Shown: one piece after another, positions 1-40,060 of the stretch
Position numbering within the stretch: position 1 is the stretch's first letter
How the letters are laid out: each line of letters starts with the position of its first letter
Virus record (IMG/VR): IMGVR_UViG_2563366805_000009
Source: a virus
Taxonomy: Duplodnaviria; Heunggongvirae; Uroviricota; Caudoviricetes
Length of the DNA: 40,060 bases
Strand: one strand, 5' to 3'
The notes under the pieces: model-generated
Databases searched by the model: none
Seen by the model: only the letters and a program-made list of their open reading frames with translations
Told to the model about the DNA's origin: nothing
Translations under genes and position numbers: made by a program

Positions 1-1053
1 TTACGGGGTAATGCCAACCGCTGCCGCCACTTTGTCGCCACTTGGCAGCGTTGCCAGAGGATTGAAACGGAGCGCCGTTTCCAGATGATCTGGTGCCAGA
101 TGTGCGTAACGCATAGTCATTTTTATATCGTGGTGTCCGAGAATTTTTTGTAAGGCGAGAATGTTTCCACCCGACATCATGAAGTGCGCCGCAAACGTAT
201 GGCGCAGAACGTGTGTGAGTTGACCGCGAGGGAGCACGATAGACGTTTTTTCCATCACGGATAAAAATTGAAAATAGTAGTCTGTAAAGAAATTGAACCC
301 ATCAAGCGCCATGATCTCTTCGTAAAGCTCTTTACTGATAGGGATGCTTCTGTTTTTCTTCCCCTTCGTTCTGACAAAGGTAATTCGGTATTTGGTCACC
401 TGTGAGCGGGTAAGATTTACGGCTTCACGCCAGCGTGCGCCTGTGCTTAAGCATATCTTAACTACCAGTGCCAGAATTGGGTCCTGACGTTTGCAATCAG
501 CCAGCAATTCAACAATCTGCTCATGGGTAAGCCATGCCATCTCTTTTTCTGCGATGGTGAATTTTCGCATGTTCTCCAGTGGGTTCGGATACGACCACTC
601 GCCCAGACGGGATAGTTCGCTAAAAACACTACTTAGATAGCTTTGCTCCAGGTTAATGGTGACCGGGCTTGCTCCTTTCTTCCATTTCTCGCTGAAGTAG
701 ATCTCGCCTGTCAGGCGTTTATCTCGATAGTGGGCAAACATTTTAGAGGTGAGATCGGTTGCAAGAGGATTACCCAGAGCGTCAACCATCAACAGCAATT
801 TGTCATAGACATGCTGCCCAGCTGTCAGAGATTTACCATGTAGTTTGAACCATAGCTCAACTACGTCTTTCAGTGTTCGACGATCCACTGATTCACCCAG
901 CCAGGGCTTTGCTTCGGTTTCTTCCATCGTGTGGCGCTCAAAAGCCAGAGCTTCGCCTTTGGTGGCGAATTGTTTACGCACACGACGTCCACTACGTCCG
1001 GCGGGGTAACATTCGCAAAGCCATTTCCCTGTGGTGAGTTTTCGTACTGCCAT
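1..1053 (-). CDS. int: Phage tyrosine integrase (P2/186-type); stop codon is the first 3 nt of the window
   Basis: ORF 1..1209 minus; internal Met (MAVRKLTTGKW...) aligns with the N-terminus of P2-family integrases as recalled; C-terminal HxxR...Y-type region (LRHTFAAHFMMSGG...MRYAHL). Start placed at 1053 by that comparison, not by search. Confidence 0.85.
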   Translation of the reverse strand: MAVRKLTTGKWLCECYPAGRSGRRVRKQFATKGEALAFERHTMEETEAKPWLGESVDRRTLKDVVELWFKLHGKSLTAGQHVYDKLLLMVDALGNPLATDLTSKMFAHYRDKRLTGEIYFSEKWKKGASPVTINLEQSYLSSVFSELSRLGEWSYPNPLENMRKFTIAEKEMAWLTHEQIVELLADCKRQDPILALVVKICLSTGARWREAVNLTRSQVTKYRITFVRTKGKKNRSIPISKELYEEIMALDGFNFFTDYYFQFLSVMEKTSIVLPRGQLTHVLRHTFAAHFMMSGGNILALQKILGHHDIKMTMRYAHLAPDHLETALRFNPLATLPSGDKVAAAVGITP

Positions 1054-1241
1054 AAAAAATGCCCTCCAGTAGAGAGCATTTTTACTGTATGTATAACCAG
1101 TGTCAATGTATGAAATCCTACGACCATACATCTCACTGAAGCCATCATGAAGTTGGCTATTCTTTTTGCTATGTGAGCATGTAACTTTTGCGGTTAACCT
1201 GCGGCTCATTTTTATTTTAGACGCAGATATAAAAGCAAAAG

Positions 1242-1433
1242 TTATCGTGAGTTTTTAGTACAGATTTTTTTGGATTTACTAATAGTTCCATCATTGCAAA
1301 CGAATTTGCCATCTGAGGTACAGTGAGAAACACCTCCCTTTTTCCCTGAGCAGGGATAATTTCTAGCATAGGTAGTTAGTGGGTTTAATAACAAAGAACA
1401 TGACAAAACCACAAAAAATACCTTACCAAGCAT
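1242..1433 (-). CDS. Small secreted cysteine-containing protein (63 aa) with N-terminal signal peptide; AT-rich moron between cI and int
   Basis: ORF track; hydrophobic N-terminus [16 protein letters not shown], 4 Cys in mature part; GGGAGGA Shine-Dalgarno 5-6 nt upstream; starts 15 nt after the CI-like gene stop; AT-rich relative to flanks. Confidence 0.45.
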
Positions 1434-1448
1434 AGTTTCCTCCCGGTA

Positions 1449-2105
1449 CTATTTAATATACTTGACTGTTAAACTTATAATTTTACCAATTATTTCAATG
1501 TCTTCTATCTTGCATTCGAAGGCTCTGTTTCCACCCTCGACGAAGATTCTTCCACCGGGTAAACGAGTAATGTCACGGATCGTTATTTCGCCATCAATAC
1601 TTATTACCCATTTACCATCACGTATATCATCAAATTCTTTATCACAAATAAATTCAGAATTGTTATCTGTGATGACAAAAGGTTTTTTAAACGTAGAGGG
1701 TAGAAATCCCTTATCAAAAATATAAAAACCGTCTTTCTGCAATGCTCCATCAGACAATAAATATTTTTCTACTTCTATAGTATTTGTATTTGCTGATGCT
1801 TGCTTTGAACCATGCCCTGTTGTTAGCCAATTAAGCGAGGTGCCCGTTTCAAGGGCGCACTGGATTACCCAATCTGCTGGAAAAATATCACGCATATAGC
1901 GCGTTGCCATGGTGCTCTTAGAAACACCTAAATGATCACAGAGAGCCTGACGGGTACCGAACCCATATGCTTCAACTAAACGTTCTATGGCTTTCTTACC
2001 GCCGCTATTGAAATCCACAAGTCCTCCAAAGAAATCCAAAATTCGTTGACAGATTCCAAAAGCGATCTTAAAGTTGAACCAGAAGTGTTCTTTTGGAGCC
2101 TTCAC
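1449..2105 (-). CDS. cI: CI-type immunity repressor (HTH N-terminal domain, larger C-terminal domain), 186-like position upstream of int
   Basis: ORF 218 aa; HTH-like segment (LGVSKSTMATRYMRD); location and orientation match the cI-int arrangement of 186-family phages. Confidence 0.7.
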   Translation of the reverse strand: MKAPKEHFWFNFKIAFGICQRILDFFGGLVDFNSGGKKAIERLVEAYGFGTRQALCDHLGVSKSTMATRYMRDIFPADWVIQCALETGTSLNWLTTGHGSKQASANTNTIEVEKYLLSDGALQKDGFYIFDKGFLPSTFKKPFVITDNNSEFICDKEFDDIRDGKWVISIDGEITIRDITRLPGGRIFVEGGNRAFECKIEDIEIIGKIISLTVKYIK

Positions 2106-2163
2106 TACTAATCACGACAAACAACGGCTCGCCACAAGCCATACCTAGAAGGAATGTTGCCTT

Positions 2164-2367
2164 ATGACACCTAACATTTCAATTACTCTGAATACACCAC
2201 ATGTCACAATCGAACGTTATAGCGAACTGACTGGCCTTTCTATTGATACGATTAACGACATGTTGGCTGATGGCCGACTACCTCGTCATCGTCTTCGTAA
2301 AGACAAAAAACGTGAAAAGGTAATGATTAACCTGGCTGCTCTGACTGTTGATGCTTTGTCTGCTTAA
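2164..2367 (+). CDS. Apl/Cox-like small DNA-binding regulator/excisionase (first gene of lytic operon)
   Basis: 67-aa ORF divergent from the repressor gene, basic C-terminus ([15 protein letters not shown]); position matches apl/cox of 186/P2. Confidence 0.6.
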
Positions 2368-2422
2368 TAGACGTCTATTTTCGCAATAAGACGCTGAGTT
2401 CGATTTTGCGATAAGTTCGGAG

Positions 2423-2941
2423 TTGAAAACCATGTTTGATTACCAAGTTTCCAAACATCCACATTTTGATGAAGCCTGTCGTGCATTCGCACTGCGCCAC
2501 AATCTGGTGCAACTGGCAGAACGTGCGGGCATGAATGTGCAGATTCTGCGGAACAAGCTGAACCCAGCTCAGCCTCATTTATTAACCGCACCAGAAATCT
2601 GGCTGCTTACCGATCTGACTGAAGATTCAACGCTGGTAGATGGTTTTCTGGCACAGATTCATTGTCTGCCATGTGTACCGATTAATGAGGTGGCAAAAGA
2701 GAAACTGCCACATTACGTCATGAGTGCAACCGCAGAGATCGGGCGTGTTGCTGCAGGTGCGGTATCTGGCGATGTAAAAACCAGTGCAGGTCGTCGTGAT
2801 GCTATCAGCAGCATTAACTCTGTAACACGACTGATGGCGTTGGCTGCTGTTTCATTGCAGGCCCGTTTACAGGCTAACCCTGCGATGGCGAGTGCAGTTG
2901 ATACCGTGACTGGCCTCGGTGCTTCATTCGGTTTGCTGTGA
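2423..2941 (+). CDS. CII-like phage regulatory protein
   Basis: 172-aa ORF immediately after the apl-like gene; size and position match 186 CII as recalled. Confidence 0.55.
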
Positions 2942-2948
2942 GGTGCTT

Positions 2949-3245
2949 ATGCTGACGAAAGAACCATCATTTGCATCGCTGCTGGTAAAACAAAGCCCGG
3001 CAATGCACTACGGTCACGGCTGGATCACGGGTGAGGATGGAAAACGCTGGCATCCATGTCATTCACAAGATGAATTGCTGTCTGAATTGACCACGAGGAA
3101 ACGGAGAAAGTCCAAATGTATGCGGCAGAAAGTGAAGTGGTTTATCAGTTTCGTTACAGAGGGGAGAGTTATTCAGTACCTGAAGATGATTTGCTCTGTT
3201 GCTATCCGTCATTGTCGGGCGATGGCAGTTACTTTTTCGCGTTAA
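2949..3245 (+). CDS. Hypothetical early protein (fil position of 186-like phages); 3' end uncertain
   Basis: ORF track frame 2919..3245 with Met at 2949 (MLTKEPSF...); its last ~40 codons overlap the next ORF in another frame and look low-complexity, so the true end may be earlier. Confidence 0.35.
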   Translation: MLTKEPSFASLLVKQSPAMHYGHGWITGEDGKRWHPCHSQDELLSELTTRKRRKSKCMRQKVKWFISFVTEGRVIQYLKMICSVAIRHCRAMAVTFSR

Positions 3246-3340
3246 AGGATGGGACGTTTTTACGGGGAGAGCAGGTTAAAGAGACGATACGAAAAAATGT
3301 ATCTCCTCTTGAGCGTTACCGTAAGAACAAAGAACGATAG
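3116..3340 (+). CDS. Hypothetical early protein (dhr position of 186-like phages)
   Basis: 74-aa ORF with GGAGAAAG Shine-Dalgarno 7 nt upstream of the ATG. Confidence 0.45.
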   Translation: MYAAESEVVYQFRYRGESYSVPEDDLLCCYPSLSGDGSYFFALKDGTFLRGEQVKETIRKNVSPLERYRKNKER

Positions 3341-3362
3341 CTGCGTTTGGGGGATATGAAGT

Positions 3363-3704
3363 ATGGCAATTAATGGCGCTGCAGCAACTGTTCCATTAAG
3401 CCCCGGTGAACGCCTGAATGGACTTAATCACATTGCGGAGTTAAGGGCGAAAGTTTTTGGCCTGAATATTGAGTCAGAGCTTGAGCGGTTTATTAAAGAT
3501 ATGCGTGATCCACGGGATATCAATAATGAACAAAATAAACGGGCACTGGCTGCCATATTCTTTATGGCAAAAATTCCAGCTGAACGTCATAGCATCAGCA
3601 TTAATGAGCTGACCACTGACGAAAAGCGGGAGCTGATTAAAGCAATGAATCATTTTCGTGCAGTGGTGAGCTTATTTCCCAGACGGCTAACCATGCCGAA
3701 TTAA
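3363..3704 (+). CDS. Hypothetical phage early protein
   Basis: 113-aa ORF in the co-oriented early operon. Confidence 0.5.
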   Translation: MAINGAAATVPLSPGERLNGLNHIAELRAKVFGLNIESELERFIKDMRDPRDINNEQNKRALAAIFFMAKIPAERHSISINELTTDEKRELIKAMNHFRAVVSLFPRRLTMPN

Positions 3705-3765
3705 CCAACTAATGAAATTAATGGCGTAAACCCGCCGGGCATCCCTTTATCTAAATTCAGGAGAA

Positions 3766-4005
3766 TTGATTATGCGTAATATTGAAACCCTCACGACTAA
3801 AACCGGACCGGATGACGCAGGGCTTAATATTTTACTGACAGAGGCTCGTCTGGAAGAACGCCGGGCAAGGGCTGAAGCAATGGCAGCTCGCCTTGATAGC
3901 CTGGCGTGTCATATCTCATCCCGTCAGCTAAACCACGTGGAAGCGGCAGAACTGCTGCGTGTGACTGCTGAAGCAATCCAGAACGAAGCGCAGGAGATCC
4001 ACTAA
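3766..4005 (+). CDS. Hypothetical small phage protein (coiled-coil-like)
   Basis: 79-aa ORF, stop overlaps next start (TAATG). Confidence 0.5.
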   Translation: MIMRNIETLTTKTGPDDAGLNILLTEARLEERRARAEAMAARLDSLACHISSRQLNHVEAAELLRVTAEAIQNEAQEIH

Positions 4006-4232
4006 TGGCTGATGCAATGGATCTCGTACAGCAGCGCGTTGAAGAAGAACGCCAGCGCCATATCCGTGCTGCCCGTGCCAAAACGCCGGGCGTGTCCCGC
4101 GTGCTTTGCGTTGAGTGTGAAGCGCCAATTCCGCCAGCACGCCGCCGTGCCATTCCGGGTGTGCAGCTTTGCATTACCTGTCAGGAAATCGCAGAGCTGA
4201 AAGGCAAACATTACAACGGGGGGGCTGTATGA
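4005..4232 (+). CDS. TraR/DksA-family C4 zinc-finger protein
   Basis: CVECEAPI...CITCQE (C-x2-C-x17-C-x2-C) in a 75-aa ORF; P2-like phages carry such a protein upstream of A. Confidence 0.65.
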   Translation: MADAMDLVQQRVEEERQRHIRAARAKTPGVSRVLCVECEAPIPPARRRAIPGVQLCITCQEIAELKGKHYNGGAV

Positions 4233-5086
4233 GCACCATCCTGAAATGGGCGGGAAATAAAACCGCCGTAATGTCCGAACTGAAAAAACATCTTCCTGCT
4301 GGTCCGCGACTAGTTGAACCTTTCGCGGGTTCCTGTGCTGTGATGATGGAGACGGATTATCCCTGCTATCTGGTTGCGGATATTAATCCTGATTTAATCA
4401 ACCTCTATAAAAAGGTTGCCGCTGATTGTGAATCGTTTATATCTCGCGCCAAAGTTTTATTTGAGATCGCAAACAGGGAGGTGGCTTATTACAACATAAG
4501 GCAGGAGTTTAATTACTCAACTGAAATTACTGATTTCATGAAAGCGGTATATTTCCTGTATCTCAATCGTCACGGTTACCGTGGGTTATGTCGCTATAAC
4601 AAGAGCGGGCATTTCAACATTCCCTACGGTAATTATAAAAATCCGTATTTCCCTGAAAAAGAAATTCGCGCTTTTGCAGAAAAAGCCCAGCGAGCAACGT
4701 TTATCTGCGCCAGCTTTGATGAAACGCTGGCGATGTTGAAGGCGGGGGATGTGGTGTATTGCGATCCGCCTTATGACGGTACGTTTTCCGGCTATCACGC
4801 TGACGGCTTTACTGAAGATGACCAGTATCACCTGGCATCCGTTCTTGAACATCGGTCATCAGAAGGACATCCGGTCATTGTTTCTAACAGTGACACATCC
4901 CTGATCCGTTCGCTGTATCGCAATTTTACTCACCACTATATCAAGGTAAAACGCAGCATCGGCGTAGCAGCTGGTGAGAGTAAATCAGCAACAGAAATCA
5001 TTGCTGTTTCCGGGCCGCGCTGCTGGGTGGGATTTGATTATTCGCGTGGCGTGGATAGTTCTGCCGTGTACGGAGTACGTGCATGA
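4229..5086 (+). CDS. dam: Dam-family DNA adenine-N6 methyltransferase (orphan, phage-encoded)
   Basis: N-terminal KWAGNK...EPFAGS AdoMet-binding region and catalytic DPPY motif ([10 protein letters not shown]); start chosen at internal ATG 4229, overlapping the previous stop. Confidence 0.85.
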
Positions 5087-7497
5087 GCCATGCCGATATG
5101 AGCAACTGCTGCGGCTTTAACGAGGCTGCCGCATCGTTCTCATGGAACAGCCCGAAAAAGGCCATTAACCCTTATCTGGACCCGGCGGAAGTTGCGCCGG
5201 TTTCTGCGCTTTCAAACCTGATCACTCTGTACGCTGCCGATAACGAGCAGGAACAACTGCGCCGCGAGGCACTGAGTGATCAGGTCTGGGAGCGTTATTT
5301 CTTTAATGAATCCCGTGATCCTGTCCAACGCGAAATAGAGCAGGATAAGCTCATTAGCCGGGCAAAGTTGGCGCATGAGCAGCAGCGTTTTAACCCGGAC
5401 ATGGTCATTCTGGCAGACGTCAGCGCCCAGCCCTCCCATATCAGCAAGCCGCTGATGCAACGTATTGAATACTTCAGCAGCTTGGGCAGGCCAAAGGCTT
5501 ATTCCCGCTATTTACGTGAGACGATTAAGCCATGTCTGGAACGACTGGAGCATGTACGCGACAGCCAGCTATCTGCATCTTTTCGTTTTATGGCAAGCCA
5601 TGTAGGGCTGGACGGCCTGCTGATTCTGCCTGAAATGAGTCAGGATCAGGTGAAACGCCTGTCTACCCTTGTCGCTGCGCATATGAGCATGTGCCTTGAT
5701 GCAGCTTGTGGTGATTTGTATGCCACCGATGACGTTAAGCCAGAAGAAATCCGCAAGACATGGGAAAAGGTGGCAGCGGAAACCCTGCGTCTGGATGTCA
5801 TCCCGCCTGCGTTTGAGCAACTCCGTCGGAAAAGAAACCGCCGTAAACCCGTGCCCTATGAACTCATTCCGGGTTCGCTGGCGCGTATGTTGTGCGCCGA
5901 CTGGTGGTACCGGAAATTATGGAAAATGCGTTGCGAATGGCGGGAAGAGCAGTTGCGTGCTGTCTGCCTGGTCAGCAAAAAAGCATCTCCCTATGTCAGC
6001 TATGAAGCCGTGATGCATAAACGTGAGCAGCGCCGCAAGTCACTGGAGTTTTTCCGTTCTCATGAACTGGTGAACGAAGAGGGCGACACGCTGGATATGG
6101 AAGACGTGGTAAACGCCAGCAGCAGCAACCCGGCGCACCGCCGCAATGAGATGATGGCCTGTGTTAAAGGTCTGGAGCTTATCGCGGAAATGCGCGGTGA
6201 CTGCGCCGTTTTCTACACCATTACCTGTCCGTCACGTTTCCATTCCACGCTCAATAACGGCAGACCAAACCCAACCTGGACAAATGCGACGGTAAGACAA
6301 AGCAGCGATTATCTGGTCGGCATGTTTGCTGCATTTCGTAAGGCGATGCACAAAGCCGGGTTGCGCTGGTATGGCGTGCGGGTGGCTGAGCCGCATCATG
6401 ACGGTACAGTTCACTGGCACCTGTTGTGTTTCATGCGCAAAAAAGACCGCCGCGCCATTACTGCATTGTTGCGTAAGTTTGCCATCCGTGAAGACCGCGA
6501 GGAACTGGGTAATAACACTGGTCCACGCTTTAAATCTGAGCTGATAAACCCGCGCAAAGGAACGCCGACAAGCTACATCGCGAAATACATCAGTAAGAAC
6601 ATTGACGGGCGTGGTCTGGCTGGCGAGATCAGCAAGGAAACGGGTAAATCCCTGCGTGATAACGCTGAATACGTTAATGCCTGGGCGTCTCTGCATCGTG
6701 TTCAGCAATTCCGCTTCTTTGGTATTCCGGGACGTCAGGCTTACCGTGAACTTCGCTTGCTGGCTGGTCAGGCGGCAAGGCAACAGGGTGACAAAAAAGC
6801 AGGTGCGCCGGTACTGGATAACCCGCGTCTTGATGCCATTCTGGCTGCTGCTGATGCTGGTTGTTTTGCCACCTACATCATGAAGCAGGGCGGCGTACTG
6901 GTTCCCCGCAAATATCACCTCATCAGAACCGCTTATGAAATCAACGAAGAGCCAACCGCCTATGGCGATCACGGTATTCGTATTTATGGCATCTGGTCAC
7001 CCATTGCAGAGGGCAAGATCTGCACTCATGCAGTGAAGTGGAAAATGGTTCGTAAGGCCGTTGACGTTCAGGAGGCGGCAGCCGACCAGGGCGCTTGCGC
7101 CCCTTGGACTCGTGGCAATAACTGTCCCCTTGCTGAAAATTTGAACCAACATGAGAAAGATGAATCAGCAGATGGGGATACCAGAACGGACATTACCTGC
7201 ATGGATGACAAGGAATTGCACGATTACCTGCACAGTATGAGCAAAAAAGAGCGCCGGGAACTGGCAGCAAGATTGCGCCTGGTTAAACCGAAACGGCGTA
7301 AAGACTACAAACAGCGAATTACAGAGTATCAGCGTCAGCAGCTCGTCTATGAACTGAAGTCCAGAGGATTTGATGGCAGCGAGAAAGAGGTCGATTTGCT
7401 CCTTTGCGGTGGCAGTATTCCGTCAGGAGCAGGCCTGCGTATCTTCTATCGGAACCAGCGTTTGCAGGAAGATGATAAGTGGCGGAACATGTATTAA
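5083..7497 (+). CDS. A: Replication initiation endonuclease (P2 gpA family, rolling-circle)
   Basis: 804-aa ORF; HWHLL (HxH) motif and conserved Tyr-containing regions typical of gpA-type Rep; position after dam/TraR genes. Confidence 0.85.
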
Positions 7498-7591
7498 TCA
7501 CGCGGGTTAACAATTCGTGCTCTTAATAATACCAGGCATATCAGGCTGATGAACGTAAAAAAACGTTTTACATCAGTAAGATTATTATATA

Positions 7592-7607
7592 CTGTAAATA
7601 TAAACAG
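7592..7607. promoter_or_regulatory. LexA (SOS) box CTGT-N8-ACAG upstream of small ORF
   Basis: Sequence TACTGTAAATATAAACAGTG (7590..7609) matches consensus TACTGTATATATATACAGTA at CTGT/ACAG and an A/T-only spacer; about 45 bp upstream of ATG 7651, which has an AGGAGG RBS. Confidence 0.55.
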
Positions 7608-7749
7608 TGGTTATATGTACAGTATTGCGTATGGTGTTATAGGAGGAAAGATGCAGGACTATTTTTTGGAGTCTTTGAAGCTCCAGCGCATTGATTTTTT
7701 TCTTAAGCTTGTAGCGGCTAGTGAGTGTAGTGATGAAGAGAAGGGGCTA

Positions 7750-8902
7750 AATAGCTGCGCGGAATAGTAGATCACTGAAAGGGAACTCAGCCCGGATTGT
7801 GCGATCTGATCAATCGCCAAACCAACCAAAATCACCAACCGGACTGAGCGATGCCGATCATAGTACCAATACCCCGTGGCGAACGACGCCTGATGCAGAA
7901 AGCTATTCATAAAACGCGTGATAAAAATCATGCCCGCAGACTCACGGCCATGCTGATGCTTCATCGGGGTGAACGGGTCAGCGATGTTGCCAGAACTCTC
8001 TGTTGTGCCCGTTCATCCGTTGGTCGCTGGATTAACTGGTTTACGCACTCAGGTATTGAAGGCCTGAAATCCTTACCCGCAGGGCGCTCCCGACGCTGGC
8101 CTTTTGAACATATCTGCACCCTGTTACGTGAGCTGATAAAGCATTCTCCCGGCGATTTTGGTTATCAACGTTCACGCTGGAGCACCGAATTACTGGCAAT
8201 AAAAATCAATGAGATAACCGGTTGCCAGTTACATGCAGGAACCGTTCGCCGCTGGTTGCCATCTGCGGGGCTTGTATGGCGCAGGGCCGCGCCAACTCTG
8301 CGTATCCGTGACCCACATAAAGATGAAAAGATGGCGGTAATCCACAAAGCGCTGGATGAATGCAGCGCAGAGCATCCGGTATTTTATGAAGATGAAGTGG
8401 ATATCCACCTTAATCCTAAAATCGGTGCGGACTGGCAGTTGCGCGGACAGCAGAAACGGGTAGTGACGCCGGGGCAGAACGAAAAATACTATCTGGCCGG
8501 CGCACTGCACAGTGGCACGGGTAAAGTCAGCTACGTGGGCGGCAACAGCAAAAGTTCAGCGCTGTTTATCGCTCTGCTGAAGCACCTGAAAGCCACTTAC
8601 CGGCGGGCGAAAACAATCACGCTGATCGTTGATAACTACATTATCCATAAAAGCCGCGAAACACAGCGCTGGTTGAAAGCAAATCCCAAGTTCAGGGTAA
8701 TTTACCAGCCGGTTTACTCGCCGTGGGTGAATCATGTGGAACGGCTATGGCAGGCACTTCATGACACGATAACCCGTAATCATCAGTGCCGCTCAATGTG
8801 GCAGTTACTGAAAAAGGTCCGCCATTTTATGGAAACCGCCAGCCCATTCCCCGGAGGAAAACATGGTCAGGCAAAAGTGTAGCGGTATTAGGCGCAGCTA
8901 TT
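7750..8902 (+). mobile_element. IS630-family insertion sequence (1153 bp) with TA target duplication in a CTAG target
   Basis: Terminal inverted repeats AATAGCTGCGC at 7750..7760 and 8892..8902 (reverse complement); TA at 7748..7749 and 8903..8904; flanks reconstitute C-TA-G; single 343-aa transposase ORF; length equals IS630 as recalled. Confidence 0.85.
7851..8882 (+). CDS. IS630-family (Tc1/mariner-like DDE) transposase
   Basis: 343-aa ORF with HTH N-terminus and DDE-type C-terminus (…VDNYIIHKS…), inside the TIR-bounded element. Confidence 0.9.
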   Translation: MPIIVPIPRGERRLMQKAIHKTRDKNHARRLTAMLMLHRGERVSDVARTLCCARSSVGRWINWFTHSGIEGLKSLPAGRSRRWPFEHICTLLRELIKHSPGDFGYQRSRWSTELLAIKINEITGCQLHAGTVRRWLPSAGLVWRRAAPTLRIRDPHKDEKMAVIHKALDECSAEHPVFYEDEVDIHLNPKIGADWQLRGQQKRVVTPGQNEKYYLAGALHSGTGKVSYVGGNSKSSALFIALLKHLKATYRRAKTITLIVDNYIIHKSRETQRWLKANPKFRVIYQPVYSPWVNHVERLWQALHDTITRNHQCRSMWQLLKKVRHFMETASPFPGGKHGQAKV

Positions 8903-9026
8903 TAGCTCTGCAGTGGGTTTCTGAATTGACTGATGAGTTGATGGCGAAAATTCGAAGCCATGAATACAGTAGGTCGATGGATGTAATCAGTTGAGCTTGT
9001 TTCGTTAGGACTTGATAAGGGAACCG

Positions 9027-9049
9027 AAAAGGGGCATTAAGCCCCTTTC
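9027..9049. terminator. Bidirectional Rho-independent terminator-like hairpin
   Basis: AAAAGGGGC-ATTAA-GCCCCTTT, T-rich on the plus side and A-run (T-run on minus) on the other; lies between the interrupted small gene and the convergent lipoprotein gene. Confidence 0.45.
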
Positions 9050-9061
9050 TCATAAGTTGAT

Positions 9062-9361
9062 TTAGTTGTTCCCCAAAGAGCCGGCCATGGCTGCATATTT
9101 AATTTCTTCGCTGGGTATTTCAGGATGTAGTTGAATTTGCCTGATGATATAGCCAGGAACTTCGTCACTCCACAGTTTCGCCGCGTCCTTACAGACCTTA
9201 TACGCGAAGTCTCTATTCTCAAAGGCATAGGATTTTCCGTATGCATATTGCTGACAGGCATGAACATAAGCTCCGAAGTCGCCGTCTTTATCTGGCAAAG
9301 CACATCCAGCTAAGGCTATGATGATTGCTACTAACGTAAAGGAGAAAGTTATACGTTTCAT
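9062..9361 (-). CDS. Small lipoprotein (99 aa), function unknown
   Basis: Signal peptide with lipobox (LAGC) at N-terminus; ORF track. Confidence 0.6.
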   Translation of the reverse strand: MKRITFSFTLVAIIIALAGCALPDKDGDFGAYVHACQQYAYGKSYAFENRDFAYKVCKDAAKLWSDEVPGYIIRQIQLHPEIPSEEIKYAAMAGSLGNN

Positions 9362-9469
9362 GGTCTCTTTCTAAGCGTTTAGCATTATTTAACTAAGGGG
9401 TATCTGCCGTGATTTGGTAGTCCCTGATATATATTCTCAGGGACTATGCTGAAGTAGCTTTAATTTTGA

Positions 9470-10276
9470 TTATTTAGAAAGGTACTTATCTCTAAGTTGA
9501 TTCAGTCTGTCAGCATCGCGTTCTGAAAACTCGGCGTCACCATAGATCGATTTCCCATCTGCGTCTTCAAGGCCAATGACTGTGACGGTAAATATAGCAT
9601 CAGCCGGAACTTTAAGTTTTCCCCAATCAGAGTATCTATTAGGGGCTAATTTCCAGTTGGCTTTCTCACCTGGTTCCAGACCTCCAGAAATTTTATAGTT
9701 GAAGACGTCAGAGAACCAAGGGACGCTTCTTCCTGGGCTGGCAATAACTCCTTTGAAGAATACTCTGGCAACCGCTTTGTCTGTTCCGTTTTCAACGCTA
9801 ATATCCAGAATTGGCTGATCATTGCCGTAATCCTCTTTCTGGAAATAAAAACGGGAACGTTCGACCTTGAAGGCTTTCATTTTTTCCGCAGCCTGTGTTG
9901 CAGAGGTTTGTTTGGCTTCCAGTTCTTTTATTTCTTGCAGAGCCTGTTCTTTCTCTCTCTTCTCACGCTCAAGGCGAATAGTTTGTGCGTAATTTATAAC
10001 CTCATCACCAGTTTTACCTTCCAACGCTGACTTAATTTTTGTTTCGTAGACGTCCCCAGAAGACGTTCCAGCCTGCATTAGCTCTCTCATGTTGATTTGG
10101 CTAAAGGCAACGACTTTAACTGCATCATCAAACTGAGCTTTTTTATCTGCAGGTAAGGACTCTCTTACTTTTTGAATGGACTCTTTCATCGACTGATCGC
10201 TTGATGCATCGATCTTCGGTTTGTCACAAGCAGTAAGCAGCAGAGCAAAAGCAATTACGCCAGTTAATTTCTTCAT
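9470..10276 (-). CDS. Lipoprotein (268 aa), function unknown
   Basis: Start moved to internal ATG (MKKLTGVIAFALLLTAC…, lipobox LTAC); charged coiled-coil-like middle region; ORF track 9470..10348. Confidence 0.6.
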   Translation of the reverse strand: MKKLTGVIAFALLLTACDKPKIDASSDQSMKESIQKVRESLPADKKAQFDDAVKVVAFSQINMRELMQAGTSSGDVYETKIKSALEGKTGDEVINYAQTIRLEREKREKEQALQEIKELEAKQTSATQAAEKMKAFKVERSRFYFQKEDYGNDQPILDISVENGTDKAVARVFFKGVIASPGRSVPWFSDVFNYKISGGLEPGEKANWKLAPNRYSDWGKLKVPADAIFTVTVIGLEDADGKSIYGDAEFSERDADRLNQLRDKYLSK

Positions 10277-10437
10277 ATCCCTATCCCAATCGTAAAAAAA
10301 CAAGGCTAATCCTAACAGGATTAGCGGGCATGACAAACTCATAGCCATATAGGTGTGCTGTATAAATTAGCGGGATGAGAAAGCCTGCACAGACCCTCAT
10401 GTTGAAACTTGATTTTAGCTCAAAAGAGCTGACACTA

Positions 10438-10618
10438 AATAACTGCGCGGAATAATGTTCCACTTTCGGTTAGCCCTTGGCCCTTGGCTCTTGCTGGGTA
10501 AGGCGTGGGGCCGTTTTCTTCGCCTGATCCTGCTGTATCTGGCCTACAGTATGTTGTCCTTACGCGACATGCCACATGTCAGTAAACGGCAGGTGTAGCA
10601 GTATTAGACGCAGCTATT
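10438..10618 (+). mobile_element. 181-bp MITE-like element with IS630-type terminal repeats, TA duplication in a CTAG target
   Basis: Left end AATAACTGCGCGGAATAAT matches the IS630 left end at 7750 (2 mismatches); right end GTGTAGCAGTATTAGACGCAGCTATT matches the IS right end (2 mismatches); TA at 10436..10437 and 10619..10620; flanking C…G; no ORF inside. Confidence 0.6.
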
Positions 10619-10805
10619 TAGTGTGTATTAAGCTGGCTCATATTTATGACTGGTTTCAAGGTTTGACCGATTTTCATGTCATGCATGTCTATGCTGCATG
10701 AGTTCGCATGATCGTTTGAGGATCGGTTTGGCTAAGACATGCCAGAACTGGCGGGCTTTTGCTCATGTCATGCAGGTGCATGAAAACTACTACATAAAGC
10801 GGGCA

Positions 10806-10824
10806 GGCGTGGCGGGGATACGAG
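10806..10824. other. Probable cos site (19-nt cohesive-end region) of the P2/186-family phage
   Basis: GGCGTGGCGGGGATACGAG resembles the recalled P2/186 cohesive end GGCG(A/T)GGCGGGGAAAGCA(C/T) over the first 13 nt; lies between the A-side accessory region and the portal gene, as in P2. Confidence 0.4.
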
Positions 10825-10983
10825 CGCGCGCTCGCTTAGTTTTGTAACACTCTGAGTAAGGTCGCTTTTTAGAAGCAAATGGCTTGCAAATTTTTTCAAC
10901 ATTGAGGTAATTTGTTAGGTATCGAAGGATAAATTAAGACAAGAGCAAATTCTTATTGCTTTTTGGATGACTAGGTGCAAGTT

Positions 10984-12090
10984 ATGACAGGTAGTGTCCC
11001 AGTAGTGCTTTCTGAGTCTGAGTTAAAGTCGATCTTGACCTTAACTGAACGTTTCACATGGAACGTTGCAAGGCCAATTATTGCGTCTTTAGGGCTGCCA
11101 ACAGGTAGGGGGCGTGAAGCAACAAACGAAAAAATACTAGAAAGCCTCATTGATCTTAAAAGTAAAGATAGGCAAAAGTTTGATGGCATTATGGCAAACG
11201 TAAATGACCTAATTTTGGGTCAGGTCGTTTATGGTGAAAAAGCAATATTTAGTTTGACTGTAGATAATAGTGTAATTAAAACACTAAATGACAGATTTAG
11301 TTTCCAATGGAATTTGATGAATCAACCATCATTATTGGTTGATTCGATCCTTGATGATGTCCAATTGCAAAATGCTGTAAAAAATCAACCTGAACTTGTT
11401 AATTATTCTATTCAAAACACCCAGTCAATACTTGTTTTTTCATCTGTCAGAGAATTAGTTGTAAGAGAAAAAATTCCCCCGTCAGCACTTGCGCAATACA
11501 AGCAGTTTGATGAAATTATTGCAAAGCGAAAAGAAAAGCGACAATGTTTTGATGTCTGTATATTAGACTCTGTTACTAATAAAATTCATGTTTTGGTAGA
11601 TACTAATGGTAATATTATTGGTGATAATGTTACTTTTGCAAAGAGTAACATTATTCGTGAATTGTATAATCATGTCGGTTATGAATTTAAATCATCGGAA
11701 AAAGATTTTTATCCGTTAATTGAGCCAATTTTCAAACAAAATTCATTGCCTTATTCAAAATTAAGCTATAAAGTCTTTGATTTGTCATTTTTGACGAATG
11801 AGGGGACTACGCATAAAGAAAAGAAAAATGTGGCCACTAAAGACTTACGTGATGATTTGTTTAATAAGGAAGGCATCAAAGCAGTAGGCAGTATTGGTTT
11901 GTATCGTATTGGAATTAGAGTTGATAGAAATAATCCAAAACTGCAATTAGCGGATAACGTAGAGCTTATCATTCCGGGAACACTCCGCAGGCATCTAGGA
12001 GGGAGTAGTTGCTCTCCTGTTAACTATGCTATATTAAGTAAATGTATATCCAAAGATGATTTCGAAACCCTCACAAAGCTGATATTATAA
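10984..12090 (+). CDS. Hypothetical protein, gene 1 of AT-rich three-gene operon (368 aa)
   Basis: ORF track 10975..12090 (GTG); ATG 10984 preferred, AGGTG RBS 6 nt upstream; no P-loop, no nucleotidyltransferase GS…DxD or RT YADD motif seen by eye; strongly AT-rich. Confidence 0.6.
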   Translation: MTGSVPVVLSESELKSILTLTERFTWNVARPIIASLGLPTGRGREATNEKILESLIDLKSKDRQKFDGIMANVNDLILGQVVYGEKAIFSLTVDNSVIKTLNDRFSFQWNLMNQPSLLVDSILDDVQLQNAVKNQPELVNYSIQNTQSILVFSSVRELVVREKIPPSALAQYKQFDEIIAKRKEKRQCFDVCILDSVTNKIHVLVDTNGNIIGDNVTFAKSNIIRELYNHVGYEFKSSEKDFYPLIEPIFKQNSLPYSKLSYKVFDLSFLTNEGTTHKEKKNVATKDLRDDLFNKEGIKAVGSIGLYRIGIRVDRNNPKLQLADNVELIIPGTLRRHLGGSSCSPVNYAILSKCISKDDFETLTKLIL

Positions 12091-12102
12091 TTGGAGTCAG
12101 CA

Positions 12103-12537
12103 ATGAAGGATGGTGATATGCCCAAGATCATCAAAGAAATGTGTGCAGAACGCCCTGAAATTGGGGCGTTAGCTTGCTATTTGTACGATGAAATCGAGGC
12201 AAGGGCTAAAAAATCATCAAATATAGCTTTAAGTTATAAGGATTTATTTAATATAGCTGGTGGTTATAATAAGGTTTTACAGCCAGAAACGTATGAGCAG
12301 GTTATCTATCCGGCCATACAAATTCTTTGTAGCCCAAAGGTTGATTTTTTAAAACTCAATTATTGGTTCATTGATGATTTTCATGACCCTGTAGAACTTG
12401 AAATAGAGGAAGTTATTGAGGCGGAAATCAGTCAATCTTTAGCAAACCCATTTACAGGGGAGCTTATGTATGACTATAAGTCATTCGTATTTCCTTTTTT
12501 TACATTAGATGAATCTAAATCAAAGGATATTATCTGA
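12103..12537 (+). CDS. Hypothetical acidic protein, gene 2 of operon (144 aa)
   Basis: ORF track 12091..12537 (TTG); ATG 12103 with GGAG 6 nt upstream; begins 12 nt after gene 1 stop. Confidence 0.55.
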   Translation: MKDGDMPKIIKEMCAERPEIGALACYLYDEIEARAKKSSNIALSYKDLFNIAGGYNKVLQPETYEQVIYPAIQILCSPKVDFLKLNYWFIDDFHDPVELEIEEVIEAEISQSLANPFTGELMYDYKSFVFPFFTLDESKSKDII

Positions 12538-13202
12538 TGTTAAAAATGTCTGCAGCAATGAGTTTGGCTGATATTGATAATGATATTTTTCTTCAGCGTA
12601 TTAATGCTTCTATTACTCGTGTTAGATTTGCACTTCAATCGTACGATAATTTCAAACAATTTGTCAGGATTGAACTTGATTCTGCTGTAAAGGAAATAGA
12701 AGAGAATTCAAATAAGTTAAACTTCGATTTAACAGAAGATCAGCTTACTTTAATTTTATTGGCCAATATCAAAAATAAAGATATGGGCATTGAAGCATTT
12801 CATGAAAATAATCAGCGCGGACATTGTGATATTACAATAAAACTAAAGGATTATATTTGGCATGGCGAAGCCAAAAAACATACATCTTCATATAGTTATT
12901 TATTTAAAGGGTATGCTCAACTCACTGAACGATATAGTACAGGGACCGTAGACAGCGCAAGTGGTGGATTGATTATCTATACTCGTAATAGAAAATGTAA
13001 TGAAATGATGAGCAACTGGAAGGCGCATTTAGATAAATTCGCACCAAGAATTCATGCCTGTAAATCTATAACGATTACTCCTTGTCAAAAAAATCCATTG
13101 GTTTTTTATAGCCAGCATGTTCACACAGTTACTCAACTGAATTATGAAGTTATTCATTACCCTGTAAATCTATATCATGAGCCTGTAGATCCGGATCTTT
13201 AA
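12537..13202 (+). CDS. Hypothetical protein with PD-(D/E)xK-like nuclease motif, gene 3 of operon (221 aa)
   Basis: Start overlaps gene 2 stop (TGATG); motif …AFHENNQRGHCDITIKLKDYIWHGEAKKH (E…D-x13-E-x-K). Confidence 0.55.
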   Translation: MLKMSAAMSLADIDNDIFLQRINASITRVRFALQSYDNFKQFVRIELDSAVKEIEENSNKLNFDLTEDQLTLILLANIKNKDMGIEAFHENNQRGHCDITIKLKDYIWHGEAKKHTSSYSYLFKGYAQLTERYSTGTVDSASGGLIIYTRNRKCNEMMSNWKAHLDKFAPRIHACKSITITPCQKNPLVFYSQHVHTVTQLNYEVIHYPVNLYHEPVDPDL

Positions 13203-13242
13203 GTTTTAATGCTCATGTCTTGGTGATTTTAAACTAAAGAAT

Positions 13243-13270
13243 AAAAGCCTGTTTGTACAGGCTTTTAAAT
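13243..13270. terminator. Bidirectional Rho-independent terminator between operon and portal gene
   Basis: Perfect 10-bp inverted repeat AAAAGCCTGT/ACAGGCTTTT with 4-nt loop, T-run after the stem on both strands. Confidence 0.5.
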
Positions 13271-13271
13271 A

Positions 13272-14309
13272 TCATTCAATACCTAAATTATAATCTTCAA
13301 AACGCATGACTTCTTCTCCAAGCCAGTCGTTCAATTCCTGAAGGCGCTTCTGCAGAGGTATCAACTCGTTGCGAACAAAGACGCGGCTGGCTTTCTCCAC
13401 ATCCCCAAAACCCCCAACATTACTCGGCATAATCCCCATCATTTGCGGCGGCACACGATGTGCTGCCATCATGTCATCCCGACTCACGTTCTTGATATTC
13501 AAAAACTCATCCTTCGCTGCGACCTCTGACAACGGGATAATCTGAAGTCCGTCCTTTTTGCCGTTAGGCGAGTACATAAACAGATTGCGGAAGTTGCCAG
13601 GGCCTTTGGCGCTTTTCATTGCGTTGCGGAGGTTGTTCACATCTTCCTGGTTCTGCGCGGCATCGGTCATATACATGATGAAGCCTGCATGGCTACCGTT
13701 AATGTAATACTTGCGGCGGAACAGCGTGGCGGACTCGTTGAGCAGGGCTGACGGAATGGCAGAAAGATAACCGGGCAGGCCGTAGATCTCCTGGTTGATG
13801 TCCGGTTCCATCAGATGAAAAATGCTGCCTTTCGTGAACTGATACGGCAGGGTTGTCATACCGTATTGCACAAACCAGTAGGTATCCAGGTCTAATCCGC
13901 GTCGGGTGTATTTTGCAAGCGCAGGCTCAATAGCGATAACTTCACCGAATCGGTTCGTGCGTTTCTCCAGGTAGGCGTTACCAAATACCAGATAGTCCTG
14001 CACAAAACGCGAAAAAGCCTGCTGGCTGAGCAGCGGATGAGGGATATAGGTACTGGTCAGAATGTTGCACTTTACTGCAATCGGGGAACTGTGATGCACG
14101 GCGGCGCGGAAGGTGCGCGCCAGTCCGTCAAAGCTGACGGGCGGCTCATACCAACGGTCCATCTGTACGCATTCCACATAATCCAGCAGTTCTCGGCGGT
14201 CCAGAACAGGAACGGGATCGCCGAAGCTGAATGCTTCGGCTGTAGTTTGACTTTTAAGCTGGATCTGTTTCGTCGCCGCAGCGCGGTTCTTCTTACTCTT
14301 TCCCATCAA
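13272..14309 (-). CDS. Q: Portal protein (P2 gpQ family)
   Basis: 345-aa ORF, size and position match P2 Q; overlaps the terminase gene start/stop. Confidence 0.9.
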   Translation of the reverse strand: MMGKSKKNRAAATKQIQLKSQTTAEAFSFGDPVPVLDRRELLDYVECVQMDRWYEPPVSFDGLARTFRAAVHHSSPIAVKCNILTSTYIPHPLLSQQAFSRFVQDYLVFGNAYLEKRTNRFGEVIAIEPALAKYTRRGLDLDTYWFVQYGMTTLPYQFTKGSIFHLMEPDINQEIYGLPGYLSAIPSALLNESATLFRRKYYINGSHAGFIMYMTDAAQNQEDVNNLRNAMKSAKGPGNFRNLFMYSPNGKKDGLQIIPLSEVAAKDEFLNIKNVSRDDMMAAHRVPPQMMGIMPSNVGGFGDVEKASRVFVRNELIPLQKRLQELNDWLGEEVMRFEDYNLGIE

Positions 14310-16072
14310 AAAATCTCCACAATATTGCTGGTATTGGCGGATTCGCCCTGCAGCGGTTCGTTAAACAGTGCGTGCATCGTTGCCCAGGCCAGATCGGCGT
14401 GGCTGGCTTCTTCGCTGCGGCTGGCTTCATAGGTCGGGCGGTTGCCACTGGCGGTGGTGGCGCGACGGATTGCCATAAAGGACTGCGCTATGTCGGTGTG
14501 TCCGGCGTCAAACTCCAGACGGCGGTGGCTGATAATGTCGTAGGCCTTGAGTACCAGGGCGTTTTTAACGTTGGGGTTGTAGACAAACTCCCGGACGGCA
14601 GGAAAAAACGCTTTCACGTTCTCGTAAACCCCGTGACCAACGCCGGTTGAGTCGATACCGATATAGGTCACGTTGTACTGTTCGGTCAGTTTTTTGATGG
14701 CGTCAGCCTGGGCGCGGAAGTCCATTCCGCGCCACTGGTGACGCTCAAGAATGCGGAACTTACCGCCCGGCACGGCTGGCGGCGCCACCACCACGCATCC
14801 GGCGCTGTCGCCGTTCTGCGTACCTTTCGCCGGGTCATATCCGATCCACACTTCGCGCCAGCCAAACGGGCGCAGGGCCAGTGCATGAAAGTCGGTCCAG
14901 ACTTCCCAACTGTCCACCATGCACGCCTGCAGCTCGCTGAGTGGGAACACAGACGCGAGATCGTCCACGAACTCACACATCAGCAGGTTCTGGTATTCGT
15001 CCGGGCTGTACTCCATGCGCAACTGGTCGAGGTCGAACAGGTTACAGCCGCCGCGCACCGCATCTTCCACAGTGACTATCTGGCGGTACTGCCCGTCTGC
15101 GCACAGCAGGCCGGGGGCCAGATTGCTGTGGGACAGGTCGATGTCCACCTTATCGGCTTTGCTGCGCCCTCGGTTGAACAGCGCACCGGACCAGAACGGA
15201 TAAGCACTGTGTGTCAGGCTGGATGGCGTGGAAAAATAGGTTTGTCGCCATTTTTTGTGAATAGCCATACCGGAAGCCACTTTGCCCAGCTCCTGGAATT
15301 TCGGTATCCAGAAATATTCATCCAGATACAGGTTGCCGTGGTAACTCTGGGCCGTGCGGGCATTGGTGCCGAGGAAGTACAGCGTGGCCCCGTTAGGAAG
15401 CACCATCGGATCGCCTTTCAGCTCCACCTCCACTTCTTTGGCGAAGTCGATGATGTACTGCTTAAAGACGTGGGCCTGAGCCTTGCTGGCGGAAAGGAAA
15501 ATCTGGTTACGCCCGGTTAGCAGGGCGTCAATCAGGGCTTCACGGGCAAAATAGAAGGTCGCGCCGATCTGGCGTGACTTCAGCAGGTTGCGGATGCGGT
15601 TGGTTTTTCCGGCTTCCCACCAGTGGCGCTGGTAGTTGAACATGGAGGAATGGAAGATTTCTTCCAACTTCTCAATCTGTTCATCGGTGAAAACGTTCTT
15701 TTCCGGCTGACGGCGCGGGCCTTTGTTGCGGTTGGCGACGTTAGGGTTTAAGTCGGCTTCGTTGCCGCCATTGTTAAACTTGCCGATCCGCGCATGGCGC
15801 TCCGACTGGCGCGCCAGCAGGTCAATCTCTTTGAAATCTTTCCCTTCTTTGTGCTCCTTCATAATGAGCTGGCAGTAGCGTGCGGCGGTGGTGAGCTGCA
15901 TCTGATCAAGCGGCCCATAGTCACCCCACTTGTCGCGTTTTTTCCAGCTGTGAACGGTTGCAACTTTCTCGCCCAGCATTTCAGCAATGCGGGCTACGCG
16001 GTATCCCTGAAAGTACAGCAGCATGGCCTGCCGACGGGGATCGAGATCTGCGGGTGTCAGTGTGGTGTTCAT
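14306..16072 (-). CDS. P: Terminase large (ATPase) subunit (P2 gpP family)
   Basis: 588-aa ORF adjacent to portal, N-terminus …TPADLDPRRQ… like P2 gpP as recalled. Confidence 0.9.
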   Translation of the reverse strand: MNTTLTPADLDPRRQAMLLYFQGYRVARIAEMLGEKVATVHSWKKRDKWGDYGPLDQMQLTTAARYCQLIMKEHKEGKDFKEIDLLARQSERHARIGKFNNGGNEADLNPNVANRNKGPRRQPEKNVFTDEQIEKLEEIFHSSMFNYQRHWWEAGKTNRIRNLLKSRQIGATFYFAREALIDALLTGRNQIFLSASKAQAHVFKQYIIDFAKEVEVELKGDPMVLPNGATLYFLGTNARTAQSYHGNLYLDEYFWIPKFQELGKVASGMAIHKKWRQTYFSTPSSLTHSAYPFWSGALFNRGRSKADKVDIDLSHSNLAPGLLCADGQYRQIVTVEDAVRGGCNLFDLDQLRMEYSPDEYQNLLMCEFVDDLASVFPLSELQACMVDSWEVWTDFHALALRPFGWREVWIGYDPAKGTQNGDSAGCVVVAPPAVPGGKFRILERHQWRGMDFRAQADAIKKLTEQYNVTYIGIDSTGVGHGVYENVKAFFPAVREFVYNPNVKNALVLKAYDIISHRRLEFDAGHTDIAQSFMAIRRATTASGNRPTYEASRSEEASHADLAWATMHALFNEPLQGESANTSNIVEIF

Positions 16073-16118
16073 GGCACAAACCTACAGCCTTGAATGAAGG
16101 CTTTCCCCGCCTGCGGTT

Positions 16119-16136
16119 TGTGTGGTTGTCGGTACA
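16119..16136. promoter_or_regulatory. Ogr/Delta activator site TGT-N12-ACA of late promoter (P/O divergent region)
   Basis: TGTGTGGTTGTCGGTACA, about 80 bp upstream of the O start; P2 late promoters carry TGT-N12-ACA near -55. Confidence 0.45.
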
Positions 16137-16214
16137 AATACCGCGCATTGTTTCACTGCCCCCATCACCGCAACCATAAGGCTCCAGTAAGTTTTTTCTA
16201 ACGGAGCACGGCTC

Positions 16215-17048
16215 ATGACAGTGAAAGCAAAGCGTTTTCGCATCGGGGTGGAAGGTGCCACCACCGACGGACGCGAAATCCAGCGTGAATGGCTGGAACA
16301 GATGGCAGCCAGCTATAACCCGGCGGTGTATACCGCGCTGATTAACCTTGAGCACATCAAGTCTTATCTGCCGGACAGCACCTTTAACCGCTACGGCAAG
16401 GTGACGGCGCTGTTTGCTGAAGAAATCACGGAAGGTCCGCTGGCAGGCAAGATGGCGCTGTATGCTGACGTTGAGCCAACGGAGTCCCTGGTGGAACTGG
16501 TGAAAAAAGGCCAGAAATTATTCACCTCTATGGAAGTCAGCCCGAAGTTCGCTGATACGGGCAAAGCCTACCTGGTCGGCCTGGCTGCCACTGATGACCC
16601 TGCCAGTCTGGGCACTGAAATGCTGACATTCAGCGCCAGTGCAGCCCATAACCCGCTGGCAAACCGCAAGCAGAATCCCGCCAATCTCTTTACCGCCGCA
16701 GAGGAAACGGTGATCGAACTGGAAGAAGTCCAGGACGACAAACCGTCCCTGTTTGCCCGCGTCACGGCGCTGTTTACCAAAAAAGAGCAGTCCGATGACG
16801 CCCGGTTCTCTGATGTGCATAAGGCCGTGGAGCTGGTCGCCACTGAGCAGCAGAACCTGAGCGCACGCACCGAAAAATCCCTGTCTGAGCAGGAAGAACG
16901 CCTGTCTGAGCTGGAGACTGCCCTGCAGGCACAGCAAACCGCCTTTAACGAACTGGTGGACAAGCTGAGTCATGAAGACAGCCGCCAGGACTACCGCCAG
17001 CGTGCAACAGGCGGTAACGCCCCCGCTGACACTCTGACCAATTGCTGA
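16215..17048 (+). CDS. O: Capsid scaffolding protein (P2 gpO family)
   Basis: 277 aa, N-terminus …RFRIGVEGATTDGREI… as in gpO; precedes major capsid gene. Confidence 0.85.
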   Translation: MTVKAKRFRIGVEGATTDGREIQREWLEQMAASYNPAVYTALINLEHIKSYLPDSTFNRYGKVTALFAEEITEGPLAGKMALYADVEPTESLVELVKKGQKLFTSMEVSPKFADTGKAYLVGLAATDDPASLGTEMLTFSASAAHNPLANRKQNPANLFTAAEETVIELEEVQDDKPSLFARVTALFTKKEQSDDARFSDVHKAVELVATEQQNLSARTEKSLSEQEERLSELETALQAQQTAFNELVDKLSHEDSRQDYRQRATGGNAPADTLTNC

Positions 17049-17064
17049 TGGAGCACAAAACCTG

Positions 17065-18123
17065 ATGAAGAAGAATACCCGCTTTGCTTTTAACGCTTAC
17101 CTGCAGCAGCTGGCGCGTCTGAACGGTGTGGCAGTTGAAGAACTGTCCAGCAAGTTCACCGTAGAGCCGTCTGTACAGCAGACGCTGGAAGACCAGATCC
17201 AGCAGTCCGCCGCTTTCCTGACGCTGATTAACGTCACGCCAGTGACTGAGCAGTCCGGTCAGCTGCTGGGGCTGGGAGTTGGCAGCACCATTGCCGGAAC
17301 CACTGACACCACCGCGAAAGAGCGTGAACCTGTCGATCCGACGCTGATGGTCGATGTGGAATATAAATGCGAGCAGACCAACTTTGACACGGTGCTGACC
17401 TACGCGAAGCTGGACCTGTGGGCGAAGTTTCAGGATTTCCAGGTGCGCATCCGTGACGCCATCGTGAAACGTCAGGCACTGGACCGCATCATGATCGGCT
17501 TTAACGGCGTGAAGCGTGCGAAAACCTCCAACCGTAGCGATAACCCGCTGCTGCAGGATGTGAACAAAGGCTGGCTGCAGAAAATCCGTGAAGATGCACC
17601 GGATCACGTCATGGGCAGCACCACCACGGGCGGTGAAACCACACCGGGTGCGGTGAAAGTCGGGAAAGGTGGCGAATATGCCAACCTGGACGCCGTGGTG
17701 ATGGATGCCGTCAATGAGCTTATCGATGTGGTCTACCAGGACGATGACGATCTGGTGGTGATTTGCGGTCGTGAACTGCTGTCTGACAAGTATTTCCCGC
17801 TGGTCAACAAAGAGCAGGAAAACAGTGAAAAACTGGCTGCCGATATGATCATCAGTCAGAAACGCATGGTTGGCCTGCAGGCCGTGCGTGCGCCGTTCTT
17901 CCCGCCGAATGCACTGCTGATCACCCGTCTGGATAACCTGTCCATCTACTGGCAGGAAGACACCCGCCGCCGCTCAGTTATCGACAACCCGAAACGTGAC
18001 CGGATTGAAAACTTTGAATCCGTTAACGAAGCCTATGTGGTTGAGGACTACCGCTGCGCCGCACTGGTGGAAAACATCCAGATTGGCGACTTCAGCGCCG
18101 CAGCAGCAGAAACCGGAGCGTAA
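17065..18123 (+). CDS. N: Major capsid protein (P2 gpN family)
   Basis: 352 aa, N-terminus …TRFAFNAYLQQLARLNGV… resembles gpN. Confidence 0.9.
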   Translation: MKKNTRFAFNAYLQQLARLNGVAVEELSSKFTVEPSVQQTLEDQIQQSAAFLTLINVTPVTEQSGQLLGLGVGSTIAGTTDTTAKEREPVDPTLMVDVEYKCEQTNFDTVLTYAKLDLWAKFQDFQVRIRDAIVKRQALDRIMIGFNGVKRAKTSNRSDNPLLQDVNKGWLQKIREDAPDHVMGSTTTGGETTPGAVKVGKGGEYANLDAVVMDAVNELIDVVYQDDDDLVVICGRELLSDKYFPLVNKEQENSEKLAADMIISQKRMVGLQAVRAPFFPPNALLITRLDNLSIYWQEDTRRRSVIDNPKRDRIENFESVNEAYVVEDYRCAALVENIQIGDFSAAAAETGA

Positions 18124-18126
18124 TTC

Positions 18127-18777
18127 ATGAGCCTGAGTCCCGCACGGCAGCATCGCCTGCGCGTTCAGGCTGAACAGGCCGCCCGCGAGGGCGGCAGCGT
18201 TCGCCACGCGTCGGGCTATGACCTGATGCTGCTGCAACTGGCGGAAGACCGCCGCCGTCTCAAGGGCGTTCAGTCCACGGTCAAAAAAGCGGAAATCAAG
18301 GTGGAGCTGCTGCCGAAGTACGCCGCTTGGGCGGAGGGTGTCCTGGCTGCCGGAGGCGCTCAACAGGATGACGTGCTGATGTACGTGATGCTGTGGCGCA
18401 TTGATGCCGGAGATTATGCCGGGGCGCTGGAGATCGGGCGTCACGCCCTGCGTCATGGCTGGGTGATGCCGTTAGGTAACCGCAACGTGCAGACCGTGCT
18501 GGCAGAGGAAATGGCAGATGCAGCCCAGAGCGCAATGCTTGCCGCCACCGGCTTTGATGCCGATCTGTTGCTGCAGACCCTGGAGCTGACAGACGGTATG
18601 GATATGCCGGACCAGTCACGGGCGCGTCTGCATAAAGCGATTGGCGCTGTCCTGAGTGAAAGAAATCCGGCGTCTGCCCTTAATCATCTCAACCATGCGT
18701 TACAGCTCGATCCCCGCTGTGGCGTGAAAAAAGACAAACAGCAGCTGGAGCGCAGACTGCGCAATGACAGCCGCTGA
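18127..18777 (+). CDS. M: Terminase small/endonuclease subunit (P2 gpM family)
   Basis: 216 aa; LEIGRHALRHG… region resembles gpM. Confidence 0.85.
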   Translation: MSLSPARQHRLRVQAEQAAREGGSVRHASGYDLMLLQLAEDRRRLKGVQSTVKKAEIKVELLPKYAAWAEGVLAAGGAQQDDVLMYVMLWRIDAGDYAGALEIGRHALRHGWVMPLGNRNVQTVLAEEMADAAQSAMLAATGFDADLLLQTLELTDGMDMPDQSRARLHKAIGAVLSERNPASALNHLNHALQLDPRCGVKKDKQQLERRLRNDSR

Positions 18778-18872
18778 CAGAACGTGCCCCCGCGCACGGG
18801 CGGCACGGGGTGGCGAAAGGCACTGCCACATCAAAACCCCGTCCACCGCCCTCTATTTCAGGAGAAAGCAGC

Positions 18873-19337
18873 ATGAAGTTTGTTGCGCCAGAACAGGCAC
18901 CGGAACAGGCGGAAATCATCAGGAATACGCCGTTCTGGCCTGATGTGGACCTGTCGGAGTTTCGCAGTGTGATGCGCACTGACGGCACGGTGACGCAGCC
19001 GCGTTTAAAACAGGTTGCTCTGTCGGCAATTTCGGAGGTCAACGCAGAGCTGTATGAGTTTCGCAGACGCCAGCAGATGCTGGGGTATGCCTCGCTGGCA
19101 GAAGTCCCGGCGGAACAACTGGACGGCAAAAGCGAGCGCATTCAGCACTATTTCAACGCGGTTTATTGCTGGGCACGCGCCATGCTCAACGAACGTTACC
19201 AGGACTATGACGCCACGGCATCCGGTGCGAAGCGAGGCGAGGAACTGGCGGAAGCAAGCGGTGATTTATGGCGTGACGCCCGCTGGGCCATCAGCCGGGT
19301 GCAGGATGCGCCGCACTGCACAGTGGAGCTTATCTGA
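18873..19337 (+). CDS. L: Head completion/stabilisation protein (P2 gpL family)
   Basis: Start at internal ATG 18873 with GGAGAAAG RBS; 154 aa. Confidence 0.8.
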   Translation: MKFVAPEQAPEQAEIIRNTPFWPDVDLSEFRSVMRTDGTVTQPRLKQVALSAISEVNAELYEFRRRQQMLGYASLAEVPAEQLDGKSERIQHYFNAVYCWARAMLNERYQDYDATASGAKRGEELAEASGDLWRDARWAISRVQDAPHCTVELI

Positions 19338-19540
19338 TGAAAGTGCGTGCGCATCAGTATGACACGGTGGACGCACTTTGCTGGCGTCATTACGGGCGCA
19401 CGCAGGGTGTCACGGAGCAGGTACTGAAGGCAAATCCGGGGCTTGCCGAATACGGCCCCTTTTTACCTCACGGGCTGCAGGTGGAGCTGCCGGACATTCC
19501 GACAACCACCACCGTGCAGACCGTCCAGCTATGGGACTGA
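19337..19540 (+). CDS. X: Tail protein X (P2 gpX family)
   Basis: 67 aa, same size and position as P2 X. Confidence 0.8.
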   Translation: MKVRAHQYDTVDALCWRHYGRTQGVTEQVLKANPGLAEYGPFLPHGLQVELPDIPTTTTVQTVQLWD

Positions 19541-19543
19541 ATT

Positions 19544-19759
19544 ATGACGCTTGAGCGAATCAGCGCCTTTATCACGTATTGCATCGCCGTCGTGCTGGCC
19601 TGGCTGGGCGATTTGTCCATCAAGGATGCCTCAACGCTGGGCGGCCTGATGATCGGTGTGCTGATGCTGGCTATCAACTGGTACTACAAACACAAAGCCT
19701 ACCAGCTTCTGCGCGACGGGCAGATCTCGCGGGAGGACTATGAATCCATCAATCGTTAA
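19544..19759 (+). CDS. Putative holin
   Basis: 71 aa with two hydrophobic segments and charged C-terminus, immediately upstream of the lysozyme gene. Confidence 0.6.
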   Translation: MTLERISAFITYCIAVVLAWLGDLSIKDASTLGGLMIGVLMLAINWYYKHKAYQLLRDGQISREDYESINR

Positions 19760-20252
19760 ACGCTGCCTTGTCGGGGCCGTGCTGGCTATTGCTGCCACGC
19801 TGCCGGGGTTTCAGCAGCTTCACACCTCCGAGGAGGGACTGAAACTGATCGCCGATTATGAAGGCTGTCGTCTGCAGCCGTATCAGTGCAGCGCGGGTGT
19901 CTGGACCGACGGCATTGGTAATACGTCGGGCGTCATTCCCGGCAAAATTATTACGGAACGACAGGCAGCTGAAGGGCTGATCTCCAACGTGCTACGAGTG
20001 GAGCGGGCGCTGGAAAGGTGTGTGAAGCAACAGCCGCCGCAGAAGGTGTATGACGCTACGGTGTCGTTTGCCTTCAACGTGGGGACGGGCAATGCCTGTA
20101 GTTCCACGCTGGTGAAATTGCTCAATCAGCGGCGCTGGGCGGATGCATGCCGACAGTTGCCGCGCTGGGTTTATGTGAAAGGTGTTTTTAATCAGGGGCT
20201 GGATAACCGCCGTGCGCGGGAGATGGCCTGGTGTTTACAGGGAGCAAACTGA
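19740..20252 (+). CDS. K: Endolysin, phage lysozyme (GH24-like) with N-terminal signal-anchor
   Basis: 170 aa; …EGCRLQPYQCSAGVWTDGIGNT… catalytic region of T4-lysozyme-like enzymes; hydrophobic N-terminus. Confidence 0.85.
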   Translation: MNPSIVKRCLVGAVLAIAATLPGFQQLHTSEEGLKLIADYEGCRLQPYQCSAGVWTDGIGNTSGVIPGKIITERQAAEGLISNVLRVERALERCVKQQPPQKVYDATVSFAFNVGTGNACSSTLVKLLNQRRWADACRQLPRWVYVKGVFNQGLDNRRAREMAWCLQGAN

Positions 20253-20253
20253 A

Positions 20254-20631
20254 ATGAAAAAGAAATTAATCAGCGGACTGTTTCTGATGTTATGGATGGC
20301 GCTGTTAATCGCAGCAATGGTGTATCCGCAGAGGATTTTTCCGGTACTGGCAGCGTCCGGCGTTTGGGTAGCCTGTTTGCTGACATGGGCGGTAATTCCG
20401 GTAGCACTGGCTGCGTTAATTAAGAATGGCCCGCTCTGGCAGGAGTTAAGGGCATCTTTGCTGAAGACAATTACCCGAAAAGAAAACGTATTTACCAGTT
20501 GGGTGATGCGATTGCTGATTGTTGTAAGTCTCGCCTGGACGGGGTGGGCTATTACCCTGGTCTTTTATCTACTGACCGTTATTGCCTTCTGGATCACCCG
20601 TAATCAGATGGCGCAACAGGTAGCAGCATGA
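20254..20631 (+). CDS. Lysis-associated membrane protein (LysA-like)
   Basis: 125 aa from internal ATG 20254; four hydrophobic segments. Confidence 0.55.
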   Translation: MKKKLISGLFLMLWMALLIAAMVYPQRIFPVLAASGVWVACLLTWAVIPVALAALIKNGPLWQELRASLLKTITRKENVFTSWVMRLLIVVSLAWTGWAITLVFYLLTVIAFWITRNQMAQQVAA

Positions 20632-21056
20632 ACCGGTTGCTGCTGGTTGTGCTGACGTTATTACTGGCGGCGCTGGGCTGGCAGACGTGGCGGCTGGCTG
20701 ATGCCAGCCAGACCATCAGCACGCAGGCAGACGAGCTGCAGAGCAAAAGCCAGGCACTGGCAAAGAGCAATAGCCAGCTTATCAGCCTGTCCATTCTGAC
20801 TGAAACCAATAACCGGGAGCAGGCGCGGCTCTATGCCGAAGCAGAACAGACCAGCACGCTGCTGAGACAACGACAACACCGGATCGAGGAACTGAAACGT
20901 GAGAACGAGGATTTACGCCGCTGGGCTGATACTCCTTTGCCTGCTGACATTATCCGGCTGCGGAAACGTCCGGCACTCACCGGAGGTATGGCTTACCGTC
21001 AGTGGTTGTCCGCGAGTGACGCCGTGTCGGCTGGATCAGGCAACGCCGCGCACTAA
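20628..21056 (+). CDS. lysB: LysB, Rz-like i-spanin
   Basis: 142 aa, N-terminal TM then coiled coil; contains the embedded LysC frame. Confidence 0.7.
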   Translation: MNRLLLVVLTLLLAALGWQTWRLADASQTISTQADELQSKSQALAKSNSQLISLSILTETNNREQARLYAEAEQTSTLLRQRQHRIEELKRENEDLRRWADTPLPADIIRLRKRPALTGGMAYRQWLSASDAVSAGSGNAAH

Positions 21057-21189
21057 CGGTGATCTGAACGCGTTGCTGGATGAAACGGAGGCCGCCTGGG
21101 CGGTCTGTGCAGACAAAGTGGACATGATTATTGCGTGTCAGGAGCGAAACAGTGAACAAACCACAATCCCTGCGCCACGCCCTCAATAA
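20899..21189 (+). CDS. lysC: LysC, Rz1-like o-spanin lipoprotein (overlapping lysB in another frame)
   Basis: GTG start with GAGGA RBS; lipobox LSGC; Pro-rich; overlaps lysB 3' half. Confidence 0.6.
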   Translation: MRTRIYAAGLILLCLLTLSGCGNVRHSPEVWLTVSGCPRVTPCRLDQATPRTNGDLNALLDETEAAWAVCADKVDMIIACQERNSEQTTIPAPRPQ

Positions 21190-21583
21190 AGCGGTGCCTT
21201 ATGTCCGCAATAACCCGGACAAACTGCATCTGTTTGTGGATAACGGTTCGCTGGTTGCCACGGGGGCCAGCTCCATGTCGTGGGAGTACCGTTACACACT
21301 GAACGCGGTGATTGAGGATTTCAGCGGCGACCAGAATCTGCTGATGGCCCCGGTTTTGCTGTGGCTGAGGGATAACCAGCCCGATGCCATCAATAACCCG
21401 GCGTTACGGGAAAAGCTATTCACCTTTGAGGTGGATATTCTGCGCAACGATGTCTGTGATATCAGCCTGAACCTGCAACTGACGGAACGTGTGCTGGTCA
21501 GCACTGACGGCAGTGTGTCGAGCGTTGAAGCTATAGCGGAACCTGATGCACCAGAAGAAATGTGGACGGTGAAACGTGGCTGA
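21152..21583 (+). CDS. R: Tail completion protein R (P2 gpR family)
   Basis: ORF track start 21131 (TTG); GTG 21152 preferred, AGGAGCG RBS upstream; …LHLFVDNGS… as in gpR. Confidence 0.7.
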   Translation: MNKPQSLRHALNKAVPYVRNNPDKLHLFVDNGSLVATGASSMSWEYRYTLNAVIEDFSGDQNLLMAPVLLWLRDNQPDAINNPALREKLFTFEVDILRNDVCDISLNLQLTERVLVSTDGSVSSVEAIAEPDAPEEMWTVKRG

Positions 21584-22022
21584 ACTGCAGAAGGTGGACG
21601 ACTGGCTGAGTGCCTTGCTGGCGAATCTGGAACCAGCCTCGAGAAGCCGCATGATGCGCCAGCTGGCGCAGGAACTTCGCCGGACACAGCAGCAGAATAT
21701 CAGGATGCAGCGCAACCCTGACGGCAGCGGCTATGAACCGCGACGGGTAACAGCACGCAGTAAAAAAGGCCGTATCAAACGTCAGATGTTTGCAAAGCTG
21801 CGCACCACAAAATACCTGAAAACTGCCGCCAGCACCGACTCTGCCAGCGTGCAGTTTGAAGGCAAGGTGCAGCGCATTGCCCGCATTCACCATTACGGCC
21901 TGCGAGATCGCGTCAGTCGTAAGGGACCGGAGGTGCGTTACGCAGAGCGTCGCCTTCTGGGTGTAAATGATGATGTTGAGGCAATGACCCGCGACATGAT
22001 TCTGCAATGGCTGGCGGGGTGA
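21576..22022 (+). CDS. S: Tail completion / virion morphogenesis protein S (P2 gpS family)
   Basis: 148 aa, position and size. Confidence 0.8.
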   Translation: MAELQKVDDWLSALLANLEPASRSRMMRQLAQELRRTQQQNIRMQRNPDGSGYEPRRVTARSKKGRIKRQMFAKLRTTKYLKTAASTDSASVQFEGKVQRIARIHHYGLRDRVSRKGPEVRYAERRLLGVNDDVEAMTRDMILQWLAG

Positions 22023-22026
22023 TCTT

Positions 22027-22044
22027 TGTATCAGCACTGATACA
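22027..22044. promoter_or_regulatory. Ogr/Delta activator site TGT-N12-ACA of late promoter upstream of V
   Basis: TGTATCAGCACTGATACA, nearly perfect palindrome, upstream of V start 22091. Confidence 0.45.
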
Positions 22045-22090
22045 AGTTGCAGCACTGCCGCCTTTCTTCCCCTGATGGCAACCTTTCCCT

Positions 22091-22669
22091 ATGAACGCAC
22101 AATTAACCGAAATCATGCGCCTTATCACCAACCTGATCCGCACAGGGGTAGTCACCGAAGTGGACAGGGAAAACTGGCTTTGCCGGGTGAAAACGGGCGA
22201 CCTTGAAACCAACTGGATTAACTGGCTGACGCTGCGCGCGGGTAATGCCCGGACATGGTGGCGACCATCGGAAGGTGAGCAGGTGGTGCTACTGAGTCTG
22301 GGCGGCAATCTGGAAACAGCCTTTGCGCTGCCCGCCATCTATTCGAATCAGTTCGCGCCACCGTCGACGTCGGCAGACGCCTGCGTGACAGAACATCCTG
22401 ACGGTGGCTGGTTTGAATACGAACCTGCCACCGGGCGTTGGTATGTAAGGGGCATCAAATCAATGGTCATTGAGGCCGCTGACAACATCACCATGAAAAC
22501 CAGTGAGTTTGTACTGGAGGCTGACCACACGCGCATTAACAGCGAAGTGGTGATCAATGGTGGCGTTACCCAGGGCGGCGGAGTGATGAGTTCTAACGGG
22601 ATTGTGGTTGATGCACATCAGCATACTGGCGTCCTGAAAGGCGGCGACACAACCGGAGGCCCGGTATGA
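22091..22669 (+). CDS. V: Baseplate spike/assembly protein V
   Basis: 192 aa; Gly-rich C-terminus; position. Confidence 0.85.
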   Translation: MNAQLTEIMRLITNLIRTGVVTEVDRENWLCRVKTGDLETNWINWLTLRAGNARTWWRPSEGEQVVLLSLGGNLETAFALPAIYSNQFAPPSTSADACVTEHPDGGWFEYEPATGRWYVRGIKSMVIEAADNITMKTSEFVLEADHTRINSEVVINGGVTQGGGVMSSNGIVVDAHQHTGVLKGGDTTGGPV

Positions 22670-23025
22670 CGCTTTATAGCGGGATGAACAATACCAGCGG
22701 TAAAGCCATTACTGATATTGACCATCTGCGCCAGTCGGTGCGGGACATTTTGCTGACGCCGCAGGGTAGCCGCATTGCCCGTCGGGAATATGGTTCCCTG
22801 CTGTCGGCACTGATAGACCAGCCACAAAATCCGGCATTACGCCTGCAGGTCATGTCGGCAGTGTATGTGGCGCTGAGTCGCTGGGAGCCACGGCTGACGC
22901 TGGATTCCATCACCATCAACAGCAACTTTGACGGTTCTATGGTGGTGGAGCTGACCGGGCGGCGGAATAACGGTGTGCCTGTGTCCCTTTCCGTATCAAC
23001 AGGAGCAGAGAATGGCAATGATTGA
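22666..23025 (+). CDS. W: Baseplate protein W (GPW/gp25 family)
   Basis: 119 aa, position. Confidence 0.85.
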   Translation: MTLYSGMNNTSGKAITDIDHLRQSVRDILLTPQGSRIARREYGSLLSALIDQPQNPALRLQVMSAVYVALSRWEPRLTLDSITINSNFDGSMVVELTGRRNNGVPVSLSVSTGAENGND

Positions 23026-23920
23026 CCTTTCGCAGTTGCCTGCACCGCAGATTGTGGATGTGCCGGACTTTGAGACGCTGCTTGCCGAACGCAAGGCAGA
23101 ATTTGTGGCGCTTCATCCGAAAGATGAGCAGGAAGCCGTGATCCGCACGCTGGAACTGGAATCTGAACCCGTCACTAAATTGTTGCAGGAGAACGCTTAC
23201 CGTGAGTTGCTTCTGCGCCAGCGCATTAACGAAGCCGCACAGGCGGTGATGGTGGCTTACGCGATGGGCGGCGATCTTGACCAGCTCGCTGCCAACTACA
23301 ACGTGACACGCCTGACGGTGACGCCTGCTGATAATGATGCTGTGCCGCCCGTTGCAGCTGTGATGGAAAGCGATGAAGCGTTACGCCTGCGTGTGCCTGC
23401 AGCCTTTGAAGGGCTTTCTGTTGCGGGGCCAACTGCAGCTTATGAATTTCATGCCCGAAGCGCCGACGGTAGGGTGGCGGATGCCAGTGCAACCAGCCCG
23501 GCACCTGCAGAGGTGGTGCTGACTGTCCTTAGCCGCGAAGGCGATGGAACTGCAGAAAAAGACCTGCTGGACGTGGTGGAAAAAGCTCTGAACAGTGAGA
23601 ACGTCCGCCCGGTGGCTGACCGTCTGACGGTTCGCAGCGCAGAAATCATCCCGTATCGCGTGGAAGCCACCATTTTTCTCTATCCGGGACCGGAAGCAGA
23701 GCCGGTAATGGCAGCGGCAAAAGCCAGCCTGCAGAAGTACATCGCCAGTCAGACGCGTCTTGGTCGGGATATTCGCCGTAGCGCCATCTTTGCCGCCCTG
23801 CATGTTGAGGGTGTGCAGCGTGTGGAGCTGGCTTCTCCTCTGGCGGATGTGGTCCTGAACAAAACACAGGCGGCATCATGTACGCAGTGGAGCGTAACCA
23901 ACGGAGGAACGGATGAATAG
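23012..23920 (+). CDS. J: Baseplate protein J
   Basis: Internal ATG 23012 with AGGAGCAGAG RBS; 302 aa as P2 J. Confidence 0.85.
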   Translation: MAMIDLSQLPAPQIVDVPDFETLLAERKAEFVALHPKDEQEAVIRTLELESEPVTKLLQENAYRELLLRQRINEAAQAVMVAYAMGGDLDQLAANYNVTRLTVTPADNDAVPPVAAVMESDEALRLRVPAAFEGLSVAGPTAAYEFHARSADGRVADASATSPAPAEVVLTVLSREGDGTAEKDLLDVVEKALNSENVRPVADRLTVRSAEIIPYRVEATIFLYPGPEAEPVMAAAKASLQKYIASQTRLGRDIRRSAIFAALHVEGVQRVELASPLADVVLNKTQAASCTQWSVTNGGTDE

Positions 23921-24518
23921 TCTGCTGCCACGGGGTTCAACTTCACTGGAGCGCCGACTGGCGCAAACCTGTAGCGGGATTTCTGATCTGCAGGTGCCGC
24001 TGCGTGACTTGTGGAATCCGGCTACCTGTCCGGTCAGCTTCCTGCCTTATCTCGCCTGGGCGTTCTCTGTGGATCGCTGGGACGAGGGCTGGACAGAAAG
24101 CGTCAAACGCCAGGTAGTGAAGGATGCTTTTTATATTCATCAGCATAAAGGAACCACCAGTGCCGTGCGGCGGGTGGTGGAACCGTTCGGATTCCTGATC
24201 CGCATTATTGAGTGGTGGCAAACCGGAGAGGCTCCGGGCACGTTTCGCCTGGATATCGGCGTGCAGGACCAGGGCATCACTGAAGATACCTATCTGGAAC
24301 TTGAGCGACTGATAAGCGATGCCAAACCATGTAGCCGCCACATGATCGGCATGTCCATCAATCTGCAGACCAGCGGCCCGCATTGGGTGGGAGCCGCCAG
24401 CTATCTTGGCGAAGAAATCACGATCTATCCGTATATCAACGAAACAATTATTTCTGGCGGCACCGCGCATGAAGGCGGGGCGGTCCATGTTATTGACACA
24501 ATGAGAGTGAATCCATGA
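23913..24518 (+). CDS. I: Tail/baseplate protein I
   Basis: 201 aa, position between J and H. Confidence 0.8.
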
Positions 24519-25897
24519 GCACAAAATTTTATACCCTGCTGACGGATATTGGCGCGGCGAAACTTGTCAGCGCCGCCGCGCTCGGTGTGCCGCTAAAAAT
24601 TACCCATATGGCGGTGGGCGATGGTGGCGGAACATTGCCGACGCCGGACGCAAAGCAGAGTGCACTGGTAAATGAGAAACGTCGGGCTGCGCTGAATATG
24701 CTCTATATCGACCCACAGAACAGCAGCCAGATTATTGCTGAACAGGTGATCCCTGAAAACGAGGGCGGTTGGTGGATACGTGAAGTGGGCCTGTTTGATG
24801 AGTCAGGGGCATTGATTGCCGTGGGCAACTGCCCGGAAAGCTATAAGCCGCAACTGGCTGAAGGCAGCGGGCGTACCCAGACCGTGCGCATGGTGCTGAT
24901 TACCAGCAGCACGGACAATATCACCCTGAAAATCGACCCTGCTGTAGTGCTGGCAACCCGCAAGTATGTGGATGACAAGGCACTGGAGCTGAAGGTGTAC
25001 GCGGATGATCAGATGGCAAAACATCTTGCCGCACCGGACCCGCATTCACAGTATGCAGCCAAAGAAAGTCCTACGTTTACCGGGACACCCAAAGCGCCAA
25101 CGCCAGCGACGGGGAATAACACCACGCAGGTTGCGACCACCGCATTTGTTCAGGCGGCACTGACGGCTCTTATTAATGATGCGCCAGCCACGCTGGACAC
25201 GCTGAAAGAAATAGCCGTAGCCATTAACAATGATCCGAAATTCAGTACCACCATTAACAATGCGCTGGCACTGAAAGCGCCGCTGTCGAGTCCGGCACTC
25301 ACCGGAACGCCAACCGCACCGACTGCGGCACAGTCGGTCAACAATACACAGATTGCCACCACGGCATTTGTGAAATCGGCGATTGCGGCAATGGTGGGTT
25401 CTGCACCTGCGGCACTGGATACACTGAACGAACTGGCGGCGGCGCTGGGGAATGACCCGAACTTTGCCACGACAATGCTTAATGCACTGGCAGGTAAACA
25501 ACCGCTGGACAATACGCTGACTCATTTGAGTGGAAAGGATGTTGCTAGTCTTCTCGCATACCTTGGTTTGGGAGAAGCGGCAAAACGGAATGTGGGAACA
25601 GGGGAAAATCAGATACCTGATATGTCATCATATGCATCAGGTTCAGGCTGGCGAAAAATGCCAGATGGTTCAATTGAACAGTGGGGACGAATTAGTTTTC
25701 CTGGTGAACACGGGCCTGTATCCGCCAATGTTTCATTCCCGATTCCATTTACACAGACACCTGGCATTGTAATTGTGTGCGATGGTGGTTTCGGGGGCGG
25801 GAATATGTGGGGGGCGACCAACTGGAGCACTACCGGCTTCATAGCTCACTGCAATTATGGTCTTGAAGGTGGTGCGTTTTTCGCTAAGGGCTGGTAA
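24515..25897 (+). CDS. H: Tail fibre protein H: constant N-terminal part fused to the currently expressed variable C-terminal segment (25565..25897)
   Basis: 460 aa; conserved N-terminus [17 protein letters not shown]…; repeats …TTAFV…; crossover site lies inside the gene at 25551..25576. Confidence 0.85.
25551..25576. other. Invertase crossover site (left, inside H): TTCTCGCATACC-TT-GGTTTGGGAGAA
   Basis: 26-bp imperfect dyad with central dinucleotide, resembling hix/gix/cix/pix sites (…AAACC-NN-GGTTT…); marks the left end of the mirror symmetry. Confidence 0.55.
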
Positions 25898-26340
25898 TGA
25901 TGAAATATCTGTACGTAAACAACCTGGCATATCCTTACGAACTTCAGTCTCTTTATGTTGAAAAAGGTGAATGGCCTGAAGAAAAAGGTGTTGATATAGA
26001 CGAAGTAATTTTCAGGGAATATTTCTATGACACACCACCAGAAGGAAAATACAGATGTGTTGGAGAAGATGGACTGCCTGCATGGGCAGATATTCCTCCA
26101 CCAACACGTGAAGAACAAATTGCATCAGCCGAAACTAAAAAGCAGCAATTGATTAATCAGGCCAACGATTATATGAACAGTAGACAATGGGTTGGTAAAG
26201 CGGCTATTGGTCGTCTGAAAGGTGAGGAACTGGCGCAATATAATTTGTGGCTGGATTATCTGGACGCACTGGAGCTGGTCGATACTTCCGGTGCACCAGA
26301 TATTGAATGGCCTACGCCTCCGGCAGTTCAGGCCAGATGA
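25897..26340 (+). CDS. Tail fibre assembly protein (Tfa) for the expressed fibre tip
   Basis: 147 aa directly after H stop (ATGATGAAA overlapping); size and C-terminal conservation typical of Tfa. Confidence 0.75.
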   Translation: MMKYLYVNNLAYPYELQSLYVEKGEWPEEKGVDIDEVIFREYFYDTPPEGKYRCVGEDGLPAWADIPPPTREEQIASAETKKQQLINQANDYMNSRQWVGKAAIGRLKGEELAQYNLWLDYLDALELVDTSGAPDIEWPTPPAVQAR

Positions 26341-26914
26341 CATCCGGCGCGGTGCTGGTATCTGTTGCCGTCACCGCGTCAATGTAATCCAGCACGGCGT
26401 TAAGGCGGGTTGTTTCTGCCTGCGTCAGCTTCCGTCCGGCCTGTAATTTCAGTTGAATCAGACTGATGGAGGCCATTGCAGTATCAATCAGCGACTGGCG
26501 CTGTGCTTCTGCTGCATCTACTGCTGCGCCGTGCTGTGCCTCAGTATCGGTCACCCATTTCTCACCATCCCATTTATCGTATGGCGTTAACGGGGCGATA
26601 GTGGTTGTATTTTCAGGGTAATCACCCGGAGTTGTGATTTCTTTGGCTTCTCCCGTTTCGGTGTTATAGACGATTTCACCGCGATGGTCTGGCACATATT
26701 CCCATGAGTTAAAATCTGCAGAACGGCAGATAGCATAACCAGCCTTATATGTGCCTGGTGAATCTAAACAGGAATATGCCGGGATACCAACACCAACGGC
26801 AAGATATTCATTTGAAGTGGAAATATATTCCCGTATTTCACCATCATAGTTATAGACGGTAATATTCCCTGCCTTCGTGGCAATAATCTCGCTATTTAAT
26901 ACAGCGTTATCCAT
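26312..26914 (-). CDS. Tail fibre assembly protein (Tfa) of the alternative fibre
   Basis: 200 aa, convergent with the other tfa; follows the alternative fibre tip on the minus strand. Confidence 0.75.
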   Translation of the reverse strand: MDNAVLNSEIIATKAGNITVYNYDGEIREYISTSNEYLAVGVGIPAYSCLDSPGTYKAGYAICRSADFNSWEYVPDHRGEIVYNTETGEAKEITTPGDYPENTTTIAPLTPYDKWDGEKWVTDTEAQHGAAVDAAEAQRQSLIDTAMASISLIQLKLQAGRKLTQAETTRLNAVLDYIDAVTATDTSTAPDVIWPELPEA

Positions 26915-27393
26915 TATGCAGCCCTCACAATATAATTAAAGGCAATGTTACGTGGGCGGTTCTCATTTGCGGTTGGGACAACGGCTGAAGCATTAAAATT
27001 CGCATACAGGGAGCGTTGATACCCGGATGCTGATGCACCACTTAATGCGGGAGCTTTTGACTCCGAAGCCGAAAAGGCCCCTGACACGTATCCTAATAAC
27101 CCTTGTGAATCGCCAATTGAACTGTAGCCAACCACCCCGGTAATGTTTCGGATAGCATCTCCTTGTGCTGAAAGCAGAGTTCGCCCACTATCCACTCCCT
27201 TTCCACCATCCCAGCCACGAATAAACTCACCGCGTAAATCAGGCAATTTTAACGTCGGGTAAGCCTTTGCCAGATTAGGGTAATCTTCAGCAGAAAAAGC
27301 CGCACCGTTGCATTTCAGCCAGCCTGTTGGCGGTGTGGCTGAAGGCCATGGAACAGGCACACCAACAGGCAGCGCAGAGCCTTCCCCTAAACC
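26914..27393 (-). CDS. Alternative tail-fibre C-terminal segment (promoterless; becomes fused to H after inversion)
   Basis: In frame from the crossover core (…GLGE-GSALPVGVPVPWP…); the ORF-track N-terminal extension (MHFSQPVGG…) is antisense of the copy-2 coding sequence and is not considered real. Confidence 0.6.
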   Translation of the reverse strand, partial: GLGEGSALPVGVPVPWPSATPPTGWLKCNGAAFSAEDYPNLAKAYPTLKLPDLRGEFIRGWDGGKGVDSGRTLLSAQGDAIRNITGVVGYSSIGDSQGLLGYVSGAFSASESKAPALSGASASGYQRSLYANFNASAVVPTANENRPRNIAFNYIVRAA

Positions 27394-27407
27394 AACGTTT
27401 AAGAAAA
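27382..27407. other. Invertase crossover site (centre 1): TTCCCCTAAACC-AA-CGTTTAAGAAAA
   Basis: Outer half identical to the pin-proximal site's outer half; inverted relative to the left site. Confidence 0.5.
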
Positions 27408-27437
27408 TGCAGAGGTGTGGAAAGGATGTTGCTAGTC

Positions 27438-27463
27438 TTCTCGCATACCTTGGTTTAGGGGAA
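27438..27463. other. Invertase crossover site (centre 2): TTCTCGCATACC-TT-GGTTTAGGGGAA
   Basis: Outer half identical to the H-internal site's outer half; direct repeat of the left site, 1887 bp downstream. Confidence 0.5.
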
Positions 27464-27931
27464 GGCTCTGCGCTGCCTGTTGGTGTGCCTGTTCCATGGC
27501 CTTCAGCCACACCGCCAACAGGCTGGCTGAAATGCAACGGTGCGGCTTTTTCTGCTGAAGATTACCCTAATCTGGCAAAGGCTTACCCGACGTTAAAATT
27601 GCCTGATTTACGCGGTGAGTTTATTCGTGGCTGGGATGGTGGAAAGGGAGTGGATAGTGGGCGAACTCTGCTTTCAGCACAAGGAGATGCTATCCGAAAC
27701 ATTACCGGGGTGGTTGGCTACAGTTCAATTGGCGATTCACAAGGGTTATTAGGATACGTGTCAGGGGCCTTTTCGGCTTCGGAGTCAAAAGCTCCCGCAT
27801 TAAGTGGTGCATCAGCATCCGGGTATCAACGCTCCCTGTATGCGAATTTTAATGCTTCAGCCGTTGTCCCAACCGCAAATGAGAACCGCCCACGTAACAT
27901 TGCCTTTAATTATATTGTGAGGGCTGCATAA
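27452..27931 (+). CDS. Second copy of alternative tail-fibre C-terminal segment, preceded by a 31-bp fragment of the H constant region
   Basis: Identical protein to the 26914..27393 segment; ORF-track start 27308 is an antisense artefact. Confidence 0.55.
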   Translation, partial: GLGEGSALPVGVPVPWPSATPPTGWLKCNGAAFSAEDYPNLAKAYPTLKLPDLRGEFIRGWDGGKGVDSGRTLLSAQGDAIRNITGVVGYSSIGDSQGLLGYVSGAFSASESKAPALSGASASGYQRSLYANFNASAVVPTANENRPRNIAFNYIVRAA

Positions 27932-28533
27932 TGGATAACGCTGTATTAAATAGCGAGATTATTGCCACGAAGGCAGGGAATATTACCGTCTATAACTATG
28001 ATGGTGAAATACGGGAATATATTTCCACTTCAAATGAATATCTTGCCGTTGGTGTTGGTATCCCGGCATATTCCTGTTTAGATTCACCAGGCACATATAA
28101 GGCTGGTTATGCTATCTGCCGTTCTGCAGATTTTAACTCATGGGAATATGTGCCAGACCATCGCGGTGAAATCGTCTATAACACCGAAACGGGAGAAGCC
28201 AAAGAAATCACAACTCCGGGTGATTACCCTGAAAATACAACCACTATCGCCCCGTTAACGCCATACGATAAATGGGATGGTGAGAAATGGGTGACCGATA
28301 CTGAGGCACAGCACGGCGCAGCAGTAGATGCAGCAGAAGCACAGCGCCAGTCGCTGATTGATACTGCAATGGCCTCCATCAGTCTGATTCAACTGAAATT
28401 ACAGGCCGGACGGAAGCTGACGCAGGCAGAAACAACCCGCCTTAACGCCGTGCTGGATTACATTGACGCGGTGACGGCAACAGATACCAGCACCGCGCCG
28501 GATGTCATCTGGCCTGAACTGCCGGAGGCGTAG
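27931..28533 (+). CDS. Tail fibre assembly protein, duplicate copy
   Basis: Identical 200-aa product to 26312..26914. Confidence 0.7.
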   Translation: MDNAVLNSEIIATKAGNITVYNYDGEIREYISTSNEYLAVGVGIPAYSCLDSPGTYKAGYAICRSADFNSWEYVPDHRGEIVYNTETGEAKEITTPGDYPENTTTIAPLTPYDKWDGEKWVTDTEAQHGAAVDAAEAQRQSLIDTAMASISLIQLKLQAGRKLTQAETTRLNAVLDYIDAVTATDTSTAPDVIWPELPEA

Positions 28534-28948
28534 GCCATTCAATATCTGGTGCACCGGAAGTATCGACCAGCTCCAGTGCGTCCAGATAATCCAGCCACAA
28601 ATTATATTGCGCCAGTTCCTCACCTTTCAGACGACCAATAGCCGCTTTACCAACCCATTGTCTACTGTTCATATAATCGTTGGCCTGATTAATCAATTGC
28701 TGCTTTTTAGTTTCGGCTGATGCAATTTGTTCTTCACGTGTTGGTGGAGGAATATCTGCCCATGCAGGCAGTCCATCTTCTCCAACACATCTGTATTTTC
28801 CTTCTGGTGGTGTGTCATAGAAATATTCCCTGAAAATTACTTCGTCTATATCAACACCTTTTTCTTCAGGCCATTCACCTTTTTCAACATAAAGAGACTG
28901 AAGTTCGTAAGGATATGCCAGGTTGTTTACGTACAGATATTTCATCAT
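28505..28948 (-). CDS. Tail fibre assembly protein, duplicate copy
   Basis: Identical 147-aa product to 25897..26340. Confidence 0.7.
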   Translation of the reverse strand: MMKYLYVNNLAYPYELQSLYVEKGEWPEEKGVDIDEVIFREYFYDTPPEGKYRCVGEDGLPAWADIPPPTREEQIASAETKKQQLINQANDYMNSRQWVGKAAIGRLKGEELAQYNLWLDYLDALELVDTSGAPDIEWPTPPAVQAR

Positions 28949-29280
28949 TACCAGCCCTTAGCGAAAAACGCACCACCTTCAAGACCATAATTGCAGTGAG
29001 CTATGAAGCCGGTAGTGCTCCAGTTGGTCGCCCCCCACATATTCCCGCCCCCGAAACCACCATCGCACACAATTACAATGCCAGGTGTCTGTGTAAATGG
29101 AATCGGGAATGAAACATTGGCGGATACAGGCCCGTGTTCACCAGGAAAACTAATTCGTCCCCACTGTTCAATTGAACCATCTGGCATTTTTCGCCAGCCT
29201 GAACCTGATGCATATGATGACATATCAGGTATCTGATTTTCCCCTGTTCCCACATTCCGTTTTGCCGCTTCTCCCAAACC
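28948..29280 (-). CDS. Second copy of the H variable C-terminal segment (promoterless, inverted)
   Basis: Identical to H residues [11 protein letters not shown]…AKGW; in frame to the crossover core at 29281..29282. Confidence 0.55.
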
Positions 29281-29294
29281 AACGTTTAAGAAAA
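29269..29294. other. Invertase crossover site (right, pin-proximal): TTCTCCCAAACC-AA-CGTTTAAGAAAA
   Basis: Inverted relative to the left site; lies about 55 bp upstream of the invertase gene, as gix/cix/pix sites do. Confidence 0.55.
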
Positions 29295-29349
29295 TGCAGA
29301 GGTAACAGCTAACTGGCATCATCTCCGGTTTTTATTCAGGGGGATGATC

Positions 29350-29916
29350 ATGCTTATTGGCTATGTACGCGTGTCAACAAATGACCAGAACACCGATTTG
29401 CAACGTAATGCACTGAACTGCGCGGGATGTGAGCGGATTTTTGAGGACAAAATCAGTGGCACTAAGTCCGACAGACCGGGGCTGAAAAAACTACTCAGGA
29501 CACTATCGGCAGGAGACACGCTGGTTGTCTGGAAGCTGGACAGGTTGGGGCGCAGTATGCGGCATCTTGTTACGCTGATAGAAGAGTTGCGCCAGCGTGG
29601 TGTGAATTTCAGAAGCCTGACTGACAGTATTGATACCAGTACCCCAATGGGCCGTTTCTTTTTTCATGTCATGGGTGCCCTGGCTGAAATGGAACGCGAA
29701 CTGATAGTTGAACGTACCAGGGCAGGGCTGGCTGCAGCTCGTGCCAAAGGCAGAGTAGGTGGACGCCGTCCTAAGTTGACCACCGAACAGTGGGCACAGA
29801 TTGGGCGTTTACTCGAGGCCGGAGAATCAAGACAGCGTATTGCACTGATTTTTGATGTAGGCGTTTCTACCATTTATAGAAAATTTCCGGCAAATAAGAT
29901 CAATGAATCCCCCTGA
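29350..29916 (+). CDS. pin: Serine-recombinase DNA invertase (Hin/Gin/Cin/Pin family)
   Basis: N-terminus MLIGYVRVSTNDQNTDLQRNAL with catalytic Ser; …VVWKLDRLGRSM… and C-terminal HTH; near-identical to the recalled e14 Pin / P1 Cin N-terminus. Start at second ATG (AGGGGG RBS). Confidence 0.9.
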   Translation: MLIGYVRVSTNDQNTDLQRNALNCAGCERIFEDKISGTKSDRPGLKKLLRTLSAGDTLVVWKLDRLGRSMRHLVTLIEELRQRGVNFRSLTDSIDTSTPMGRFFFHVMGALAEMERELIVERTRAGLAAARAKGRVGGRRPKLTTEQWAQIGRLLEAGESRQRIALIFDVGVSTIYRKFPANKINESP

Positions 29917-29963
29917 ATCAGCATTATGTTGATTATCCCTGCAAGCAGACAAATACCGTTATT

Positions 29964-29981
29964 TTGTGTGAATAACGACAC
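29964..29981. promoter_or_regulatory. Ogr/Delta activator site TGT-N12-ACA of late promoter upstream of FI
   Basis: TGTGTGAATAACGACACA, imperfect palindrome about 80 bp upstream of FI start. Confidence 0.45.
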
Positions 29982-30058
29982 AACTGCGTTTAGCTGTTTG
30001 TCAGGCACAATCACTTCAACATAGGGCGAAGCCTAATCCAATCAGGAGGTTCGCCACT

Positions 30059-31231
30059 ATGGCTCAGGATTACCACCACGGGGTGCGCGTTGTTGAAGTC
30101 AACGAAGGCACCCGATCTATTACCACGGTGAGCACCGCCATCGTGGGTATGGTCTGCACGGGCGATGATGCCGATGCAAAAATGTTTCCTCTTAATAAAC
30201 CCGTGCTGATCACTGATGTGCTGACTGCCAGCGGTAAAGCGGGTGAGTCCGGTACTCTGGCCCGTTCGCTGGATGCCATCGCTGACCAGGCAAAACCCGT
30301 GACCATTGTTGTGCGTGTGCCGCAGGGTGAAACGGAAGACGAAACCACGACCAATATCATCGGCGCAGTGACTGCTGAAGGTAAAAAAACAGGTATGAAA
30401 GCCCTGTTATCTGCCCAGTCACAGCTCGGCGTTAAACCGCGCATTCTCGGCGTGCCAGGCCACGACACCAAGGCGGTGGCTACTGAGTTGCTGAGCGTGG
30501 CGCAAAGCCTGCGTGGATTTGCTTACCTGTCAGCGTATGGCTGCAAGACAGTGCAGGAGGCGATCACTTACCGCGAAAACTTCAGCCAGCGCGAAGGGAT
30601 GCTGATCTGGCCTGACTTTACTGGCTGGGACACGGTGCTGAATGCCGAAGCAACGGCATATGCCACCGCTCGTGCGCTTGGTCTGCGCGCCAAAATTGAC
30701 GAGCAGACCGGATGGCACAAAAGCCTGTCCAACGTGGGCGTGAACGGTGTCACCGGAATTTCTGCAGATGTGTTCTGGGATCTGCAGGACCCGGCAACCG
30801 ATGCAGGTCTGCTGAACCAGAAAGACGTCACCACGCTTGTGCGTAAAGACGGTTTCCGCTTCTGGGGTTCCCGCTGCCTGAGTGATGACCCGCTCTTTGC
30901 CTTCGAAAACTACACCCGCACGGCGCAGGTGCTGATGGACACGATGGCAGAAGCACACATGTGGGCGGTGGATAAACCGCTTAACCCGTCGCTGGCCCGC
31001 GACATTATCGAAGGTATCCGCGCCAAAATGCGCAGCCTGGTCAGTCAGGGCTATCTCATTGGTGGTGATTGCTGGCTGGATGAGTCGGTGAACGACAAAG
31101 ACACGCTGAAAGCCGGAAAACTCACCATCGACTACGACTACACGCCAGTGCCGCCACTTGAAAACCTGATGCTGCGTCAGCGCATCACCGATCAGTACCT
31201 GGTGAATTTCGCCAGCCAGGTCAGCGCGTAA
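30059..31231 (+). CDS. FI: Contractile tail sheath protein (P2 gpFI family)
   Basis: 390 aa, N-terminus [14 protein letters not shown]…, size as P2 FI. Confidence 0.9.
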
Positions 31232-31240
31232 GGGGACAAC

Positions 31241-31756
31241 ATGGCTTTACCACGCAAATTAAAACACCTGAACCTGTTTAACGACGGGAACAACTGGCAG
31301 GGGATCGTTGAGTCGCTGACGCTGCCGAAATTTACCCGCAAATATGAGAAGTATCGCGGCGGCGGAATGCCGGGTGCGGTGGATGTGGATCTGGGGCTTG
31401 ATGACAGTGCGCTGGACACAGAATTTTCCATTGGTGGTACTGAATTGCTGCTGTTTAAACAGATGGGTAAAGCCACGGTGGATGGCATCCAGCTGCGCTT
31501 TACCGGCTCTATTCAGCGTGACGATACCGGGGAAGTGCAGGCCGTGGAGCTTGTCGTGCGTGGACGTCACAAAGAAGTGGATTCCGGCGAGTGGAAGACG
31601 GGCGAAAGCAACACCACCAAAGTGACCAGTACCAACAGCTACGCGAAGCTGACCATCAATGGTGAGGTGCTCTATGAAGTGGACCTTATCAACATGGTGG
31701 AAATTGTGGACGGTGTGGACCTGATGGAAGCGCACCGCAACGCCCTCGGCCTCTGA
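31241..31756 (+). CDS. FII: Tail tube protein (P2 gpFII family)
   Basis: 171 aa, follows sheath. Confidence 0.9.
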   Translation: MALPRKLKHLNLFNDGNNWQGIVESLTLPKFTRKYEKYRGGGMPGAVDVDLGLDDSALDTEFSIGGTELLLFKQMGKATVDGIQLRFTGSIQRDDTGEVQAVELVVRGRHKEVDSGEWKTGESNTTKVTSTNSYAKLTINGEVLYEVDLINMVEIVDGVDLMEAHRNALGL

Positions 31757-31810
31757 TATATCTGAACGGCGCGGGATACCGCGCCAGAACCCAATTGACA
31801 GGACAGCAAA

Positions 31811-32113
31811 ATGAGCGATAAGCAGACTGAAAAGACCATTCAACTGGATACCCCCATCAAGCGCGGTAAAACAGAAATCACCGAAATTGTGCTGCGTAAA
31901 CCGCAGTCCGGTGCGCTGCGCGGTACACGCCTGCAGGCCATTATGGATATGGATGTAAACGCGATGATGACCGTGATCCCCCGCATCTCCAGTCCGGCAC
32001 TGACTGCACAGGAAATTGCAGAGATGGACCCGGCAGATCTCACTGCCATGTCGGTTGAGGTTGTCACTTTTTTGTTGAAGAAGTCGGTGCTTGCCGGTTT
32101 ACCGACAGCCTGA
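31811..32113 (+). CDS. E: Tail assembly chaperone E (gpE)
   Basis: 100 aa; contains slippery TTTTTTG at 32068..32074 near its 3' end. Confidence 0.8.
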   Translation: MSDKQTEKTIQLDTPIKRGKTEITEIVLRKPQSGALRGTRLQAIMDMDVNAMMTVIPRISSPALTAQEIAEMDPADLTAMSVEVVTFLLKKSVLAGLPTA

Positions 32114-32247
32114 CGGTTGACGATCTGGTGGCAGATATCGCCACCATTTTTCACTGGCCGCCATCCGTTACTGACGTTATGCCGCTGACCGAAGTGCTGG
32201 AATGGCGGTATAAAGCGATTCAGAGAAGCGGGGCCAACGATGAGTGA
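31811..32247 (+). CDS. Predicted E+E' product made by programmed -1 frameshift at TTTTTTG (32068..32074)
   Basis: Translating the -1 frame by hand from 32074 gives 57 open codons ending at TGA 32245..32247, overlapping the T start at 32240; P2 gpE/E' uses this mechanism. Confidence 0.5.
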
Positions 32248-35200
32248 TAACAACCTGCGTCTGCAGGTCATTCTTAATGCGGTTGACAAGCTTACCCGCC
32301 CATTTCGATCTGCGCAGGCCAGTTCAAGAGAACTGGCTGCTGCTGTCAAAAAATCCCGCGATGCAATAAAGCAGCTTGATCAGGCCGGGAGCAGTCTGGA
32401 CAGCTTCCGAAAGCTGCAGGCAGAAAATCAGAAATTAGGCGACAGGCTGAACTATGCCCGCCAGCGTGCAAATTTGCTCAGTCAGGAACTGGGAGCGATG
32501 GGGCCGCCTTCGCAACGTCAGGTTGTTGCTCTGGGCCGTCAACGGCTGGCTGTTCAGCGCCTGGAAGAACGCCAGAAAAAGCTGCAGCAGCAGACGGCGC
32601 TTGTGCGTGCTGAACTGTACCGGGCGGGAATTTCTGCGAAAGACGATGCGGGAGCAACTGCCCGTTTAGCCCGTGAAACATCACGTTATAACCAGGAACT
32701 TTCGAAACAGGAGGCGCGGCTGAAGCGACTGGGGGAAGCTCAGCGCAGGATGAATGCAGCGCGTGCCAGTTATGCCCGTTCGCTGGAGGTGCGTGATCGT
32801 ATTGCAGGTGCCGGAGCCACCACCACGGCTGCAGGGCTGGCAATGGGCGCACCAGTGATGGCGGCAGTAAAAAGCTATACCAGCATGGAAGATGCCATGA
32901 AAGGTGTGGCAAAGCAGGTCAATGGTCTGCGTGACGATAATGGCAACCGCACTGCACGTTTTTATGAAATGCAGGATGCCATCAAGGCTGCCAGCGAACA
33001 GTTGCCGATGGAAAACGGTGCGGTGGATTTCGCTGCACTGGTTGAAGGTGGTGCGCGCATGAACGTCGCAAACCCTGACGACAGTTGGGAAGATCAGAAA
33101 CGTGACCTGCTGGCCTTCGCCAGTACGGCAGCAAAGGCGGCAACAGCCTTTGAGCTGCCAGCGGATGAACTGTCAGAAAGTCTGGGGAAAATCGCCCAGC
33201 TCTACAAAATCCCCACCCGCAATATTGAACAGCTCGGCGATGCGCTGAACTATCTGGATGATAACGCCATGTCGAAAGGGGCAGACATCATTGATGTGAT
33301 GCAACGTCTGGGCGGTGTGGCTGACCGTCTGGATTATCGTAAAGCGGCGGCGCTGGGTTCCACCTTCCTGACACTGGGCGCTGCGCCAGAGGTTGCAGCC
33401 AGTGCAGCAAACGCGATGGTGCGTGAATTGTCCATTGCCACCATGCAAAGCAAGAGTTTCTTTGAAGGGATGAATCTGCTGAAACTCAATCCTGAAGTGA
33501 TTGAAAAGCAGATGACGAAGGATGCGATGGGAACCATCCAGCGCGTGCTGGAGAAGGTAAACGCGCTGCCGCAGGACAAGCGCCTGTCTGCCATGACTAT
33601 GTTGTTTGGTAAAGAGTTTGGCGATGACGCGGCGAAACTGGCAAACAACCTGCCGGAACTGCAGCGTCAGTTAAAACTGACAGCGGGCAATGATGCGCTC
33701 GGCTCCATGCAGAAAGAATCCGACATTAACAAGGATTCACTTTCTGCGCAGTGGTTGCAGGTCAAAACCGGAGCGCAGAACACCTTCAGCAGTCTGGGCG
33801 AAACGCTGCGCCAGCCGCTGATGGATATTCTGTACACGGTGAAAAGCGTCACGGGGGCGTTGCGTCGCTGGGTGGAAGCTAACCCGGAACTGACAGGCAC
33901 ACTGATGAAAGCATCGGCTGTTGTGGCTGCGGTTACCGTCGGCCTAGGCACCTTAGCGGTGGCGATGGCTGCAGTGCTGGGGCCGCTGGCAGTGATCCGT
34001 CTGGGATTCTCTGTGCTGGGTATCAAAACGTTACCTTCCGTTACGGCAGCAGTAACTCGAACCAGCAACGCGTTGTCCTGGTTGGCTGGCGCTCCACTGG
34101 CACTGCTGCGACGCGGGCTTGCTTCATCGGGCAACGCCGCAGGTTTACTTACTGCGCCGTTGTCGTCTTTGCGCCGCACGGCATCACTGACGGGAAATGT
34201 CCTGAAAACTGTAGCAGGTGCGCCAGTTGCACTTTTGCGGTCTGGATTATCCGGTTTACGTGCTGTTGCTGTGATGTTTATGAATCCTCTGGCGGTACTG
34301 CGCGGTGGACTGGCCGCCGCAGGCACGGTGCTGCGAGTACTGGCATCTGGTCCACTGGCGATGCTGCGCGTTGCCCTGTATGCCATATCTGGTCTGTTAG
34401 GTGCTCTGCTCAGTCCGATAGGTCTTGTGGTTACTGCACTGGCGGGCGTGGCGCTGGTTGTCTGGAAATACTGGCAACCCATCACCGCATTTCTCGGTGG
34501 CGTGGTGGAAGGATTCAAAGCGGCGGCAGGTCCCATCAGTGCAGCGTTCGAACCGCTTAAGCCCGTGTTCCAGTGGATTGGCGACAAAGTGCAGGCGCTG
34601 TGGGGCTGGTTTACTGATCTGCTGACGCCCGTTAAGTCGACCTCTGCCGAACTGCAGAGCGCAGCGGCAATGGGGCGGCGATTCGGGGAGGCACTGGCGG
34701 AAGGGCTGAATATGGTCATGCATCCGCTGGACTCCCTGAAATCCGGCGTTTCCTGGTTGCTGGAGAAGCTCGGCATTGTCAGTAAAGAGGCCGCAAAGGC
34801 AAAACTGCCGGAAAGCGTGACGCGTCAGCAACCTGCGACGGTGAATGCAGACGGTAAAGTGATGATGCCATCGGGTGGTTTTCCATCATGGGGATATGGC
34901 TTTGCGGGGATGTATGACAGCGGCGGGTATATCCCGCGCAGGCAGTTTGGCATCGTCGGTGAAAACGGACCGGAAATTGTTAACGGCCCGGCAAATGTGA
35001 CCAGCCGGAGAAATACAGCTGCACTGGCTGCCGTTGTTGCCGGAATGATGGGCGTTGCTGCCGCGCCAGCAGAGCTTCCACCGTTGCACCCCTTGGCACT
35101 TCCCGCGAAAGGTGGAGAAGCAATTGTGAGTCGCGCAGCCACTGTGCCGCTCGTTCAACGGATTGAGGCACCGACGCAGATCATCATTCAGACGCAGCCA

Positions 35201-35317
35201 GGACAAAGTGCGCAGGATATTGCGCGGGAGGTGGCACGCCAGCTTGATGAACGTGAACGCAGGCTGAAGGCAAAAGCCAGGAGTAACTACAGCGATCAGG
35301 GGGGATACGACGCATGA
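32240..35317 (+). CDS. T: Tail tape measure protein (gpT family)
   Basis: 1025 aa, coiled-coil N-terminal part, Ala/Gly/Leu-rich repeats (…LRRGLA…LRSGL…), position between E and U. Confidence 0.85.
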   Translation: MSDNNLRLQVILNAVDKLTRPFRSAQASSRELAAAVKKSRDAIKQLDQAGSSLDSFRKLQAENQKLGDRLNYARQRANLLSQELGAMGPPSQRQVVALGRQRLAVQRLEERQKKLQQQTALVRAELYRAGISAKDDAGATARLARETSRYNQELSKQEARLKRLGEAQRRMNAARASYARSLEVRDRIAGAGATTTAAGLAMGAPVMAAVKSYTSMEDAMKGVAKQVNGLRDDNGNRTARFYEMQDAIKAASEQLPMENGAVDFAALVEGGARMNVANPDDSWEDQKRDLLAFASTAAKAATAFELPADELSESLGKIAQLYKIPTRNIEQLGDALNYLDDNAMSKGADIIDVMQRLGGVADRLDYRKAAALGSTFLTLGAAPEVAASAANAMVRELSIATMQSKSFFEGMNLLKLNPEVIEKQMTKDAMGTIQRVLEKVNALPQDKRLSAMTMLFGKEFGDDAAKLANNLPELQRQLKLTAGNDALGSMQKESDINKDSLSAQWLQVKTGAQNTFSSLGETLRQPLMDILYTVKSVTGALRRWVEANPELTGTLMKASAVVAAVTVGLGTLAVAMAAVLGPLAVIRLGFSVLGIKTLPSVTAAVTRTSNALSWLAGAPLALLRRGLASSGNAAGLLTAPLSSLRRTASLTGNVLKTVAGAPVALLRSGLSGLRAVAVMFMNPLAVLRGGLAAAGTVLRVLASGPLAMLRVALYAISGLLGALLSPIGLVVTALAGVALVVWKYWQPITAFLGGVVEGFKAAAGPISAAFEPLKPVFQWIGDKVQALWGWFTDLLTPVKSTSAELQSAAAMGRRFGEALAEGLNMVMHPLDSLKSGVSWLLEKLGIVSKEAAKAKLPESVTRQQPATVNADGKVMMPSGGFPSWGYGFAGMYDSGGYIPRRQFGIVGENGPEIVNGPANVTSRRNTAALAAVVAGMMGVAAAPAELPPLHPLALPAKGGEAIVSRAATVPLVQRIEAPTQIIIQTQPGQSAQDIAREVARQLDERERRLKAKARSNYSDQGGYDA

Positions 35318-35799
35318 TGATGGTGCTGGGATTGTACGTGTTTATGCTGCGCACCGTTCCGTATCAGGAACTGCAGTATCAACGCAGCTGGCGACATGCG
35401 GCAAACAGTCGGGTAAACCGACGTCCGTCCACGCAGTTTCTGGGACCGGAAAACGACATGCTGACGCTTTCCGGTGTTCTTATGCCGGAAATAACAGGCG
35501 GCAGGCTGTCGTTGCTGGCACTGGAGCAGATGGCAGAACAGGGGAAAGCATGGCCCCTGATTGAAGGCAGCGGCACGATTTACGGCATGTATGTGATTGA
35601 GGGACTGAATCAGACTAAAACGGAGTTTTTCCGCGACGGTATGCCGCGCCGGATTGAGTTCACCCTGTCGCTCAAACGAGTGGATGAATCCCTGTCCGAT
35701 ATGTTCGGTGATCTCAGTGCGCAACTGAATAATCTGCAGGACACGGCAACGTCTGCCTTAAGCGATATCAGTAAAACGGTGGGAGGGCTGCTGTCGTGA
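35314..35799 (+). CDS. U: Tail protein U
   Basis: 161 aa, position. Confidence 0.8.
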   Translation: MMMVLGLYVFMLRTVPYQELQYQRSWRHAANSRVNRRPSTQFLGPENDMLTLSGVLMPEITGGRLSLLALEQMAEQGKAWPLIEGSGTIYGMYVIEGLNQTKTEFFRDGMPRRIEFTLSLKRVDESLSDMFGDLSAQLNNLQDTATSALSDISKTVGGLLS

Positions 35800-36896
35800 A
35801 TTTCAGCTCTGAACTGCTTAACAAAGGCAACAAAACTCCCGCATTCAGCATCAGTATTGAGGGCAGGGATATCACCACTGTGCTGGATAACCGCCTGATG
35901 AGTTTGACGCTGACGGATAACCGGGGCTTTGAAGCGGACCAGCTTGATCTGGAGCTGGATGACGCTGACGGAAAAATCGTGCTGCCGCGCCGTGGTGCGG
36001 TTATTACGCTGGCGCTGGGCTGGAAGGGGCAGCCGCTTTTCCCGAAAGGGGCATTCACAGTGGACGAGATTGAACACACTGGCGCACCGGACCGCCTGAC
36101 TATCCGGGCGCGAAGTGCTGATTTTAGGGAAACGCTGAATACCCGCCGTGAAAAATCGTGGCACAAGACCACTGTCGGGGAAGTGGTGAAGGAAATAGCC
36201 GCGCGTCATAAGCTGAAGATGGCACTGGGTAAAGACCTGTCGGATAAGCCCGTGGAGCATATAGACCAGACTAATGAGAGTGACGGCAGTTTTCTGATGC
36301 GGCTGGCGCGCCAGTACGGTGCCATCGCGTCGGTGAAAAATGGCAATCTGTTATTCATCCGGCAGGGACAGGGCAAAAGCGCCAGCGGTAAACCACTGCC
36401 GGTGATCTCAATCACACGTAAGGACGGCGACAGTCACCGCTTTACCCTGGCAGATCGCGGAGCCTACACGGGCGTAATTGCCAGCTGGTTGCATACCCGC
36501 GAACCCGCGAAGAAAGAAAGCACCACGGTGAAGCGTAAGCGCAGGACTAAGAAGCAGAAGAAAGAGCCGGAAGCGAAGCAGGGCGATTACCTGGTGGGTA
36601 CAGATGAAAACGTGCTGGTACTTAATCGCACCTATGCCAACCGGAGCAACGCCGAACGGGCGGCGAAAATGCAGTGGGAACGCCTGCAACGCGGCGTTGC
36701 GTCATTCTCGCTACAACTGGCAGAAGGTCGGGCAGATCTCTACACGGAAATGCCAGTGAAAGTCAGTGGCTTTAAACAGCCGATAGATGATGCGGAATGG
36801 ACCATTACGACTCTGACGCATACTGTCAGCCCGGATAACGGTTTTACGACCAGTTTGGAGCTTGAAGTGAAGATTGATGATTTCGAAATGGAATGA
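35796..36896 (+). CDS. D: Tail protein D (late-control gene D family)
   Basis: 366 aa, position before ogr. Confidence 0.85.
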   Translation: MNFSSELLNKGNKTPAFSISIEGRDITTVLDNRLMSLTLTDNRGFEADQLDLELDDADGKIVLPRRGAVITLALGWKGQPLFPKGAFTVDEIEHTGAPDRLTIRARSADFRETLNTRREKSWHKTTVGEVVKEIAARHKLKMALGKDLSDKPVEHIDQTNESDGSFLMRLARQYGAIASVKNGNLLFIRQGQGKSASGKPLPVISITRKDGDSHRFTLADRGAYTGVIASWLHTREPAKKESTTVKRKRRTKKQKKEPEAKQGDYLVGTDENVLVLNRTYANRSNAERAAKMQWERLQRGVASFSLQLAEGRADLYTEMPVKVSGFKQPIDDAEWTITTLTHTVSPDNGFTTSLELEVKIDDFEME

Positions 36897-36986
36897 TTCT
36901 TCGCAATGGAGAACTTTTAAGTTTTCAAAATGGAATAATGCGGTATCATTATTGTGAATTTAGCAAAAATGGGGAGAGCTCGAAAA

Positions 36987-37205
36987 ATGATGATTTGCCC
37001 ACTGTGTGGAAGTGCCGCCCATACTCGCAGCAGTTTTCAGGTATCTTCATTGACCAAAGAGCGTTACAACCAGTGCCAGAACATTAACTGCAGCCATACT
37101 TTTGTTACCCATGAAACTTTTGTTCGTTCGATTGCAACGCCAAAAGAGTCAAATCCGGTTCAGCCGCATCCAATGAAATCAGGACAGGTGGCGCTCTCTC
37201 TTTGA
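36987..37205 (+). CDS. ogr: Ogr/Delta-family zinc-finger late transcription activator
   Basis: CPLCGSAAH…C-x4-C (…CQNINCSHTF…) as in P2 Ogr; start at ATG 36987 (GGGAGAG RBS), 72 aa. Confidence 0.8.
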   Translation: MMICPLCGSAAHTRSSFQVSSLTKERYNQCQNINCSHTFVTHETFVRSIATPKESNPVQPHPMKSGQVALSL

Positions 37206-37284
37206 CGCTGCCGCCATTTTGTCGCCATCGTTAAAAAACAGTGTTTCTAACATCATGATTTTAAACAGCTTAAATTTCAGGCAA

Positions 37285-37328
37285 CAAAAAACCCATCAAC
37301 CTTGAACCGAAATGGCGGGGTTGATGGG
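37285..37328 (-). terminator. Rho-independent terminator (minus strand), probably for ybjL
   Basis: 10-bp stem CCCATCAACC/GGTTGATGGG with 17-nt loop, followed on the minus strand by TTTTTTGTTG. Confidence 0.5.
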
Positions 37329-37440
37329 CTCCACAAAATGGGGACATCAAAGAAAAGCAGTGGCACTAATTAAGACTGATGCCCTGCGGAAAAGTTCTGC
37401 GGTTGTGCAAAAAAATTTCATTTTCAGGGCAACTTCAGTT

Positions 37441-39126
37441 TTATCCTAATCCTGGCCATACCATGACGATGATTGTCCCTGCCAGCGTCAGCAGGACGTT
37501 GGCGATTGCATAGGTGCCCGCATAGCCCAGCGCCGGGATGTTACTGCGAGCTGTATCACTGATGATCTCCATTGCCGGCGCGCAGGTACGTGCGCCCATC
37601 ATTGCGCCGAACAACAGCGCGCGGTTCATTCGCAATACATAAGCACCGAACAAGAAACAGATAACCACGGGCACCAGACTGACAATCAATCCGGCAATCA
37701 ACATCTGACCGCCAATCGCGCCCAGGCCGTTATTAATACCGCTACCGGCGCTCAGACCAACGCCTGCCATAAACACCATCAAGCCGAACTCTTTCACCAT
37801 GCTTAATGCACCCTGCGGAATGTAACCGAAGGTCGGGTGGTTAGCACGCATAAAGCCCAGCATAATTCCGGCGAATAACAACCCGGCAGCGTTCCCCATG
37901 CCGAAACTGAATGTGCTGAACTGGAAGGTGATCATCCCGATCATCAGCCCAATAACAAAGAAGGCGCAGAATGCCAGCAGGTCAGTGACCTGGCTGTGAA
38001 TCGAGATAAAGCCGATGCGATCGGCGATGGTTTTTACGCGGCGGGCATCGCCGCTGACTTGTAAAACGTCACCTTTGTTAAGCACGACGTTGTCATCTAT
38101 CGGCATCTCAATCTGGCTACGAATGACGCGGTTAAGGAAGCAACCGTGATCGGTCAACTTCAGTTGTGCGAGACGTTTACCTACAGCGTTATGGTTTTTA
38201 ACGACCACTTCTTCAGTGACGATACGCATGTCGAGAAGGTCACGATCGAAAACTTCTTTACCGTTACGGAAGCTGGGATCGAGTCGGGCATGGGCGTCGG
38301 GATAGCCTACCAACGCTATTTCATCGCCCATTTGTAGCACGGCATCACCGTCTGGATTTGCCAGAATCCCGTTACGTCGAATACGTTCAATGTAGCAGCC
38401 GGTTTGTCGATAAATACCCAGTTCACGCAGATTTTTGCCGTCGGTCCAGGCCACCAGTTCCGGGCCGACGCGATAGGCGCGGATCACCGGTAAATAAACC
38501 TTACGGTTGGCATCAGTGTCCAGGCCACGTTCGCGGGCGATTTGCTGGGCGCTGGTCTGTAAGTCCTGATGCTGCAATTTCGGCAAGTAACGCGCACCAA
38601 CAATCAAACTCACCAGACCGATTAAATAGGTTAAGGCATACCCGAGGCTCAGATTATCCAGTGCCAGTGAGAGCTGCCTGCTTTCCATGCCGGAATGACG
38701 CAGTGTATCGCCAGCACCGACCAGAACCGGTGTCGACGTCATAGAGCCTGCTAACATACCGGCCGTCAGGCCAATATCCCAGCCAAACAGCTTACCTAAC
38801 CCTAAGGCGATCACCAGCGCACTGCCAACCATCACCAGTGCTAACATTAGGTAATTTTTCCCATCGCGAAAAAAAATGGAAAAAAAGTTCGGTCCGGCTT
38901 CGACCCCGACGCAGAAAATAAACAGCATAAAGCCAAGATTAAGCGCATCGGTGTTAATGCTGAAATGTTGTTGGCCTAATAACAGCGATACGACTAAAAC
39001 GCCAATGGAATTACCCAGTTGGATCGAACCAAGTCGTAACTTTCCGAGACATAGCCCAAGCGCGAGGACCACAAATAATAACAGAATGTAATTCCCATTT
39101 AACAATTCGGCGACGTTTATATTCAC
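37441..39126 (-). CDS. ybjL: Putative transporter YbjL (AAE transporter family, two RCK_C/TrkA_C-like central domains)
   Basis: 561 aa; N-terminus [20 protein letters not shown]… recalled as E. coli YbjL; multi-TM with cytoplasmic middle region. Confidence 0.8.
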
Positions 39127-39395
39127 GGAGGCTAACTTCTTGTTTACTAGTAAGCTGTTGAAAGAAATGGTAATTTACGATAATGTTTTTTACCAGAATT
39201 CAGGGCGCAGATTCATTCAGCGCACCTAAACGATAGTAAAGTAACAATATATTTTACTAGTGTAATCACATTAGGTATCAACGGCTATATGAATTGCGTT
39301 GGCCTATATTAGCATGGAATGCGAAGCGGCTTTATCTTACTGAACGCCACACTGGCGAAAAATGTGTTCGATAGACGCAGTGTCAGGAGGAACGA

Positions 39396-39773
39396 GTGAA
39401 ACATAAACAACGTTGGGCGGGGGCAATCTGCTGTTTTGTCCTCTTCATTGTGGTGTGCCTTTTTCTGGCGACGCACATGAAAGGCGCTTTTCGGGCTGCC
39501 GGGCATCCTGAAATCGGCTTGCTATTTTTCATTCTTCCTGGAGCAGTCGCCAGCTTCTTTTCACAGCGTAGAGAAGTCCTGAAACCTCTGTTTGGCGCAA
39601 TGCTGGCGGCACCCTGTTCGATGCTCATTATGCGGCTGTTTTTTTCACCGACGCGCTCATTCTGGCAAGAGCTGGCATGGTTATTAAGTGCGGTGTTCTG
39701 GTGTGCGCTGGGGGCACTGTGTTTCTTATTTATCAGTAGTTTGTTTAAACCACAGCACAGAAAAAATCAGTAA
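39396..39773 (+). CDS. ybjM: Inner membrane protein YbjM
   Basis: 125 aa, four hydrophobic segments; gene order ybjL-ybjM-grxA as in E. coli K-12. Confidence 0.75.
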   Translation: MKHKQRWAGAICCFVLFIVVCLFLATHMKGAFRAAGHPEIGLLFFILPGAVASFFSQRREVLKPLFGAMLAAPCSMLIMRLFFSPTRSFWQELAWLLSAVFWCALGALCFLFISSLFKPQHRKNQ

Positions 39774-39802
39774 AGCCCTCAACGCGAGGGCTTGTCAGAC
39801 GA

Positions 39803-40060
39803 TCAGGCGTCCAGATTTTCTTTCACCCATGCAGCAAAATCGGTATAGCCGCCGATATGTTGCTGATCGACAAAAATCTGCGGCACGGTTTCTACGGGTT
39901 TACCTGCCTTTTGTTGTAGATCTTCTTTAGTGATCCCTTCCGCACGAATATCTACATAGTGATACTGAAAATCATCGTGTTCATTGCTCAATTTCTCAGC
40001 CAGATCTTTTGCACGCACACAGTAAGGGCAACCCGGACGACCAAAAATAACGGTTTGCAT
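39803..40060 (-). CDS. grxA: Glutaredoxin 1
   Basis: 85 aa, CPYC active site (GRPGCPYCVRAK); start codon is the last 3 nt of the window. Confidence 0.9.
   Translation of the reverse strand: MQTVIFGRPGCPYCVRAKDLAEKLSNEHDDFQYHYVDIRAEGITKEDLQQKAGKPVETVPQIFVDQQHIGGYTDFAAWVKENLDA

Follow-up and report, generated by a model that had tools for sequence, protein, structure and literature searches.

Among the closest described systems to the locus reported here are the lysogenic operons of P2-related phages. Annotated examples are the operon of phage 186, transcribed from pL/pE and ordered cI-int-orf69, and the operon transcribed from PL in phage K139, where the gene order is cI-orf2-glo-int and the GenBank annotation of glo reads 'periplasmic protein; involved in phage exclusion'. 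That accessory genes for exported proteins can lie between cI and int is already known, and this part of the genome has also been linked with variable cargo: a cI-int hotspot was described in K139-like Vibrio phages (PMC9122126), and integrase and primase flank 8% of P2 defence systems (PMC13586616).

Two further proteins provide background. The ydcA gene of E. coli K-12 (b1419) is a core chromosomal gene located between trg and cybB, and its product is described in the literature as a predicted periplasmic small protein; deletion of ydcA in E. coli W results in 3-hydroxypropionate sensitivity, and acid induction of the gene by way of YdcI has been reported (PMC7642389). Most of the literature on 'ydcA' concerns unrelated genes of the same name, in Bacillus, on a gonococcal island and on F-like plasmids, and our literature search found no paper on the prophage YdcA subfamily described below. 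The sole solved relative of that subfamily is Legionella pneumophila Dis2 (Lpg0823; 7MUC/7MUD), an outer-membrane-proximal subunit of the Dot/Icm system in which every cysteine is part of a disulfide (modelled residues 40-115 in the OMC map and 39-116 in the C1 map).

The DNA that we analysed, called the window throughout, is a 40,060-nt viral stretch (IMGVR_UViG_2563366805_000009) that holds a complete P2/186-type prophage of ~34 kb. The prophage is inserted between rcdA and ybjL, and the window also takes in host genes from ybjL to ybjN. To the right of cI (a 570-nt CDS in the RefSeq annotation) lie a cox/apl-like gene, cII (Phage_CP76), fil and replication genes, in the same arrangement as in 186. 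The gpA-portal region carries cargo that differs from that of NZ_CP109924. At the cI-int junction there is an inserted cassette of 335 bp (about 1114-1448), and in this cassette the sequence-only reading had noticed a 63-aa ORF with a strong ribosome-binding site, placed just after the repressor stop and oriented like cI and int. All of this was borne out: the first codon lies 15 nt past the cI stop (TAG at 1449-1451), a Shine-Dalgarno sequence can be read directly in the spacer (taccGGGAGGaaact) 5 nt before the ATG, and the three genes share one strand (Table 1). The same reading gave 186 and P2 no gene at this position, correctly, as cI and int of 186 abut and the 115 nt between C and int of P2 contain no annotated gene. 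The ORF is accessory cargo that follows cI immediately in a complete 186-like prophage, within its leftward (lysogenic) operon. Its description as AT-rich holds against the window as a whole (35.4% vs 50.9% GC; int, 48.6%), but the adjoining cI gene is likewise low at 38.4%.

Table 1. Genes, signals and RNA structures at the cI-int junction of the window (positions counted from the first letter of the window)
Feature	Position	Strand	Remarks and basis
Tyrosine integrase gene (int), downstream gene	1..1053	-	Pfam Int_N + Phage_integrase; RefSeq annotation
13-bp hairpin followed by a U-run	1055..1083	-	Directly before the int ATG; folding
Long imperfect RNA hairpin, no U-tract	1182..1244	-	Begins in the ORF stop codon; folding
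YdcA-family pre-protein CDS	1242..1433	-	63 aa, ATG start, TAA stop; ORF list, HMM matches
Mature 40-aa peptide (predicted)	1245..1364	-	4 Cys, net charge +7, pI 9.7, 4.29 kDa
Predicted Sec signal peptide, residues 1-23	1365..1433	-	Sequence, family alignments, AF2 helix at 3-15
Shine-Dalgarno sequence GGGAGG	1439..1444	-	Within the 15-nt cI-ORF spacer; read from sequence
cI repressor gene, 186 type, upstream gene	1449..2018	-	Pfam Phage_CI_repr 3.3e-31, Phage_CI_C 4.7e-29

Neither a promoter-like nor a terminator-like site was found in the cI-ORF interval, and no canonical minus-strand terminator was found 3' of the ORF. A candidate minus-strand terminator at 1188-1204 was rejected, as its hairpin pairs on the plus strand only, and an Rfam search of positions 900-2500 returned nothing meaningful. 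The RNA of the 207 nt from the 3' end of the ORF to int (1054-1260, minus strand) is unusually structured (z -5.6), with two hairpins. The one that begins in the ORF stop codon (dG -20.5 kcal/mol and z -4.5 when the 77-nt stretch 1170-1246 of the minus strand is folded) may serve the cassette as a structure at the mRNA 3' end or as a processing element. The one directly before int (dG -17.5 kcal/mol and z -5.4 for the 43-nt stretch 1048-1090) resembles a terminator or attenuator and holds the int Shine-Dalgarno sequence, GGAGGG (1062-1067), within its 3' arm; it may limit read-through into int. The segment 1054-1113 is 98% identical in sibling prophages with other cargo, and this second hairpin therefore belongs to the int leader and not to the cassette. 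With such a terminator-like structure ahead of int, cI and the ydcA-family gene may be transcribed more than int, and could together make up the abundant lysogenic message.

The ORF had been read as a lysogeny-expressed moron. Its absence from 186 and P2 and the different cargo of sibling prophages fit that label; a promoter and terminator of its own, on the other hand, were not found. Lacking its own promoter and embedded in the lysogenic operon, the gene is no classical moron. Expression in the lysogen is another matter: the layout of the operon, taken together with the 186 and K139 operons, makes it likely that the gene is co-expressed with cI.

The ORF is almost certainly a real YdcA-family gene. 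It matched the NCBIfam model NF007463 (PRK10040.1-2) with 115.8 bits against a cut-off of 93, with protein residues 5-63 aligned to model positions 1-58 of 58, and it matched phrog_6000 with an E-value of 1.9e-34; NF007462, the model for K-12 YdcA, gave 68.5 bits, which is below its cut-off of 118. Pfam PF27300 'YdcA' is precomputed on the cluster that contains the protein and on its neighbours, while our direct Pfam scan of the ORF returned a single sub-threshold chance match because the release scanned predates PF27300. The identical protein in RefSeq (WP_000900883.1) is called 'YdcA family protein' in newer annotations; older annotations give the product only as 'hypothetical protein'. The gene is already catalogued in NCBIfam, Pfam and PHROG and by its RefSeq name, in a family with a core-chromosomal paralogue in K-12 (57% identity over 53 aa), and it was this family that the sequence-only reading had missed in describing the product as a small secreted cysteine-rich peptide.

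Purifying selection acts on the gene. The allele of E. coli B differs from the window ORF by 11 synonymous changes and one non-synonymous change (pN/pS 0.027), and the HE302 allele gives a pN/pS of 0.09. Among 5426 complete E. coli genomes, 590 (~11%), including those of laboratory B strains, have the full cassette, which comprises the ORF and its 3' spacer. Over a 1.2-kb cI-ydcA-int query, E. coli MS 115-1 and C 236-04A are 100% identical to the window, and E. coli B/BL21 shows 94% identity across the cassette at 395 bp. A megablast search of positions 1000-2200 against phage genomes matched the int end alone, and no enterobacterial phage in that collection has the cassette. In IMG/VR, at least 535 stretches encode a relative; a first scan returned near-identical copies only and was therefore uninformative on diversity, so that a second scan, with the peptide of Haemophilus phage HP2, was needed. 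The YdcA family as a whole comprises 459 clusters at 50% identity (E <=0.001).

Comparison of the cI-int interval between prophages had been put forward as a way to check the proposal, and the ORF was found in related and in distant prophages alike, each time just downstream of cI. This supports the proposal, and none of the grounds named for refuting it was borne out. The gap between the two genes is 15 nt in E. coli B, 15-23 nt in strain HE302 and in several contigs of E. coli or Klebsiella, where a KAP NTPase gene follows, and 49 nt in Yersinia prophages. In the Haemophilus phages HP2 and S2 a 60-aa YdcA-family ORF, unannotated in GenBank, overlaps the cI stop by one base, and the gap thus ranges from -1 to 49 nt across Escherichia, Klebsiella, Yersinia and Haemophilus prophages. 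Over these cI-linked loci the identity of cI drops to 29-35% while the mature peptide is still 65-92% identical. Two of these findings are new: that a YdcA gene recurs beside cI in Peduoviridae from four genera, and that the HP2/S2 reference genomes contain the unannotated ORF.

Among 80 diverse contigs sampled from the viral matches to the HP2 peptide, 19 had cI adjacent to the peptide gene. Sixteen of these are HP2-like, with cI immediately upstream and, in the 12 whose sequence reaches int, with int 0.8-1.3 kb downstream; in the other three, whose cI is of the Yersinia type (65-72% identical), cI lies 69-70 nt upstream of the match, with int ~100 nt downstream. In four further contigs with a Yersinia-type cI an additional ~0.95 kb separates the peptide gene from cI, and the remaining sampled contigs carry the peptide gene in other contexts. 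In HP2 itself, the ORF after the peptide gene encodes a protein whose N-terminus is hydrophobic and signal-like (MRKIFLLVLILISSNSILA) and which has a tRNA_anti-like OB-fold domain. Elsewhere, Moraxella Mcat phages have a homologue between head and tail genes, and other carriers include Acinetobacter phages, Pseudomonas phage Y12, and plasmids of Acinetobacter and Rhizobium, among them MOBQ plasmids of ~4 kb. Family members also occur at core, non-mobile chromosomal sites in Moraxella and other taxa.

Sibling prophages, which share the integrase of the window prophage and its att site beside rcdA, differ in what they carry between cI and int. The cargo is PD-Lambda-1 (E 3e-120) in phage vB_EcoM-813R9, a YdcA gene plus a gene for a 443-aa KAP NTPase matching PDC-S20 (E 2.9e-171) in another sibling arrangement, and PDC-M11A, PDC-M11B and one more ORF in a third. 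The cI-int interval of E. coli 186-like prophages is thus a defence-gene slot, which we believe is a new observation. The window peptide itself matched no family among the defence models of PADLOC-DB v2. It also showed no homology to K139 Glo in BLASTP (E 0.16, 7/30 identities), and a tblastn search turned up no Vibrio phage.

The N-terminus of the protein has the form of a Sec leader: MLGK (with K4), a 12-residue hydrophobic core, and NPLTTYA, with T at -3 and A at -1 of the cleavage site predicted after Ala23. In alignments of 46 and of 150 homologues the leader (~23 residues) is variable in sequence, yet the hydrophobic core is always kept and A23 is at least 90% conserved; the leader of Dis2 aligns at the same position. 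A fifth cysteine, C12, lies within the hydrophobic leader. We considered reading VLSC (residues 9-12) as a lipoprotein signal and rejected it, because the cysteine is only 11 residues in and is not conserved among homologues. The expected mature part of about 40 residues with four cysteines was recovered as C28, C38, C46 and C58, all after Ala23. In this part the motif PCSGxKGG(V/I)xxC...F(V/I)CxDGxxSxSK..C is near-invariant in the family, and the window protein has all of its columns (P27, C28, S29, K32, G33, G34, C38, F44, C46, G49, S52, S54, K55 and C58). The 31-residue YdcA core has a mean net charge of +3.2 across the family, and AF2 with the family alignment predicted a short helix and a beta-hairpin, with pLDDT of 84-92 over residues 31-60. 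The peptide is very probably periplasmic, and 'secreted', as it had been called, most likely means exported to the periplasm rather than released from the cell.

Dis2 was the top PDB match for every profile that we used, with E-values of 6e-7 (150 representatives), 1.5e-4 (46 sequences) and 0.051 (mature part only), and the next matches were at 0.15 or worse; Foldseek gave Dis2 a probability of 0.98 at 39% identity. YdcA proteins with two or three tandem lobes occur elsewhere, for example P0079-P0083, and we read Dis2 as a probable diverged tandem YdcA domain. This reading would offer a likely evolutionary origin for a protein so far called Legionella-specific and without structural relatives. 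Moreover, in five of the 150 representatives the leader and YdcA domain are N-terminal to a secreted nuclease, of three unrelated folds: Endonuclease_NS (three proteins, including P0195 and P0165), SNase (P0120) and PLD-like (P0183). Other representatives carry a VasL (T6SS) domain, in one case, or PBCV-type basic tails. Both the apparent Dis2 connection and the nuclease fusions, as detected by sequence comparison, are new.

Taken together, we propose that the gene encodes a lysogen-expressed periplasmic peptide that confers an envelope-level benefit, most probably superinfection exclusion; we put this whole explanation forward tentatively, as falling somewhat short of probable. The gene would be transcribed together with cI from the lysogenic promoters, as the anatomy of the locus and the 186 and K139 operons suggest, and translated from its own strong Shine-Dalgarno sequence. 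The pre-protein would be exported by Sec and cleaved after Ala23, and oxidation of the four cysteines to two disulfides would yield a 40-residue peptide of net charge +7. This peptide would remain in the periplasm, probably close to the outer membrane like Dis2, where, as a guess, it could bind a conserved polyanionic envelope or nucleic-acid ligand. Binding of the ligand would then benefit the lysogen at the level of its envelope, most probably as a barrier to incoming phage or foreign DNA. The basic domain and the fusions to secreted nucleases offer a hint, from sequence, of such polyanion binding.

The specific role in exclusion or defence, which is drawn by analogy with K139 Glo, is possible but doubtful. 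Functional data in the family are limited to the 3-hydroxypropionate sensitivity that follows deletion of the K-12-type ydcA and the reported acid induction of that gene; PADLOC has no matching model, and homology to Glo is lacking. Phage DNA, besides, normally enters inside a channel, so that a free periplasmic DNA binder may not reach it. In addition, the mature peptide is conserved across genera to an extreme degree, unlike arms-race defence proteins, and this conservation, together with the core, non-mobile members of the family, favours a housekeeping role in the envelope.

A bolder version of the proposal is that the YdcA domain is a minimal, disulfide-stapled, basic periplasmic module for binding DNA or another polyanion, and that its cI-linked copies in 186-like and HP2-like prophages act as a one-peptide barrier at the envelope that keeps incoming DNA out. 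We consider this improbable. If it were true, the DNA kept out could be that of a superinfecting phage, or DNA arriving by conjugation or by natural transformation, a process able to cure prophages, and exclusion factors linked in this way to a repressor would form a new class. Such a module would also account for the nuclease fusions, for the presence of the gene in phages whose hosts (Haemophilus, Moraxella and Acinetobacter) are naturally competent, and for Dis2, which would have arisen by tandem duplication of a YdcA domain.

Several other explanations have to be weighed against a lysogen-expressed peptide with an exclusion function. The gene could instead be a host-physiology factor that supplies an extra dose of chromosomal YdcA activity and with it tolerance to envelope or acid/organic-acid stress; lysogen fitness would then be raised without any action on phages or foreign DNA. 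The 57%-identical core paralogue between trg and cybB speaks for such a role, as do the 3-hydroxypropionate sensitivity of the deletion and the acid induction of ydcA (PMC7642389), the family members at non-mobile chromosomal sites in Moraxella and other taxa, and the mature peptide, so highly conserved that its target in the host may well be conserved too. Against it, the gene has been captured time and again, by phages as well as plasmids and in many genera, and here it occupies a slot that otherwise holds defence genes. The prophage subfamily also has its own equivalog model, with the window protein under the NF007462 cut-off (68.5 vs 118 bits), and a host that already has ydcA would need some reason to keep a second copy. 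We regard this explanation, the main rival, as rather unlikely.

The KAP NTPase gene found within ~12 nt after the YdcA gene in HE302 and in E. coli and Klebsiella contigs raises another idea, namely that the peptide is an accessory or sensor partner of PDC-S20 and that the window copy is an orphan left after loss of the NTPase. This is a long shot: the version lacking the NTPase is the commoner one (590 genomes) and is under strong purifying selection, Yersinia and Haemophilus prophages carry the peptide gene in a slot devoid of a KAP NTPase, PDC-S20 is catalogued as a single-gene candidate, and it is not obvious where a cytoplasmic NTPase would make contact with a peptide of the periplasm.

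The similarity to Dis2 could also mean that the peptide is a single-lobe analogue that modulates an outer-membrane machine, changing conjugative entry or receptor availability. Docking would in that case be on OmpA-like or VirB7-like lipoprotein assemblies (T4SS/conjugation, secretins, pili). UniRef entries do name the identical protein 'Conjugal transfer protein', but this name is unverified automatic text. On an Acinetobacter MOBQ plasmid of 3.9 kb a homologue follows a small traD gene, a VasL (T6SS) domain is joined to one representative, and one plasmid copy lies inside a T6SS cluster; the window, on the other hand, contains no secretion-system genes, Dis2 itself is dispensable, and the homology to it is distant. 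We give such a modulator little credence.

Two readings survive least well. A short precursor with a signal peptide and a strongly basic mature peptide of ~40 aa with four cysteines is superficially the format of a released toxin, and the product might act outside the cell as a lysogenic conversion factor resembling heat-stable enterotoxins or bacteriocins; this is very unlikely, given that the Pfam scan matched no toxin or bacteriocin family, that no export or immunity genes are nearby in the window, that a close paralogue is a core gene of the harmless K-12, and that the solved relative Dis2 stays in the periplasm. Finally, the idea of a spurious ORF in an AT-rich spacer, to which its short length, AT-richness and missing name in older annotations might point, is refuted by HMM matches above curated cut-offs, a pN/pS of 0.03 and conservation from Escherichia to Haemophilus, and we give it practically no weight.

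Should the peptide prove to have a phenotype, this would be the first function for a widespread family, which falls into 459 clusters, includes a core E. coli gene and is carried by phages and plasmids in many genera, and would add a very small and easily synthesised periplasmic member to the lysogenic-conversion and exclusion genes of prophages. With the cassette in ~11% of complete E. coli genomes, B strains included, experiments would be simple.

How, then, does the locus compare with known systems? K-12 YdcA resembles the window protein in its Pfam family (PF27300), a precursor of ~57-63 aa, a signal peptide and the motif PCSGxKGG(I/V)SHC...SKK.C, but it is encoded by a core gene and belongs to equivalog NF007462, whereas the gene in the window is carried behind cI as cargo of a prophage, and its product falls under NF007463. 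Dis2 aligns with the window protein over the leader and the motif CS-K-GG-I--C..G--VCN(D/N)G--S; at the same time, Dis2 has two homologous lobes and five disulfides, while the window peptide would be a single lobe with four mature cysteines. Dis2 is, moreover, assembled in a type IVB secretion system, and no T4SS genes are present in the window.

Among phage systems, K139 Glo is alike in being an exported protein (export of the window peptide is predicted) whose gene belongs to the lysogenic operon of a P2-related phage and lies between cI and int, and unlike in its length of 137 aa, in a gene that adjoins int where the window gene adjoins cI, and in sequence, with no similarity between the two. 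The likeness to P2-like defence hotspots is positional, as siblings carry PD-Lambda-1, PDC-S20 or PDC-M11 exactly between cI and int. Compared with such hotspot cargo, the window peptide is far more conserved and has no PADLOC match, and the YdcA gene remains beside cI even where other cargo has been added downstream. The genomes of 186 (cI-int-orf69) and P2 (C-int) are alike in gene order, orientation and regulatory neighbours (apl/cox-like, cII, fil), but in both the repressor gene is followed by int with no gene in between, whereas the window holds its 335-bp cassette at exactly this point.

The interval between cI and int is a cargo slot in 186-like prophages inserted at the rcdA site: where the window carries the ORF for a predicted exported YdcA-family peptide, the comparison loci hold a variety of cargo (see table). 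The window prophage also has the classical P2 hotspot between gpA and portal, which spans about 7500-13250 and follows the gpA replication endonuclease gene (5083-7497). PADLOC returned no matches among the cargo there, that is, the transposase, the DUF6694 lipoprotein and the three co-oriented ORFs. The prophage in NZ_CP109924 lacks the IS630-type insertion sequence but is otherwise identical to that of the window.

Features of the cI-int interval and gpA-portal hotspot in the window, and cI-int cargo in comparison loci (own coordinates)
Feature	Location	Coordinates	Strand	Remarks
13-bp hairpin with U-run	window	1055-1083	-	RNA folding; directly 5' of int AUG
Promoter-like site TTGACA-17-AAAAAT	window	1106..1078	-	overlaps 5' arm of 1055-1083 hairpin
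Long imperfect hairpin	window	1182-1244	-	RNA folding; begins in the YdcA-family ORF's stop codon
IS630-type transposase	window	7851-8882	+	DDE_3
DUF6694 lipoprotein	window	9470-10348	-	
Three co-oriented ORFs	window	10975-12090, 12091-12537, 12537-13202	+	function unassigned
PD-Lambda-1	L005 (phage vB_EcoM-813R9)	4085-5761		annotated there 'chromosome segregation ATPase'
349-aa protein	L006 (Klebsiella phage 4LV2017)	3567-4616		unmatched
PDC-S20 KAP NTPase	L009	1642-2973		
PDC-M11A/B and DUF3644-like ORF	L010	3579-5783		

Two RNA hairpins are predicted in the interval. The one just before int (z -5.4, dG -17.5 kcal/mol for the folded 43-nt stretch 1048-1090) is predicted to sequester the int Shine-Dalgarno sequence, GGAGGG (1062-1067), and its segment is kept in sibling prophages with other cargo. 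This hairpin could be an attenuator or a translational switch that limits Int production when lysogenic transcripts read through into int. The other, behind the YdcA-family ORF (z -4.5, dG -20.5 kcal/mol for the folded 77-nt stretch 1170-1246), has no U-tract, and may serve to stabilise the mRNA or to direct its processing, as an element of the cassette formed by the ORF and its 3' spacer.

Copies of the ORF with 100% identity are recorded on NZ_CP148400.1 and NZ_CP148585.1, two E. coli sequences of about 55 kb from single-cell assemblies; they are labelled as 'plasmids' but may be excised or episomal prophages, phage-plasmids or artefacts of assembly. The UniRef entries for the identical protein (A0A0J2AJ46_ECOLX, A0A2V2I184_ECOLX) bear the name 'Conjugal transfer protein', without visible basis. 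A homologue does lie after a small traD gene on a 3.9-kb Acinetobacter MOBQ plasmid.

In some family representatives (P0195, P0165, P0120, P0183, P0116 and P0079-P0083), the leader and YdcA domain are joined to other domains, namely Endonuclease_NS, SNase, PLD-like nuclease or VasL, or else YdcA occurs in two to three tandem copies. Fusion to nucleases hints that the domain may have a role related to nucleic acids or to anchoring in the periplasm. The literature presents Dis2, a subunit of the Legionella Dot/Icm system, as specific to Legionella and as having no structural relatives. When Dis2 (PDB 7MUC/7MUD, chain AN) was compared with the YdcA family alignments A1 and A3, the profile E-value reached 6e-7, and Foldseek matched the YdcA-family peptide to Dis2 with a probability of 0.98. 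Dis2 appears to derive from the YdcA domain, which is widespread, by tandem duplication and divergence.

What the first reader, a model, noticed from the sequence alone, without database searches (positions are those of the whole stretch)
7590..8994. IS630 has split a LexA-box-controlled small gene immediately downstream of the replication gene
A near-consensus SOS box (TACTGTAAATATAAACAGTG) sits ~45 bp upstream of an ATG with a strong RBS. The ORF is cut after 33 codons by a 1153-bp IS630 copy inserted at CTAG with TA duplication; excising it in silico restores a 62-aa frame. In 186-family phages the SOS-controlled gene at this position is the antirepressor tum, so this may have removed SOS inducibility. 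The reconstructed protein is far shorter than I recall Tum to be, so the identity is uncertain.
Basis: partly seen in the sequence, partly recalled or inferred. Interest (0 to 1): 0.6.

Follow-up and report, generated by a model that had tools for sequence, protein, structure and literature searches.

The report
IS-split Tum antirepressor of a prophage
A jumping gene of the IS630 family has landed inside the small DNA-damage-controlled "tum" gene that a P2/186-like E. coli prophage needs to wake up, so the prophage is probably stuck in its dormant state; all the components are well known.

Summary
A 1153-bp IS630-family element (7750..8902, TA duplication in a CTAG target) splits a 62-codon gene after codon 33. 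That gene sits behind a conserved LexA-box promoter just downstream of replication gene A.

Removing the IS in silico gives DNA 100% identical to 16 complete E. coli genomes. The whole window is 99.97% identical to the E. coli MS 115-1 prophage, apart from the IS and one flipped tail-fibre segment.

The size puzzle has a published answer. In Fels-2 and PsP3, the 146-aa 186 Tum is split into an upstream antirepressor gene (TumA, about 60 aa) and a downstream DinI-like gene. The 62-aa protein matches the N-terminal half of 186 Tum by profile-profile comparison (96.5% probability). It is 98% identical to ECHS_RS04495 of E. coli HS prophage DuoHS, whose deletion abolishes mitomycin-C-induced lysis.

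SOS inducibility has therefore most likely been lost, which is an inference. Extras:
- The operator is a colicin-type pair of overlapping LexA boxes.
- The CTAG target arose from a lineage-specific synonymous change.
- The promoter now points into the transposase gene.
- A second LexA box lies in the integrase promoter.

This is an ordinary, well-explained pseudogenisation of low to moderate interest.

The parts
5083..7497 (+). Replication gene A (context; the tum unit starts 150 nt downstream)
   Evidence: PF05840 Phage_GPA, E 8e-128.
7567..7572 (+). Inferred -35 hexamer TTTACA of the tum promoter (equivalent of 186 p95)
   Evidence: Conserved across Felsduovirus, Elveevirus and Gegevirus relatives while flanking bases diverge. 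It has the same -35 / 17-18 nt / TACTGT layout as the annotated 186 p95. The tool's consensus promoter scan did not call it.
7590..7609 (.). LexA box 1, TACTGTAAATATAAACAGTG. Its left arm TACTGT doubles as the inferred -10.
   Evidence: 17/20 to consensus, and 0/100 shuffles reach this. Invariant in relatives.
7605..7624 (.). LexA box 2, CAGTGGTTATATGTACAGTA. It overlaps box 1 by 5 nt and has a weak left arm.
   Evidence: Heterology index about 7.9-11.4. Its right arm is conserved in relatives. The box1+box2 unit is 90.5% identical over 42 nt to the operator in front of a colicin-like tRNase bacteriocin gene on pCKO3.
7641..7646 (+). Ribosome-binding site AGGAGG of tum
   Evidence: Read directly; conserved.
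7651..7749 (+). tum 5' part, codons 1-33 (helix 1, loop, start of helix 2)
   Evidence: AlphaFold2 model with helices 2-23 and 28-61, pLDDT 90.
7651..7767 (+). Truncated ORF as it now stands: Tum 1-33 plus NSCAE, then stop
7748..7749 (.). Left copy of the duplicated target TA (in CTAG)
   Evidence: The BLAST segments against MS 115-1 overlap by exactly these 2 nt.
7750..8902 (+). IS630-family insertion sequence, 1153 bp, with the transposase on the same strand as tum
   Evidence: It is absent from the otherwise 99.97%-identical MS 115-1 prophage.
7851..8882 (+). IS630-family transposase gene (343 aa)
   Evidence: PF13358 DDE_3 plus HTH domains; NF033545 at 258 bits.
8903..8904 (.). Right copy of the duplicated target TA
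8905..8994 (+). tum 3' part, codons 34-62 plus stop. It holds the most conserved residues A34, W37, E40, L41 and L45.
8863..8994 (+). Hybrid ORF: an IS-borne GGAGG-N5-ATG, 14 IS-encoded residues, then Tum 34-62 in frame (43 aa). Expression and function are unknown.
9028..9048 (.). GC-rich hairpin (AAAGGGGC-ATTAA-GCCCCTTT) between tum and the convergent cargo gene. It is the likely bidirectional terminator. No DinI-like tumB follows in this lineage.
   Evidence: Read directly. Not called by the terminator scan. Gene order in L002 and L013.

Best explanation
The window carries an otherwise intact Fels-2/DuoHS-like (186-type, P2-family) prophage of E. coli, integrated between rcdA and ybjL.

In intact relatives the 62-aa gene behind gene A is the TumA-type antirepressor:
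- LexA, probably as two dimers on a pair of overlapping boxes covering the -10 and the transcription start, keeps its promoter shut.
- DNA damage activates RecA, LexA cleaves itself, and Tum is made.
- Tum is a predicted two-helix hairpin that binds the 186-type CI repressor, takes it off its operators and starts lytic growth.

Here an IS630-family element has transposed into the TA of a CTAG at codon 33/34. That target was created in this lineage by a synonymous CTG-to-CTA change. The insertion separates helix 1 from helix 2, so no full-length Tum can be made. The prophage should keep immunity and its cargo genes but no longer respond to the SOS signal.

Shown here: the anatomy, the homology, the existence of the uninterrupted allele, and the recency of the event.
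Shown in the literature for orthologues: tum is required for mitomycin-C induction, and the upstream half is the antirepressor.
Inferred: LexA binding at these boxes, Tum-CI contact, and loss of inducibility in this strain.
For: - Insertion anatomy.
- Empty site: the excised sequence is 100% identical to 16 E. coli genomes.
- Recency: the window is 99.97% identical over 38.9 kb to the MS 115-1 prophage and flanks. The only structural differences are the IS and an inverted tail-fibre segment.
- Protein family: the reconstructed protein matches phrog_698 end to end, E 1e-37. It has 485 close homologues, almost all 60-100 aa.
- Homology to the 186 Tum N-half and PsP3 TumA: hhalign 96.5%, E 8e-10.
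- Annotations: PsP3 tumA/tumB; 186 p95, LexA site and tum.
- Literature on the split: the upstream half is the antirepressor in PSP3 and Fels-2 (PMC3121763).
- Genetics in the orthologue: ECHS_RS04495 is 98% identical. [quoted passage not shown]
- The Fels-2 operon STM2726-2728 is induced by a mutagen (PMC2225428).
- Cognate repressor: the CI is 186-type.
- LexA box statistics and conservation.
- Structure: the IS removes nearly all of helix 2 and the near-invariant A34, W37, E40, L41 and L45.
- The gene is normally kept intact: 1099 of 1101 E. coli genomes that carry it have a continuous copy.
Against: - No experiment on this strain exists.
- Pairwise BLASTP of the 62-aa protein against 186 Tum finds nothing, so homology rests on profiles.
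- Pfam and NCBIfam have no model for the family.
- The promoter does not meet the consensus scan criteria.
- lexA(Ind-) blocks the whole SOS response, so it does not prove that LexA binds here.
- Both halves of tum are still present, and the 3' half has an in-frame IS-borne start with a strong Shine-Dalgarno. Residual activity is therefore not excluded.
- A related co-resident prophage could supply Tum in trans, and only 40 kb of the genome is visible.
Confidence: 0.8

Rival explanations
1. The prophage is still SOS-inducible despite the insertion. Three routes are possible:
- The two Tum fragments (1-33+5 aa, and the IS-initiated 14 aa + 34-62) are both made from the LexA-controlled read-through transcript. 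They reassemble, or the helix-2 fragment alone still binds CI.
- A co-resident related prophage supplies Tum in trans.
- The IS excises.
For: - The hybrid ORF 8863..8994 is in frame and preceded by GGAGG-N5-ATG.
- tum, the transposase and the hybrid ORF are all on the + strand, with no recognisable terminator before about 9028.
- The fragment keeps the most conserved residues.
- Trans-acting antirepressor cross-talk between prophages is documented for Gifsy and Fels-1 (PMC3121763).
- Some E. coli genomes hold 2-3 copies of this tum family.
Against: - A covalent helical hairpin cut at the start of helix 2 usually loses stability.
- The read-through transcript must cross 1.15 kb, including 84 nt of untranslated leader.
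- IS630-family excision leaves a double-strand break rather than a clean repair (PMC2170065).
- No second tum copy is visible in the window.
Confidence: 0.1
2. The main consequence is for the IS rather than the phage. The insertion places a tightly LexA-repressed promoter 250 nt upstream of, and co-oriented with, the IS630-family transposase gene, so transposase expression and transposition become DNA-damage-inducible. This is compatible with the best explanation and is an added effect.
For: The promoter and boxes at 7567..7624 and the transposase at 7851..8882 are on the same strand. The truncated tum ORF stops at 7767. No terminator-like site lies between them.
Against: This is purely positional. 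Many IS elements protect themselves against outside transcription, which I state from general knowledge and did not test. No expression data exist. Translation of the transposase from a read-through mRNA is unknown.
Confidence: 0.15
3. The 62-aa gene is an SOS-induced gene with some other role, such as a DinI-like modulator or a toxin. Its disruption would then not affect induction.
For: No curated family model names it, and most database entries call it hypothetical.
Against: - Deleting the 98%-identical DuoHS gene alone abolishes mitomycin-C lysis.
- It is homologous to the antirepressor half of Tum, not the DinI half.
- The DinI-like function is a separate adjacent gene in relatives.
Confidence: 0.03
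4. The insertion is an assembly artefact, for example a repeat collapsed into the wrong place.
For: No other genome among 5426 complete E. coli genomes or the GTDB species representatives shows this junction.
Against: The element is complete at 1153 bp. It has a precise 2-bp TA duplication at the family's preferred CTAG target, and the flanks rejoin perfectly. A misassembly would not produce a target duplication.
Confidence: 0.02

Closest known systems
tum (ECHS_RS04495) of prophage DuoHS, E. coli HS (PMC12055606)
   Same: - 61/62 residues are identical.
- Same position after gene A and the same operator and RBS.
- Same chromosomal integration site (rcdA | ybjL).
- 186-type CI.
- Genetically required for mitomycin-C induction.
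   Different: - DuoHS has a DinI-like gene right after tum. This lineage has a hairpin and convergent lipoprotein cargo instead.
- DuoHS has CTGG where this lineage has the CTAG target.
- Here the gene is split by an IS.
Fels-2 STM2728 and PsP3 TumA (the upstream halves of the split tum)
   Same: - About 60-aa stand-alone gene behind a LexA box, downstream of gene A.
- Fels-2 STM2728 is 95% identical.
- PsP3 TumA belongs to the family matched at 96.5% by hhalign.
   Different: - PsP3 TumA is only about 20% identical in the MAFFT alignment and belongs to the 186 sequence branch.
- Both phages keep tumB (DinI-like).
Tum of coliphage 186 (146 aa; antirepressor plus DinI-like half)
   Same: - LexA-repressed promoter with TACTGT serving as both the -10 and the left arm of the box.
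- Acts on a 186-type CI.
- The N-terminal approximately 45 residues align in register.
   Different: - 186 Tum is a fusion with a DinI-like C-terminal half.
- 186 has a single LexA box.
- orf97 follows tum in 186.
- No pairwise BLASTP similarity.
Double overlapping SOS boxes of colicin and bacteriocin operons
   Same: - Two LexA boxes offset by 15 nt.
- 38/42 nt identical to the operator of a colicin-like tRNase bacteriocin on pCKO3.
- More than 1000 plasmid records match.
- The literature links the double box to very tight repression of lethal genes (PMC2994835).
   Different: - It controls a prophage antirepressor, not a bacteriocin.
- Shared ancestry cannot be separated from convergence on the LexA consensus.
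- LexA occupancy was not tested.
IS630 (Shigella sonnei), Tc1/mariner/IS630 family
   Same: - TA duplication and a CTAG target.
- Single DDE transposase with N-terminal HTH domains, and short terminal inverted repeats.
   Different: PGAP labels identical copies 'ISEc33 family'. The exact ISfinder name was not determined.
GfoA/GftA antirepressors of Gifsy prophages and AntC of N15
   Same: They work alike: small LexA-controlled proteins that inactivate a non-cleavable phage repressor (PMC3121763).
   Different: No sequence relationship was tested or claimed, and the gene order and repressor family differ.

Membership tests
Tum/TumA antirepressor of 186-type phages | Sequence homology to the N-terminal (non-DinI) half of 186 Tum | tested here: met
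   hhalign of the 24-sequence family profile against the 16-sequence Tum-N/TumA profile gives 96.5% probability and E 7.9e-10 over 49 columns, with residues 1-44 in register. Pairwise BLASTP is negative.
Tum/TumA antirepressor of 186-type phages | Located directly downstream of replication gene A in a P2/186-family genome | tested here: met
   Gene A is at 5083..7497 and the tum ATG at 7651. The order is the same in Fels-2, DuoHS, PsP3 and 186.
Tum/TumA antirepressor of 186-type phages | Promoter overlapped by a LexA operator | tested here: met
   Met at sequence level only: box 1 is 17/20 to consensus with 0/100 shuffles, and the boxes are conserved. LexA binding itself was not tested.
Tum/TumA antirepressor of 186-type phages | Cognate 186-type CI repressor that lacks RecA-mediated self-cleavage | tested here: inconclusive
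   The CI has PF07022 plus PF16452, so the 186-type architecture is met. Peptidase_S24 scores only 16 bits, below its cutoff. Absence of self-cleavage is inferred from 186 and was not tested.
Tum/TumA antirepressor of 186-type phages | Binds CI and is required for SOS induction | not testable with these tools
   Genetic evidence exists for the 98%-identical DuoHS gene and is reported for PSP3.
Full-length 186 Tum (fusion form) | DinI-like C-terminal domain in the same polypeptide | tested here: not met
   The ORF ends at 62 codons. No DinI-like gene follows in this lineage. 186 Tum residues 72-142 hit the DinI model. This gene is therefore the TumA form, not the fusion form.
IS630 family insertion sequence | DDE transposase of the IS630 family | tested here: met
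   NF033545 at 258 bits against a cutoff of 100; PF13358 DDE_3.
IS630 family insertion sequence | TA target duplication, with a CTAG preference for IS630 itself | tested here: met
   TA lies at 7748-49 and 8903-04, and the restored site reads CTAG. Family behaviour is described in PMC2170065, whose reference list includes Tenzen & Ohtsubo 1991.
IS630 family insertion sequence | Terminal inverted repeats | tested here: met
   AATAGCTGCGC matches 11/11, then AATA after 2 mismatches.
Colicin-type double SOS operator | Two overlapping LexA boxes bound by two LexA dimers | tested here: inconclusive
   The sequence layout is met and is 90.5% identical over 42 nt to a bacteriocin operator. Box 2 is weak on its own, with a heterology index of about 8-11. 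Occupancy by two dimers is not testable here.

The most novel reading that the evidence does not exclude
The insertion is more than a knock-out. It fuses a colicin-grade, doubly LexA-locked promoter to the IS630-family transposase, so DNA damage would trigger transposition. In addition, the IS's outward-reading GGAGG-ATG produces an in-frame helix-2 fragment of Tum. Alone or with the helix-1 fragment, that fragment would keep partial, attenuated antirepressor activity. The result would be a re-tuned induction switch rather than a dead one.
Probability: 0.06. Interest if true: 0.55.

Novelty: already known. Interest (0 to 1): 0.25.

Why it matters
It explains, at single-gene resolution, why one otherwise intact P2/186-like prophage should be blind to DNA damage. 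That is useful when predicting which prophages in a genome can still be induced by antibiotics such as fluoroquinolones or mitomycin C.

It also shows that automatic annotation hides this function. About 20% of complete E. coli genomes carry this tum family, everywhere labelled 'hypothetical protein'.

Three details could seed small experiments:
- the synonymous change that created a rare CTAG target;
- the colicin-like double LexA operator;
- the LexA box in the integrase promoter.

None of these changes the known picture of Tum-mediated induction.

Tried and rejected
- BLASTP of the 62-aa protein against 186 Tum found no alignment. Profile comparison superseded this.
- Pfam, NCBIfam and PDB sequence searches found nothing for the 62-aa protein.
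- The consensus promoter/terminator scan of the intact allele gave 0 sites. The promoter is inferred from conservation and the annotated 186 p95 instead.
- The minimal LexA motif alone is not above chance, so I used the 20-mer and conservation.
- The left-junction search in GTDB representative genomes gave 0 hits. The junction search in complete E. coli genomes gave 0 spanning hits. The origin strain was therefore not identified.
I re-ran it with P0007. It returned only small proteins and no Tum-DinI fusions.
- Bunny et al. 2002 (PMC151935) is not held, so I cite it only through Lemire et al. 2011.
- I considered that CI might self-cleave like lambda CI. It has only a sub-threshold S24 hit and the DuoHS delta-tum phenotype argues against it, so I rejected this as the main route.
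- I did not run a fold search on the 62-aa hairpin model, because matches to a two-helix hairpin would be uninformative.
Full report
**1. What is in the sequence**

- Gene A, the P2/186-type rolling-circle replicase (PF05840, E 8e-128), ends at 7497.
- A 150-nt intergenic region follows. It holds TTTACA (7567..7572), then 17 nt, then TACTGTAAATATAAACAGTG (7590..7609).
- AGGAGG lies at 7641..7646 and the ATG at 7651.
- The ORF runs for 33 codons and is then broken by a 1153-bp element (7750..8902).
- The element has 11/11 terminal inverted repeats (AATAGCTGCGC) and a 343-aa transposase on the same strand (7851..8882).
- It is flanked by TA on both sides. The restored target reads CTAG.
- The transposase hits DDE_3 and the NCBIfam IS630-family equivalog (258 bits, cutoff 100).
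- Identical copies in RefSeq E. coli are labelled 'IS630-like element ISEc33 family transposase'.
- Joining 7749 to 8905 gives a 62-codon ORF: MQDYFLESLKLQRIDFFLKLVAASECSDEEKGLALQWVSELTDELMAKIRSHEYSRSMDVIS.

**2. Is it real and more than chance**

- The in-silico excised 406-bp sequence is 100% identical to 16 complete E. coli genomes.
- A BLAST of the whole window against E. coli MS 115-1 gives 99.97% identity over all 38.9 kb. There are only two structural differences: the IS, with the two flanking segments overlapping by exactly the duplicated TA, and an inverted 1.8-kb tail-fibre segment. The insertion is therefore a very recent event in an otherwise intact prophage sitting between rcdA and ybjL.
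- The junction itself is found in none of 5426 complete E. coli genomes and in none of the GTDB species representatives.
- The minimal motif CTGT-N8-ACAG is not significant on its own (1 found, 0.64 expected).
- The 20-mer LexA consensus with up to 3 mismatches matches only here, and in 0 of 100 shuffles.

**3. What the gene is**

The prophage is 186-type. It has:
- a CI with PF07022 plus PF16452;
- CII/CP76, Fil, and a DksA-like zinc-finger protein;
- a gene in the position of the DNA adenine methylase of Fels-2, DuoHS and MS 115-1.

The reconstructed protein matches phrog_698 end to end (E 1e-37). It has no Pfam, NCBIfam or PDB match.

It is 95% identical to Fels-2 STM2728 and 98% identical to E. 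coli HS ECHS_RS04495. In those phages a DinI-like gene follows immediately.

PsP3 annotates the equivalent pair as tumA ('similar to 5' end 186 tum; UV induction of prophage') and tumB (DinI-like).

Lemire et al. [quoted passage not shown] Pairwise BLASTP against 186 Tum finds nothing. I therefore built a 24-sequence profile of the 62-aa family (using distant members) and a 16-sequence profile of the 186 Tum N-half and TumA. hhalign gives 96.5% probability and E 7.9e-10 over 49 columns, in register from residue 1.

The decisive functional evidence is in PMC12055606. The authors deleted 'tum (locus tag ECHS_RS04495)' in the E. coli HS prophage DuoHS. The mutant, like lexA(Ind-), no longer lysed or formed virion foci after mitomycin C. 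ECHS_RS04495 is the 189-bp gene directly after the replication endonuclease.

In Salmonella, the operon STM2726-STM2727-STM2728 is induced by the mutagen MX (PMC2225428).

This is the TumA form, the antirepressor half without the DinI half.

**4. The operator**

An alignment of the upstream regions from the window, DuoHS, Fels-2, SopEphi, a Yersinia Elveevirus and a Klebsiella Gegevirus shows a clear footprint.

- TTTACA is conserved.
- TATACTGT-N8-ACAGTGG is conserved.
- A second right arm, ATACAGT(T)AT, is conserved.
- The sequences between and around these elements drift.

So there are two overlapping boxes, 7590..7609 (strong) and 7605..7624 (weak left arm GTGG).

That is inside the 0.9-9.3 range of the training sites. 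Box 2 scores 7.9-11.4.

The 186 record annotates p95 with -35 TTCACA, an 18-nt spacer, and -10 TACTGT, which is the left arm of its LexA box. The same layout (TTTACA / 17 nt / TACTGT) holds here and in the more distant ESSI2-type phage, which has a single box. The generic promoter scan does not call it, so the promoter is inferred.

The box1+box2 unit is 90.5% identical over 42 nt to the operator in front of a colicin-like tRNase bacteriocin gene on pCKO3, and to those of more than 1000 other plasmid records:
- bacteriocin operator: TACTGTATATAAAACCAGTGGTTATATGTACAGTATTT
- window: TACTGTAAATATAAACAGTGGTTATATGTACAGTATTG

[quoted passage not shown] The same logic fits an antirepressor whose leakage would kill the lysogen. 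I cannot tell whether the resemblance is common descent or convergence on the LexA consensus.

**5. What the insertion does**

An AlphaFold2 model of a close homologue (P0074, 89% identical; pLDDT 90) is a two-helix hairpin, with helices at 2-23 and 28-61.

The IS cuts after residue 33. The N-terminal product (33 + 5 aa) lacks nearly all of helix 2, along with the near-invariant A34, W37, E40, L41 and L45.

This lineage has no tumB or orf97 downstream, only a GC-rich hairpin (9028..9048) and convergent lipoprotein cargo. Tum is therefore the only casualty.

By analogy with DuoHS delta-tum, the prophage should be non-inducible by DNA damage while keeping immunity and cargo. This step is inferred.

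**6. Why there**

CTAG is very rare in this DNA: 13 sites in the 38.9-kb excised window against about 151 expected from base composition. Two of the 13 lie in the 189-bp tum gene.

The site that was hit exists only in the MS 115-1-type allele. A synonymous CTG-to-CTA change at Leu33 created it. DuoHS, Fels-2, SopEphi and others have CTGG or CTTG there.

IS630-family elements duplicate TA. A reference in PMC2170065 gives the CTAG preference of IS630. Target availability alone can thus explain the hit, and selection for a locked-in prophage is not required, though it is not excluded.

Disruption of tum is rare. Of the 1101 complete E. coli genomes that carry the family, 1099 have a continuous copy. 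One exception, strain CH4794, has an independent IS4-like (ISVsa5 family) insertion a few codons away, with the two gene halves annotated as pseudogenes.

**7. Secondary consequences (speculative)**

The LexA-controlled promoter now points into the co-oriented transposase gene. The truncated tum ORF stops at 7767, the transposase ATG is at 7851, and there is no recognisable terminator between them. Transposase expression could therefore become SOS-responsive.

The right end of the IS carries GGAGG-N5-ATG (8863). That start reads out of the element in frame with Tum residues 34-62, giving a 43-aa hybrid ORF. Whether it is made or active is unknown.

**8. Comparison and verdict**

The system works like, and is a member of, the Tum/TumA antirepressor family of 186-type phages, in its stand-alone form. 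It is not the 146-aa fusion form, because the DinI half is neither fused nor adjacent.

The mobile element is an IS630-family IS with all the family hallmarks.

Everything essential is already described in the literature. What is particular here is the allele, an IS-split tum in an otherwise intact prophage, plus a few regulatory details. Novelty: already known. Interest: low to moderate (0.25).

Noticed in passing
window 1083..1102 (with TTGACA at about 1103..1108, minus strand; integrase ATG at about 1053): A second strong LexA box (minus strand CACTGGTTATACATACAGTA; heterology index about 3.8-4.7, better than the tum box) sits between a perfect -35 TTGACA and a TAAAAAT -10-like element. It lies about 30 nt upstream of the integrase start codon. 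The integrase therefore appears to have its own LexA-repressed promoter. The element is conserved in E. coli HS DuoHS and in Klebsiella phages with the same integrase type.
   Followed up: partly
window 7590..7624 vs L007:1501..1542 (pCKO3): The tum operator is a colicin-type pair of overlapping SOS boxes. It is 90.5% identical over 42 nt to bacteriocin operators on more than 1000 plasmid records. It is unclear whether this is shared ancestry (a portable LexA-locked promoter module) or convergence.
   Followed up: partly
window 10975..13202 (+), three ORFs of 371, 148 and 221 aa: A three-gene cargo block lies between tum and the portal gene, a variable cargo position that differs among relatives. 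From memory, this region is known as an anti-phage defence hotspot in P2-like phages. The block has no Pfam, NCBIfam or PADLOC hit apart from one sub-threshold Rep3_C match. It could be an uncharacterised defence or accessory system.
   Followed up: partly
window 25560..27395, with recombinase gene 29344..29916: A tail-fibre segment is inverted relative to E. coli MS 115-1. It is flanked by duplicated tail-fibre and assembly ORFs in both orientations and lies next to a serine recombinase (Resolvase plus HTH_7). This is an invertible host-range switch of the Mu G-segment type, caught in the other orientation.
   Followed up: partly
L014 (E. coli CH4794, NZ_CM166349.1) 3001..4527: An independent disruption of the same tum gene: an IS4-like (ISVsa5 family) element is inserted around codon 35, a few codons from the site hit here. 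This genome is one of only 2 of 1101 tum-carrying complete E. coli genomes that lack a continuous copy; the other was not examined.
   Followed up: partly
window 7747..7750 vs relatives: The CTAG hit by the IS was created by a synonymous CTG-to-CTA (Leu33) change specific to the MS 115-1-type allele. CTAG is about 12-fold under-represented in the window, with 13 sites against about 151 expected.
   Followed up: yes
window 8863..8994: The right end of the IS630-family element contains GGAGG-N5-ATG reading outward with an open frame to the IS tip. Insertions in the right frame can therefore create N-terminally tagged fusions to downstream coding sequence, here Tum 34-62.
   Followed up: no
window 1242..1433 (-) and 9062..10348 (-): The prophage carries small secreted or lipoprotein morons. 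One is a 63-aa Cys-rich protein between cI and int (NCBIfam PRK10040-type 'hypothetical protein'). The others are a 99-aa protein (phrog_7666) and a DUF6694 lipoprotein downstream of tum. These replace the DinI-like tumB and orf97-type genes of relatives. In strain ECONIH4 the DUF6694 gene is itself split by IS1.
   Followed up: no
E. coli complete genomes: This tum family is present in 1101 of 5426 complete E. coli genomes, including B-strain derivatives such as C41(DE3) and NEBExpress. It is annotated 'hypothetical protein' in every row shown, and occasionally 'levan regulatory protein' in other sources. The antirepressor function is therefore invisible to standard annotation.
   Followed up: no

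What the first reader, a model, noticed from the sequence alone, without database searches (positions are those of the whole stretch)
9062..10276. Two cargo lipoprotein genes in the variable region after gene A, opposite in orientation to the phage operons
Both products begin with a signal peptide plus lipobox cysteine (LAGC, LTAC). They occupy the position of the P2 tin/old variable locus, bracketed by IS630 and the MITE, and are flanked by a terminator hairpin. Envelope lipoproteins expressed from prophages often act in superinfection exclusion or host fitness; that role here is inference.
Basis: partly seen in the sequence, partly recalled or inferred. Interest (0 to 1): 0.5.

Follow-up and report, generated by a model that had tools for sequence, protein, structure and literature searches.

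The report
Two mobile prophage lipoprotein genes
Two real, well-conserved lipoprotein genes sit where phage P2 carries its tin and old genes; both are mobile add-on genes of phages, phage-plasmids and defence islands, and they probably act at the cell envelope, perhaps against incoming phages, but no function has been shown.

Summary
ORF1 (9062-9361, minus, 99 aa, lipobox LAGC) and ORF2 (9470-10276, minus, 268 aa, LTAC, Pfam DUF6694) are genuine genes under purifying selection (dN/dS about 0.1). They lie between P2-type gpA and portal Q, in the position and orientation of P2 old-tin. They are bracketed by a complete IS630 (7750-8902) and a 182-bp IS630-type MITE (10438-10619).

Three points are new. 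First, within this P2-like lineage the pair is constant; the swapping cargo starts at about 10833. Second, DUF6694 is a cross-phylum add-on gene ("moron"). It has lower GC than its flanks in 114/137 loci and often its own terminator. It lies next to the tape-measure gene in 35 prophage loci, and beside BrxR/BREX or type I restriction genes in others. Third, ORF1 is a tiny Enterobacteriaceae-only family native to SSU5-like phage-plasmids, where it follows a different lipoprotein. DUF6694 replaced that partner, and the pair then moved into P2.

Fold and sequence searches give no function, and no paper mentions the family. Best guess (about 0.4): envelope-level exclusion of incoming phages. This is an uncharacterised new member of a known kind, of moderate interest.

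The parts
9062..9361 (-). ORF1: 99-aa lipoprotein precursor (lipobox LAGC, +2 Ala). The mature chain of about 79 aa has two invariant Cys (C36, C57). It matches phrog_7666 and has no Pfam family.
   Evidence: A profile search of 1.84 billion representative proteins finds only 3 true relatives.
9470..10276 (-). ORF2: 268-aa DUF6694 lipoprotein precursor (lipobox LTAC, +2 Asp, +3 Lys). It has a helical N-domain with a long helix (residues 27-133), a beta-sandwich (136-237) and a C-terminal helix.
   Evidence: Pfam PF20404 at 79 bits against a cut-off of 24; phrog_7468; AlphaFold model with pLDDT 87; alignment. The 292-aa start that RefSeq (NCBI's PGAP annotation) calls at 10348 runs through a terminator and does not match the family N-terminus.
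9026..9050 (.). G+C-rich hairpin between the convergent small ORF downstream of gpA and ORF1. It is the likely (possibly bidirectional) terminator of the lipoprotein transcript.
   Evidence: -13.8 kcal/mol, z -3.1. It was not called by the strict scan.
9418..9446 (-). 10-bp-stem hairpin in the 108-bp ORF2-ORF1 spacer, with no U-tract.
   Evidence: -18.5 kcal/mol, z -4.6.
10295..10336 (-). Canonical intrinsic terminator (stem 10325-10305 plus a T-run) overlapping a promoter-like -35/-10 (10336-10309). It lies immediately upstream of the ORF2 start codon.
   Evidence: This segment travels with ORF2 onto small plasmids (window 9371-10330).
7750..8902 (+). IS630: 1153 bp, with a DDE_3 transposase at 7851-8882 and TA target duplication at 7748-7749 and 8903-8904. 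It is inserted in the small ORF downstream of gpA.
10438..10619 (.). 182-bp MITE with IS630-type terminal inverted repeats and a TA duplication.
   Evidence: It is absent from L003, L091 and L092.
10833..13271 (+). The truly variable cargo slot. Here it holds an AT-rich (about 32% GC) three-gene operon (10975-12090, 12091-12537, 12537-13202) of unknown function. It is not part of the lipoprotein unit.
   Evidence: Homology to sister prophages stops at about 10832. There are at least 10 alternative cargos. No Pfam, NCBIfam or PADLOC hits. GC profile.
5083..7497 (+). P2-type replication gene A, the left boundary of the hotspot.
   Evidence: PF05840, E = 8e-128.
13272..14309 (-). Portal gene Q, the right boundary of the hotspot.
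   Evidence: PF04860; annotated as portal in L001.

Best explanation
What the genes are (confidence about 0.9). They are two independently mobile 'moron'-type accessory genes. They were acquired together as a two-gene cassette from an SSU5-like phage-plasmid and now sit in the old/tin position of a P2-like prophage.

Expression and export (inferred). They are probably transcribed leftwards from a promoter at about 10310-10336 and terminate at the 9028-9048 hairpin, independently of the phage operons. Both products would be exported by Sec and lipidated.

Localisation (inferred). ORF2 (DUF6694) has Asp at +2 in every Enterobacterales homologue. It is therefore probably held on the periplasmic face of the inner membrane, with a beta-sandwich carried on a helical stalk. 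[quoted passage not shown]

What they do (inference, about 0.4). They act as envelope-level protection of the lysogen against other phages. ORF2 would interfere with a periplasmic or inner-membrane step of genome entry, such as tape-measure-mediated channel formation. ORF1 may act as a small Llp/Cor-style jammer of an outer-membrane receptor.
For: Lipoprotein signals are conserved across both families, and both genes are under purifying selection.

The position and orientation match the P2 lysogenic-conversion genes old and tin, inside the gpA-gpQ defence hotspot described in PMC9122126.

Moron hallmarks for DUF6694:
- GC is lower than the flanks in 114/137 loci, median -5.3 points. In the window it is 43% against 52-55%.
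- A terminator lies within 140 nt downstream in 48/114 non-redundant loci, against 6% of control windows. A shared motif, AAACCCGC-N4-GCGGGTTT, occurs in both enteric and Pseudomonas loci (examples).
- The gene is inserted at different places in cultured phages: after the tape-measure gene in PHB10, between K and I in PseuP_222, and next to the integrase in Marinobacter phage AS1.

In 35 loci DUF6694 is directly adjacent to the tape-measure gene, across three unrelated tape-measure families. [quoted passage not shown] That is the slot of the HK97 gene 15 moron, whose product blocks DNA entry (PMC3594210).

Defence-island contexts: it lies between BrxR and BrxA/BrxC, or beside HsdR-RmuC-HsdM, in Alcanivorax. 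In Psychroflexus it lies between HsdR and AAA_13/AAA_15 genes. Two loci have Cas1 as an immediate neighbour.

Asp at +2 is seen in all Enterobacterales homologues and in a minority of other gammaproteobacterial loci, while most other hosts have Gly, Ser, Ala or Thr.

ORF1 resembles Llp/Cor in size class, lipid anchor and a pair of conserved Cys (PMC9586334).
Against: There is no experimental evidence and no homology or fold match to any known exclusion or defence protein.

DUF6694 keeps 40-55% identity and a fixed length across phyla and is under strong purifying selection. This is unusual for a protein in an arms race with phage proteins and suggests a conserved host target instead.

62 of 80 species-representative genome loci showed no recognisable phage or defence neighbours by my crude annotation.

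Lys at +3 weakens the Asp+2 retention signal (PMC6469965), so the localisation is uncertain.

The promoter is only a consensus-level match, and expression in the lysogen is unknown.

The gene is dispensable: an IS1 has inserted into the cassette in two E. coli genomes, splitting the DUF6694 CDS in at least one, and the gene is N-terminally deleted in two prophages.
Confidence: 0.4

Rival explanations
1. Lysogenic-conversion or host-fitness factors unrelated to phages. The lipoproteins would alter envelope properties such as serum or complement resistance (like lambda Bor or TraT), envelope stress tolerance, peptidoglycan-related processes or adhesion, and so benefit the lysogen directly.
Against: There are no Pfam hits to Bor, TraT or any known envelope family. 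The gene is repeatedly placed next to tape-measure genes and inside BREX or restriction islands. ORF1 is confined to phage-plasmids, prophages and islands.
Confidence: 0.25
2. ORF1 and ORF2 work as one two-component envelope unit: an inner-membrane stalked lipoprotein plus a small outer-membrane lipoprotein forming a periplasm-spanning or cooperative complex.
For: The pair stays adjacent, with the same 108-bp spacer, in two different element types after about 25% protein divergence: the P2 hotspot and the Citrobacter phage-plasmids L093 and L159. In most other contexts ORF1 also directly follows a lipoprotein gene of 139-144 aa at a 10-bp gap.
Against: About 120 DUF6694 loci lack ORF1. More than 200 plasmids carry ORF1 without DUF6694. 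ORF2 alone sits on small E. coli plasmids at 99% identity. The alternative partner is unrelated to DUF6694. In Salmonella ORF1 follows a non-lipoprotein.
Confidence: 0.15
3. The lipoproteins are accessory parts (sensor or effector) of the adjacent three-gene system, or of whichever defence system occupies the hotspot.
For: They lie directly beside a divergently transcribed unknown three-gene operon in a defence hotspot. In Alcanivorax, DUF6694 sits between BrxR and the defence operon and lacks its own terminator there.
Against: The same lipoprotein pair is found with at least 10 different neighbouring cargos, and the homology breakpoint lies at about 10832 (Table S5 of PMC9122126). GC differs: 43% against 32%. 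A lipid-anchored periplasmic protein with no transmembrane segment cannot signal to the cytoplasm on its own.
Confidence: 0.04
4. The genes are hitchhiking or decaying DNA with no current function, carried along by IS630-type elements.
For: The pair is bracketed by IS630 and a related MITE whose outer inverted repeats could form a composite unit. ORF2 lies next to an IS630 fragment on plasmid pEH10-18-47_2. Some copies are disrupted.
Against: dN/dS is about 0.1 for both genes. The lipobox and many invariant residues are conserved across phyla. The cassette predates both the IS630 and the MITE insertions.
Confidence: 0.05

Closest known systems
P2 old-tin lysogenic-conversion genes (the gpA-gpQ hotspot of P2-like phages, Rousset et al. 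2022, PMC9122126)
   Same: Same position between gpA and cos/portal Q. Same leftward orientation, convergent with the gpA operon. Two genes with a promoter on the cos-proximal side. The exact window arrangement is listed in that paper's hotspot table.
   Different: Old and Tin are cytoplasmic proteins (Old is annotated as an exonuclease in the P2 record), whereas these are exported lipoproteins with no sequence similarity to them. Within their lineage the lipoprotein genes are constant and the neighbouring block varies. Their activity has never been tested.
HK97 gene 15 moron (gp15, a superinfection exclusion protein)
   Same: In about 29 prophage loci DUF6694 occupies the same slot, just upstream of the tape-measure gene and after the tail assembly chaperone where that gene was identified. 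It shows the moron hallmarks of deviant GC and its own terminator. Both are envelope proteins.
   Different: gp15 is a small YebO-like integral inner-membrane protein restricted to Enterobacteriaceae. DUF6694 is a 250-aa lipoprotein found across phyla, with no homology to gp15. Exclusion activity is not shown for DUF6694.
T5 Llp and the Cor small lipoproteins of T1 and phi80
   Same: ORF1 is a small phage-borne lipoprotein with a non-Asp +2 residue and two conserved Cys. This matches the Llp/Cor class, which are outer-membrane, periplasm-facing proteins with an intramolecular disulfide.
   Different: No sequence match. ORF1 is predicted helical at low confidence. It is not next to a receptor-binding-protein gene. 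P2 does not use FhuA (own knowledge). The target is unknown.
Ltp lipoprotein of Streptococcus thermophilus phage TP-J34
   Same: Ltp is a prophage-encoded, surface-exposed lipoprotein involved in superinfection exclusion (PMC3952083). That it blocks DNA injection and targets the tape measure protein is from my own knowledge. This is the mechanism proposed here for DUF6694.
   Different: The host is Gram-positive. Ltp has an unrelated fold of helix-turn-helix-like repeats and is encoded in the lysogeny module (own knowledge). The DUF6694 profile has no sequence match to any PDB chain.
Salmonella SadB and C. difficile 5TTA (structural neighbours)
   Different: The scores are low and the rmsd over the whole chain is large. 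The beta-sandwich is a generic Ig/FnIII-like fold also found in glycosidases and the Wzt carbohydrate-binding domain. No functional inference is justified.

Membership tests
Bacterial lipoproteins (Lgt/LspA substrates) | An N-terminal signal peptide with a basic n-region, a hydrophobic h-region and a lipobox [LVI][ASTVI][GAS]C | tested here: met
   ORF1 has MKR...IIALAG|C and ORF2 has MKK...LLLTA|C. The Cys is conserved in all relatives.
Bacterial lipoproteins (Lgt/LspA substrates) | Actual lipidation and membrane localisation | not testable with these tools
   This needs palmitate labelling, globomycin treatment and fractionation. The +2 Asp of ORF2 with +3 Lys gives an ambiguous sorting prediction.
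Pfam DUF6694 (PF20404) | Score above the gathering threshold | tested here: met
   ORF2 residues 7-101 score 79.2 bits against a cut-off of 24.3. RefSeq names it 'DUF6694 family lipoprotein'.
Moron (Juhala/Hendrix definition, as summarised in PMC3594210) | An extra gene between conserved phage genes, absent from related phages | tested here: met
   The pair is absent from P2 and present in about 20 of 5426 E. coli genomes. DUF6694 is inserted at several different sites in tail modules.
Moron (Juhala/Hendrix definition, as summarised in PMC3594210) | GC content different from the surrounding genes | tested here: met
   43% against 52-55% in the window. GC is lower than the flanks in 114/137 loci.
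Moron (Juhala/Hendrix definition, as summarised in PMC3594210) | Its own promoter and terminator | tested here: inconclusive
   Terminators lie downstream in 48/114 loci against 6% of controls. The window has hairpins at 9028-9048 and 9418-9446 and a terminator at 10305-10325. Promoters are only weak consensus matches.
Moron (Juhala/Hendrix definition, as summarised in PMC3594210) | Expression from the repressed prophage | not testable with these tools
   No transcriptome data were available.
Anti-phage system of the P2 gpA-gpQ hotspot | Located between gpA and gpQ | tested here: met
   The arrangement is listed in Table S5 of PMC9122126.
Anti-phage system of the P2 gpA-gpQ hotspot | Varies between otherwise related prophages | tested here: not met
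   Within the lineage the pair is constant at 99% identity, and the block right of about 10832 is what varies.
Anti-phage system of the P2 gpA-gpQ hotspot | Confers phage resistance, or matches a known defence family | tested here: not met
   No PADLOC hit. The locus is not among the systems cloned in PMC9122126. Resistance itself cannot be tested here.
Llp/Cor superinfection-exclusion lipoproteins | Sequence membership | tested here: not met
   ORF1 has no Pfam family and matches only phrog_7666, of unknown function. A profile search finds no wider family.
Llp/Cor superinfection-exclusion lipoproteins | A small outer-membrane lipoprotein with a conserved Cys pair, encoded next to the receptor-binding protein, that blocks FhuA | tested here: inconclusive
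   The size class and Cys pair fit. The gene is not next to a receptor-binding-protein gene. Receptor blocking cannot be tested here.
Spanins (Rz/Rz1-type lysis lipoproteins) | Encoded in the lysis cassette, with an o-spanin lipoprotein paired with an i-spanin that has an N-terminal transmembrane segment | tested here: not met
   The genes lie in the gpA-Q hotspot. The only lysis gene seen in the sister prophage stretch (the HP1-family holin) lies about 9 kb away, beyond the head genes. Both proteins are lipoproteins without a transmembrane segment.
Lambda Bor/Iss and TraT | Sequence membership | tested here: not met
   Neither ORF has a Pfam or NCBIfam hit other than DUF6694.

The most novel reading that the evidence does not exclude
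DUF6694 is a previously unrecognised, cross-phylum family of phage-borne periplasmic lipoproteins that block a conserved step of phage genome entry in diderm bacteria, for example tape-measure-mediated passage through the periplasm and inner membrane. This would explain two things. First, the gene travels as a terminator-bearing cassette that repeatedly lands next to tape-measure genes of unrelated tail types. Second, it sits at the head of BREX and restriction islands and in the P2 defence hotspot. ORF1 would be a second, independent Llp-like receptor jammer.
Probability: 0.3. Interest if true: 0.65.

Novelty: new member of a known kind. Interest (0 to 1): 0.42.

Why it matters
Envelope-level exclusion is the least catalogued layer of anti-phage defence. 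Genome-mining tools (PADLOC gave no hit here) and hotspot studies list these genes only as 'hypothetical'.

If DUF6694 blocks phage entry, it would be a broadly distributed single-gene defence. It is found in Pseudomonadota, Bacteroidota, Desulfobacterota, Acidobacteriota, Planctomycetota, Verrucomicrobiota and Cyanobacteria, and it is carried by phages themselves. That would bear on phage host range and phage therapy.

The result also refines the P2 hotspot map: it contains a lineage-constant envelope module next to the swapping module. If no phenotype is found, the genes remain ordinary uncharacterised morons.

Tried and rejected
- NCBIfam and PADLOC scans of both ORFs and of the three neighbouring genes gave nothing.
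- An Rfam search of 7000-14000 gave nothing.
- Profile searches against all PDB sequences gave no hit for either family.
- The ORF1 model was too poor (pLDDT 63.5) to search with.
- The ORF1 profile search of 1.84 billion representatives added only repetitive junk translations.
- hhalign of the alternative 139-144-aa partner against DUF6694 and ORF1 aligned only the signal peptides.
- The PADLOC scan of 126 neighbour proteins was swamped by redundant Cas1 models from two loci. The Pfam scan of the same set showed no recurrent partner.
- The small ORF downstream of gpA is not homologous to P2 orf91.
- Literature searches for DUF6694, for the RefSeq accessions and for prophage lipoproteins acting on injection found no characterisation.
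- Rejected: a spanin role (wrong module), a virion component (the protein has a signal peptide and lipobox), and membership of the adjacent three-gene system (the cargo swaps independently).
Full report
**1. The observation.**

The window carries a P2-like prophage of E. coli. The replication gene A (PF05840, E = 8e-128) is at 5083-7497 (+), and a portal gene is at 13272-14309 (-). Between them, on the minus strand, lie two ORFs:
- ORF1, 9062-9361, 99 aa, starting MKRITFSFTLVAIIIALAGC.
- ORF2, 9470-10276, 268 aa, starting MKKLTGVIAFALLLTAC.

Both begin with a textbook lipoprotein signal peptide and lipobox. The lipobox Cys is invariant in the 14 ORF1 relatives and in essentially all of about 130 DUF6694 loci examined. 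Codon comparison with diverged copies gives dN/dS of 0.08-0.15 for both genes. These are real, selected genes.

RefSeq calls ORF2 from an upstream ATG (292 aa). That extension runs through a canonical terminator (10305-10325 plus a T-run) and has no counterpart in the family alignment.

**2. The surroundings.**

IS630 is complete: 7750-8902, 1153 bp, with 21-nt inverted repeats and a DDE_3 transposase. It is flanked by a TA duplication. Otherwise identical prophages lack it, and there the two flanks overlap by exactly TA. It splits a small ORF downstream of gpA.

A 182-bp MITE with IS630-type ends and a TA duplication lies at 10438-10619. It is missing from an 89%-identical sister lineage (L003, L091, L092).

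A G+C-rich hairpin follows ORF1 (about 9028-9048). A 10-bp-stem hairpin without a U-tract sits in the 108-bp ORF2-ORF1 spacer (9418-9446). A promoter-like site (10336-10309) overlaps the upstream terminator.

In P2 itself the order is gpA(+), orf91(+), tin(-), old(-), and the old-tin mRNA starts near cos. ORF2 followed by ORF1 therefore copies the position and orientation of old followed by tin. Rousset et al. defined this gpA-gpQ interval as a defence hotspot. Their Table S5 lists exactly this gene string, IS630 transposase included, as 'hypothetical'. It is not among the systems they cloned.

**3. Constant and variable parts.**

Twenty of 5426 complete E. coli genomes carry the cassette at 98.8% identity or more. 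Comparison of 12 related prophage loci shows 99% identity from gpA through the lipoprotein genes up to window position about 10832. After that point the sequence differs, and at least ten different gene sets fill the space up to Q. One of these is a DUF262 protein listed in Rousset's table.

GC content shows three blocks: the phage backbone at 52-55%, the lipoprotein block at about 43%, and the three-gene operon at about 32%. The lipoprotein genes are therefore foreign to P2 but are the fixed neighbour of the swapping slot. They are not part of the adjacent system.

**4. ORF2, the DUF6694 family.**

ORF2 matches Pfam PF20404 (79 bits) and phrog_7468. More than 350 homologues of about 270 aa were found, at 40-79% identity.

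A scan of one genome per species found the gene in Enterobacterales, Pseudomonas, Alcanivorax, Desulfobacterota, Bacteroidota, Acidobacteriota, Planctomycetota, Verrucomicrobiota and a cyanobacterium. IMG/VR gave 56 viral contigs. Four cultured phages carry it, annotated 'putative lipoprotein'.

Contexts:
- 35 loci have the gene directly next to the tape-measure gene on the same strand, across three unrelated tape-measure families (TMP_2/lambda-C, TMP_3, lambda-C only). [quoted passage not shown] In six it lies between the tape measure and gpM.
- 13 loci are in the P2 hotspot.
- In 8 Alcanivorax-group loci it lies next to a divergent BrxR-type WYL regulator. Downstream there is BREX (BrxA, BrxC) or a type I restriction system (HsdR-RmuC-HsdM).
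- In a Psychroflexus locus it lies between HsdR and AAA_13/AAA_15 genes.
- In two loci Cas1 is the immediate neighbour.
- The rest are diverse, with no recurrent partner.

Moron hallmarks:
- The gene has lower GC than its flanks in 114/137 loci, and is 10-16 points lower in Pseudomonas tail modules.
- In 48/114 non-redundant loci an intrinsic terminator follows within 140 nt, against 6% of control windows. This includes loci where the next gene is the tape measure.
- The terminator motif AAACCCGC-N4-GCGGGTTT is shared between enteric and Pseudomonas copies (examples).

This fits the classic definition of a moron, and the chaperone/tape-measure slot is that of HK97 gene 15.

**5. ORF2 structure and sorting.**

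The AlphaFold model (pLDDT 87) shows three parts: a helical domain ending in a 44-residue helix (27-133), a seven-stranded beta-sandwich (136-237) and a terminal helix. One homologue has tandem repeat insertions in the long helix, as expected for a spacer or stalk.

The residue after the lipid-modified Cys tracks host taxonomy. It is Asp in all Enterobacterales copies except one Asn, and in a minority of other gammaproteobacterial loci. It is Gly in Pseudomonas, Ser in Alcanivorax and relatives, and Ala or Thr in Bacteroidota.

Asp at +2 is the enterobacterial inner-membrane retention signal. The Lys at +3 is reported to weaken it (PMC6469965). Inner-membrane anchoring is therefore likely but unproven.

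**6. ORF1.**

ORF1 matches phrog_7666 and has no Pfam family. Only 14 clusters exist, all from Enterobacteriaceae. A profile search of 1.84 billion representative proteins added nothing real. The mature protein is about 79 aa, with Ala at +2, two invariant Cys and a predicted helical structure at low confidence.

Its home is the roughly 110-kb SSU5-like phage-plasmid. It occurs on 215 PLSDB plasmids, 200 of them from Klebsiella. There, and in a Kluyvera lambdoid prophage, it follows at a 10-bp gap an unrelated Cys-rich lipoprotein of 139-144 aa. In Salmonella it lies in an island beside dsbB, after a non-lipoprotein.

In Citrobacter phage-plasmids (L093, L159) the same slot holds DUF6694 plus ORF1 with the same spacing as in the window, at 76% and 75% protein identity. 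The simplest history has two steps. DUF6694 replaced the usual partner in a phage-plasmid. The two-gene cassette then moved into the P2-like hotspot.

Most DUF6694 loci lack ORF1. ORF2 alone sits on three small E. coli plasmids at 99% identity. The two genes are therefore separable.

**7. Mechanism.**

What the data show:
- Both genes encode lipoprotein precursors and are under purifying selection.
- Both are mobile and phage- or defence-associated.
- DUF6694 behaves as a moron.
- The pair sits in the old/tin position.

What is inferred:
- Transcription independent of the phage operons, and expression in the lysogen.
- The inner-membrane (ORF2) and outer-membrane (ORF1) locations.
- The function.

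I favour (about 0.4) envelope-level exclusion of incoming phages. ORF2 would act at a periplasmic or inner-membrane step of genome entry. The repeated linkage to tape-measure genes echoes HK97 gp15 and the TP-J34 lipoprotein Ltp. ORF1 may be an Llp/Cor-like receptor jammer.

The main counter-argument is the unusually high cross-phylum conservation of DUF6694, which points to a conserved host target and keeps a host-fitness role alive (0.25). An obligate ORF1-ORF2 complex (0.15), accessory parts of the neighbouring system (0.04) and junk DNA (0.05) are less likely, for the reasons given under the rival explanations.

**8. Novelty and verdict.**

No paper in the library mentions DUF6694 or these accessions apart from the supplementary list of Rousset et al.. 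The genes are annotated but uncharacterised. They belong to a known kind, prophage morons encoding envelope lipoproteins, but to no known family of that kind.

Interest is moderate: the DUF6694 distribution and its tape-measure and defence-island linkage give a clear, cheap experimental test.

Noticed in passing
window 10975-13202 (+): An AT-rich (about 32% GC) three-gene operon (371, 148 and 221 aa; phrogs 12777, 11490, 9664) fills the truly variable slot of the P2 gpA-Q hotspot. It has no Pfam, NCBIfam or PADLOC match and is listed only as 'hypothetical' in Rousset et al. Table S5. It is a candidate uncharacterised defence system.
   Followed up: partly
window 7549-7767 and 8863-8994 (+): A small ORF downstream of gpA (62-96 aa in intact relatives, WP_001580533) is split by the IS630 insertion. 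Part of it (window 8903-8995, the stretch just right of the IS630) matches about 500 E. coli genomes at 80-90% DNA identity, yet it is not homologous to P2 orf91, which holds the same position.
   Followed up: partly
window 7747-7766 and 10602-10621: The IS630 left inverted repeat and the MITE right inverted repeat are 85% complementary and in the right orientation to define a 2.9-kb composite unit enclosing both lipoprotein genes. Plasmid pEH10-18-47_2 (L002) has ORF2 next to an IS630 fragment. IS630-mediated mobilisation was not tested.
   Followed up: no
L098, L099, L007, L045 (enteric) and L027, L031, L048, L069, L112, L124, L129-L133 (Pseudomonas), 20-60 nt after the DUF6694 stop: Nearly the same terminator (AAACCCGC-N4-GCGGGTTT followed by a T-run) follows DUF6694 in distantly related hosts whose proteins are only about 45-55% identical. 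This suggests that the gene and its terminator move as one cassette.
   Followed up: partly
L012, L013, L017-L020, L054 (Alcanivorax group): A divergent pair of a BrxR-type WYL regulator and DUF6694 is constant, while the downstream defence system changes (BREX BrxA/BrxC, type I HsdR-RmuC-HsdM, or a ResIII helicase). In the loci with BREX no terminator follows DUF6694, so it may be the first gene of the regulated operon.
   Followed up: partly
L143:4571-4990, L151:5556-5990, L152:5571-5990, L155:5565-5990: An unannotated family of 139-144-aa lipoproteins with four further invariant Cys always lies 10 bp upstream of the ORF1 homologue, in SSU5-like phage-plasmids and in a Kluyvera lambdoid prophage. 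It has no Pfam family and is unrelated to DUF6694.
   Followed up: partly
NZ_CP026399.1 and NZ_CM176338.1 (hits H3, H4); L094, L095: An IS1 has inserted within the cassette in two E. coli genomes; in one of them DUF6694 is annotated as two CDS pieces. In two IMG/VR prophages the first 80 or so codons of DUF6694, signal peptide included, are missing. The gene is therefore dispensable in some hosts.
   Followed up: no
P0061, alignment A1 columns 150-187: One DUF6694 homologue has three extra tandem copies of an approximately 17-residue unit (ERQQALDEIKELEQKEA) inside the long helix. This indicates that the helix is a length-variable stalk.
   Followed up: no
window 10277-10348: The RefSeq (PGAP) start for the DUF6694 gene (292 aa) is probably 24 codons too far upstream. 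The extension contains an intrinsic terminator and has no counterpart in other family members.
   Followed up: yes

What the first reader, a model, noticed from the sequence alone, without database searches (positions are those of the whole stretch)
10438..10618. 181-bp MITE with IS630-type ends, also inserted at CTAG with TA duplication
The element shares both terminal sequences with the full IS630 copy 1.5 kb upstream (each end 2 mismatches over ~25 bp), has no coding capacity, and is flanked by TA within C…G, the IS630 target signature. This suggests a non-autonomous derivative mobilised in trans by the IS630 transposase.
Basis: seen in the sequence. Interest (0 to 1): 0.55.

Follow-up and report, generated by a model that had tools for sequence, protein, structure and literature searches.

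The report
IS630-type MITE fossil in P2-like prophage
The 181-bp stretch is a genuine miniature, non-coding transposon with the ends of insertion sequence IS630, inserted long ago at a TA inside CTAG in a P2-like prophage; it is an ordinary kind of element, though this family does not seem to have been described.

Summary
Window 10438-10618 is 181 bp and non-coding.

1. Two related prophage contigs have the same intergenic region without the element. They read GCTGACGC-TA-GTGC, a precise empty site with one TA in CTAG.
2. Diverged copies (66-90% identity, 98-181 bp) lie at 12 other sites in E. coli, Erwinia tracheiphila, Serratia, Trabulsiella and metagenomes. Eleven of the 13 sites are CTAG, and the family's commonest ends equal the IS ends.
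3. Three E. tracheiphila copies at different sites are 99-100% identical, which points to recent transposition there.

Corrections: the interior is not IS630-derived. In E. coli the family is rare (171 of 5426 genomes, 1-2 copies each). This copy sits at the same site in every carrier found, including S. Typhi Ty2. Its ends carry four G-to-A changes. It predates the neighbouring IS, which has empty sites in those relatives. It is therefore a hitch-hiking fossil, and the nearby IS630 is coincidental. This is a new member of a known kind; interest is low to moderate.

The parts
10438..10618 (+). 181-bp non-autonomous IS630-type element (MITE), in the same left-to-right orientation as the IS at 7750-8902
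   Evidence: Sequence. Orthologous copies of 166-181 bp at the same site in 20 E. coli genomes, S. Typhi Ty2 and viral contigs. Paralogues at 12 other sites. Absent from the empty site in L059/L060.
10436..10437 (.). Left copy of the duplicated target TA (context CTA|)
   Evidence: The empty site GACGC-TA-GTGC in L059/L060 has a single TA.
10619..10620 (.). Right copy of the duplicated target TA (context |TAG)
10438..10457 (+). Left terminal repeat AATAACTGCGCGGAATAATG. The IS left end is AATAGCTGCGCGGAATAGTA and the commonest family form is AATAGCTGCGCGGAATAGTG.
10593..10618 (+). Right terminal repeat GTGTAGCAGTATTAGACGCAGCTATT. The IS right end, identical to the commonest family form, is GTGTAGCGGTATTAGGCGCAGCTATT.
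10473..10493 (+). Three tandem heptamers GCCCTTG GCCCTTG GCTCTTG. The copy number (1, 2 or 3) accounts for the 166/167-, 174- and 181-bp alleles.
10551..10570 (+). Central short palindrome (ATGTTGyCC...GCrACAT) conserved across the family
   Evidence: Consensus fold. The covariation term is negligible, so this is a conserved inverted repeat and not a demonstrated RNA structure.
7750..8902 (+). Autonomous IS630/ISEc33-type insertion sequence, 1153 bp. The transposase ORF is 7851-8882 (343 aa). TA duplications are at 7748-7749 and 8903-8904 within CTAG. It is a possible but unproven trans-acting partner.
   Evidence: (PGAP label 'IS630-like element ISEc33 family transposase'). Empty site GGGGCTAGCTCTGC in L001-L003, L018 and L019.

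Best explanation
The element is a miniature inverted-repeat transposable element of a low-copy family found in Enterobacterales. The family's termini are those of IS630. Shown: it was inserted into a single TA within CTAG in the intergenic region upstream of a DUF6694 lipoprotein gene, in the accessory region of a P2-like prophage, and the TA was duplicated. Inferred from established knowledge of IS630/Tc1/mariner elements: an IS630-type DDE transposase supplied in trans binds the roughly 20-30-bp terminal repeats, excises the element by cut-and-paste and integrates it at TA, with the CTAG preference typical of IS630. Shown: in this lineage the copy behaves as a fossil. It sits at the same site in every carrier found (E. 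coli, S. Typhi, viral contigs), it is single-copy, and its ends have four G-to-A changes relative to the family's commonest ends. It predates the IS630 copy 1.5 kb upstream and travels by hitch-hiking with the prophage module. Inferred: there is no ongoing transposition here, and the nearby IS630 is a later, independent CTAG insertion.
For: Ends match the IS ends; shuffles give 0 matches. A precise empty site with one TA in CTAG exists in two related contigs. There are 13 independent family insertion sites, 11 in CTAG, with P about 1e-22 against the window background. Most copies at other sites carry a left end 19/20 identical to the IS and the Erwinia and L029 copies carry a right end 26/26 identical. 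Three E. tracheiphila copies at different sites are 99-100% identical. One of them lies 7 kb from an IS630-like transposase gene fragment (75% aa identity) that has a near-identical right end. No conserved ORF, no Rfam family, and folding no better than shuffles (z about -1.8). The copy is at the same site in 20 of 20 E. coli carriers, in Typhi Ty2 and in the P2-type viral and metagenome contigs. The IS is absent from those relatives, which have a clean empty site. IS630's preference for TA in CTAG is documented by the title of Tenzen & Ohtsubo 1991, cited in PMC2170065. TA-targeted cut-and-paste by an IS630-family transposase acting alone was shown for ISY100 (PMC2170065).
Against: No transposition of this element or its family has been observed; mobility rests on comparative evidence. 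The interior (about 135 bp) is unrelated to IS630, so the parent element is unidentified. The true partner could be another IS630-family member. In E. coli each paralogue is diverged and fixed at its own locus, so nothing shows intragenomic movement in this host. The empty-site contigs are only 81-86% identical in the flanks, so they represent a sister lineage of the module and not a recent pre-insertion allele. The window's host genome is not available, so its copy number is unknown.
Confidence: 0.88

Rival explanations
1. The element is an in-situ remnant of a full-length IS630 that inserted here and then lost its interior by deletion. On this view it is a one-off 'solo-ends' relic and not a member of a mobile MITE family.
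For: Both ends are IS630-like and in the correct orientation, and the TA/CTAG flanks are as expected for an IS630 insertion.
Against: Only positions 1-17 and 156-181 match IS630; the interior has no similarity. The same interior is shared at 66-90% identity by copies at 12 unrelated sites in several genera. Independent deletions cannot produce that.
Confidence: 0.02
2. The element is a MITE that is still mobile in this host, mobilised in trans by the intact IS630 transposase encoded 1.5 kb away. The IS left end (7750) and the MITE right end (10618) might even act together as a 2.9-kb composite transposon carrying the two lipoprotein genes.
For: The transposase ORF is intact at 343 aa. The IS and the MITE are in the same orientation, so the outer ends form a proper left/right pair (scan). 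An IS630-associated composite transposon is known to transpose (title of Tenzen & Ohtsubo 1991, cited).
Against: This copy is at one fixed site in all carriers and is single-copy in every complete E. coli genome that has it. The IS and the MITE each have their own TA duplication and arose at different times. The MITE ends differ from the IS at 3 positions on the left and 2 on the right. No second copy was found in the 40-kb window.
Confidence: 0.08
3. The element is a MITE by origin but has been exapted. It is retained because it supplies a promoter, terminator or spacer between the divergent DUF6694 lipoprotein gene and the prophage hotspot cargo.
For: It is retained at the same site across E. 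coli and Salmonella carriers. A junction promoter-like match, CTGACA-16-AATAAT, spans the left flank and left end at 10429-10456. The heptamer repeat number varies.
Against: The promoter count in the region (2) is not above shuffles (mean 1.4). Conservation of the element equals that of its flanks, so linkage explains its retention. The sister module works without it (L059/L060). Length variation of 7 or 14 bp argues against tight spacing constraints.
Confidence: 0.05
4. The resemblance to the IS ends is chance similarity, or the stretch is a phage-specific regulatory sequence.
For: None beyond its fixed position in the prophage.
Against: No matches in 100 shuffles for either end. It occurs in non-phage contexts: an Rhs region, a fimbrial locus, an island beside ssrA and other chromosomal sites in E. 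coli, Erwinia and Serratia.
Confidence: 0.01

Closest known systems
IS630 (Shigella sonnei) / ISEc33-type insertion sequences, the autonomous relative
   Same: The terminal sequences are the same (the commonest family left end is 19/20 identical and the right end 26/26). Both duplicate TA. Both strongly prefer CTAG (11 of 13 sites).
   Different: The MITE has no transposase gene. It is 98-181 bp against 1153 bp. Its interior is unrelated to IS630, so it is not a simple deletion derivative.
RUP (repeat unit of pneumococcus), proposed to be mobilised by IS630-Spn1 (PMC2229807)
   Same: A small non-coding element whose terminal repeats match an IS630-family IS. It inserts at TA, and trans-mobilisation is inferred from comparative evidence only.
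   Different: RUP is 107 bp and has about 108 copies per genome in a Gram-positive host. The present family has 1-2 copies per E. coli genome, lives in Enterobacterales mobile-element cargo regions, and has no sequence relation to RUP.
ERIC / IRU / MITEEc1 / MITEPlu5 (enterobacterial 123-127-bp repeats linked to 'CCC-type' IS630 elements; PMC6267812, PMC2229807)
   Same: Enterobacterial MITE-like repeats flanked by TA, with suggested IS630-type partners.
   Different: ERIC-type elements are present in essentially all enterobacteria at tens to hundreds of copies, fold into very stable hairpins, and have different termini. This family is rare (171 of 5426 E. coli genomes), does not fold better than shuffled sequence (z about -1.8), and carries IS630-proper ('AATAG...') termini.
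Stowaway MITEs of plants / Tc1-mariner MITEs; Correia elements of Neisseria
   Same: TA target duplication, terminal inverted repeats, non-autonomous, cut-and-paste logic.
   Different: Different kingdoms or hosts, much higher copy numbers, and no sequence similarity. For Correia elements no cognate transposase is known, whereas here the cognate ends are obvious.

Membership tests
MITE (miniature inverted-repeat transposable element) | Small size (about 50-500 bp) and no coding capacity | tested here: met
   98-181 bp. No ORF is conserved in frame or start among 14 copies, and the 7-bp indel alleles shift the frame.
MITE (miniature inverted-repeat transposable element) | Terminal inverted repeats | tested here: met
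   Imperfect terminal repeats extend to about 30 nt in the family consensus (columns 2-32 pair with 139-169). In this copy the first 10 nt match at 9 of 10, with scattered matches beyond.
MITE (miniature inverted-repeat transposable element) | Target-site duplication, verified against an empty site | tested here: met
   TA on both sides here; a single TA at the orthologous position in L059/L060.
MITE (miniature inverted-repeat transposable element) | Multiple dispersed copies with unrelated flanks | tested here: met
   13 independent sites across genera. Copy number per genome is low, however: 1-2 in E. coli and at least 4 in E. tracheiphila.
MITE (miniature inverted-repeat transposable element) | Termini shared with an autonomous element that can supply transposase | tested here: met
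   Ends match the IS630/ISEc33-type IS in the same window and an IS630-like element in E. tracheiphila.
IS630-family cognate element | TA duplication with preference for 5'-CTAG-3' | tested here: met
   11 of 13 sites are CTAG, against 0.7% of TA sites in the window. The IS copy itself is in CTAG and has an empty site in relatives.
IS630-family cognate element | Binding and mobilisation by IS630 transposase | not testable with these tools
   Needs EMSA or footprinting and an in vivo or in vitro transposition assay.
IS630 internal-deletion derivative ('type I' MITE) | Interior colinear with the parent IS sequence | tested here: not met
   Only positions 1-17 and 156-181 align to the IS; the other matches are 7-10-nt chance words.
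ERIC / MITEEc1 | Sequence similarity to the 127-bp ERIC consensus, ubiquity in E. coli, and a strong hairpin | tested here: not met
   Found in only 171 of 5426 E. coli genomes. Fold z about -1.8. The termini are AATAG-type, not the CCC-type described in PMC6267812. A direct alignment to the ERIC consensus was not run.
A named ISfinder MITE entry | Identity to a deposited MITE sequence | not testable with these tools
   ISfinder is not available here. Full-text searches found no description of this family.

The most novel reading that the evidence does not exclude
The intact IS630 copy (left end at 7750) and the MITE (right end at 10618) are in the same orientation. They bracket two lipoprotein genes: a 99-aa lipoprotein and a DUF6694 lipoprotein. 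They could therefore act as an IS-plus-MITE composite transposon of about 2.9 kb, able to move prophage cargo to CTAG sites. More broadly, this MITE family recurs within tens of bases of the junction between conserved backbone and variable cargo in P2-like prophages (61 bp) and P1-like plasmids (43 bp), and directly after an integrase gene beside ssrA. It might therefore take part in cargo exchange and not be a mere passenger.
Probability: 0.06. Interest if true: 0.45.

Novelty: new member of a known kind. Interest (0 to 1): 0.3.

Why it matters
The finding adds a clean, textbook-quality example of an IS630-cognate MITE in enterobacteria: filled and empty sites, a TA duplication, and a CTAG preference at 11 of 13 sites. 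The family appears not to be described in the searchable literature and is left unannotated in RefSeq records ('none' or 'hypothetical protein' under the matches). Three practical uses follow. It explains an unannotated 181-bp block in the accessory region of P2-like prophages of E. coli and S. Typhi. It provides a marker for tracing this prophage module, through the MITE-filled versus empty state and the 1, 2 or 3 heptamer alleles. It also flags Erwinia tracheiphila as a host where the family has probably been active recently. It does not reveal a new mechanism.

Tried and rejected
- Rfam scan of 9000-11200 at E up to 1 found nothing.
- Single-sequence folds on both strands were not significantly more stable than shuffles. 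The alignment fold showed only the terminal inverted repeat and a short palindrome, with a covariation term of -0.09. An RNA-element reading was dropped.
- Empty-site searches using joined flanks failed in E. coli complete genomes for this locus, for the Rhs-locus copy and for the fimbrial-locus copy. They also failed in PLSDB for the P1-like plasmid copy. In each case the flanks exist only together with the MITE.
- The apparent one-piece hits for the Rhs locus are paralogous intact rhs genes reading CTGG, not true empty sites.
- INPHARED phage records lack both the DUF6694 module and the MITE.
- A megablast search with the empty-type allele found no empty allele in E. coli complete genomes.
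- The promoter/terminator scan was not above background for promoters.
- The original IS630 papers (PMC208372, PMC213363) are not held. Only their titles, seen in a reference list, could be cited.
- The source strain of the window was not identified: no complete E. coli genome has the IS at this site.

Full report
**1. The observation**

The coordinates are exact. The element is window 10438-10618 and is 181 bp long. It begins AATAACTGCGCGGAATAATG and ends GTGTAGCAGTATTAGACGCAGCTATT. It is preceded by CAC-TA and followed by TA-GTG, so it lies between two TAs inside C...G.

A 1153-bp insertion sequence lies at 7750-8902, 1535 bp upstream and in the same orientation.
- It encodes an intact 343-aa protein with DDE_3 and HTH domains.
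- RefSeq labels identical copies 'IS630-like element ISEc33 family transposase'.
- Its ends are AATAGCTGCGCGGAATAGTA and GTGTAGCGGTATTAGGCGCAGCTATT, and it too is flanked CTA|...|TAG.

The small element matches the IS right end at 24 of 26 positions. It matches the left end at 17 of 20 positions (15 of the first 17). With up to three mismatches allowed, each IS end occurs in the 40-kb window only at the IS and at this element. None of 100 dinucleotide-preserving shuffles gave any match. Only positions 1-17 and 156-181 of the element align with the IS; the interior is unrelated.

**2. Is it an insertion? The empty site**

In complete E. coli genomes, the left flank and the adjacent DUF6694 lipoprotein gene occur in only 20 of 5426 genomes. 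They always come with the element at the same position, so no empty site was found there. Deposited phage genomes lack the module entirely.

The same copy, 166 bp long, is present at the same site in the P2-like prophage of Salmonella Typhi Ty2 (AE014613) and in other assemblies.

A protein-guided scan of IMG/VR contigs found two contigs, L059 and L060.
- They encode a 95%-identical DUF6694 protein.
- Their intergenic region aligns with the window on both sides of the element at 81-86% identity, but the element is absent.
- They read GAAAGAGCTGACGC-TA-GTGCATATAAG.
- The window reads AAAAGAGCTGACAC-TA-[181 bp]-TA-GTGTGTATTAAG.

This is a precise filled/empty pair. It has one TA in CTAG in the empty allele and two TAs in the filled allele, which is the signature of IS630-type integration.

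As an internal control, the IS at 7750-8902 has empty sites in the related prophages L001-L003, L018 and L019. These read GGGGCTAGCTCTGC.

**3. Is it a family?**

A sensitive search of E. coli genomes found matches in 171 of 5426 genomes, with 1-2 per genome. Besides the prophage locus, diverged copies lie in these places:
- an orphan Rhs region (167 bp; 83% by BLAST, 89% over aligned columns);
- downstream of a fimbrial usher gene (166 bp);
- a prophage remnant;
- P1-like plasmids (166 bp);
- directly after an integrase gene beside ssrA (98 bp);
- beside a gene annotated 'ABC-three component system protein';
- an integrative conjugative element.

A pattern scan of one genome per species used a stringent 28-nt pattern, so the counts are lower bounds. 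It found four copies in Erwinia tracheiphila, one in Serratia fonticola and one in Trabulsiella odontotermitis. Metagenome and viral-contig scans added three further sites, plus many re-sightings of the prophage, Rhs and P1-plasmid copies.

In all there are 13 independent, fully delimited insertion sites, and all are flanked by TA. Eleven sites are CTAG, one is ATAG and one is TTAA. In the window CTAG accounts for 12 of 1728 TA sites, so the binomial probability of 11 or more in 13 is about 1e-22.

Most copies at other sites carry the left end AATAGCTGCGCGGAATAGTG (19/20 to the IS). The Erwinia and L029 copies carry the exact IS right end (26/26). Against these commonest ends, the window copy differs by four G-to-A changes.

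Identity between copies at different sites is 66-92% over aligned columns, apart from the Erwinia set. Three E. tracheiphila copies with unrelated flanks are 99-100% identical. One Erwinia locus also holds two further features:
- the 3' part of an IS630-like transposase gene (75% aa identity), ending in AAAGTGTAGTGGTATCAGGCGCAGCTATT|TA;
- about 200 bp further on, a further diverged end of the MITE family.

**4. What it is not**

- There is no conserved ORF. Alleles differ by 7 or 14 bp through one, two or three GCCCTTG heptamers at 10473-10493, which shifts the only long frame. Paralogues have different frames.
- No Rfam family matches.
- Folding is not better than shuffled sequence (z about -1.8).
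- The alignment fold recovers only the extended terminal inverted repeat (about 30 nt) and a short central palindrome, with essentially no covariation.
- It is not ERIC/MITEEc1. That element is ubiquitous, folds strongly, and is linked to 'CCC-type' IS630 elements.

**5. How it most likely works**

- Shown: a non-coding element with IS630 termini was inserted at a TA in CTAG, with TA duplication. Relatives have done the same at a dozen other sites. At least in E. tracheiphila, copies are nearly identical at different sites.
- Inferred from established knowledge: an IS630-type transposase supplied in trans recognises the terminal repeats and moves the element by cut-and-paste into TA. An IS630-family transposase acting alone does this for ISY100 (PMC2170065). 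IS630's preference for TA in CTAG is given by the title of Tenzen & Ohtsubo 1991, cited in that paper.
- Inferred: in the lineage of this window the copy is a fossil. It is fixed at one site in all carriers across E. coli and Salmonella, and it is single-copy. Its ends are slightly decayed. It is older than the neighbouring IS, which is absent from every related prophage examined. The proximity of the two elements is therefore coincidental. Both simply landed in CTAG sites of a dispensable prophage region.

**6. Rivals**

- An in-situ deletion remnant of IS630 is excluded by the unrelated interior, which is shared with the dispersed copies.
- Chance similarity is excluded.
- Current mobility driven by the neighbouring IS, or joint action as a 2.9-kb composite transposon (7750-10618), is not excluded but has no support.
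- Exaptation as a regulatory element is not excluded but is unsupported. The promoter-like match at the left junction is within background, and the sister module lacks the element.

**7. Comparison with known elements, and novelty**

Functionally this is the same kind of element as RUP/IS630-Spn1, the ERIC-type MITEs, and Tc1/mariner-Stowaway pairs. It meets all the sequence-level criteria of a MITE, and of an IS630 cognate, that could be tested here. Transposase binding and mobilisation could not be tested. It is not a simple deletion derivative.

Full-text searches found no description of this family. ISfinder could not be consulted.

Interest is low to moderate, about 0.3.

Noticed in passing
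window 10975-13202 (+), three ORFs of 371, 148 and 221 aa: A three-gene cassette between the MITE and the phage portal gene. This is the variable slot of P2-like prophages where relatives carry other cargo: an AIPR-family protein, a HIRAN-domain protein plus an unknown, a PIN_12 protein, or a 270-bp ORF. It has no significant Pfam or PADLOC hit (only a sub-threshold Rep3_C match). The same cassette is annotated 'hypothetical' in E. coli ECONIH4. It is a candidate uncharacterised accessory or anti-phage system.
   Followed up: partly
window 10682-10832: A roughly 150-bp non-coding-looking block just upstream of the variable slot. It is conserved at 82-93% identity in about 1270 of 5426 E. coli genomes and in P2-like phages of Salmonella (Fels-2, SopEPhi, RE2010), Klebsiella and Yersinia. 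It contains repeated CATGTCATGCA-like motifs and a GC-rich hairpin followed by Ts at 10821-10834. No Rfam match. Function unknown; possibly a promoter or regulatory region for the cargo slot.
   Followed up: partly
window 7750-8902: The IS630/ISEc33-type copy is a lineage-specific insertion. Related prophages have the empty site GGGGCTAGCTCTGC. The insertion alters the 3' end of a small hypothetical ORF: 62 aa in relatives, 72 aa (7549-7767) here. No complete E. coli RefSeq genome has the IS at this site.
   Followed up: yes
window 10473-10493; L002, L003, L017-L019: A heptamer GCCCTTG inside the MITE varies between 1, 2 and 3 copies among otherwise near-identical prophage copies (166/167, 174 and 181 bp). 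This is a simple-sequence length polymorphism that could serve as a strain marker.
   Followed up: partly
window 25551-27407 and 27438-29294; ORF 29344-29916: A very long inverted repeat: 1857-nt arms, 99% complementary, only 30 nt apart. It covers mirrored ORFs of 147, 200 and 207 aa in the tail-fibre region, and it lies next to a 190-aa serine recombinase (Resolvase + HTH_7). It looks like a Gin/Cin-type invertible tail-fibre segment, but with unusually long, nearly identical arms.
   Followed up: partly
L001 (E. coli ECONIH4) 4989-5686: In this relative the DUF6694 lipoprotein gene is split by an IS1 insertion. This shows that the lipoprotein module is dispensable and is a frequent landing pad for insertion sequences.
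   Followed up: no
L007 (P1-like plasmid), L008 (island beside ssrA), window: Family copies repeatedly lie close to the junction between conserved mobile-element backbone and variable cargo. The distances are 61 bp from the P2 backbone block here, 43 bp from conserved P1-like backbone, and 3 bp after an integrase stop codon next to DUF2290 and helicase genes. This may only reflect tolerated CTAG sites, but the pattern was not tested statistically.
   Followed up: partly
L012 (Erwinia tracheiphila) 340-456 and 657-720: An IS630-like transposase gene 3' end (75% aa identity to the window's) has a right end almost identical to IS630. About 200 bp away lies a further, diverged end of the MITE family. 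This suggests a dense population of IS630-type elements in that genome.
   Followed up: partly

Follow-up and report, generated by a model that had tools for sequence, protein, structure and literature searches.

A predicted cos site and its neighboring cargo operon in a Fels-2/SEN8-like prophage of Escherichia coli

The window analyzed here, a stretch of 40,060 nucleotides taken at its full length, is a P2/186-like prophage of Escherichia coli and a Fels-2/SEN8-type member of the P2/186 family (Peduoviridae). E. coli genomes place its integration between rcdA and ybjL, with rcdA in the left flank and ybjL/ybjM/grxA in the right. Replication gene A (gpA) lies at 5083-7497, and the left-hand cargo region that follows holds an IS630-family (DDE_3) transposase gene at 7851-8882 and, on the minus strand at 9470-10348, a gene for a DUF6694 lipoprotein. 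Next come a conserved block that we assign as the cos site, a three-gene operon on the plus strand, and the leftward genes for the portal protein, Q (13272..14309, minus strand; Pfam Phage_portal, PGAP "phage portal protein"), and for the large (ATPase) subunit of the terminase, P (14306..16072, minus strand; Pfam Terminase_5, Terminase_6N and Terminase_6C). The scaffold, capsid and remaining genes lie to the right of P. Among them, at 18127..18777 on the plus strand, is the terminase endonuclease (small) subunit, a gpM homologue that is the presumed reader of the cos arm and whose identical counterpart in E. coli MS 115-1 is annotated by PGAP as "terminase endonuclease subunit". A comparison with an approximate P2 gpM sequence gave 49% identity, a value on which nothing here depends. 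Q, P and M are all intact, and the portal and the cognate terminase subunits gpP and gpM are encoded by the same element. Five complete E. coli genomes, MS 115-1 and ECONIH4 among them, carry a 2.9-kb interval spanning the cos block and the operon with 100% identity.

The excised genome would be about 37.2-37.4 kb with the insertion sequence included, roughly 11% above P2 (33.6 kb) and 6% above SEN8, and the remark in the first-pass annotation that the element must still meet the packaging size limit was a fair one. Two direct repeats are candidate att cores, and the choice between them shifts the size estimate by less than 200 bp. The 14-bp repeat AACAAAAAACCCAT is found about 87 bp to the left of window position 1 and again at 37283-37296, which gives about 37.4 kb, while the 21-mer GCTGCCGCCAYTTTGTCGCCA at 20-40 and 37207-37227 gives about 37.2 kb. 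The 21-bp repeat has the form GCTGCCGCCA(C/T)TTTGTCGCCA, with copies within the 3' end of int and just past ogr. The 1.155-kb IS630-family insertion is recent and is absent from the otherwise identical MS 115-1 prophage; by enlarging the excised genome, it may affect packageability. Between 7500 and 10681 we observed a 99-aa ORF and the minus-strand DUF6694 lipoprotein gene in the place of a DinI/Tum-like gene. No DinI/Tum-like gene was found between gene A and cos here, one being present in Fels-2, SopEPhi, MLG42, 813R9 and 186, and thus this prophage may not be SOS-inducible in the manner of 186. Elsewhere in the window, positions 25897-29916 hold mirror-image pairs of tail-fiber and tail-fiber-assembly ORFs on opposite strands, beside a 190-aa ORF at 29344-29916, an arrangement that looks like an invertible host-range segment of the shufflon or Gin/Cin type.

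The operon to the right of the cos block begins with an AT-rich leader (10832..10983, plus strand; 34% GC), and every relative diverges from this sequence at 10832. A consensus promoter scan of the leader found no site scoring at least 9/12; a weak promoter, TTGCAA (10884)-N18-TAATTT, is possible from the sequence, and an AGGTG ribosome-binding site precedes the ATG at 10984. The first gene (10984..12090, plus strand) encodes a 368-aa protein with an RdgC-like fold. The second (12103..12537, plus strand) encodes a small helical protein of about 139-144 aa, starting at ATG 12103 in Table S5B of Rousset et al. or at 12118 according to PGAP; it matches phrog_11490, and phmmer also matches it to designed armadillo-repeat proteins with E values down to 1e-7. 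The third (12537..13202, plus strand) encodes a 221-aa PD-(D/E)xK nuclease with a BamHI/OkrAI fold. PADLOC, Pfam and NCBIfam returned no match for the three proteins. The GC content is 34% in the operon and 55% in Q-P. A palindromic bidirectional terminator with an 11-bp stem (13242..13267) separates the operon from Q, in the position of tQ in P2 and tW in 186.

The same module occurs in other settings. In a Rosenbergiella P2-like prophage (L097 6001-8204, 8360-8500) it lies on the replication-gene side of cos, in the order DinI, module, cos-like block, 138 nt, Q; the cohesive-end sequence there is divergent and apparently shorter, GGCGGGCGGGCGAG ahead of CGCGCGC, and CTTGCAA(A)TTTT is found upstream of the module as it is in the window. 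In a Providencia P4-like satellite (L096 6001-8224, 10623) the module lies between primase and psu. Its position relative to cos is thus not fixed, and it moves between the flanks of cos and between phage and satellite.

The feature that identifies the cos site is a predicted 19-nt 5' cohesive end (the cosN core), GGCGTGGCGGGGATACGAG, at 10806..10824 on the plus strand, placed by alignment to annotated cohesive ends. It is GC-rich, fits the form GGCG[A/T]GGCGGGG plus 7 nt, and occurs once in the 40-kb window; a degenerate P2/186-type pattern allowing up to two mismatches likewise finds one hit, with 0.01 expected from shuffled sequences. The resemblance to the P2/186 cohesive end noticed in the first-pass annotation is borne out, the base-for-base alignment giving 15/19 matches to 186 and PSP3 and 14/19 to P2 and P4. 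Closer relatives carry the 19-mer unchanged: it is identical in Fels-2, SopEPhi, Yersinia phage MLG42, E. coli phage 813R9 and Klebsiella phage Kp4845-2, and in 71 of 74 related IMG/VR loci, the remaining three ending in T. SEN8 is a particle-forming temperate phage whose genome announcement gives the cos sequence as ggcgtggcggggatacgag, by annotation and not by end mapping (PMC5427200). The 35,203-bp SEN8 record opens with the exact 19-mer at positions 1-19, under the annotation "putative cos site", and the last base at its right end corresponds exactly to 10805. Our literature search found no mapped virion termini for any phage having the exact 19-mer, the SEN8 site being an annotation.

From this alignment, the predicted nicks fall at 10805/10806 on the top strand and 10824/10825 on the bottom strand. 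Comparison of the nick contexts suggests that the cohesive end and two symmetric half-sites together (10798..10832) form the presumed terminase nicking site. The top-strand half-site is AGCGGGCA|GGCG and that on the bottom strand is AGCGCGCG|CTCG, so that the consensus AGCGSGCR stands ahead of each nick; in the more relaxed form [A/G/T][G/C][C/T]G[G/C]GC[A/G] it precedes both nicks in the window, P2, 186, PSP3, P4 and the Providencia P4-like element. Symmetric sequences at the P2 and 186 ter sites were reportedly noted by Murray et al. in 1977.

To define the extent of the conserved sequence, we joined the right and left ends of P2, 186, PSP3 and P4, for which cohesive ends are annotated, and aligned these junctions with the window and five BLAST relatives. 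The ten cos regions are colinear from about 125 bp to the left of the cohesive end to 7 bp to its right. The comparison with related cos regions that had been proposed as a check thus returned the same series throughout: GCAT motifs, then the cohesive end, then GCGCGC. We also collected the 80 IMG/VR loci with the closest Q proteins (at least 92% identity). A cos motif is present downstream of Q in 74 of them, and the other six contigs end too soon. When the window and these 74 loci are aligned on cos, conservation by column climbs steeply at 10682 and falls away sharply at 10832, which defines a cos block of 150 bp (10682..10831, plus strand). It consists of a 124-bp arm on the replication-gene side, then the 19-mer and, on the Q side, 7 bp (CGCGCGC, 10825-10831); exactly 7 bp are conserved there because the half-site for the bottom-strand nick occupies them. 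BLAST hits to 91 phage records cover precisely 10682-10831, and in E. coli genomes with the same operon and a different left cargo the match starts at 10682. To the left of the block, 10621..10681 is non-conserved spacer belonging to the replication-side cargo, with conservation of 0.3-0.6 and complete divergence among relatives. The gene order A - cos - leftward Q-P is the same in 74/74 informative loci. An Rfam scan of 10300-11100 at E<=1 gave no hit.

Within the block, 10777..10831 (plus strand) is the ungapped equivalent of the 55-bp cos core of P2 and P4 (TGCAT.AAAAC ... cohesive end ... GCGCGC), a definition due to Ziermann & Calendar (1990) that both PMC5694545 and PMC3931495 cite; according to the latter, packaging requires this core (PMC3931495). 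The window differs from the clade consensus at one position of the core, 10788, where 6 of 75 sequences have the variant.

The first-pass annotation had also pointed to repeated motifs upstream of the cohesive end, which it took for possible terminase or regulator binding sites. Both copies of the 12-mer TCATGTCATGCA are present, at 10674 and 10763, within a direct repeat of 20 nt whose copies are 85% identical, and GCATGA occurs at 10696, 10706 and 10778. CATG occurs nine times in 10670-10790 against 0.47 expected (Poisson P ~2e-9), and no other 120-nt stretch of the window has as high a count of GCATG/CATGC. TGCATG is rarer than expected across the window, with 20 occurrences against an expected 46, and yet five of these fall within 103 bp here. 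The 12-mer repeat itself stood up less well: the first 8 nt of its left copy (10674-10681) are outside the block conserved among relatives, so chance accounts for part of the repeat, and what is conserved is the set of shorter (T)GCAT(G) motifs. These form a distal cluster of three on the plus strand (10682..10710; TGCATG at 10682, TGCATG at 10695 and GCATG at 10706), which are candidate gpM sites, and a proximal motif, TCATGCAGGTGCATGAAAAC (10768..10787, plus strand), in which TGCAT.AAAAC marks where the 55-bp core begins on the left. All ten aligned cos regions, P2, 186, PSP3 and P4 included, have TGCAT at 10695, GCAT at 10706 and, at 10777, TGCAT.AAAAC without variation. The distal TGCAT (10695) and GCAT (10706) are more than 90% conserved in the 75 sequences, and within the Fels-2 clade the copy at 10682 is conserved as well. 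Conservation and asymmetry make it plausible that the GCAT motifs are a candidate cosB-like recognition arm for the gpM homologue. A lambda-type cosB consists of repeats bound by the small terminase subunit, on one side of the nick, together with an IHF site; the invariant GCAT repeats here lie on one side only, have no homology to the lambda R sites and are at most a candidate counterpart.

Two GATC sites also lie in the arm, at 10710 and 10721, 11 bp apart; their conservation is confined to the Fels-2 clade and does not extend to P2, 186 or P4. A Dam-like (MethyltransfD12) methylase is encoded by the prophage itself at 4169-5086, and an effect of GATC methylation on packaging is possible.

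At 10735..10762 (plus strand), inside the arm, the window has a degenerate terminator-like hairpin, where relatives carry GGCCCGCCAG-AA-CTGGCGGGC-TTTTGC, with variants among them that include occasional two-sided compensatory changes. In the window the left arm of the hairpin carries three substitutions with no compensating change opposite (10737, 10739 and 10740), and the fold energy of this form, -6.1 kcal/mol, against -19.3 kcal/mol for the common form, is the weakest of the set, shared only with three other loci (L015, L025 and L036). A weak terminator-like match remains at 10740-10753. The hairpin looks like an intrinsic terminator for rightward transcription, and it tends to be stronger in loci whose nearest upstream ORF is directed toward cos (median -19.3 vs -12.2 across 72 loci, with relatedness ignored). 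The nearest upstream ORF in the window reads away from cos, as do old and tin in P2, where a good hairpin is absent in the alignment. We tentatively suggest that the hairpin is a terminator protecting cos from read-through transcription, that it decays where such protection is not needed, and that it is not a packaging signal.

With the cos regions of P2, 186, PSP3 and P4 (Padmanabhan 1974; Ziermann & Calendar 1990), the window shares the 19-nt end of the form GGCG[A/T]GGCGGGG..., the AGCGSGCR half-sites, the 55-bp core, the upstream (T)GCAT motifs and the Q-P orientation, while the end of the cohesive sequence differs in its last 6 nt (ATACGAG vs AAAGCAC/T). The SEN8/Fels-2 phages (Felsduovirus) and related Peduoviridae of Klebsiella, Yersinia and E. 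coli have the identical 19-mer within a 150-bp block of 87-92% identity, in the same position relative to Q and with cargo between cos and Q as in the window. The cargo differs from theirs on both sides, and the window, unlike them, has a weakened arm hairpin and an insertion sequence in the left cargo.

Lambda cos (cosN/cosB/cosQ) is likewise a partly symmetric site at which staggered nicks produce 5' ends, with a recognition arm on one side, although the two share no sequence homology, the overhang has 19 nt here and 12 nt in lambda, and the recognition arm is at the right end of the mature genome here and at the left end in lambda. If the lambda pattern applied, packaging would start from the end that carries the recognition arm, and the Q end would be the last in and the first out, in line with the earlier suggestion that the operon is injected first. 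Papers citing Chattoraj & Inman 1974 do not name the tail-proximal end for P2. The P2-type terminase reportedly uses monomeric circles (Pruss et al. 1975).

Taken together, homology to the experimentally defined cos sites of P2, 186, PSP3 and P4 and identity to the annotated cos of SEN8 agree with the earlier call of a cos site, and 10682-10831 is very probably a functional-type cos site of a Fels-2/SEN8-like phage of the P2/186 family. The homology, the limits of conservation, the motif invariance, the cognate terminase and portal genes and the variable cargo are observed directly; the positions of cleavage, binding of the GCAT motifs by gpM and continued particle production by this prophage are inferred. 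After excision and replication, the gpP ATPase and the gpM endonuclease subunit, encoded a few kilobases to the right, would recognize the block and introduce two nicks 19 nt apart, ahead of 10806 on the top strand and after 10824 on the bottom strand, each behind an AGCGSGCR half-site. The expected products would have 5' single-stranded GGCGTGGCGGGGATACGAG ends, and the whole genome would be packaged. The 124-bp arm on the replication side, with its invariant (T)GCAT motifs, would serve as a cosB-like recognition element, and the portal side would need only 7 bp. If so, foreign DNA could replace everything from 10832 to the last Q codons with packaging unharmed, and the three-gene, 34%-GC operon would be one such cargo. 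The cargo hotspots at 10832 and to the left of the arm would exist because foreign DNA is tolerated there. The description of the operon as lying on the packaged-genome side of cos has no meaning for such an element, in which everything from cos round to cos is packaged; the operon is at the left end of the virion DNA.

Several other readings of the same features were considered. The possibility that the P2/186 cohesive-end resemblance is a chance GC-rich match, raised by the shortness of the 19-mer, is scarcely credible given the shuffling result, the 150 bp of colinear homology to the 91 phage records and a position relative to Q that is the same in 74/74 loci with enough sequence. It is quite improbable, if less so, that the CATG-rich motifs are operators or promoter elements of cargo genes, or regulator sites, and have nothing to do with packaging recognition. 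The old-tin transcript of P2 starts about 150 nt to the left of cosR, so regulatory signals near cos do exist; the block is composite, holding the two conserved GATC sites and the terminator-like hairpin; and the link between gpM and the GCAT motifs is a putative one. However, the P2 old promoter is outside the conserved block, and conservation of the GCAT motifs does not depend on the genes to either side; they are invariant even in the satellite P4, whose only common sequence with its helpers is cos (PMC9122126). The terminase half of the earlier suggestion is the more probable one, the CATG-rich motifs of the conserved arm being plausible terminase recognition elements.

A decayed site is unlikely too, although it deserves the most consideration of these alternatives. 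The sequence could be a cos site by descent that no longer works, in an element that is defective or unpackageable through an oversized genome, a damaged arm or the lack of an induction pathway. The excised size of ~37.2-37.4 kb includes the 1.155-kb insertion sequence that the MS 115-1 prophage is without, the hairpin carries three substitutions, and the Tum/DinI antirepressor gene is missing from this prophage. Against this, the 55-bp core is one change from the clade consensus, and the parts of the block outside the hairpin are closer to consensus than those of many relatives; the hairpin varies widely among those relatives and behaves like a transcription terminator. The head, terminase, lysis and tail genes are all annotated as intact in the identical MS 115-1 copy, and a 37.3-kb record exists for Aeromonas phage LPM4, which is distantly related.

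The placement of the operon between cos and Q was described in the first-pass annotation by comparison with P2, which has almost no spacer there. The comparison itself is correct: the cohesive end is 167 nt from the portal stop in P2, 176 nt in 186 and 178 nt in PSP3, an interval holding a terminator and nothing else. The implication that the placement is unusual does not hold, however, since only 2 of the 74 closest loci have a P2-like spacer shorter than 250 nt. The module itself is found on the other side of cos in Rosenbergiella and in a P4-like satellite as well. Among the 74 loci, the cos-Q spacer ranges from 159 to 3497 nt with a median of 1668; that of the window, 2447 nt, is common to two other loci (L015 and L058). 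There are 50 distinct spacer lengths on the Q side and 34 on the A side (74 loci), and the Q side is longer than the replication side in 37/69 loci. The cargo between cos and Q is varied, with a 565-aa protein in Fels-2, two ORFs in SopEPhi, a protein with a Ymh domain in 813R9, a TIR protein in 500465-1, and a hypothetical protein and an HNH endonuclease in SEN8.

The left breakpoint of this cargo is at 10832 in all 74 loci, with about 50 different cargos, 7 bp past the cohesive end and at the edge of the nicking half-site. When the relatives were anchored at the Q stop codon, no sharp right-hand breakpoint was recovered. The last codons of Q (13272-13290) vary among close relatives, with matches ending at residues 340-345, so the right-hand cargo boundary is inside the 3' end of Q and not at the intergenic terminator.

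Both the cos site and the cargo arrangement are of kinds already known for this phage family. The phiRSY1 paper suggests, in the passage that cites Dodd & Egan 1996 and Nakayama 1999, that cosL-Q is a hotspot, and gives foreign genes in place of the DNA between cos and the Q/W terminator of a 186-related prophage in the Ec67/Ec86 retronphages (Dodd & Egan 1996) and ctx in phiCTX (Nakayama 1999) (PMC5694545). Judged from that citation, the window resembles these in the placement of its cargo, which there is a retron or a cytotoxin and here an RdgC-like/nuclease operon. Rousset et al. 2022, in the sections describing the P2 gpA-gpQ and P4 psu-int hotspots, report 1,650 arrangements of the gpA-gpQ region beside cos and treat it as a single hotspot, without distinguishing one side of cos from the other (PMC9122126). 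Their cloned P4 loci break right after GCGCGC, as the window does (PMC9122126).

The arrangement seen here, insertion sequence included, is listed in their Table S5A (NZ_KE137155, DDE_3 transposase), and the operon is un-named system #91 of Table S5B, with 36 occurrences (PMC9122126). We considered whether it might be the validated "3 hypothetical proteins" (anti-P1) system of the same study and rejected this, as its sequences appear only in Table S5 and not in the table of tested systems, from which the operon is absent (PMC9122126). A DNA-binding protein and a nuclease in a defense hotspot suggest a putative anti-phage system.

The shared breakpoint invites the idea that cargo exchange is driven by the DNA end that the terminase generates, through recombination or joining at cut cos ends, which Rousset et al. 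raise as a speculation in their discussion of the hotspot (PMC9122126); we regard this as distinctly unlikely. An alternative is homologous recombination between the cos block and the 3' end of Q combined with selection for a minimal cos. In a weaker variant of the idea, the extreme left terminus would be the part of the genome that reaches the cell first, and the AT-rich operon located there could be expressed from it.

These results leave the accepted picture of P2-type packaging as it was. As a site for cargo, the portal side of cos in this clade is at least the equal of the replication side, a distinction that the hotspot sections of the published surveys do not draw. For annotation, the analysis provides predicted virion genome ends for this E. 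coli prophage, together with nucleotide-level limits of cos for the Fels-2/SEN8 clade (an arm of 124 bp, then the 19-mer, then 7 bp). The neighboring uncharacterized operon is a more interesting object than the cos site itself.

Follow-up and report, generated by a model that had tools for sequence, protein, structure and literature searches.

Among the described systems that come closest to the locus analysed here, PrrC-EcoprrI pairs a Type I restriction-modification (R-M) enzyme with PrrC, an ABC-ATPase-type anticodon nuclease that is latent and guards that enzyme. In lambda RexAB, RexA acts as a sensor in prophage exclusion and folds like RdgC, which binds DNA as a ring and modulates RecA (PMC11077077). 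In P2-like phages, the interval from gpA to gpQ, spanning cos, has been published as a hotspot (PMC9122126), and over one third of systems cloned from it proved active. One system from this hotspot, Rst_3HP ('hp+hp+hp', pFR109), has been validated and protects against P1 (Rousset et al. 2022). Here we analyse a P2/186-like E. coli prophage (the window, a stretch of 40,060 nucleotides) which carries, on the + strand between its cos site and the portal gene Q, a cassette of three genes (g1, g2 and g3) that we regard as a candidate anti-phage system.

Gene anatomy of the cassette

The three co-oriented open reading frames (ORFs) of 368, 144 and 221 amino acids that the original prediction had recognised occupy positions 10984-13202 on the + strand. 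The first, g1 (10984-12090, 368 aa from an ATG), encodes a basic protein (pI 8.5) with a predicted RdgC-like DNA-binding fold, and its N-terminus, MTGSVP, is retained in homologs. The second, g2 (12103-12537, 144 aa), encodes an acidic protein (pI 4.4) consisting of an undescribed domain, and the third, g3 (12537-13202, 221 aa), a predicted BamHI-like PD-(D/E)xK nuclease. The junctions are as first described: 12 nt that include a GGAG separate the TAA stop of g1 from the ATG of g2, and the TGA of g2 overlaps the ATG of g3 as TGATG. Judged by conservation, the three ORFs are genuine genes, since each is kept as part of a syntenic trio, from 100% down to ~20-30% identity, across phyla.

The cos site region lies upstream at 10797..10832 (+ strand), with its core GGCGTGGCGGGG at 10806-10817, the one match to this core where zero were expected by chance; cos is kept in all cassette-bearing P2-like loci, 160-215 bp upstream of g1 each time. 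In an alignment of these loci, a conserved block between cos and g1 contains a putative operon promoter (TTGCAA-N16-GGTAAT, 10884..10911, + strand), which agrees with 8/12 consensus positions and scores under the promoter scanner's threshold. Downstream, the hairpin that had been read as the operon's own terminator is present at 13242-13267, with a perfect 11-bp stem, a 4-nt loop and T-runs on both flanks. It sits between the convergent stops of g3 and Q (13272), and a terminator scanner scores the Q (-) strand as well; we consider it probably a bidirectional terminator, common to the convergent Q/P transcript rather than the operon's own.

An acquired module in the gpA-gpQ hotspot

The cassette is flanked by the two edges of the published hotspot, the gpA replication endonuclease gene on the left (5083..7497, + strand) and the portal gene Q on the right (13272..14309, - strand), annotated through the 100% identical ECONIH4 prophage, in which Q is a 'phage portal protein'. 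Its location, initially thought atypical, turns out to be an ordinary one, as the gpA-gpQ hotspot spans cos and the cos-Q slot of relatives is likewise occupied, by AIPR or DUF4145 genes. The slot holds variable cargo, with an AIPR abortive infection (Abi) gene or a DUF4145 gene in other Peduoviridae, and the cassette itself is present in 21 of 5426 complete E. coli genomes (~0.4%). Located between gpA and Q and variable among related phages, the cassette is thus cargo of the P2 gpA-gpQ hotspot.

Base composition sets the operon apart from the flanking phage genes, with 34% GC against 51-57% (0.342 in the operon vs. 0.513 in Q, 0.571 in P, 0.545 in the late genes and 0.528 in gpA). The order g1-g2-g3 is the same in 24 P2-like loci, in one P4-like satellite and in lambdoid prophages, where the cassette copies keep a 65-85 aa remnant of Q as a scar; the three genes travel together between P2-like, P4-like and lambdoid elements. 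Its AT-richness, its restriction to 21 genomes and its occurrence as a unit in these three types of element support the proposal that the operon is acquired, as lysogenic-conversion cargo of the P2-like prophage.

In cassette-less relatives, homology restarts only ~26-34 nt inside the Q 3' end. A selfish cassette of the homing-endonuclease type, aimed at the cos-Q junction of cassette-less P2 relatives, would account for the constant insertion point, for the replacement of the Q 3' end along with the cassette and for the Q fragment that accompanies it into lambdoid phages. Ordinary recombination at the hotspot edges explains this Q scar equally, however, and the presence of three genes, their wide distribution outside P2 and the fusion of the nuclease to STAND, TIR or R-M partners render homing extremely improbable.

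That P2-like phages and a P4-like satellite share the cassette is notable against a 2026 preprint which reports that P2 and P4 almost never swap defence genes; the loci tested in that preprint were P4 ones only.

Among 45 non-enterobacterial loci, sought with a degenerate DNA pattern, at least 25 yielded the triad, and it is found in Alpha- and Betaproteobacteria, Actinobacteria and Cyanobacteria, including chromosomal, non-phage settings. The g3 nuclease family comprises 568 clusters at 50% identity. The cassette belongs to a widespread, unnamed, cross-phylum modular family of probable anti-phage systems.

Comparison with described systems

The suggestion that the system is undescribed holds at the level of family models: the proposed PADLOC search, run with PADLOC-DB v2.0.0, returned zero families at E <= 1 for g1, g2 and g3, and no Pfam or NCBIfam model matched the cassette proteins. 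It does not hold for the proteins as such, as the three RefSeq proteins of the cassette had already been entered as a hotspot arrangement in Table S5A of Rousset et al. 2022, outside the cloned and tested set. Matches in PHROGs were confined to families of unknown function (12777, 11490 and 9664), megablast found no counterpart of the operon in 50,697 phage records, and profiles A1, A2, A7 and A8 retrieved nothing meaningful from PDB sequences. The cassette proteins are not listed in the DefensePredictor supplements that were searched, and no earlier account emerged from a literature search on the cassette WP accessions, on EF-Tu/FtsZ decoys and on Type ISP guard systems.

Like the cassette, Rst_3HP consists of three genes without predicted domains and lies in the P2 gpA-gpQ hotspot, and the cloned pFR109 sequence of Rousset et al. 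even has the same cos variant as this prophage. An identity of the two systems is nevertheless ruled out by the lack of sequence similarity: all-against-all BLASTP of g1-g3 with Hp1-3 (sequences from Table S2) gave only E > 0.3, and HMM bit scores were ~0-2. They differ, moreover, in protein size (333/359/228 aa in Rst_3HP vs. 368/144/221 aa in the cassette) and in position, with 3HP on the gpA side of cos and the cassette on the Q side.

A predicted PD-(D/E)xK nuclease encoded by g3

The nuclease effector suspected from the outset can be placed in g3, whose predicted structure has the PD-(D/E)xK restriction-endonuclease fold with an alpha-beta-beta-beta-alpha-beta core, and whose best structural matches are Type IIP restriction enzymes and McrC. 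The D...ExK motif (D98, E111 and K113), together with E67 and Q128, does not vary among 29 close homologs or among 59 distant ones. Among the closest known systems are those with PD-(D/E)xK effectors, namely HamA (Hachiman), McrC, NucC, Can2/Card1, Shedu and the Avs/NLR nuclease effectors, and the g3 domain itself also forms, by direct fusion, the C-terminus of NACHT/NB-ARC-HEAT STAND proteins. PADLOC candidate PDC-S54 matches 16/59 members of the g3 family and one NB-ARC fusion through its C-terminal part (profile positions ~296-371); it differs in having no match to g3 of this prophage and in being a single-gene candidate, itself unvalidated. A Pfam match of the g3 N-terminus to Rep3_C WH2 (E 0.0027) was sub-threshold and was dropped.

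The predicted RdgC-like fold of g1

For g1, the best structural matches are E. coli RdgC and phage RdgC-like 'recombination-associated' proteins. Few of its residues are invariant across phyla, and these form no catalytic motif. At the sequence level, g1 does not match Pfam RdgC, Pfam and NCBIfam both being empty for it; a hit to DUF7628 (Pfam, E 0.045), the sole g1 Pfam match at E <= 1, was sub-threshold and was likewise set aside. Compared with RdgC, g1 is predicted to have an additional N-terminal region of four helices and is tied to a nuclease gene within one operon. Its possible likeness to lambda RexAB would lie in the RdgC fold that RexA has and g1 is predicted to have, and sequence searches did not place g1 in the RexA family (profiles A2 and A7 were empty vs. 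PDB sequences). A RexB-like multi-pass membrane effector is absent from the cassette, and no hydrophobic 19-mer window in g1, g2 or g3 exceeds KD 1.1.

This fold invites the idea of a phage-beneficial module for DNA metabolism or recombination, in which an RdgC-like modulator and a nuclease would serve P2 lytic growth or break down the DNA of the host or of competitors; annotations of phage proteins that have the g1 fold do read recombination-associated or exonuclease, and RdgC modulates RecA (PMC11077077). We judge it highly improbable in view of the cassette's presence in so few E. coli genomes, its replacement by unrelated cargo in sister phages, its transcription convergent to the late operon, its moron-like composition and the existence of the triad in chromosomal, non-phage settings and in a satellite.

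A recurrent g2 domain and its partners

No relatives of g2 were found in Pfam or PDB, but a TIR protein has a homologous C-terminal domain (BLASTP E 4e-7), and homology extends to the C-terminal ends of Type ISP and Type I R-M enzymes (the latter including HsdR), EF-Tu, FtsZ, ribosomal protein S3 and FeeM-like proteins. The EF-Tu, FtsZ and S3 partners are extra near-canonical copies. Partner proteins with a C-terminal g2 domain sit directly upstream of g3 homologs, and across phyla the domain, whether free or fused, is always found directly upstream of g3 with an overlap of 1-4 nt.

The acidity of g2 and this overlap also bear comparison with Type II toxin-antitoxin (TA) systems. A small acidic protein translationally coupled to a nuclease, in a cassette that hops between mobile elements, would suit an addiction module, with g3 as toxin, g2 as antitoxin and g1 as regulator stabilising the prophage or the cassette and having no dedicated anti-phage role. 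Against this, large immune or restriction proteins repeatedly bear the antitoxin-like domain as a fusion, NLR-like STAND proteins bear the nuclease, and the slot that the cassette takes up also houses Abi genes; as TA and defence roles can moreover coexist, we consider a pure addiction module improbable.

The restriction partners raise another alternative, that of direct attack on DNA, in which g1 would clamp incoming DNA (free ends, unmodified or modified DNA) and recruit g3 through g2 while the cell survives, a logic resembling Type IV or McrBC systems without the NTPase. The structural matches of g3 to restriction enzymes and McrC, the predicted fold of g1, shared with a ring-shaped DNA binder, and the many relatives with a complete Type ISP or Type I restriction enzyme joined to the g2 domain are all consistent with such a scheme. 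The operon, however, encodes neither a methyltransferase nor an NTPase domain (Pfam, NCBIfam), the cognate methyltransferase of Type II R-M loci is absent here, and the sole methyltransferase gene near the operon is a phage Dam-like gene upstream of gpA. The g2-g3 pair also occurs on proteins that are not DNA binders (EF-Tu, FtsZ, S3, TIR and NACHT-HEAT), so that a generic triggered effector fits better than DNA-targeted recruitment; we therefore regard a restriction-like mode of action as rather unlikely.

The partner list would also suit a bolder reading, which we put forward tentatively, in which the g2 domain and g3 form a portable 'tripwire' that makes whatever protein it is attached to a guarded bait, the nuclease firing once that bait is attacked by an inhibitor, a modifier or a protease of a phage. 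The baits would be the RdgC-like DNA binder, Type I and Type ISP restriction enzymes, and the extra copies of EF-Tu, FtsZ and S3. PrrC-EcoprrI offers a parallel, as cassette relatives that fuse the g2 domain to Type ISP enzymes or to Type I HsdR, with the nuclease next, look like a second-line effector on a restriction enzyme; PrrC is unrelated to g3, however, and the E. coli cassette has an RdgC-like protein where the R-M enzyme would be. The EF-Tu, FtsZ and S3 partners could instead be dominant-negative effectors rather than baits, since Kaur et al. 2020 treat the rare FtsZ-type domains of conflict systems as effectors.

Proposed mechanism

We favour, with moderate confidence, a reading of the cassette as a three-component anti-phage (conflict) system in which g1 would be the sensor, g2 the adaptor or inhibitor and g3 a latent nuclease. 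Small, acidic and co-translated with g3, g2 would bind g3, keep this DNase-type PD-(D/E)xK effector inactive and connect it to the partner protein, here g1, a putative DNA-binding sensor of RdgC/RexA fold. On meeting an infection cue, which might be foreign DNA, replicating DNA of a phage, or a phage protein that acts on it, g1 would cause the restraint by g2 to be lifted, and g3 would then cut DNA, so that infection is aborted or the invader is directly destroyed.

A role in defence is suggested by the hotspot location and the share of active systems among its neighbours there, by the Abi and DUF4145 genes in the cos-Q slot, and by the rarity and 34% GC of the cassette. Its mobility as a unit, the catalytic fold predicted for g3, the fusions of g2 to immune partners, the fold that g1 appears to share with RexA and the breadth of the triad point in the same direction.

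Implications

For P2-like phages, these results mark the cos-Q side of the hotspot as a defence slot. The E. coli copy of the cassette offers a practical entry point into the family, being a small clonable operon with its native promoter region in a well-studied strain, MS 115-1. The partner list (EF-Tu, FtsZ, S3, restriction enzymes, TIR and NLR-like proteins) provides a testable route to guard or decoy sensing of phage attack, and so to the long-standing question of how bacteria detect that essential host machinery or first-line restriction is under attack. If the tripwire reading is true, bacteria would have their own equivalent of the integrated decoys found in plant NLRs, and the PrrC-EcoprrI principle would be generalised, with the E. 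coli P2 cassette as the commonest three-gene form of the tripwire. If validated, the cassette would represent a new cross-phylum defence family whose core is an undescribed adaptor domain joined to a BamHI-like nuclease.

Operon anatomy

The cassette comprises three co-oriented genes—g1 (10984-12090, +, 368 aa), g2 (12103-12537, +, 144 aa), and g3 (12537-13202, +, 221 aa)—with sizes and common orientation as in the original prediction, and with start codons that coincide with the RefSeq starts in the identical prophage of E. coli ECONIH4 and are backed by N-terminal conservation among homologs. Both expected junctions are present: the TAA of g1 is followed by 12 nt containing GGAG and then the ATG of g2, and g2 and g3 meet in an overlapping TGATG. 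Between the convergent g3 and Q stops lies a perfect 11-bp palindrome (13242-13267), so a terminator hairpin does follow g3, but since its terminator score falls on the Q strand it is best read as bidirectional rather than as the operon's own. GC content is 0.342 in the operon, compared with 0.513 in Q, 0.571 in P, 0.545 in the late genes, and 0.528 in gpA, bearing out its AT-richness relative to flanking phage genes.

The cos-Q slot is a recurrent cargo site

The host prophage is P2/186-like, and its cos core GGCGTGGCGGGG has a single match, at 10806-10817 upstream of g1, which therefore places g1-g3 between cos and Q (13272-14309, -), as predicted. Of 5426 complete E. coli genomes, 21 contain the operon, 9 of them at >=99% identity and 12 at ~85%; every copy is annotated as three hypothetical proteins. 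It is 100% identical in ECONIH4, whose prophage adjoins rcdA/ybjJ, in MS 115-1, and in others; MS 115-1 serves as the model strain in work on CBASS/NucC, so a convenient native experimental host already exists.

The P2 hotspot has been defined as gpA to gpQ, cos included (Rousset et al. 2022, PMC9122126), and Table S5A of that study lists WP_000148121, WP_001324710, and WP_016239485—the exact three cassette proteins—as a hotspot arrangement, while they are absent from the cloned and tested systems of its Table S2. Among three relatives examined, two carry defence-associated genes in the same cos-to-Q slot, namely a DUF4145 gene in phage Cartapus (locus L080, 162-860) and an AIPR Abi gene in a Klebsiella P2-like phage (L081, 2180-3922); the third, another member of the Peduoviridae, has a hypothetical+reverse-transcriptase pair adjoining Q (L082, 1916-3899). 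Given the hotspot definition, the Table S5A listing, and this other cargo, the cos-Q slot is a recurrent cargo site, and the position is not atypical as had been proposed.

The gpA-to-cos side of the hotspot holds genes of its own. A 343-aa IS630-family transposase ORF (7851-8882, +) is the counterpart of 'DDE_3/HTH' in one of the Table S5A arrangements. It is missing from the ECONIH4 prophage, which is otherwise identical but has IS1 inside the DUF6694 lipoprotein gene instead. Two lipoprotein genes (9062-9361, -, 99 aa; 9470-10348, -, 292 aa, DUF6694 family) could be additional cargo for lysogenic conversion or exclusion, and in Serratia ureilytica a PRTase-CE + NADAR gene pair (L004, 4262-5900) on this side is a probable additional defence system beside the cassette. 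Elsewhere in the window (25897-29916), the ORF list shows ORFs of 147/200/207 aa mirrored symmetrically by ORFs of 207/200/147 aa on the other strand and followed by a 190-aa ORF. This layout resembles an invertible host-range segment for tail fibres and their assembly, complete with a site-specific invertase, similar to the G segment of Mu or the C segment of P1.

Cassette mobility

Gene order is invariant across 24 P2-like loci (gpA ... cos, 160-215 bp, g1-g2-g3, Q(-), P(-)), with protein identity falling to ranges of 40-62% (g1), 31-52% (g2), and 53-68% (g3). The trio also occurs in a P4-like Providencia satellite (L002, 6443-8666), where integrase and Toprim primase genes flank it on one side and Psu and Delta on the other. 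This sharing with P2-like phages, at 40-53% identity, is notable against a 2026 preprint that reports defence-gene exchange between P2 and P4 to be nearly absent.

In five lambdoid prophage loci the cassette has the O/P replication genes on one side and DinI/antiterminator Q on the other, and all five (L011-L013, L022-L023, about 6690-7075) retain a P2 portal-gene fragment of 65-85 aa. Homology of the window to cassette-less relatives resumes 26-34 nt inside the Q 3' end (13272-13305), consistent with a portal fragment travelling in the lambdoid copies. Judged from sequence, the altered Q 3' end and the lambdoid fragment are a recombination scar indicative of P2-to-lambdoid transfer, and the cassette is a mobile unit, upholding the earlier view of acquired cargo. 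At 8571-10433 of the lambdoid prophage L022, a 620-aa S-type pyocin/colicin-like gene with Pyocin_S and Cytotoxic domains adjoins the cassette, as does a tail-fibre-like gene.

Predicted structures and comparison with described systems

The predicted nuclease is g3, whose AF2 model (pLDDT 90.5) has the secondary-structure order of a PD-(D/E)xK core, with D98 at a strand start and E111-A-K113 in the following strand. D98, E111, and K113, together with E67, Q128, and R132, are invariant across 29 close homologs and 59 homologs at 26-40% identity. The g1 model (pLDDT 86), compared with viral models, matched phage RdgC or 'recombination-associated' proteins (probability 1.0), and its predicted fold would fall in the class to which lambda RexA has been assigned (PMC11077077); no sequence-level link of g1 to RdgC or RexA was found. 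g1 is basic (pI 8.5), and because only R23, G43, D206, E279, R289, and G297 are invariant across phyla, its conservation pattern is more in keeping with a binding scaffold than with an enzyme. g2 is acidic (pI 4.4) and fast-evolving, with no relatives found in Pfam or PDB.

Searches of PADLOC, Pfam, and NCBIfam returned no match for g1, g2, or g3, and PHROGs places the proteins in three families, all of unknown function. The PADLOC candidate PDC-S54 matches 16 of 59 g3-family members; it gives no hit to the g3 of the window. Rst_3HP ('hp+hp+hp'), a validated three-hypothetical-protein system from the same hotspot, was rejected, as its proteins are unrelated to those of the cassette by BLASTP or by profile. 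We found no mention of WP_000148121, WP_001324710, or WP_016239485 in the literature searched, nor the proteins among entries of the DefensePredictor supplements; the unknown loci tested in the 2026 P2/P4 hotspot preprint were all from P4. The cassette does not belong to Rst_3HP, RexAB, Type II R-M, or any PADLOC system, nor, by sequence, to RdgC. Its proposed novelty holds in that no described system matches, but the arrangement was already catalogued in Table S5A, in a known hotspot.

A modular family across phyla

With the g3 profile as query, an exhaustive HMM search recovered 568 clusters (445 at E <= 1e-10). Most are stand-alone proteins of 200-230 aa; in several, the domain forms the C-terminus of a HEAT-repeat protein of the NACHT or NB-ARC type. 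The most distant homolog found by word search has a TIR protein as its coupled partner, and the C-terminus of that protein is homologous to g2. A degenerate DNA pattern across both g3 catalytic motifs picked up 48 genome loci, and a g3 homolog is encoded in 45 of them. The full triad is present in 26 of these 45, from Rhizobiales, Rhodobacterales, Sphingomonadales, Burkholderiaceae, Arthrobacter, Acidimicrobiales, and Pseudanabaena; in the Pseudanabaena triad (L073) the g3 homolog is in two fragments ~1.2 kb apart (8923-9252 and 10415-10707), suggesting an insertion that inactivated the nuclease.

Elsewhere, the g2 domain upstream of the g3 homolog is fused to Type ISP or IIG-like R-M enzymes (6/45) or, in one locus each of the 45, to Type I HsdR (with HsdS upstream), an EF-Tu copy, an FtsZ copy, a ribosomal protein S3 copy, or a FeeM-like acyltransferase; in the other 8/45 the stored sequence ends before the upstream region. 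In nearly all loci the g2-domain ORF and g3 share a 1-4 nt overlap. Near-canonical and with intact motifs, the EF-Tu copy is presumably ~74% identical to E. coli TufA; it and the FtsZ copy adjoin integrase, ImmA, or exonuclease genes, outside the str and dcw operons.

Proposed mechanism

From this fusion and coupling logic, g2 would physically link a variable partner to the g3 nuclease, and a role as inhibitor-adaptor would fit its acidity and co-translation. On these grounds we propose that g1 acts as sensor and g2 as adaptor/inhibitor of a latent g3 nuclease that would fire on an infection cue. The outcome may be abortive infection or direct restriction, with DNA a candidate g3 substrate. 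Established parallels include PrrC, whose latency depends on the restriction enzyme EcoprrI, as well as RexA/RexB and the nuclease effectors of Avs/NLR proteins. Rare FtsZ-type domains in conflict systems have been treated as effectors (Kaur et al. 2020), so the EF-Tu, FtsZ, and S3 partners could be dominant-negative effectors rather than guarded baits.

The partner spectrum and the hotspot data fit less well with a cassette that acts directly in restriction-like fashion, with a plain addiction module, with a phage recombination function, or with a homing cassette, leaving each of these less consistent. The cassette would instead work most like a sensor-adaptor-nuclease defence system, and the original prediction as a whole is partly supported. 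The surprising part is the cross-phylum modular family with its housekeeping-protein and restriction-enzyme partners, which merits experimental follow-up.

Follow-up and report, generated by a model that had tools for sequence, protein, structure and literature searches.

The stretch of DNA analyzed here, referred to as the window, is 40,060 nt long and comprises a complete P2/186-like E. coli prophage together with a little host DNA at its right end. The integrase gene occupies the left end of the window on the minus strand (positions 1 to 1209), and to its right lie a CI-type repressor, the early genes, a D12-class (Dam-type) adenine methylase gene from the core set of such phages (4169 to 5086), and the replication gene A (5083 to 7497). 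Next to gene A is a variable region with an IS630-type transposase gene (7851 to 8882), two lipoprotein genes on the minus strand, and a block of three co-oriented genes on the plus strand (10975 to 13202), which we call the cassette. The portal gene Q (13272 to 14309), convergent with the cassette, and the terminase gene (14306 to 16072) are encoded on the minus strand, and beyond them lie the genes for capsid, lysis, and tail. From 37.4 kb onward, the window carries a ybjL-like gene and ybjM, both of the host.

The cos-like sequence GGCGTGGCGGGGA has a single match in the window (10806 to 10818, plus strand), where 0.01 matches are expected by chance. It resembles the P2/186 cos core (cohesive-end sequence), and we take it to be a putative cos site, the cassette then being located between this site and Q, within the gpA-gpQ variable region. 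The GC content of the cassette is 34%, compared to 56% in the adjoining structural genes. The region around gene 3 shows 100% identity to the chromosomes of ECONIH4, C 236-04A, 2021CK-01361, and CAVP776, and that of MS 115-1 is near-identical. With replication gene A on one side and portal gene Q on the other, the cassette sits in the gpA-gpQ interval of a complete P2-like prophage; in P2-like phages, this interval was shown to be a hotspot of anti-phage systems (Rousset et al. 2022, PMC9122126).

The first gene of the cassette encodes 368 amino acids (10984 to 12090), with an ATG start at 10984 inside a mechanical open reading frame that begins with a GTG at 10975. Gene 2 encodes 144 amino acids (12103 to 12537); its ATG at 12103 is preceded by a GGAG 6 bases upstream, and the mechanical reading frame begins with a TTG at 12091. 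Gene 3, the predicted nuclease gene, is listed as an ATG open reading frame of 221 amino acids (12537 to 13202). The TGA stop codon of gene 2 and the ATG of gene 3 have one base in common (TGATG, 12535 to 12539). Gene 3 and the convergent Q end on either side of a GC-containing hairpin with an 11-bp stem (13242 to 13267), which the terminator scan called on the minus strand. On the plus strand, the same palindrome is followed by TTTTAAAT, and the hairpin is likely the terminator closing the cassette. Compared with the 83 to 86% identical allele of strain NMBU-W12E19, the dN/dS values of genes 1, 2, and 3 are 0.13, 0.14, and 0.06, respectively. All three genes are under purifying selection at these values and are therefore maintained by selection.

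Gene 3 is 100% identical to WP_016239485.1, and its PHROGs match is phrog_9664, a family of unknown function. The original prediction assigned to it a PD-(D/E)xK-like catalytic motif within the segment IEAFHENNQRGHCDITIKLKDYIWHGEAKKH (12789 to 12881, plus strand; residues 85 to 115 by direct read), consisting of an acidic residue, an Asp on a hydrophobic strand, and an ExK 14 residues later. The underlying pattern, D-hydrophobic-x8-28-[DE]xK, is present in 54% of 5000 shuffles of the gene 3 protein, so that the motif alone is weak evidence. It is nevertheless placed above chance because both the conservation and the predicted structure back the pattern at residues 85 to 115.

A word-indexed search for gene 3 yielded 37 clusters, mostly from Enterobacterales and without names. 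In the alignment of 36 homologues (37 to 86% identity), D98 (GAT, 12828 to 12830), E111 (GAA, 12867 to 12869), and K113 (AAA, 12873 to 12875) are invariant, as are E67 (GAA, 12735 to 12737), D68, H89, E90, G95, H96, C97, W108, A112, H115, Q128, R132, and Y133. A profile search against 1.84 billion cluster representatives (50% identity) extended the family to 568 proteins with E values of 0.001 or less, 125 of them at 1e-30 or less. From the matches listed, 148 representatives with a mutual identity of at most 50% were aligned to the profile. In this distant alignment, D98, E111, K113, G95, G125, and Y133 are 100% conserved, E67, Q128, R132, and H207 are 99% conserved, and W108 is found in 98% of the sequences. 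The family signature can be written as E67...G-H-x-D98...W-x-x-E111-A-K113...Q128-L-x-x-R-Y.

These alignments refine the motif. The Asp attributed to a hydrophobic strand is D98, which directly precedes the strand at residues 99 to 103 and is invariant in the 36 close and the 148 distant sequences. The ExK holds as E111 and K113, but the spacing of 14 residues does not, with E111 following D98 after 13 residues and K113 after 15. The acidic residue sought within the segment was misplaced: E86 is kept in only 7% of the distant representatives and an acidic residue (D or E) stands at position 90 in 88%, whereas the conserved first acid is E67, which lies outside the segment. The expectation that the motif residues would be conserved among homologues was borne out at 99 to 100% for the four residues E67, D98, E111, and K113.

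The AlphaFold2 model of gene 3, built from the 36-sequence alignment, has a mean pLDDT of 89.9 and a pTM of 0.85. The predicted structure starts with an N-terminal helical hairpin (helices 10 to 32 and 36 to 56), followed by the nuclease core at residues 67 to 149 (12735 to 12983, plus strand), as delimited by the secondary structure of the model. The core is composed of a helix (67 to 76), three strands (85 to 88, 99 to 103, and 106 to 115), a second helix (120 to 133), and a final strand (142 to 149). This is the alpha-beta-beta-beta-alpha-beta order of the restriction-endonuclease-like fold, and the model thus agrees with the fold that had been predicted. E67, at its start, and D68 are located on the first helix, D98 just ahead of its strand, E111-A-K113 inside the third strand, and Q128, R132, and Y133 on the second helix. 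The fold search ranked four type II restriction enzymes first (OkrAI, BamHI, BstYI, and BglII) and also matched McrC and type ISP and type IIG enzymes. Judged from the secondary-structure positions and these fold matches, E67, D98, E111, and K113 appear to converge on one site.

The sequence of gene 3 is far from these structural relatives, with an identity of 6 to 9% to OkrAI, BamHI, BstYI, and BglII, and the N-terminal helical hairpin is additional to the BamHI-like enzymes. The third catalytic position also differs, being the Lys of the ExK in gene 3, as in the classical PD-(D/E)xK motif, whereas BamHI has a Glu and BglII a Gln. No restriction-enzyme model of Pfam or NCBIfam was matched by gene 3, and among 48 relatives scanned against Pfam, only sub-threshold matches were seen, to PDDEXK_9 in two (best E value, 0.014) and to Mrr_cat in one (E value, 0.045). 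The gene 3 proteins form a new family at the sequence level, in a superfamily that is itself very well known. Taking the alignment and the model together, gene 3 very probably encodes a catalytically competent PD-(D/E)xK nuclease.

RNA cleavage and loss of activity both occur among PD-(D/E)xK proteins, and the gene 3 protein could accordingly have kept the fold as an RNase or as a noncatalytic DNA-binding scaffold. We regard this as extremely improbable. Retained catalysis is strongly argued for the family because the catalytic set is 99 to 100% conserved, and this holds in a family that extends to 568 matches at an E value of 0.001 or less. Several members furthermore end in Lys/Ala-rich basic tails, which are typical of DNA binders and suggest nucleic acid binding.

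The nuclease domain is also found outside the cassette. Among the matches listed, 150 relatives include seven long STAND NTPase proteins with the nuclease domain at the C-terminus. Six of them carry NACHT and HEAT repeats (P0100, P0132, P0149, P0160, P0165, and P0166), and P0100 is encoded by a stand-alone gene; the seventh (P0213) has an NB-ARC/NACHT domain with TPR. A relative with 38% identity to gene 3 (P0037) is encoded on a phage-like contig directly 3' of a 458-aa TIR_2 protein. This TIR_2 protein was compared with gene 1, and a fused or diverged gene 1 was ruled out (hhalign probability, 0.25%). A further relative (P0206) is extended at its C-terminus by a LexA-type S24 peptidase domain and is still part of a cassette, where it follows a gene of 136 aa and an upstream gene that is truncated. 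No matches to the profiles of genes 1 and 2 were obtained for the longer gene 3 family members, ruling them out as fusions with either gene.

A weaker relation was seen to PDC-S54, a single-gene candidate of PADLOC, whose C-terminal part (about residues 245 to 410 of 410) is matched by 17 of the 48 distant gene 3 relatives, with a best E value of 4.3e-6. The N-terminal part of PDC-S54, about 240 positions, has no counterpart in gene 3, and gene 3 itself and its close relatives do not match it. The use of the domain in different settings, as the C-terminus of NACHT-HEAT proteins, in a pairing with TIR, and in the weak PDC-S54 matches, supports the proposal that gene 3 is the likely effector. 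Such pairing of a single catalytic domain with different types of sensor matches the pattern of bacterial immunity effector domains.

PD-(D/E)xK effector domains are likewise present in Avs, bNACHT, HamA (Hachiman), SduA (Shedu), NucC, and Can2. STAND fusions activate their effectors through oligomerization, and BamHI-like enzymes cut as dimers. In Avs and bNACHT, the effector is usually N-terminal, whereas the gene 3 domain is C-terminal in its NACHT fusions. The description by Rousset et al. is in line with the N-terminal effector in Avs and bNACHT (PMC9122126). The cassette differs from the STAND/NLR-like and the other defense systems in that its nuclease is a separate protein, and the scans with PADLOC, Pfam, and NCBIfam indicated no NTPase, helicase, or nucleotide-sensing domain in genes 1 to 3.

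The gene 1 protein is slightly basic (pI 8.5), and its likeness to RdgC is structural only, with a low global TM score of 0.31 to 0.40. No RdgC sequence similarity and no Pfam or PDB match were found for gene 1, profiles included. The domain arrangement also differs from RdgC at this TM score, with gene 1 having an N-terminal four-helix region. RdgC-like rings, as known from E. coli RdgC, bind duplex DNA, and we propose that gene 1 may be a DNA-binding or sensor component. Such an RdgC-like partner is unlike the components of the defense systems compared here.

The protein encoded by gene 2 is small and acidic (pI 4.4) and gave no PDB or Pfam match and no recognizable domain in sequence and profile searches. 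We propose that it acts as a regulator, inhibitor, or adaptor of the nuclease; the inhibitor or adaptor role is suggested because of the acidity and the stop/start overlap alone. Both upstream genes are recurrent parts of the cassette. The gene 1 proteins of distant cassettes are homologous to that of the window (E values of 8e-13 and 4e-16, with 21 to 23% identity), and gene 2 aligns with the middle genes of eight other cassettes, where the pairwise similarity is weak (E value, 8e-4).

The structural matches raise the question of whether the cassette is a restriction system that works without its own methyltransferase, in which foreign DNA would be the direct target of a BamHI-like enzyme and genes 1 and 2 would encode DNA-recognition or loading subunits. 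Cutting could be modification dependent (type IV-like), or the sites could be protected by the Dam-type methylase of the prophage. The four best structural matches being type II restriction enzymes, along with the matches to McrC, type ISP, and type IIG enzymes, fit this explanation, as do the duplex DNA binding of RdgC-like rings and the D12-class adenine methylase encoded by the prophage at 4169 to 5086. In place of a partner methyltransferase, however, the cassette has two unrelated partner genes. No methyltransferase is annotated in or beside the cassette, either in the window or in the flanks of the examined loci, which include a 6.1-kb plasmid with eight annotated features. The Dam gene, at a distance of about 6 kb, is outside the cassette and belongs to the core genes of the phage type, and it is unlikely to be the cognate methylase because other copies of the cassette occur without an annotated methylase. 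The lack of a sequence match to restriction-enzyme Pfam families also speaks against restriction, and the NACHT-HEAT fusions suggest that cutting depends on activation and is not constitutive. We therefore consider such a restriction system quite unlikely.

Carriage of the cassette in E. coli is sporadic, with 21 of 5426 complete genomes containing it at a coverage of at least 80%. The gene order recurs, with a first gene of about 350 to 380 aa, a second of 135 to 145 aa, and a third of 205 to 250 aa, the boundaries of which usually overlap. Copies are present in Stx1a-converting phages, where they are flanked by the Q antiterminator and stx1AB, on an Enterobacter IncF plasmid, and on a genome contig next to a gene for a WYL-type regulator. 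On a metagenome contig, the cassette adjoins genes with AAA_15 and UvrD-helicase domains, the pair found in the Gabija defense system, and this neighborhood gives indirect support to a role in defense. Three further metagenome loci carry the cassette, one of them in a Mu-like prophage. A 6.1-kb Col plasmid of K. pneumoniae has only genes 2 and 3 annotated. On plasmids, toxin-antitoxin genes adjoin copies of the cassette. The position of the copy in the Stx phages, between the Q antiterminator and stx1, suggests that it may be expressed with the late genes upon induction.

This distribution bears on whether the cassette serves the phage itself, as a recombination, replication, or anti-host module in which an RdgC-like RecA modulator and a structure-specific nuclease would act in prophage DNA metabolism. 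The sporadic carriage (21 of 5426 E. coli genomes) and the foreign base composition argue against such a role, and the cassette is swapped among unrelated elements, including P2-like, lambdoid Stx, and Mu-like phages as well as Col and IncF plasmids, which would be unusual for a replication or recombination function bound to a single phage type. The immune-type fusions of the nuclease domain also speak against it, and a function in phage DNA metabolism appears highly improbable.

The plasmid copies fit equally well with a tripartite toxin-antitoxin or addiction module, since the cassette is found there on small plasmids beside toxin-antitoxin genes. The nuclease would then be the toxin, gene 2 the antitoxin, and gene 1 a regulator or chaperone, with the main role being to stabilize the carrier element and phage defense being incidental. 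A simple toxin-antitoxin pair would leave no room for gene 1, however, which is the largest of the three genes and well conserved (dN/dS, 0.13), and NACHT-HEAT fusions and a TIR partner are architectures of immune sensors and not of toxins controlled by an antitoxin. The hotspot location and the DefensePredictor score described below also favor defense, and we consider an addiction module unlikely. Many defense systems are toxin-antitoxin-like, and the addiction and defense readings overlap to that extent.

All three cassette proteins are annotated as hypothetical in RefSeq. They gave no usable match in Pfam or NCBIfam, matched none of the families of PADLOC-DB v2.0.0 at an E value of 1 or less, and hit only families of unknown function in PHROGs. 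PDB sequence and profile searches returned nothing for genes 1, 2, and 3, and Pfam scans of diverse members of each of the three gene families pointed to no consistent family.

One of the closest described arrangements is Rst_3HP (hp + hp + hp, pFR109), which also consists of three genes without recognizable domains in the same P2 gpA-gpQ hotspot and protects against P1 (PMC9122126). The cassette was ruled out as Rst_3HP, as the best BLASTP E value is 0.39, the profiles of the three families gave no match, and the protein sizes differ. The cassette is instead contained in the catalog of the same study as system 91, with three protein sequences and no Pfam entry (PMC9122126 mmc6, apparently Table S5B). 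The number in the next column is 36, which we read as 36 loci, and the locus list holds NZ_KE137155 with the same IS630 insertion (PMC9122126). The cassette sequence was not found among the cloned systems of that study (Table S2, PMC9122126).

Gene 1 has, moreover, been scored by DefensePredictor. Its 84% identical allele WP_021580613.1 is listed in Table S10 as a "Predicted novel defense gene" with a mean log-odds of 8.40, the strict threshold being 4 (PMC13092281). In the part of the tables of tested units of PMC13092281 that was available, neither the cassette accessions nor the invariant peptides were found. A full-text literature search returned no paper with the RefSeq accessions of the cassette, nothing on PDC-S54, and nothing on RdgC together with defense. 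The cassette has thus already been cataloged and computationally predicted, and it represents an uncharacterized version of the familiar combination of a putative sensor and regulator with a nuclease effector, in which the RdgC-like partner is unusual.

Our main reading, to which we assign a probability of roughly 60%, is that gene 3 encodes the DNA nuclease effector of a cassette that most likely guards the lysogen against other phages; that gene 3 is a defense effector is probable. The specific division of labor among the three proteins is more doubtful and may be as follows. The gene 3 protein would be a metal-dependent DNA nuclease of BamHI-like fold, with E67, D98, E111, and K113 as catalytic residues together with Q128. 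The RdgC-like gene 1 protein would bind DNA, or a DNA structure arising in infection. Through the overlapping stop and start codons, gene 2 may be made in a fixed proportion to the nuclease, and its acidic product would keep the nuclease inactive by holding or bridging it. Upon a cue from the infection, the nuclease would be released or would assemble into an active multimer, and by cutting DNA it would halt the replication of the phage, perhaps with loss of the cell. The infection could end with phage DNA being selectively destroyed, or it could be abortive.

More broadly, the cassette may represent a widespread three-component immune system, in which an RdgC-like DNA-encircling sensor signals through an acidic adaptor to a BamHI-like nuclease, a tentative extension that we consider rather unlikely. 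The cue for the sensor might be free ends of phage DNA or replication or recombination intermediates, and the same nuclease module would be plugged into NACHT-HEAT and TIR sensors. If true, an RdgC-type DNA clamp as immune sensor would be a new sensing principle, alongside a new effector family.

PD-(D/E)xK nucleases are the commonest domain among newly validated E. coli defense systems (PMC13092281). A nuclease effector in a prophage hotspot is thus no surprise in kind, and the cassette is a good candidate for plaque assays. The motif recognized by eye is now resolved to the testable residues E67, D98, E111, and K113. If validated, the cassette would account for one more "unknown" locus of the P2 hotspots and would provide a novel effector family, perhaps along with a novel mode of infection sensing.

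Homologues of the predicted PD-(D/E)xK nuclease encoded by gene 3 of the cassette are also found with other partners or fused to other domains. In locus L002 (2765-4764; JGI metagenome contig Ga0604934_0015514), a gene-3 homologue with 38% identity is located directly 3' of a gene for a 458-amino-acid protein with a TIR_2 domain, which takes the place of the gene-1 and gene-2 homologues, and a terminase gene is found close by. This arrangement is a variant of two genes in which the partner differs.

Seven homologues (P0100, P0132, P0149, P0160, P0165, P0166, and P0213) are single large proteins of 712 to 1198 amino acids, with the P0100 gene located at 5001-8597 of locus L014. In six of them, the NACHT domain is N-terminal, the HEAT repeats are central, and a nuclease domain of the gene-3 type forms the C-terminus, the exception being P0213, where NB-ARC/NACHT and TPR regions replace the NACHT and HEAT layout. 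An effector at the C-terminus is unusual among bacterial NLR-like proteins. The homologue P0206 (L013 984-2054) carries an additional C-terminal S24 peptidase domain of the LexA/UmuD type, which hints that some variants are controlled by self-cleavage or DNA damage; a 136-amino-acid gene-2-like ORF still precedes P0206 in this locus. Several distant homologues (P0076, P0109, and P0202) have Lys/Ala/Pro-rich, histone-H1-like basic C-termini, a composition consistent with non-specific DNA binding.

Within the prophage, the sequence GGCGTGGCGGGGA occurs once in the window, at 10806-10818, and is similar to the core of the P2/186 cohesive ends. Should this be cos, the cassette would be positioned between cos and the portal gene Q, at the extreme left of the genome as packaged. 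On the opposite side of cos are the P2 genes old and tin.

The hotspot holds further genes. Two lipoprotein-like genes on the minus strand (9062-9361 and 9470-10348), one of them encoding a DUF6694 family lipoprotein, are found alongside the cassette and possibly form a second cargo module, perhaps one acting in surface exclusion. An IS630-family transposase gene (7851-8882) with DDE_3 and HTH domains is also inserted here; this insertion is absent from strain MS 115-1, and the same layout, a transposase followed by the cassette, is described for NZ_KE137155 (Rousset 2022, Table S5A, PMC9122126).

The D12-class (Dam-like) adenine methyltransferase gene among the prophage early genes (4169-5086) probably belongs to the core genes of this phage type and has no link to the cassette. 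The C-terminal tail-fibre and assembly ORFs are found within an inverted repeat of 1857 nt, whose arms (25551-27407 and 27438-29294) are 99% complementary and separated by a spacer of only 30 nt, with a serine invertase gene (29344-29916; Resolvase and HTH_7 domains) just downstream. The repeat may represent an invertible tail-fibre segment in mirrored form, with two near-identical alternatives. Alternatively, it may be an artefact of assembling a population in which both orientations were present.

Seven Stx1a-converting phages, for example, Stx1_499 (LC567825.1; L006 2475-4582), also carry the complete three-gene cassette in diverged form, placed between stx1AB and the gene for the Q antiterminator. 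If suitably oriented with respect to the late promoter, the cassette might be co-expressed with the toxin on induction of these phages.
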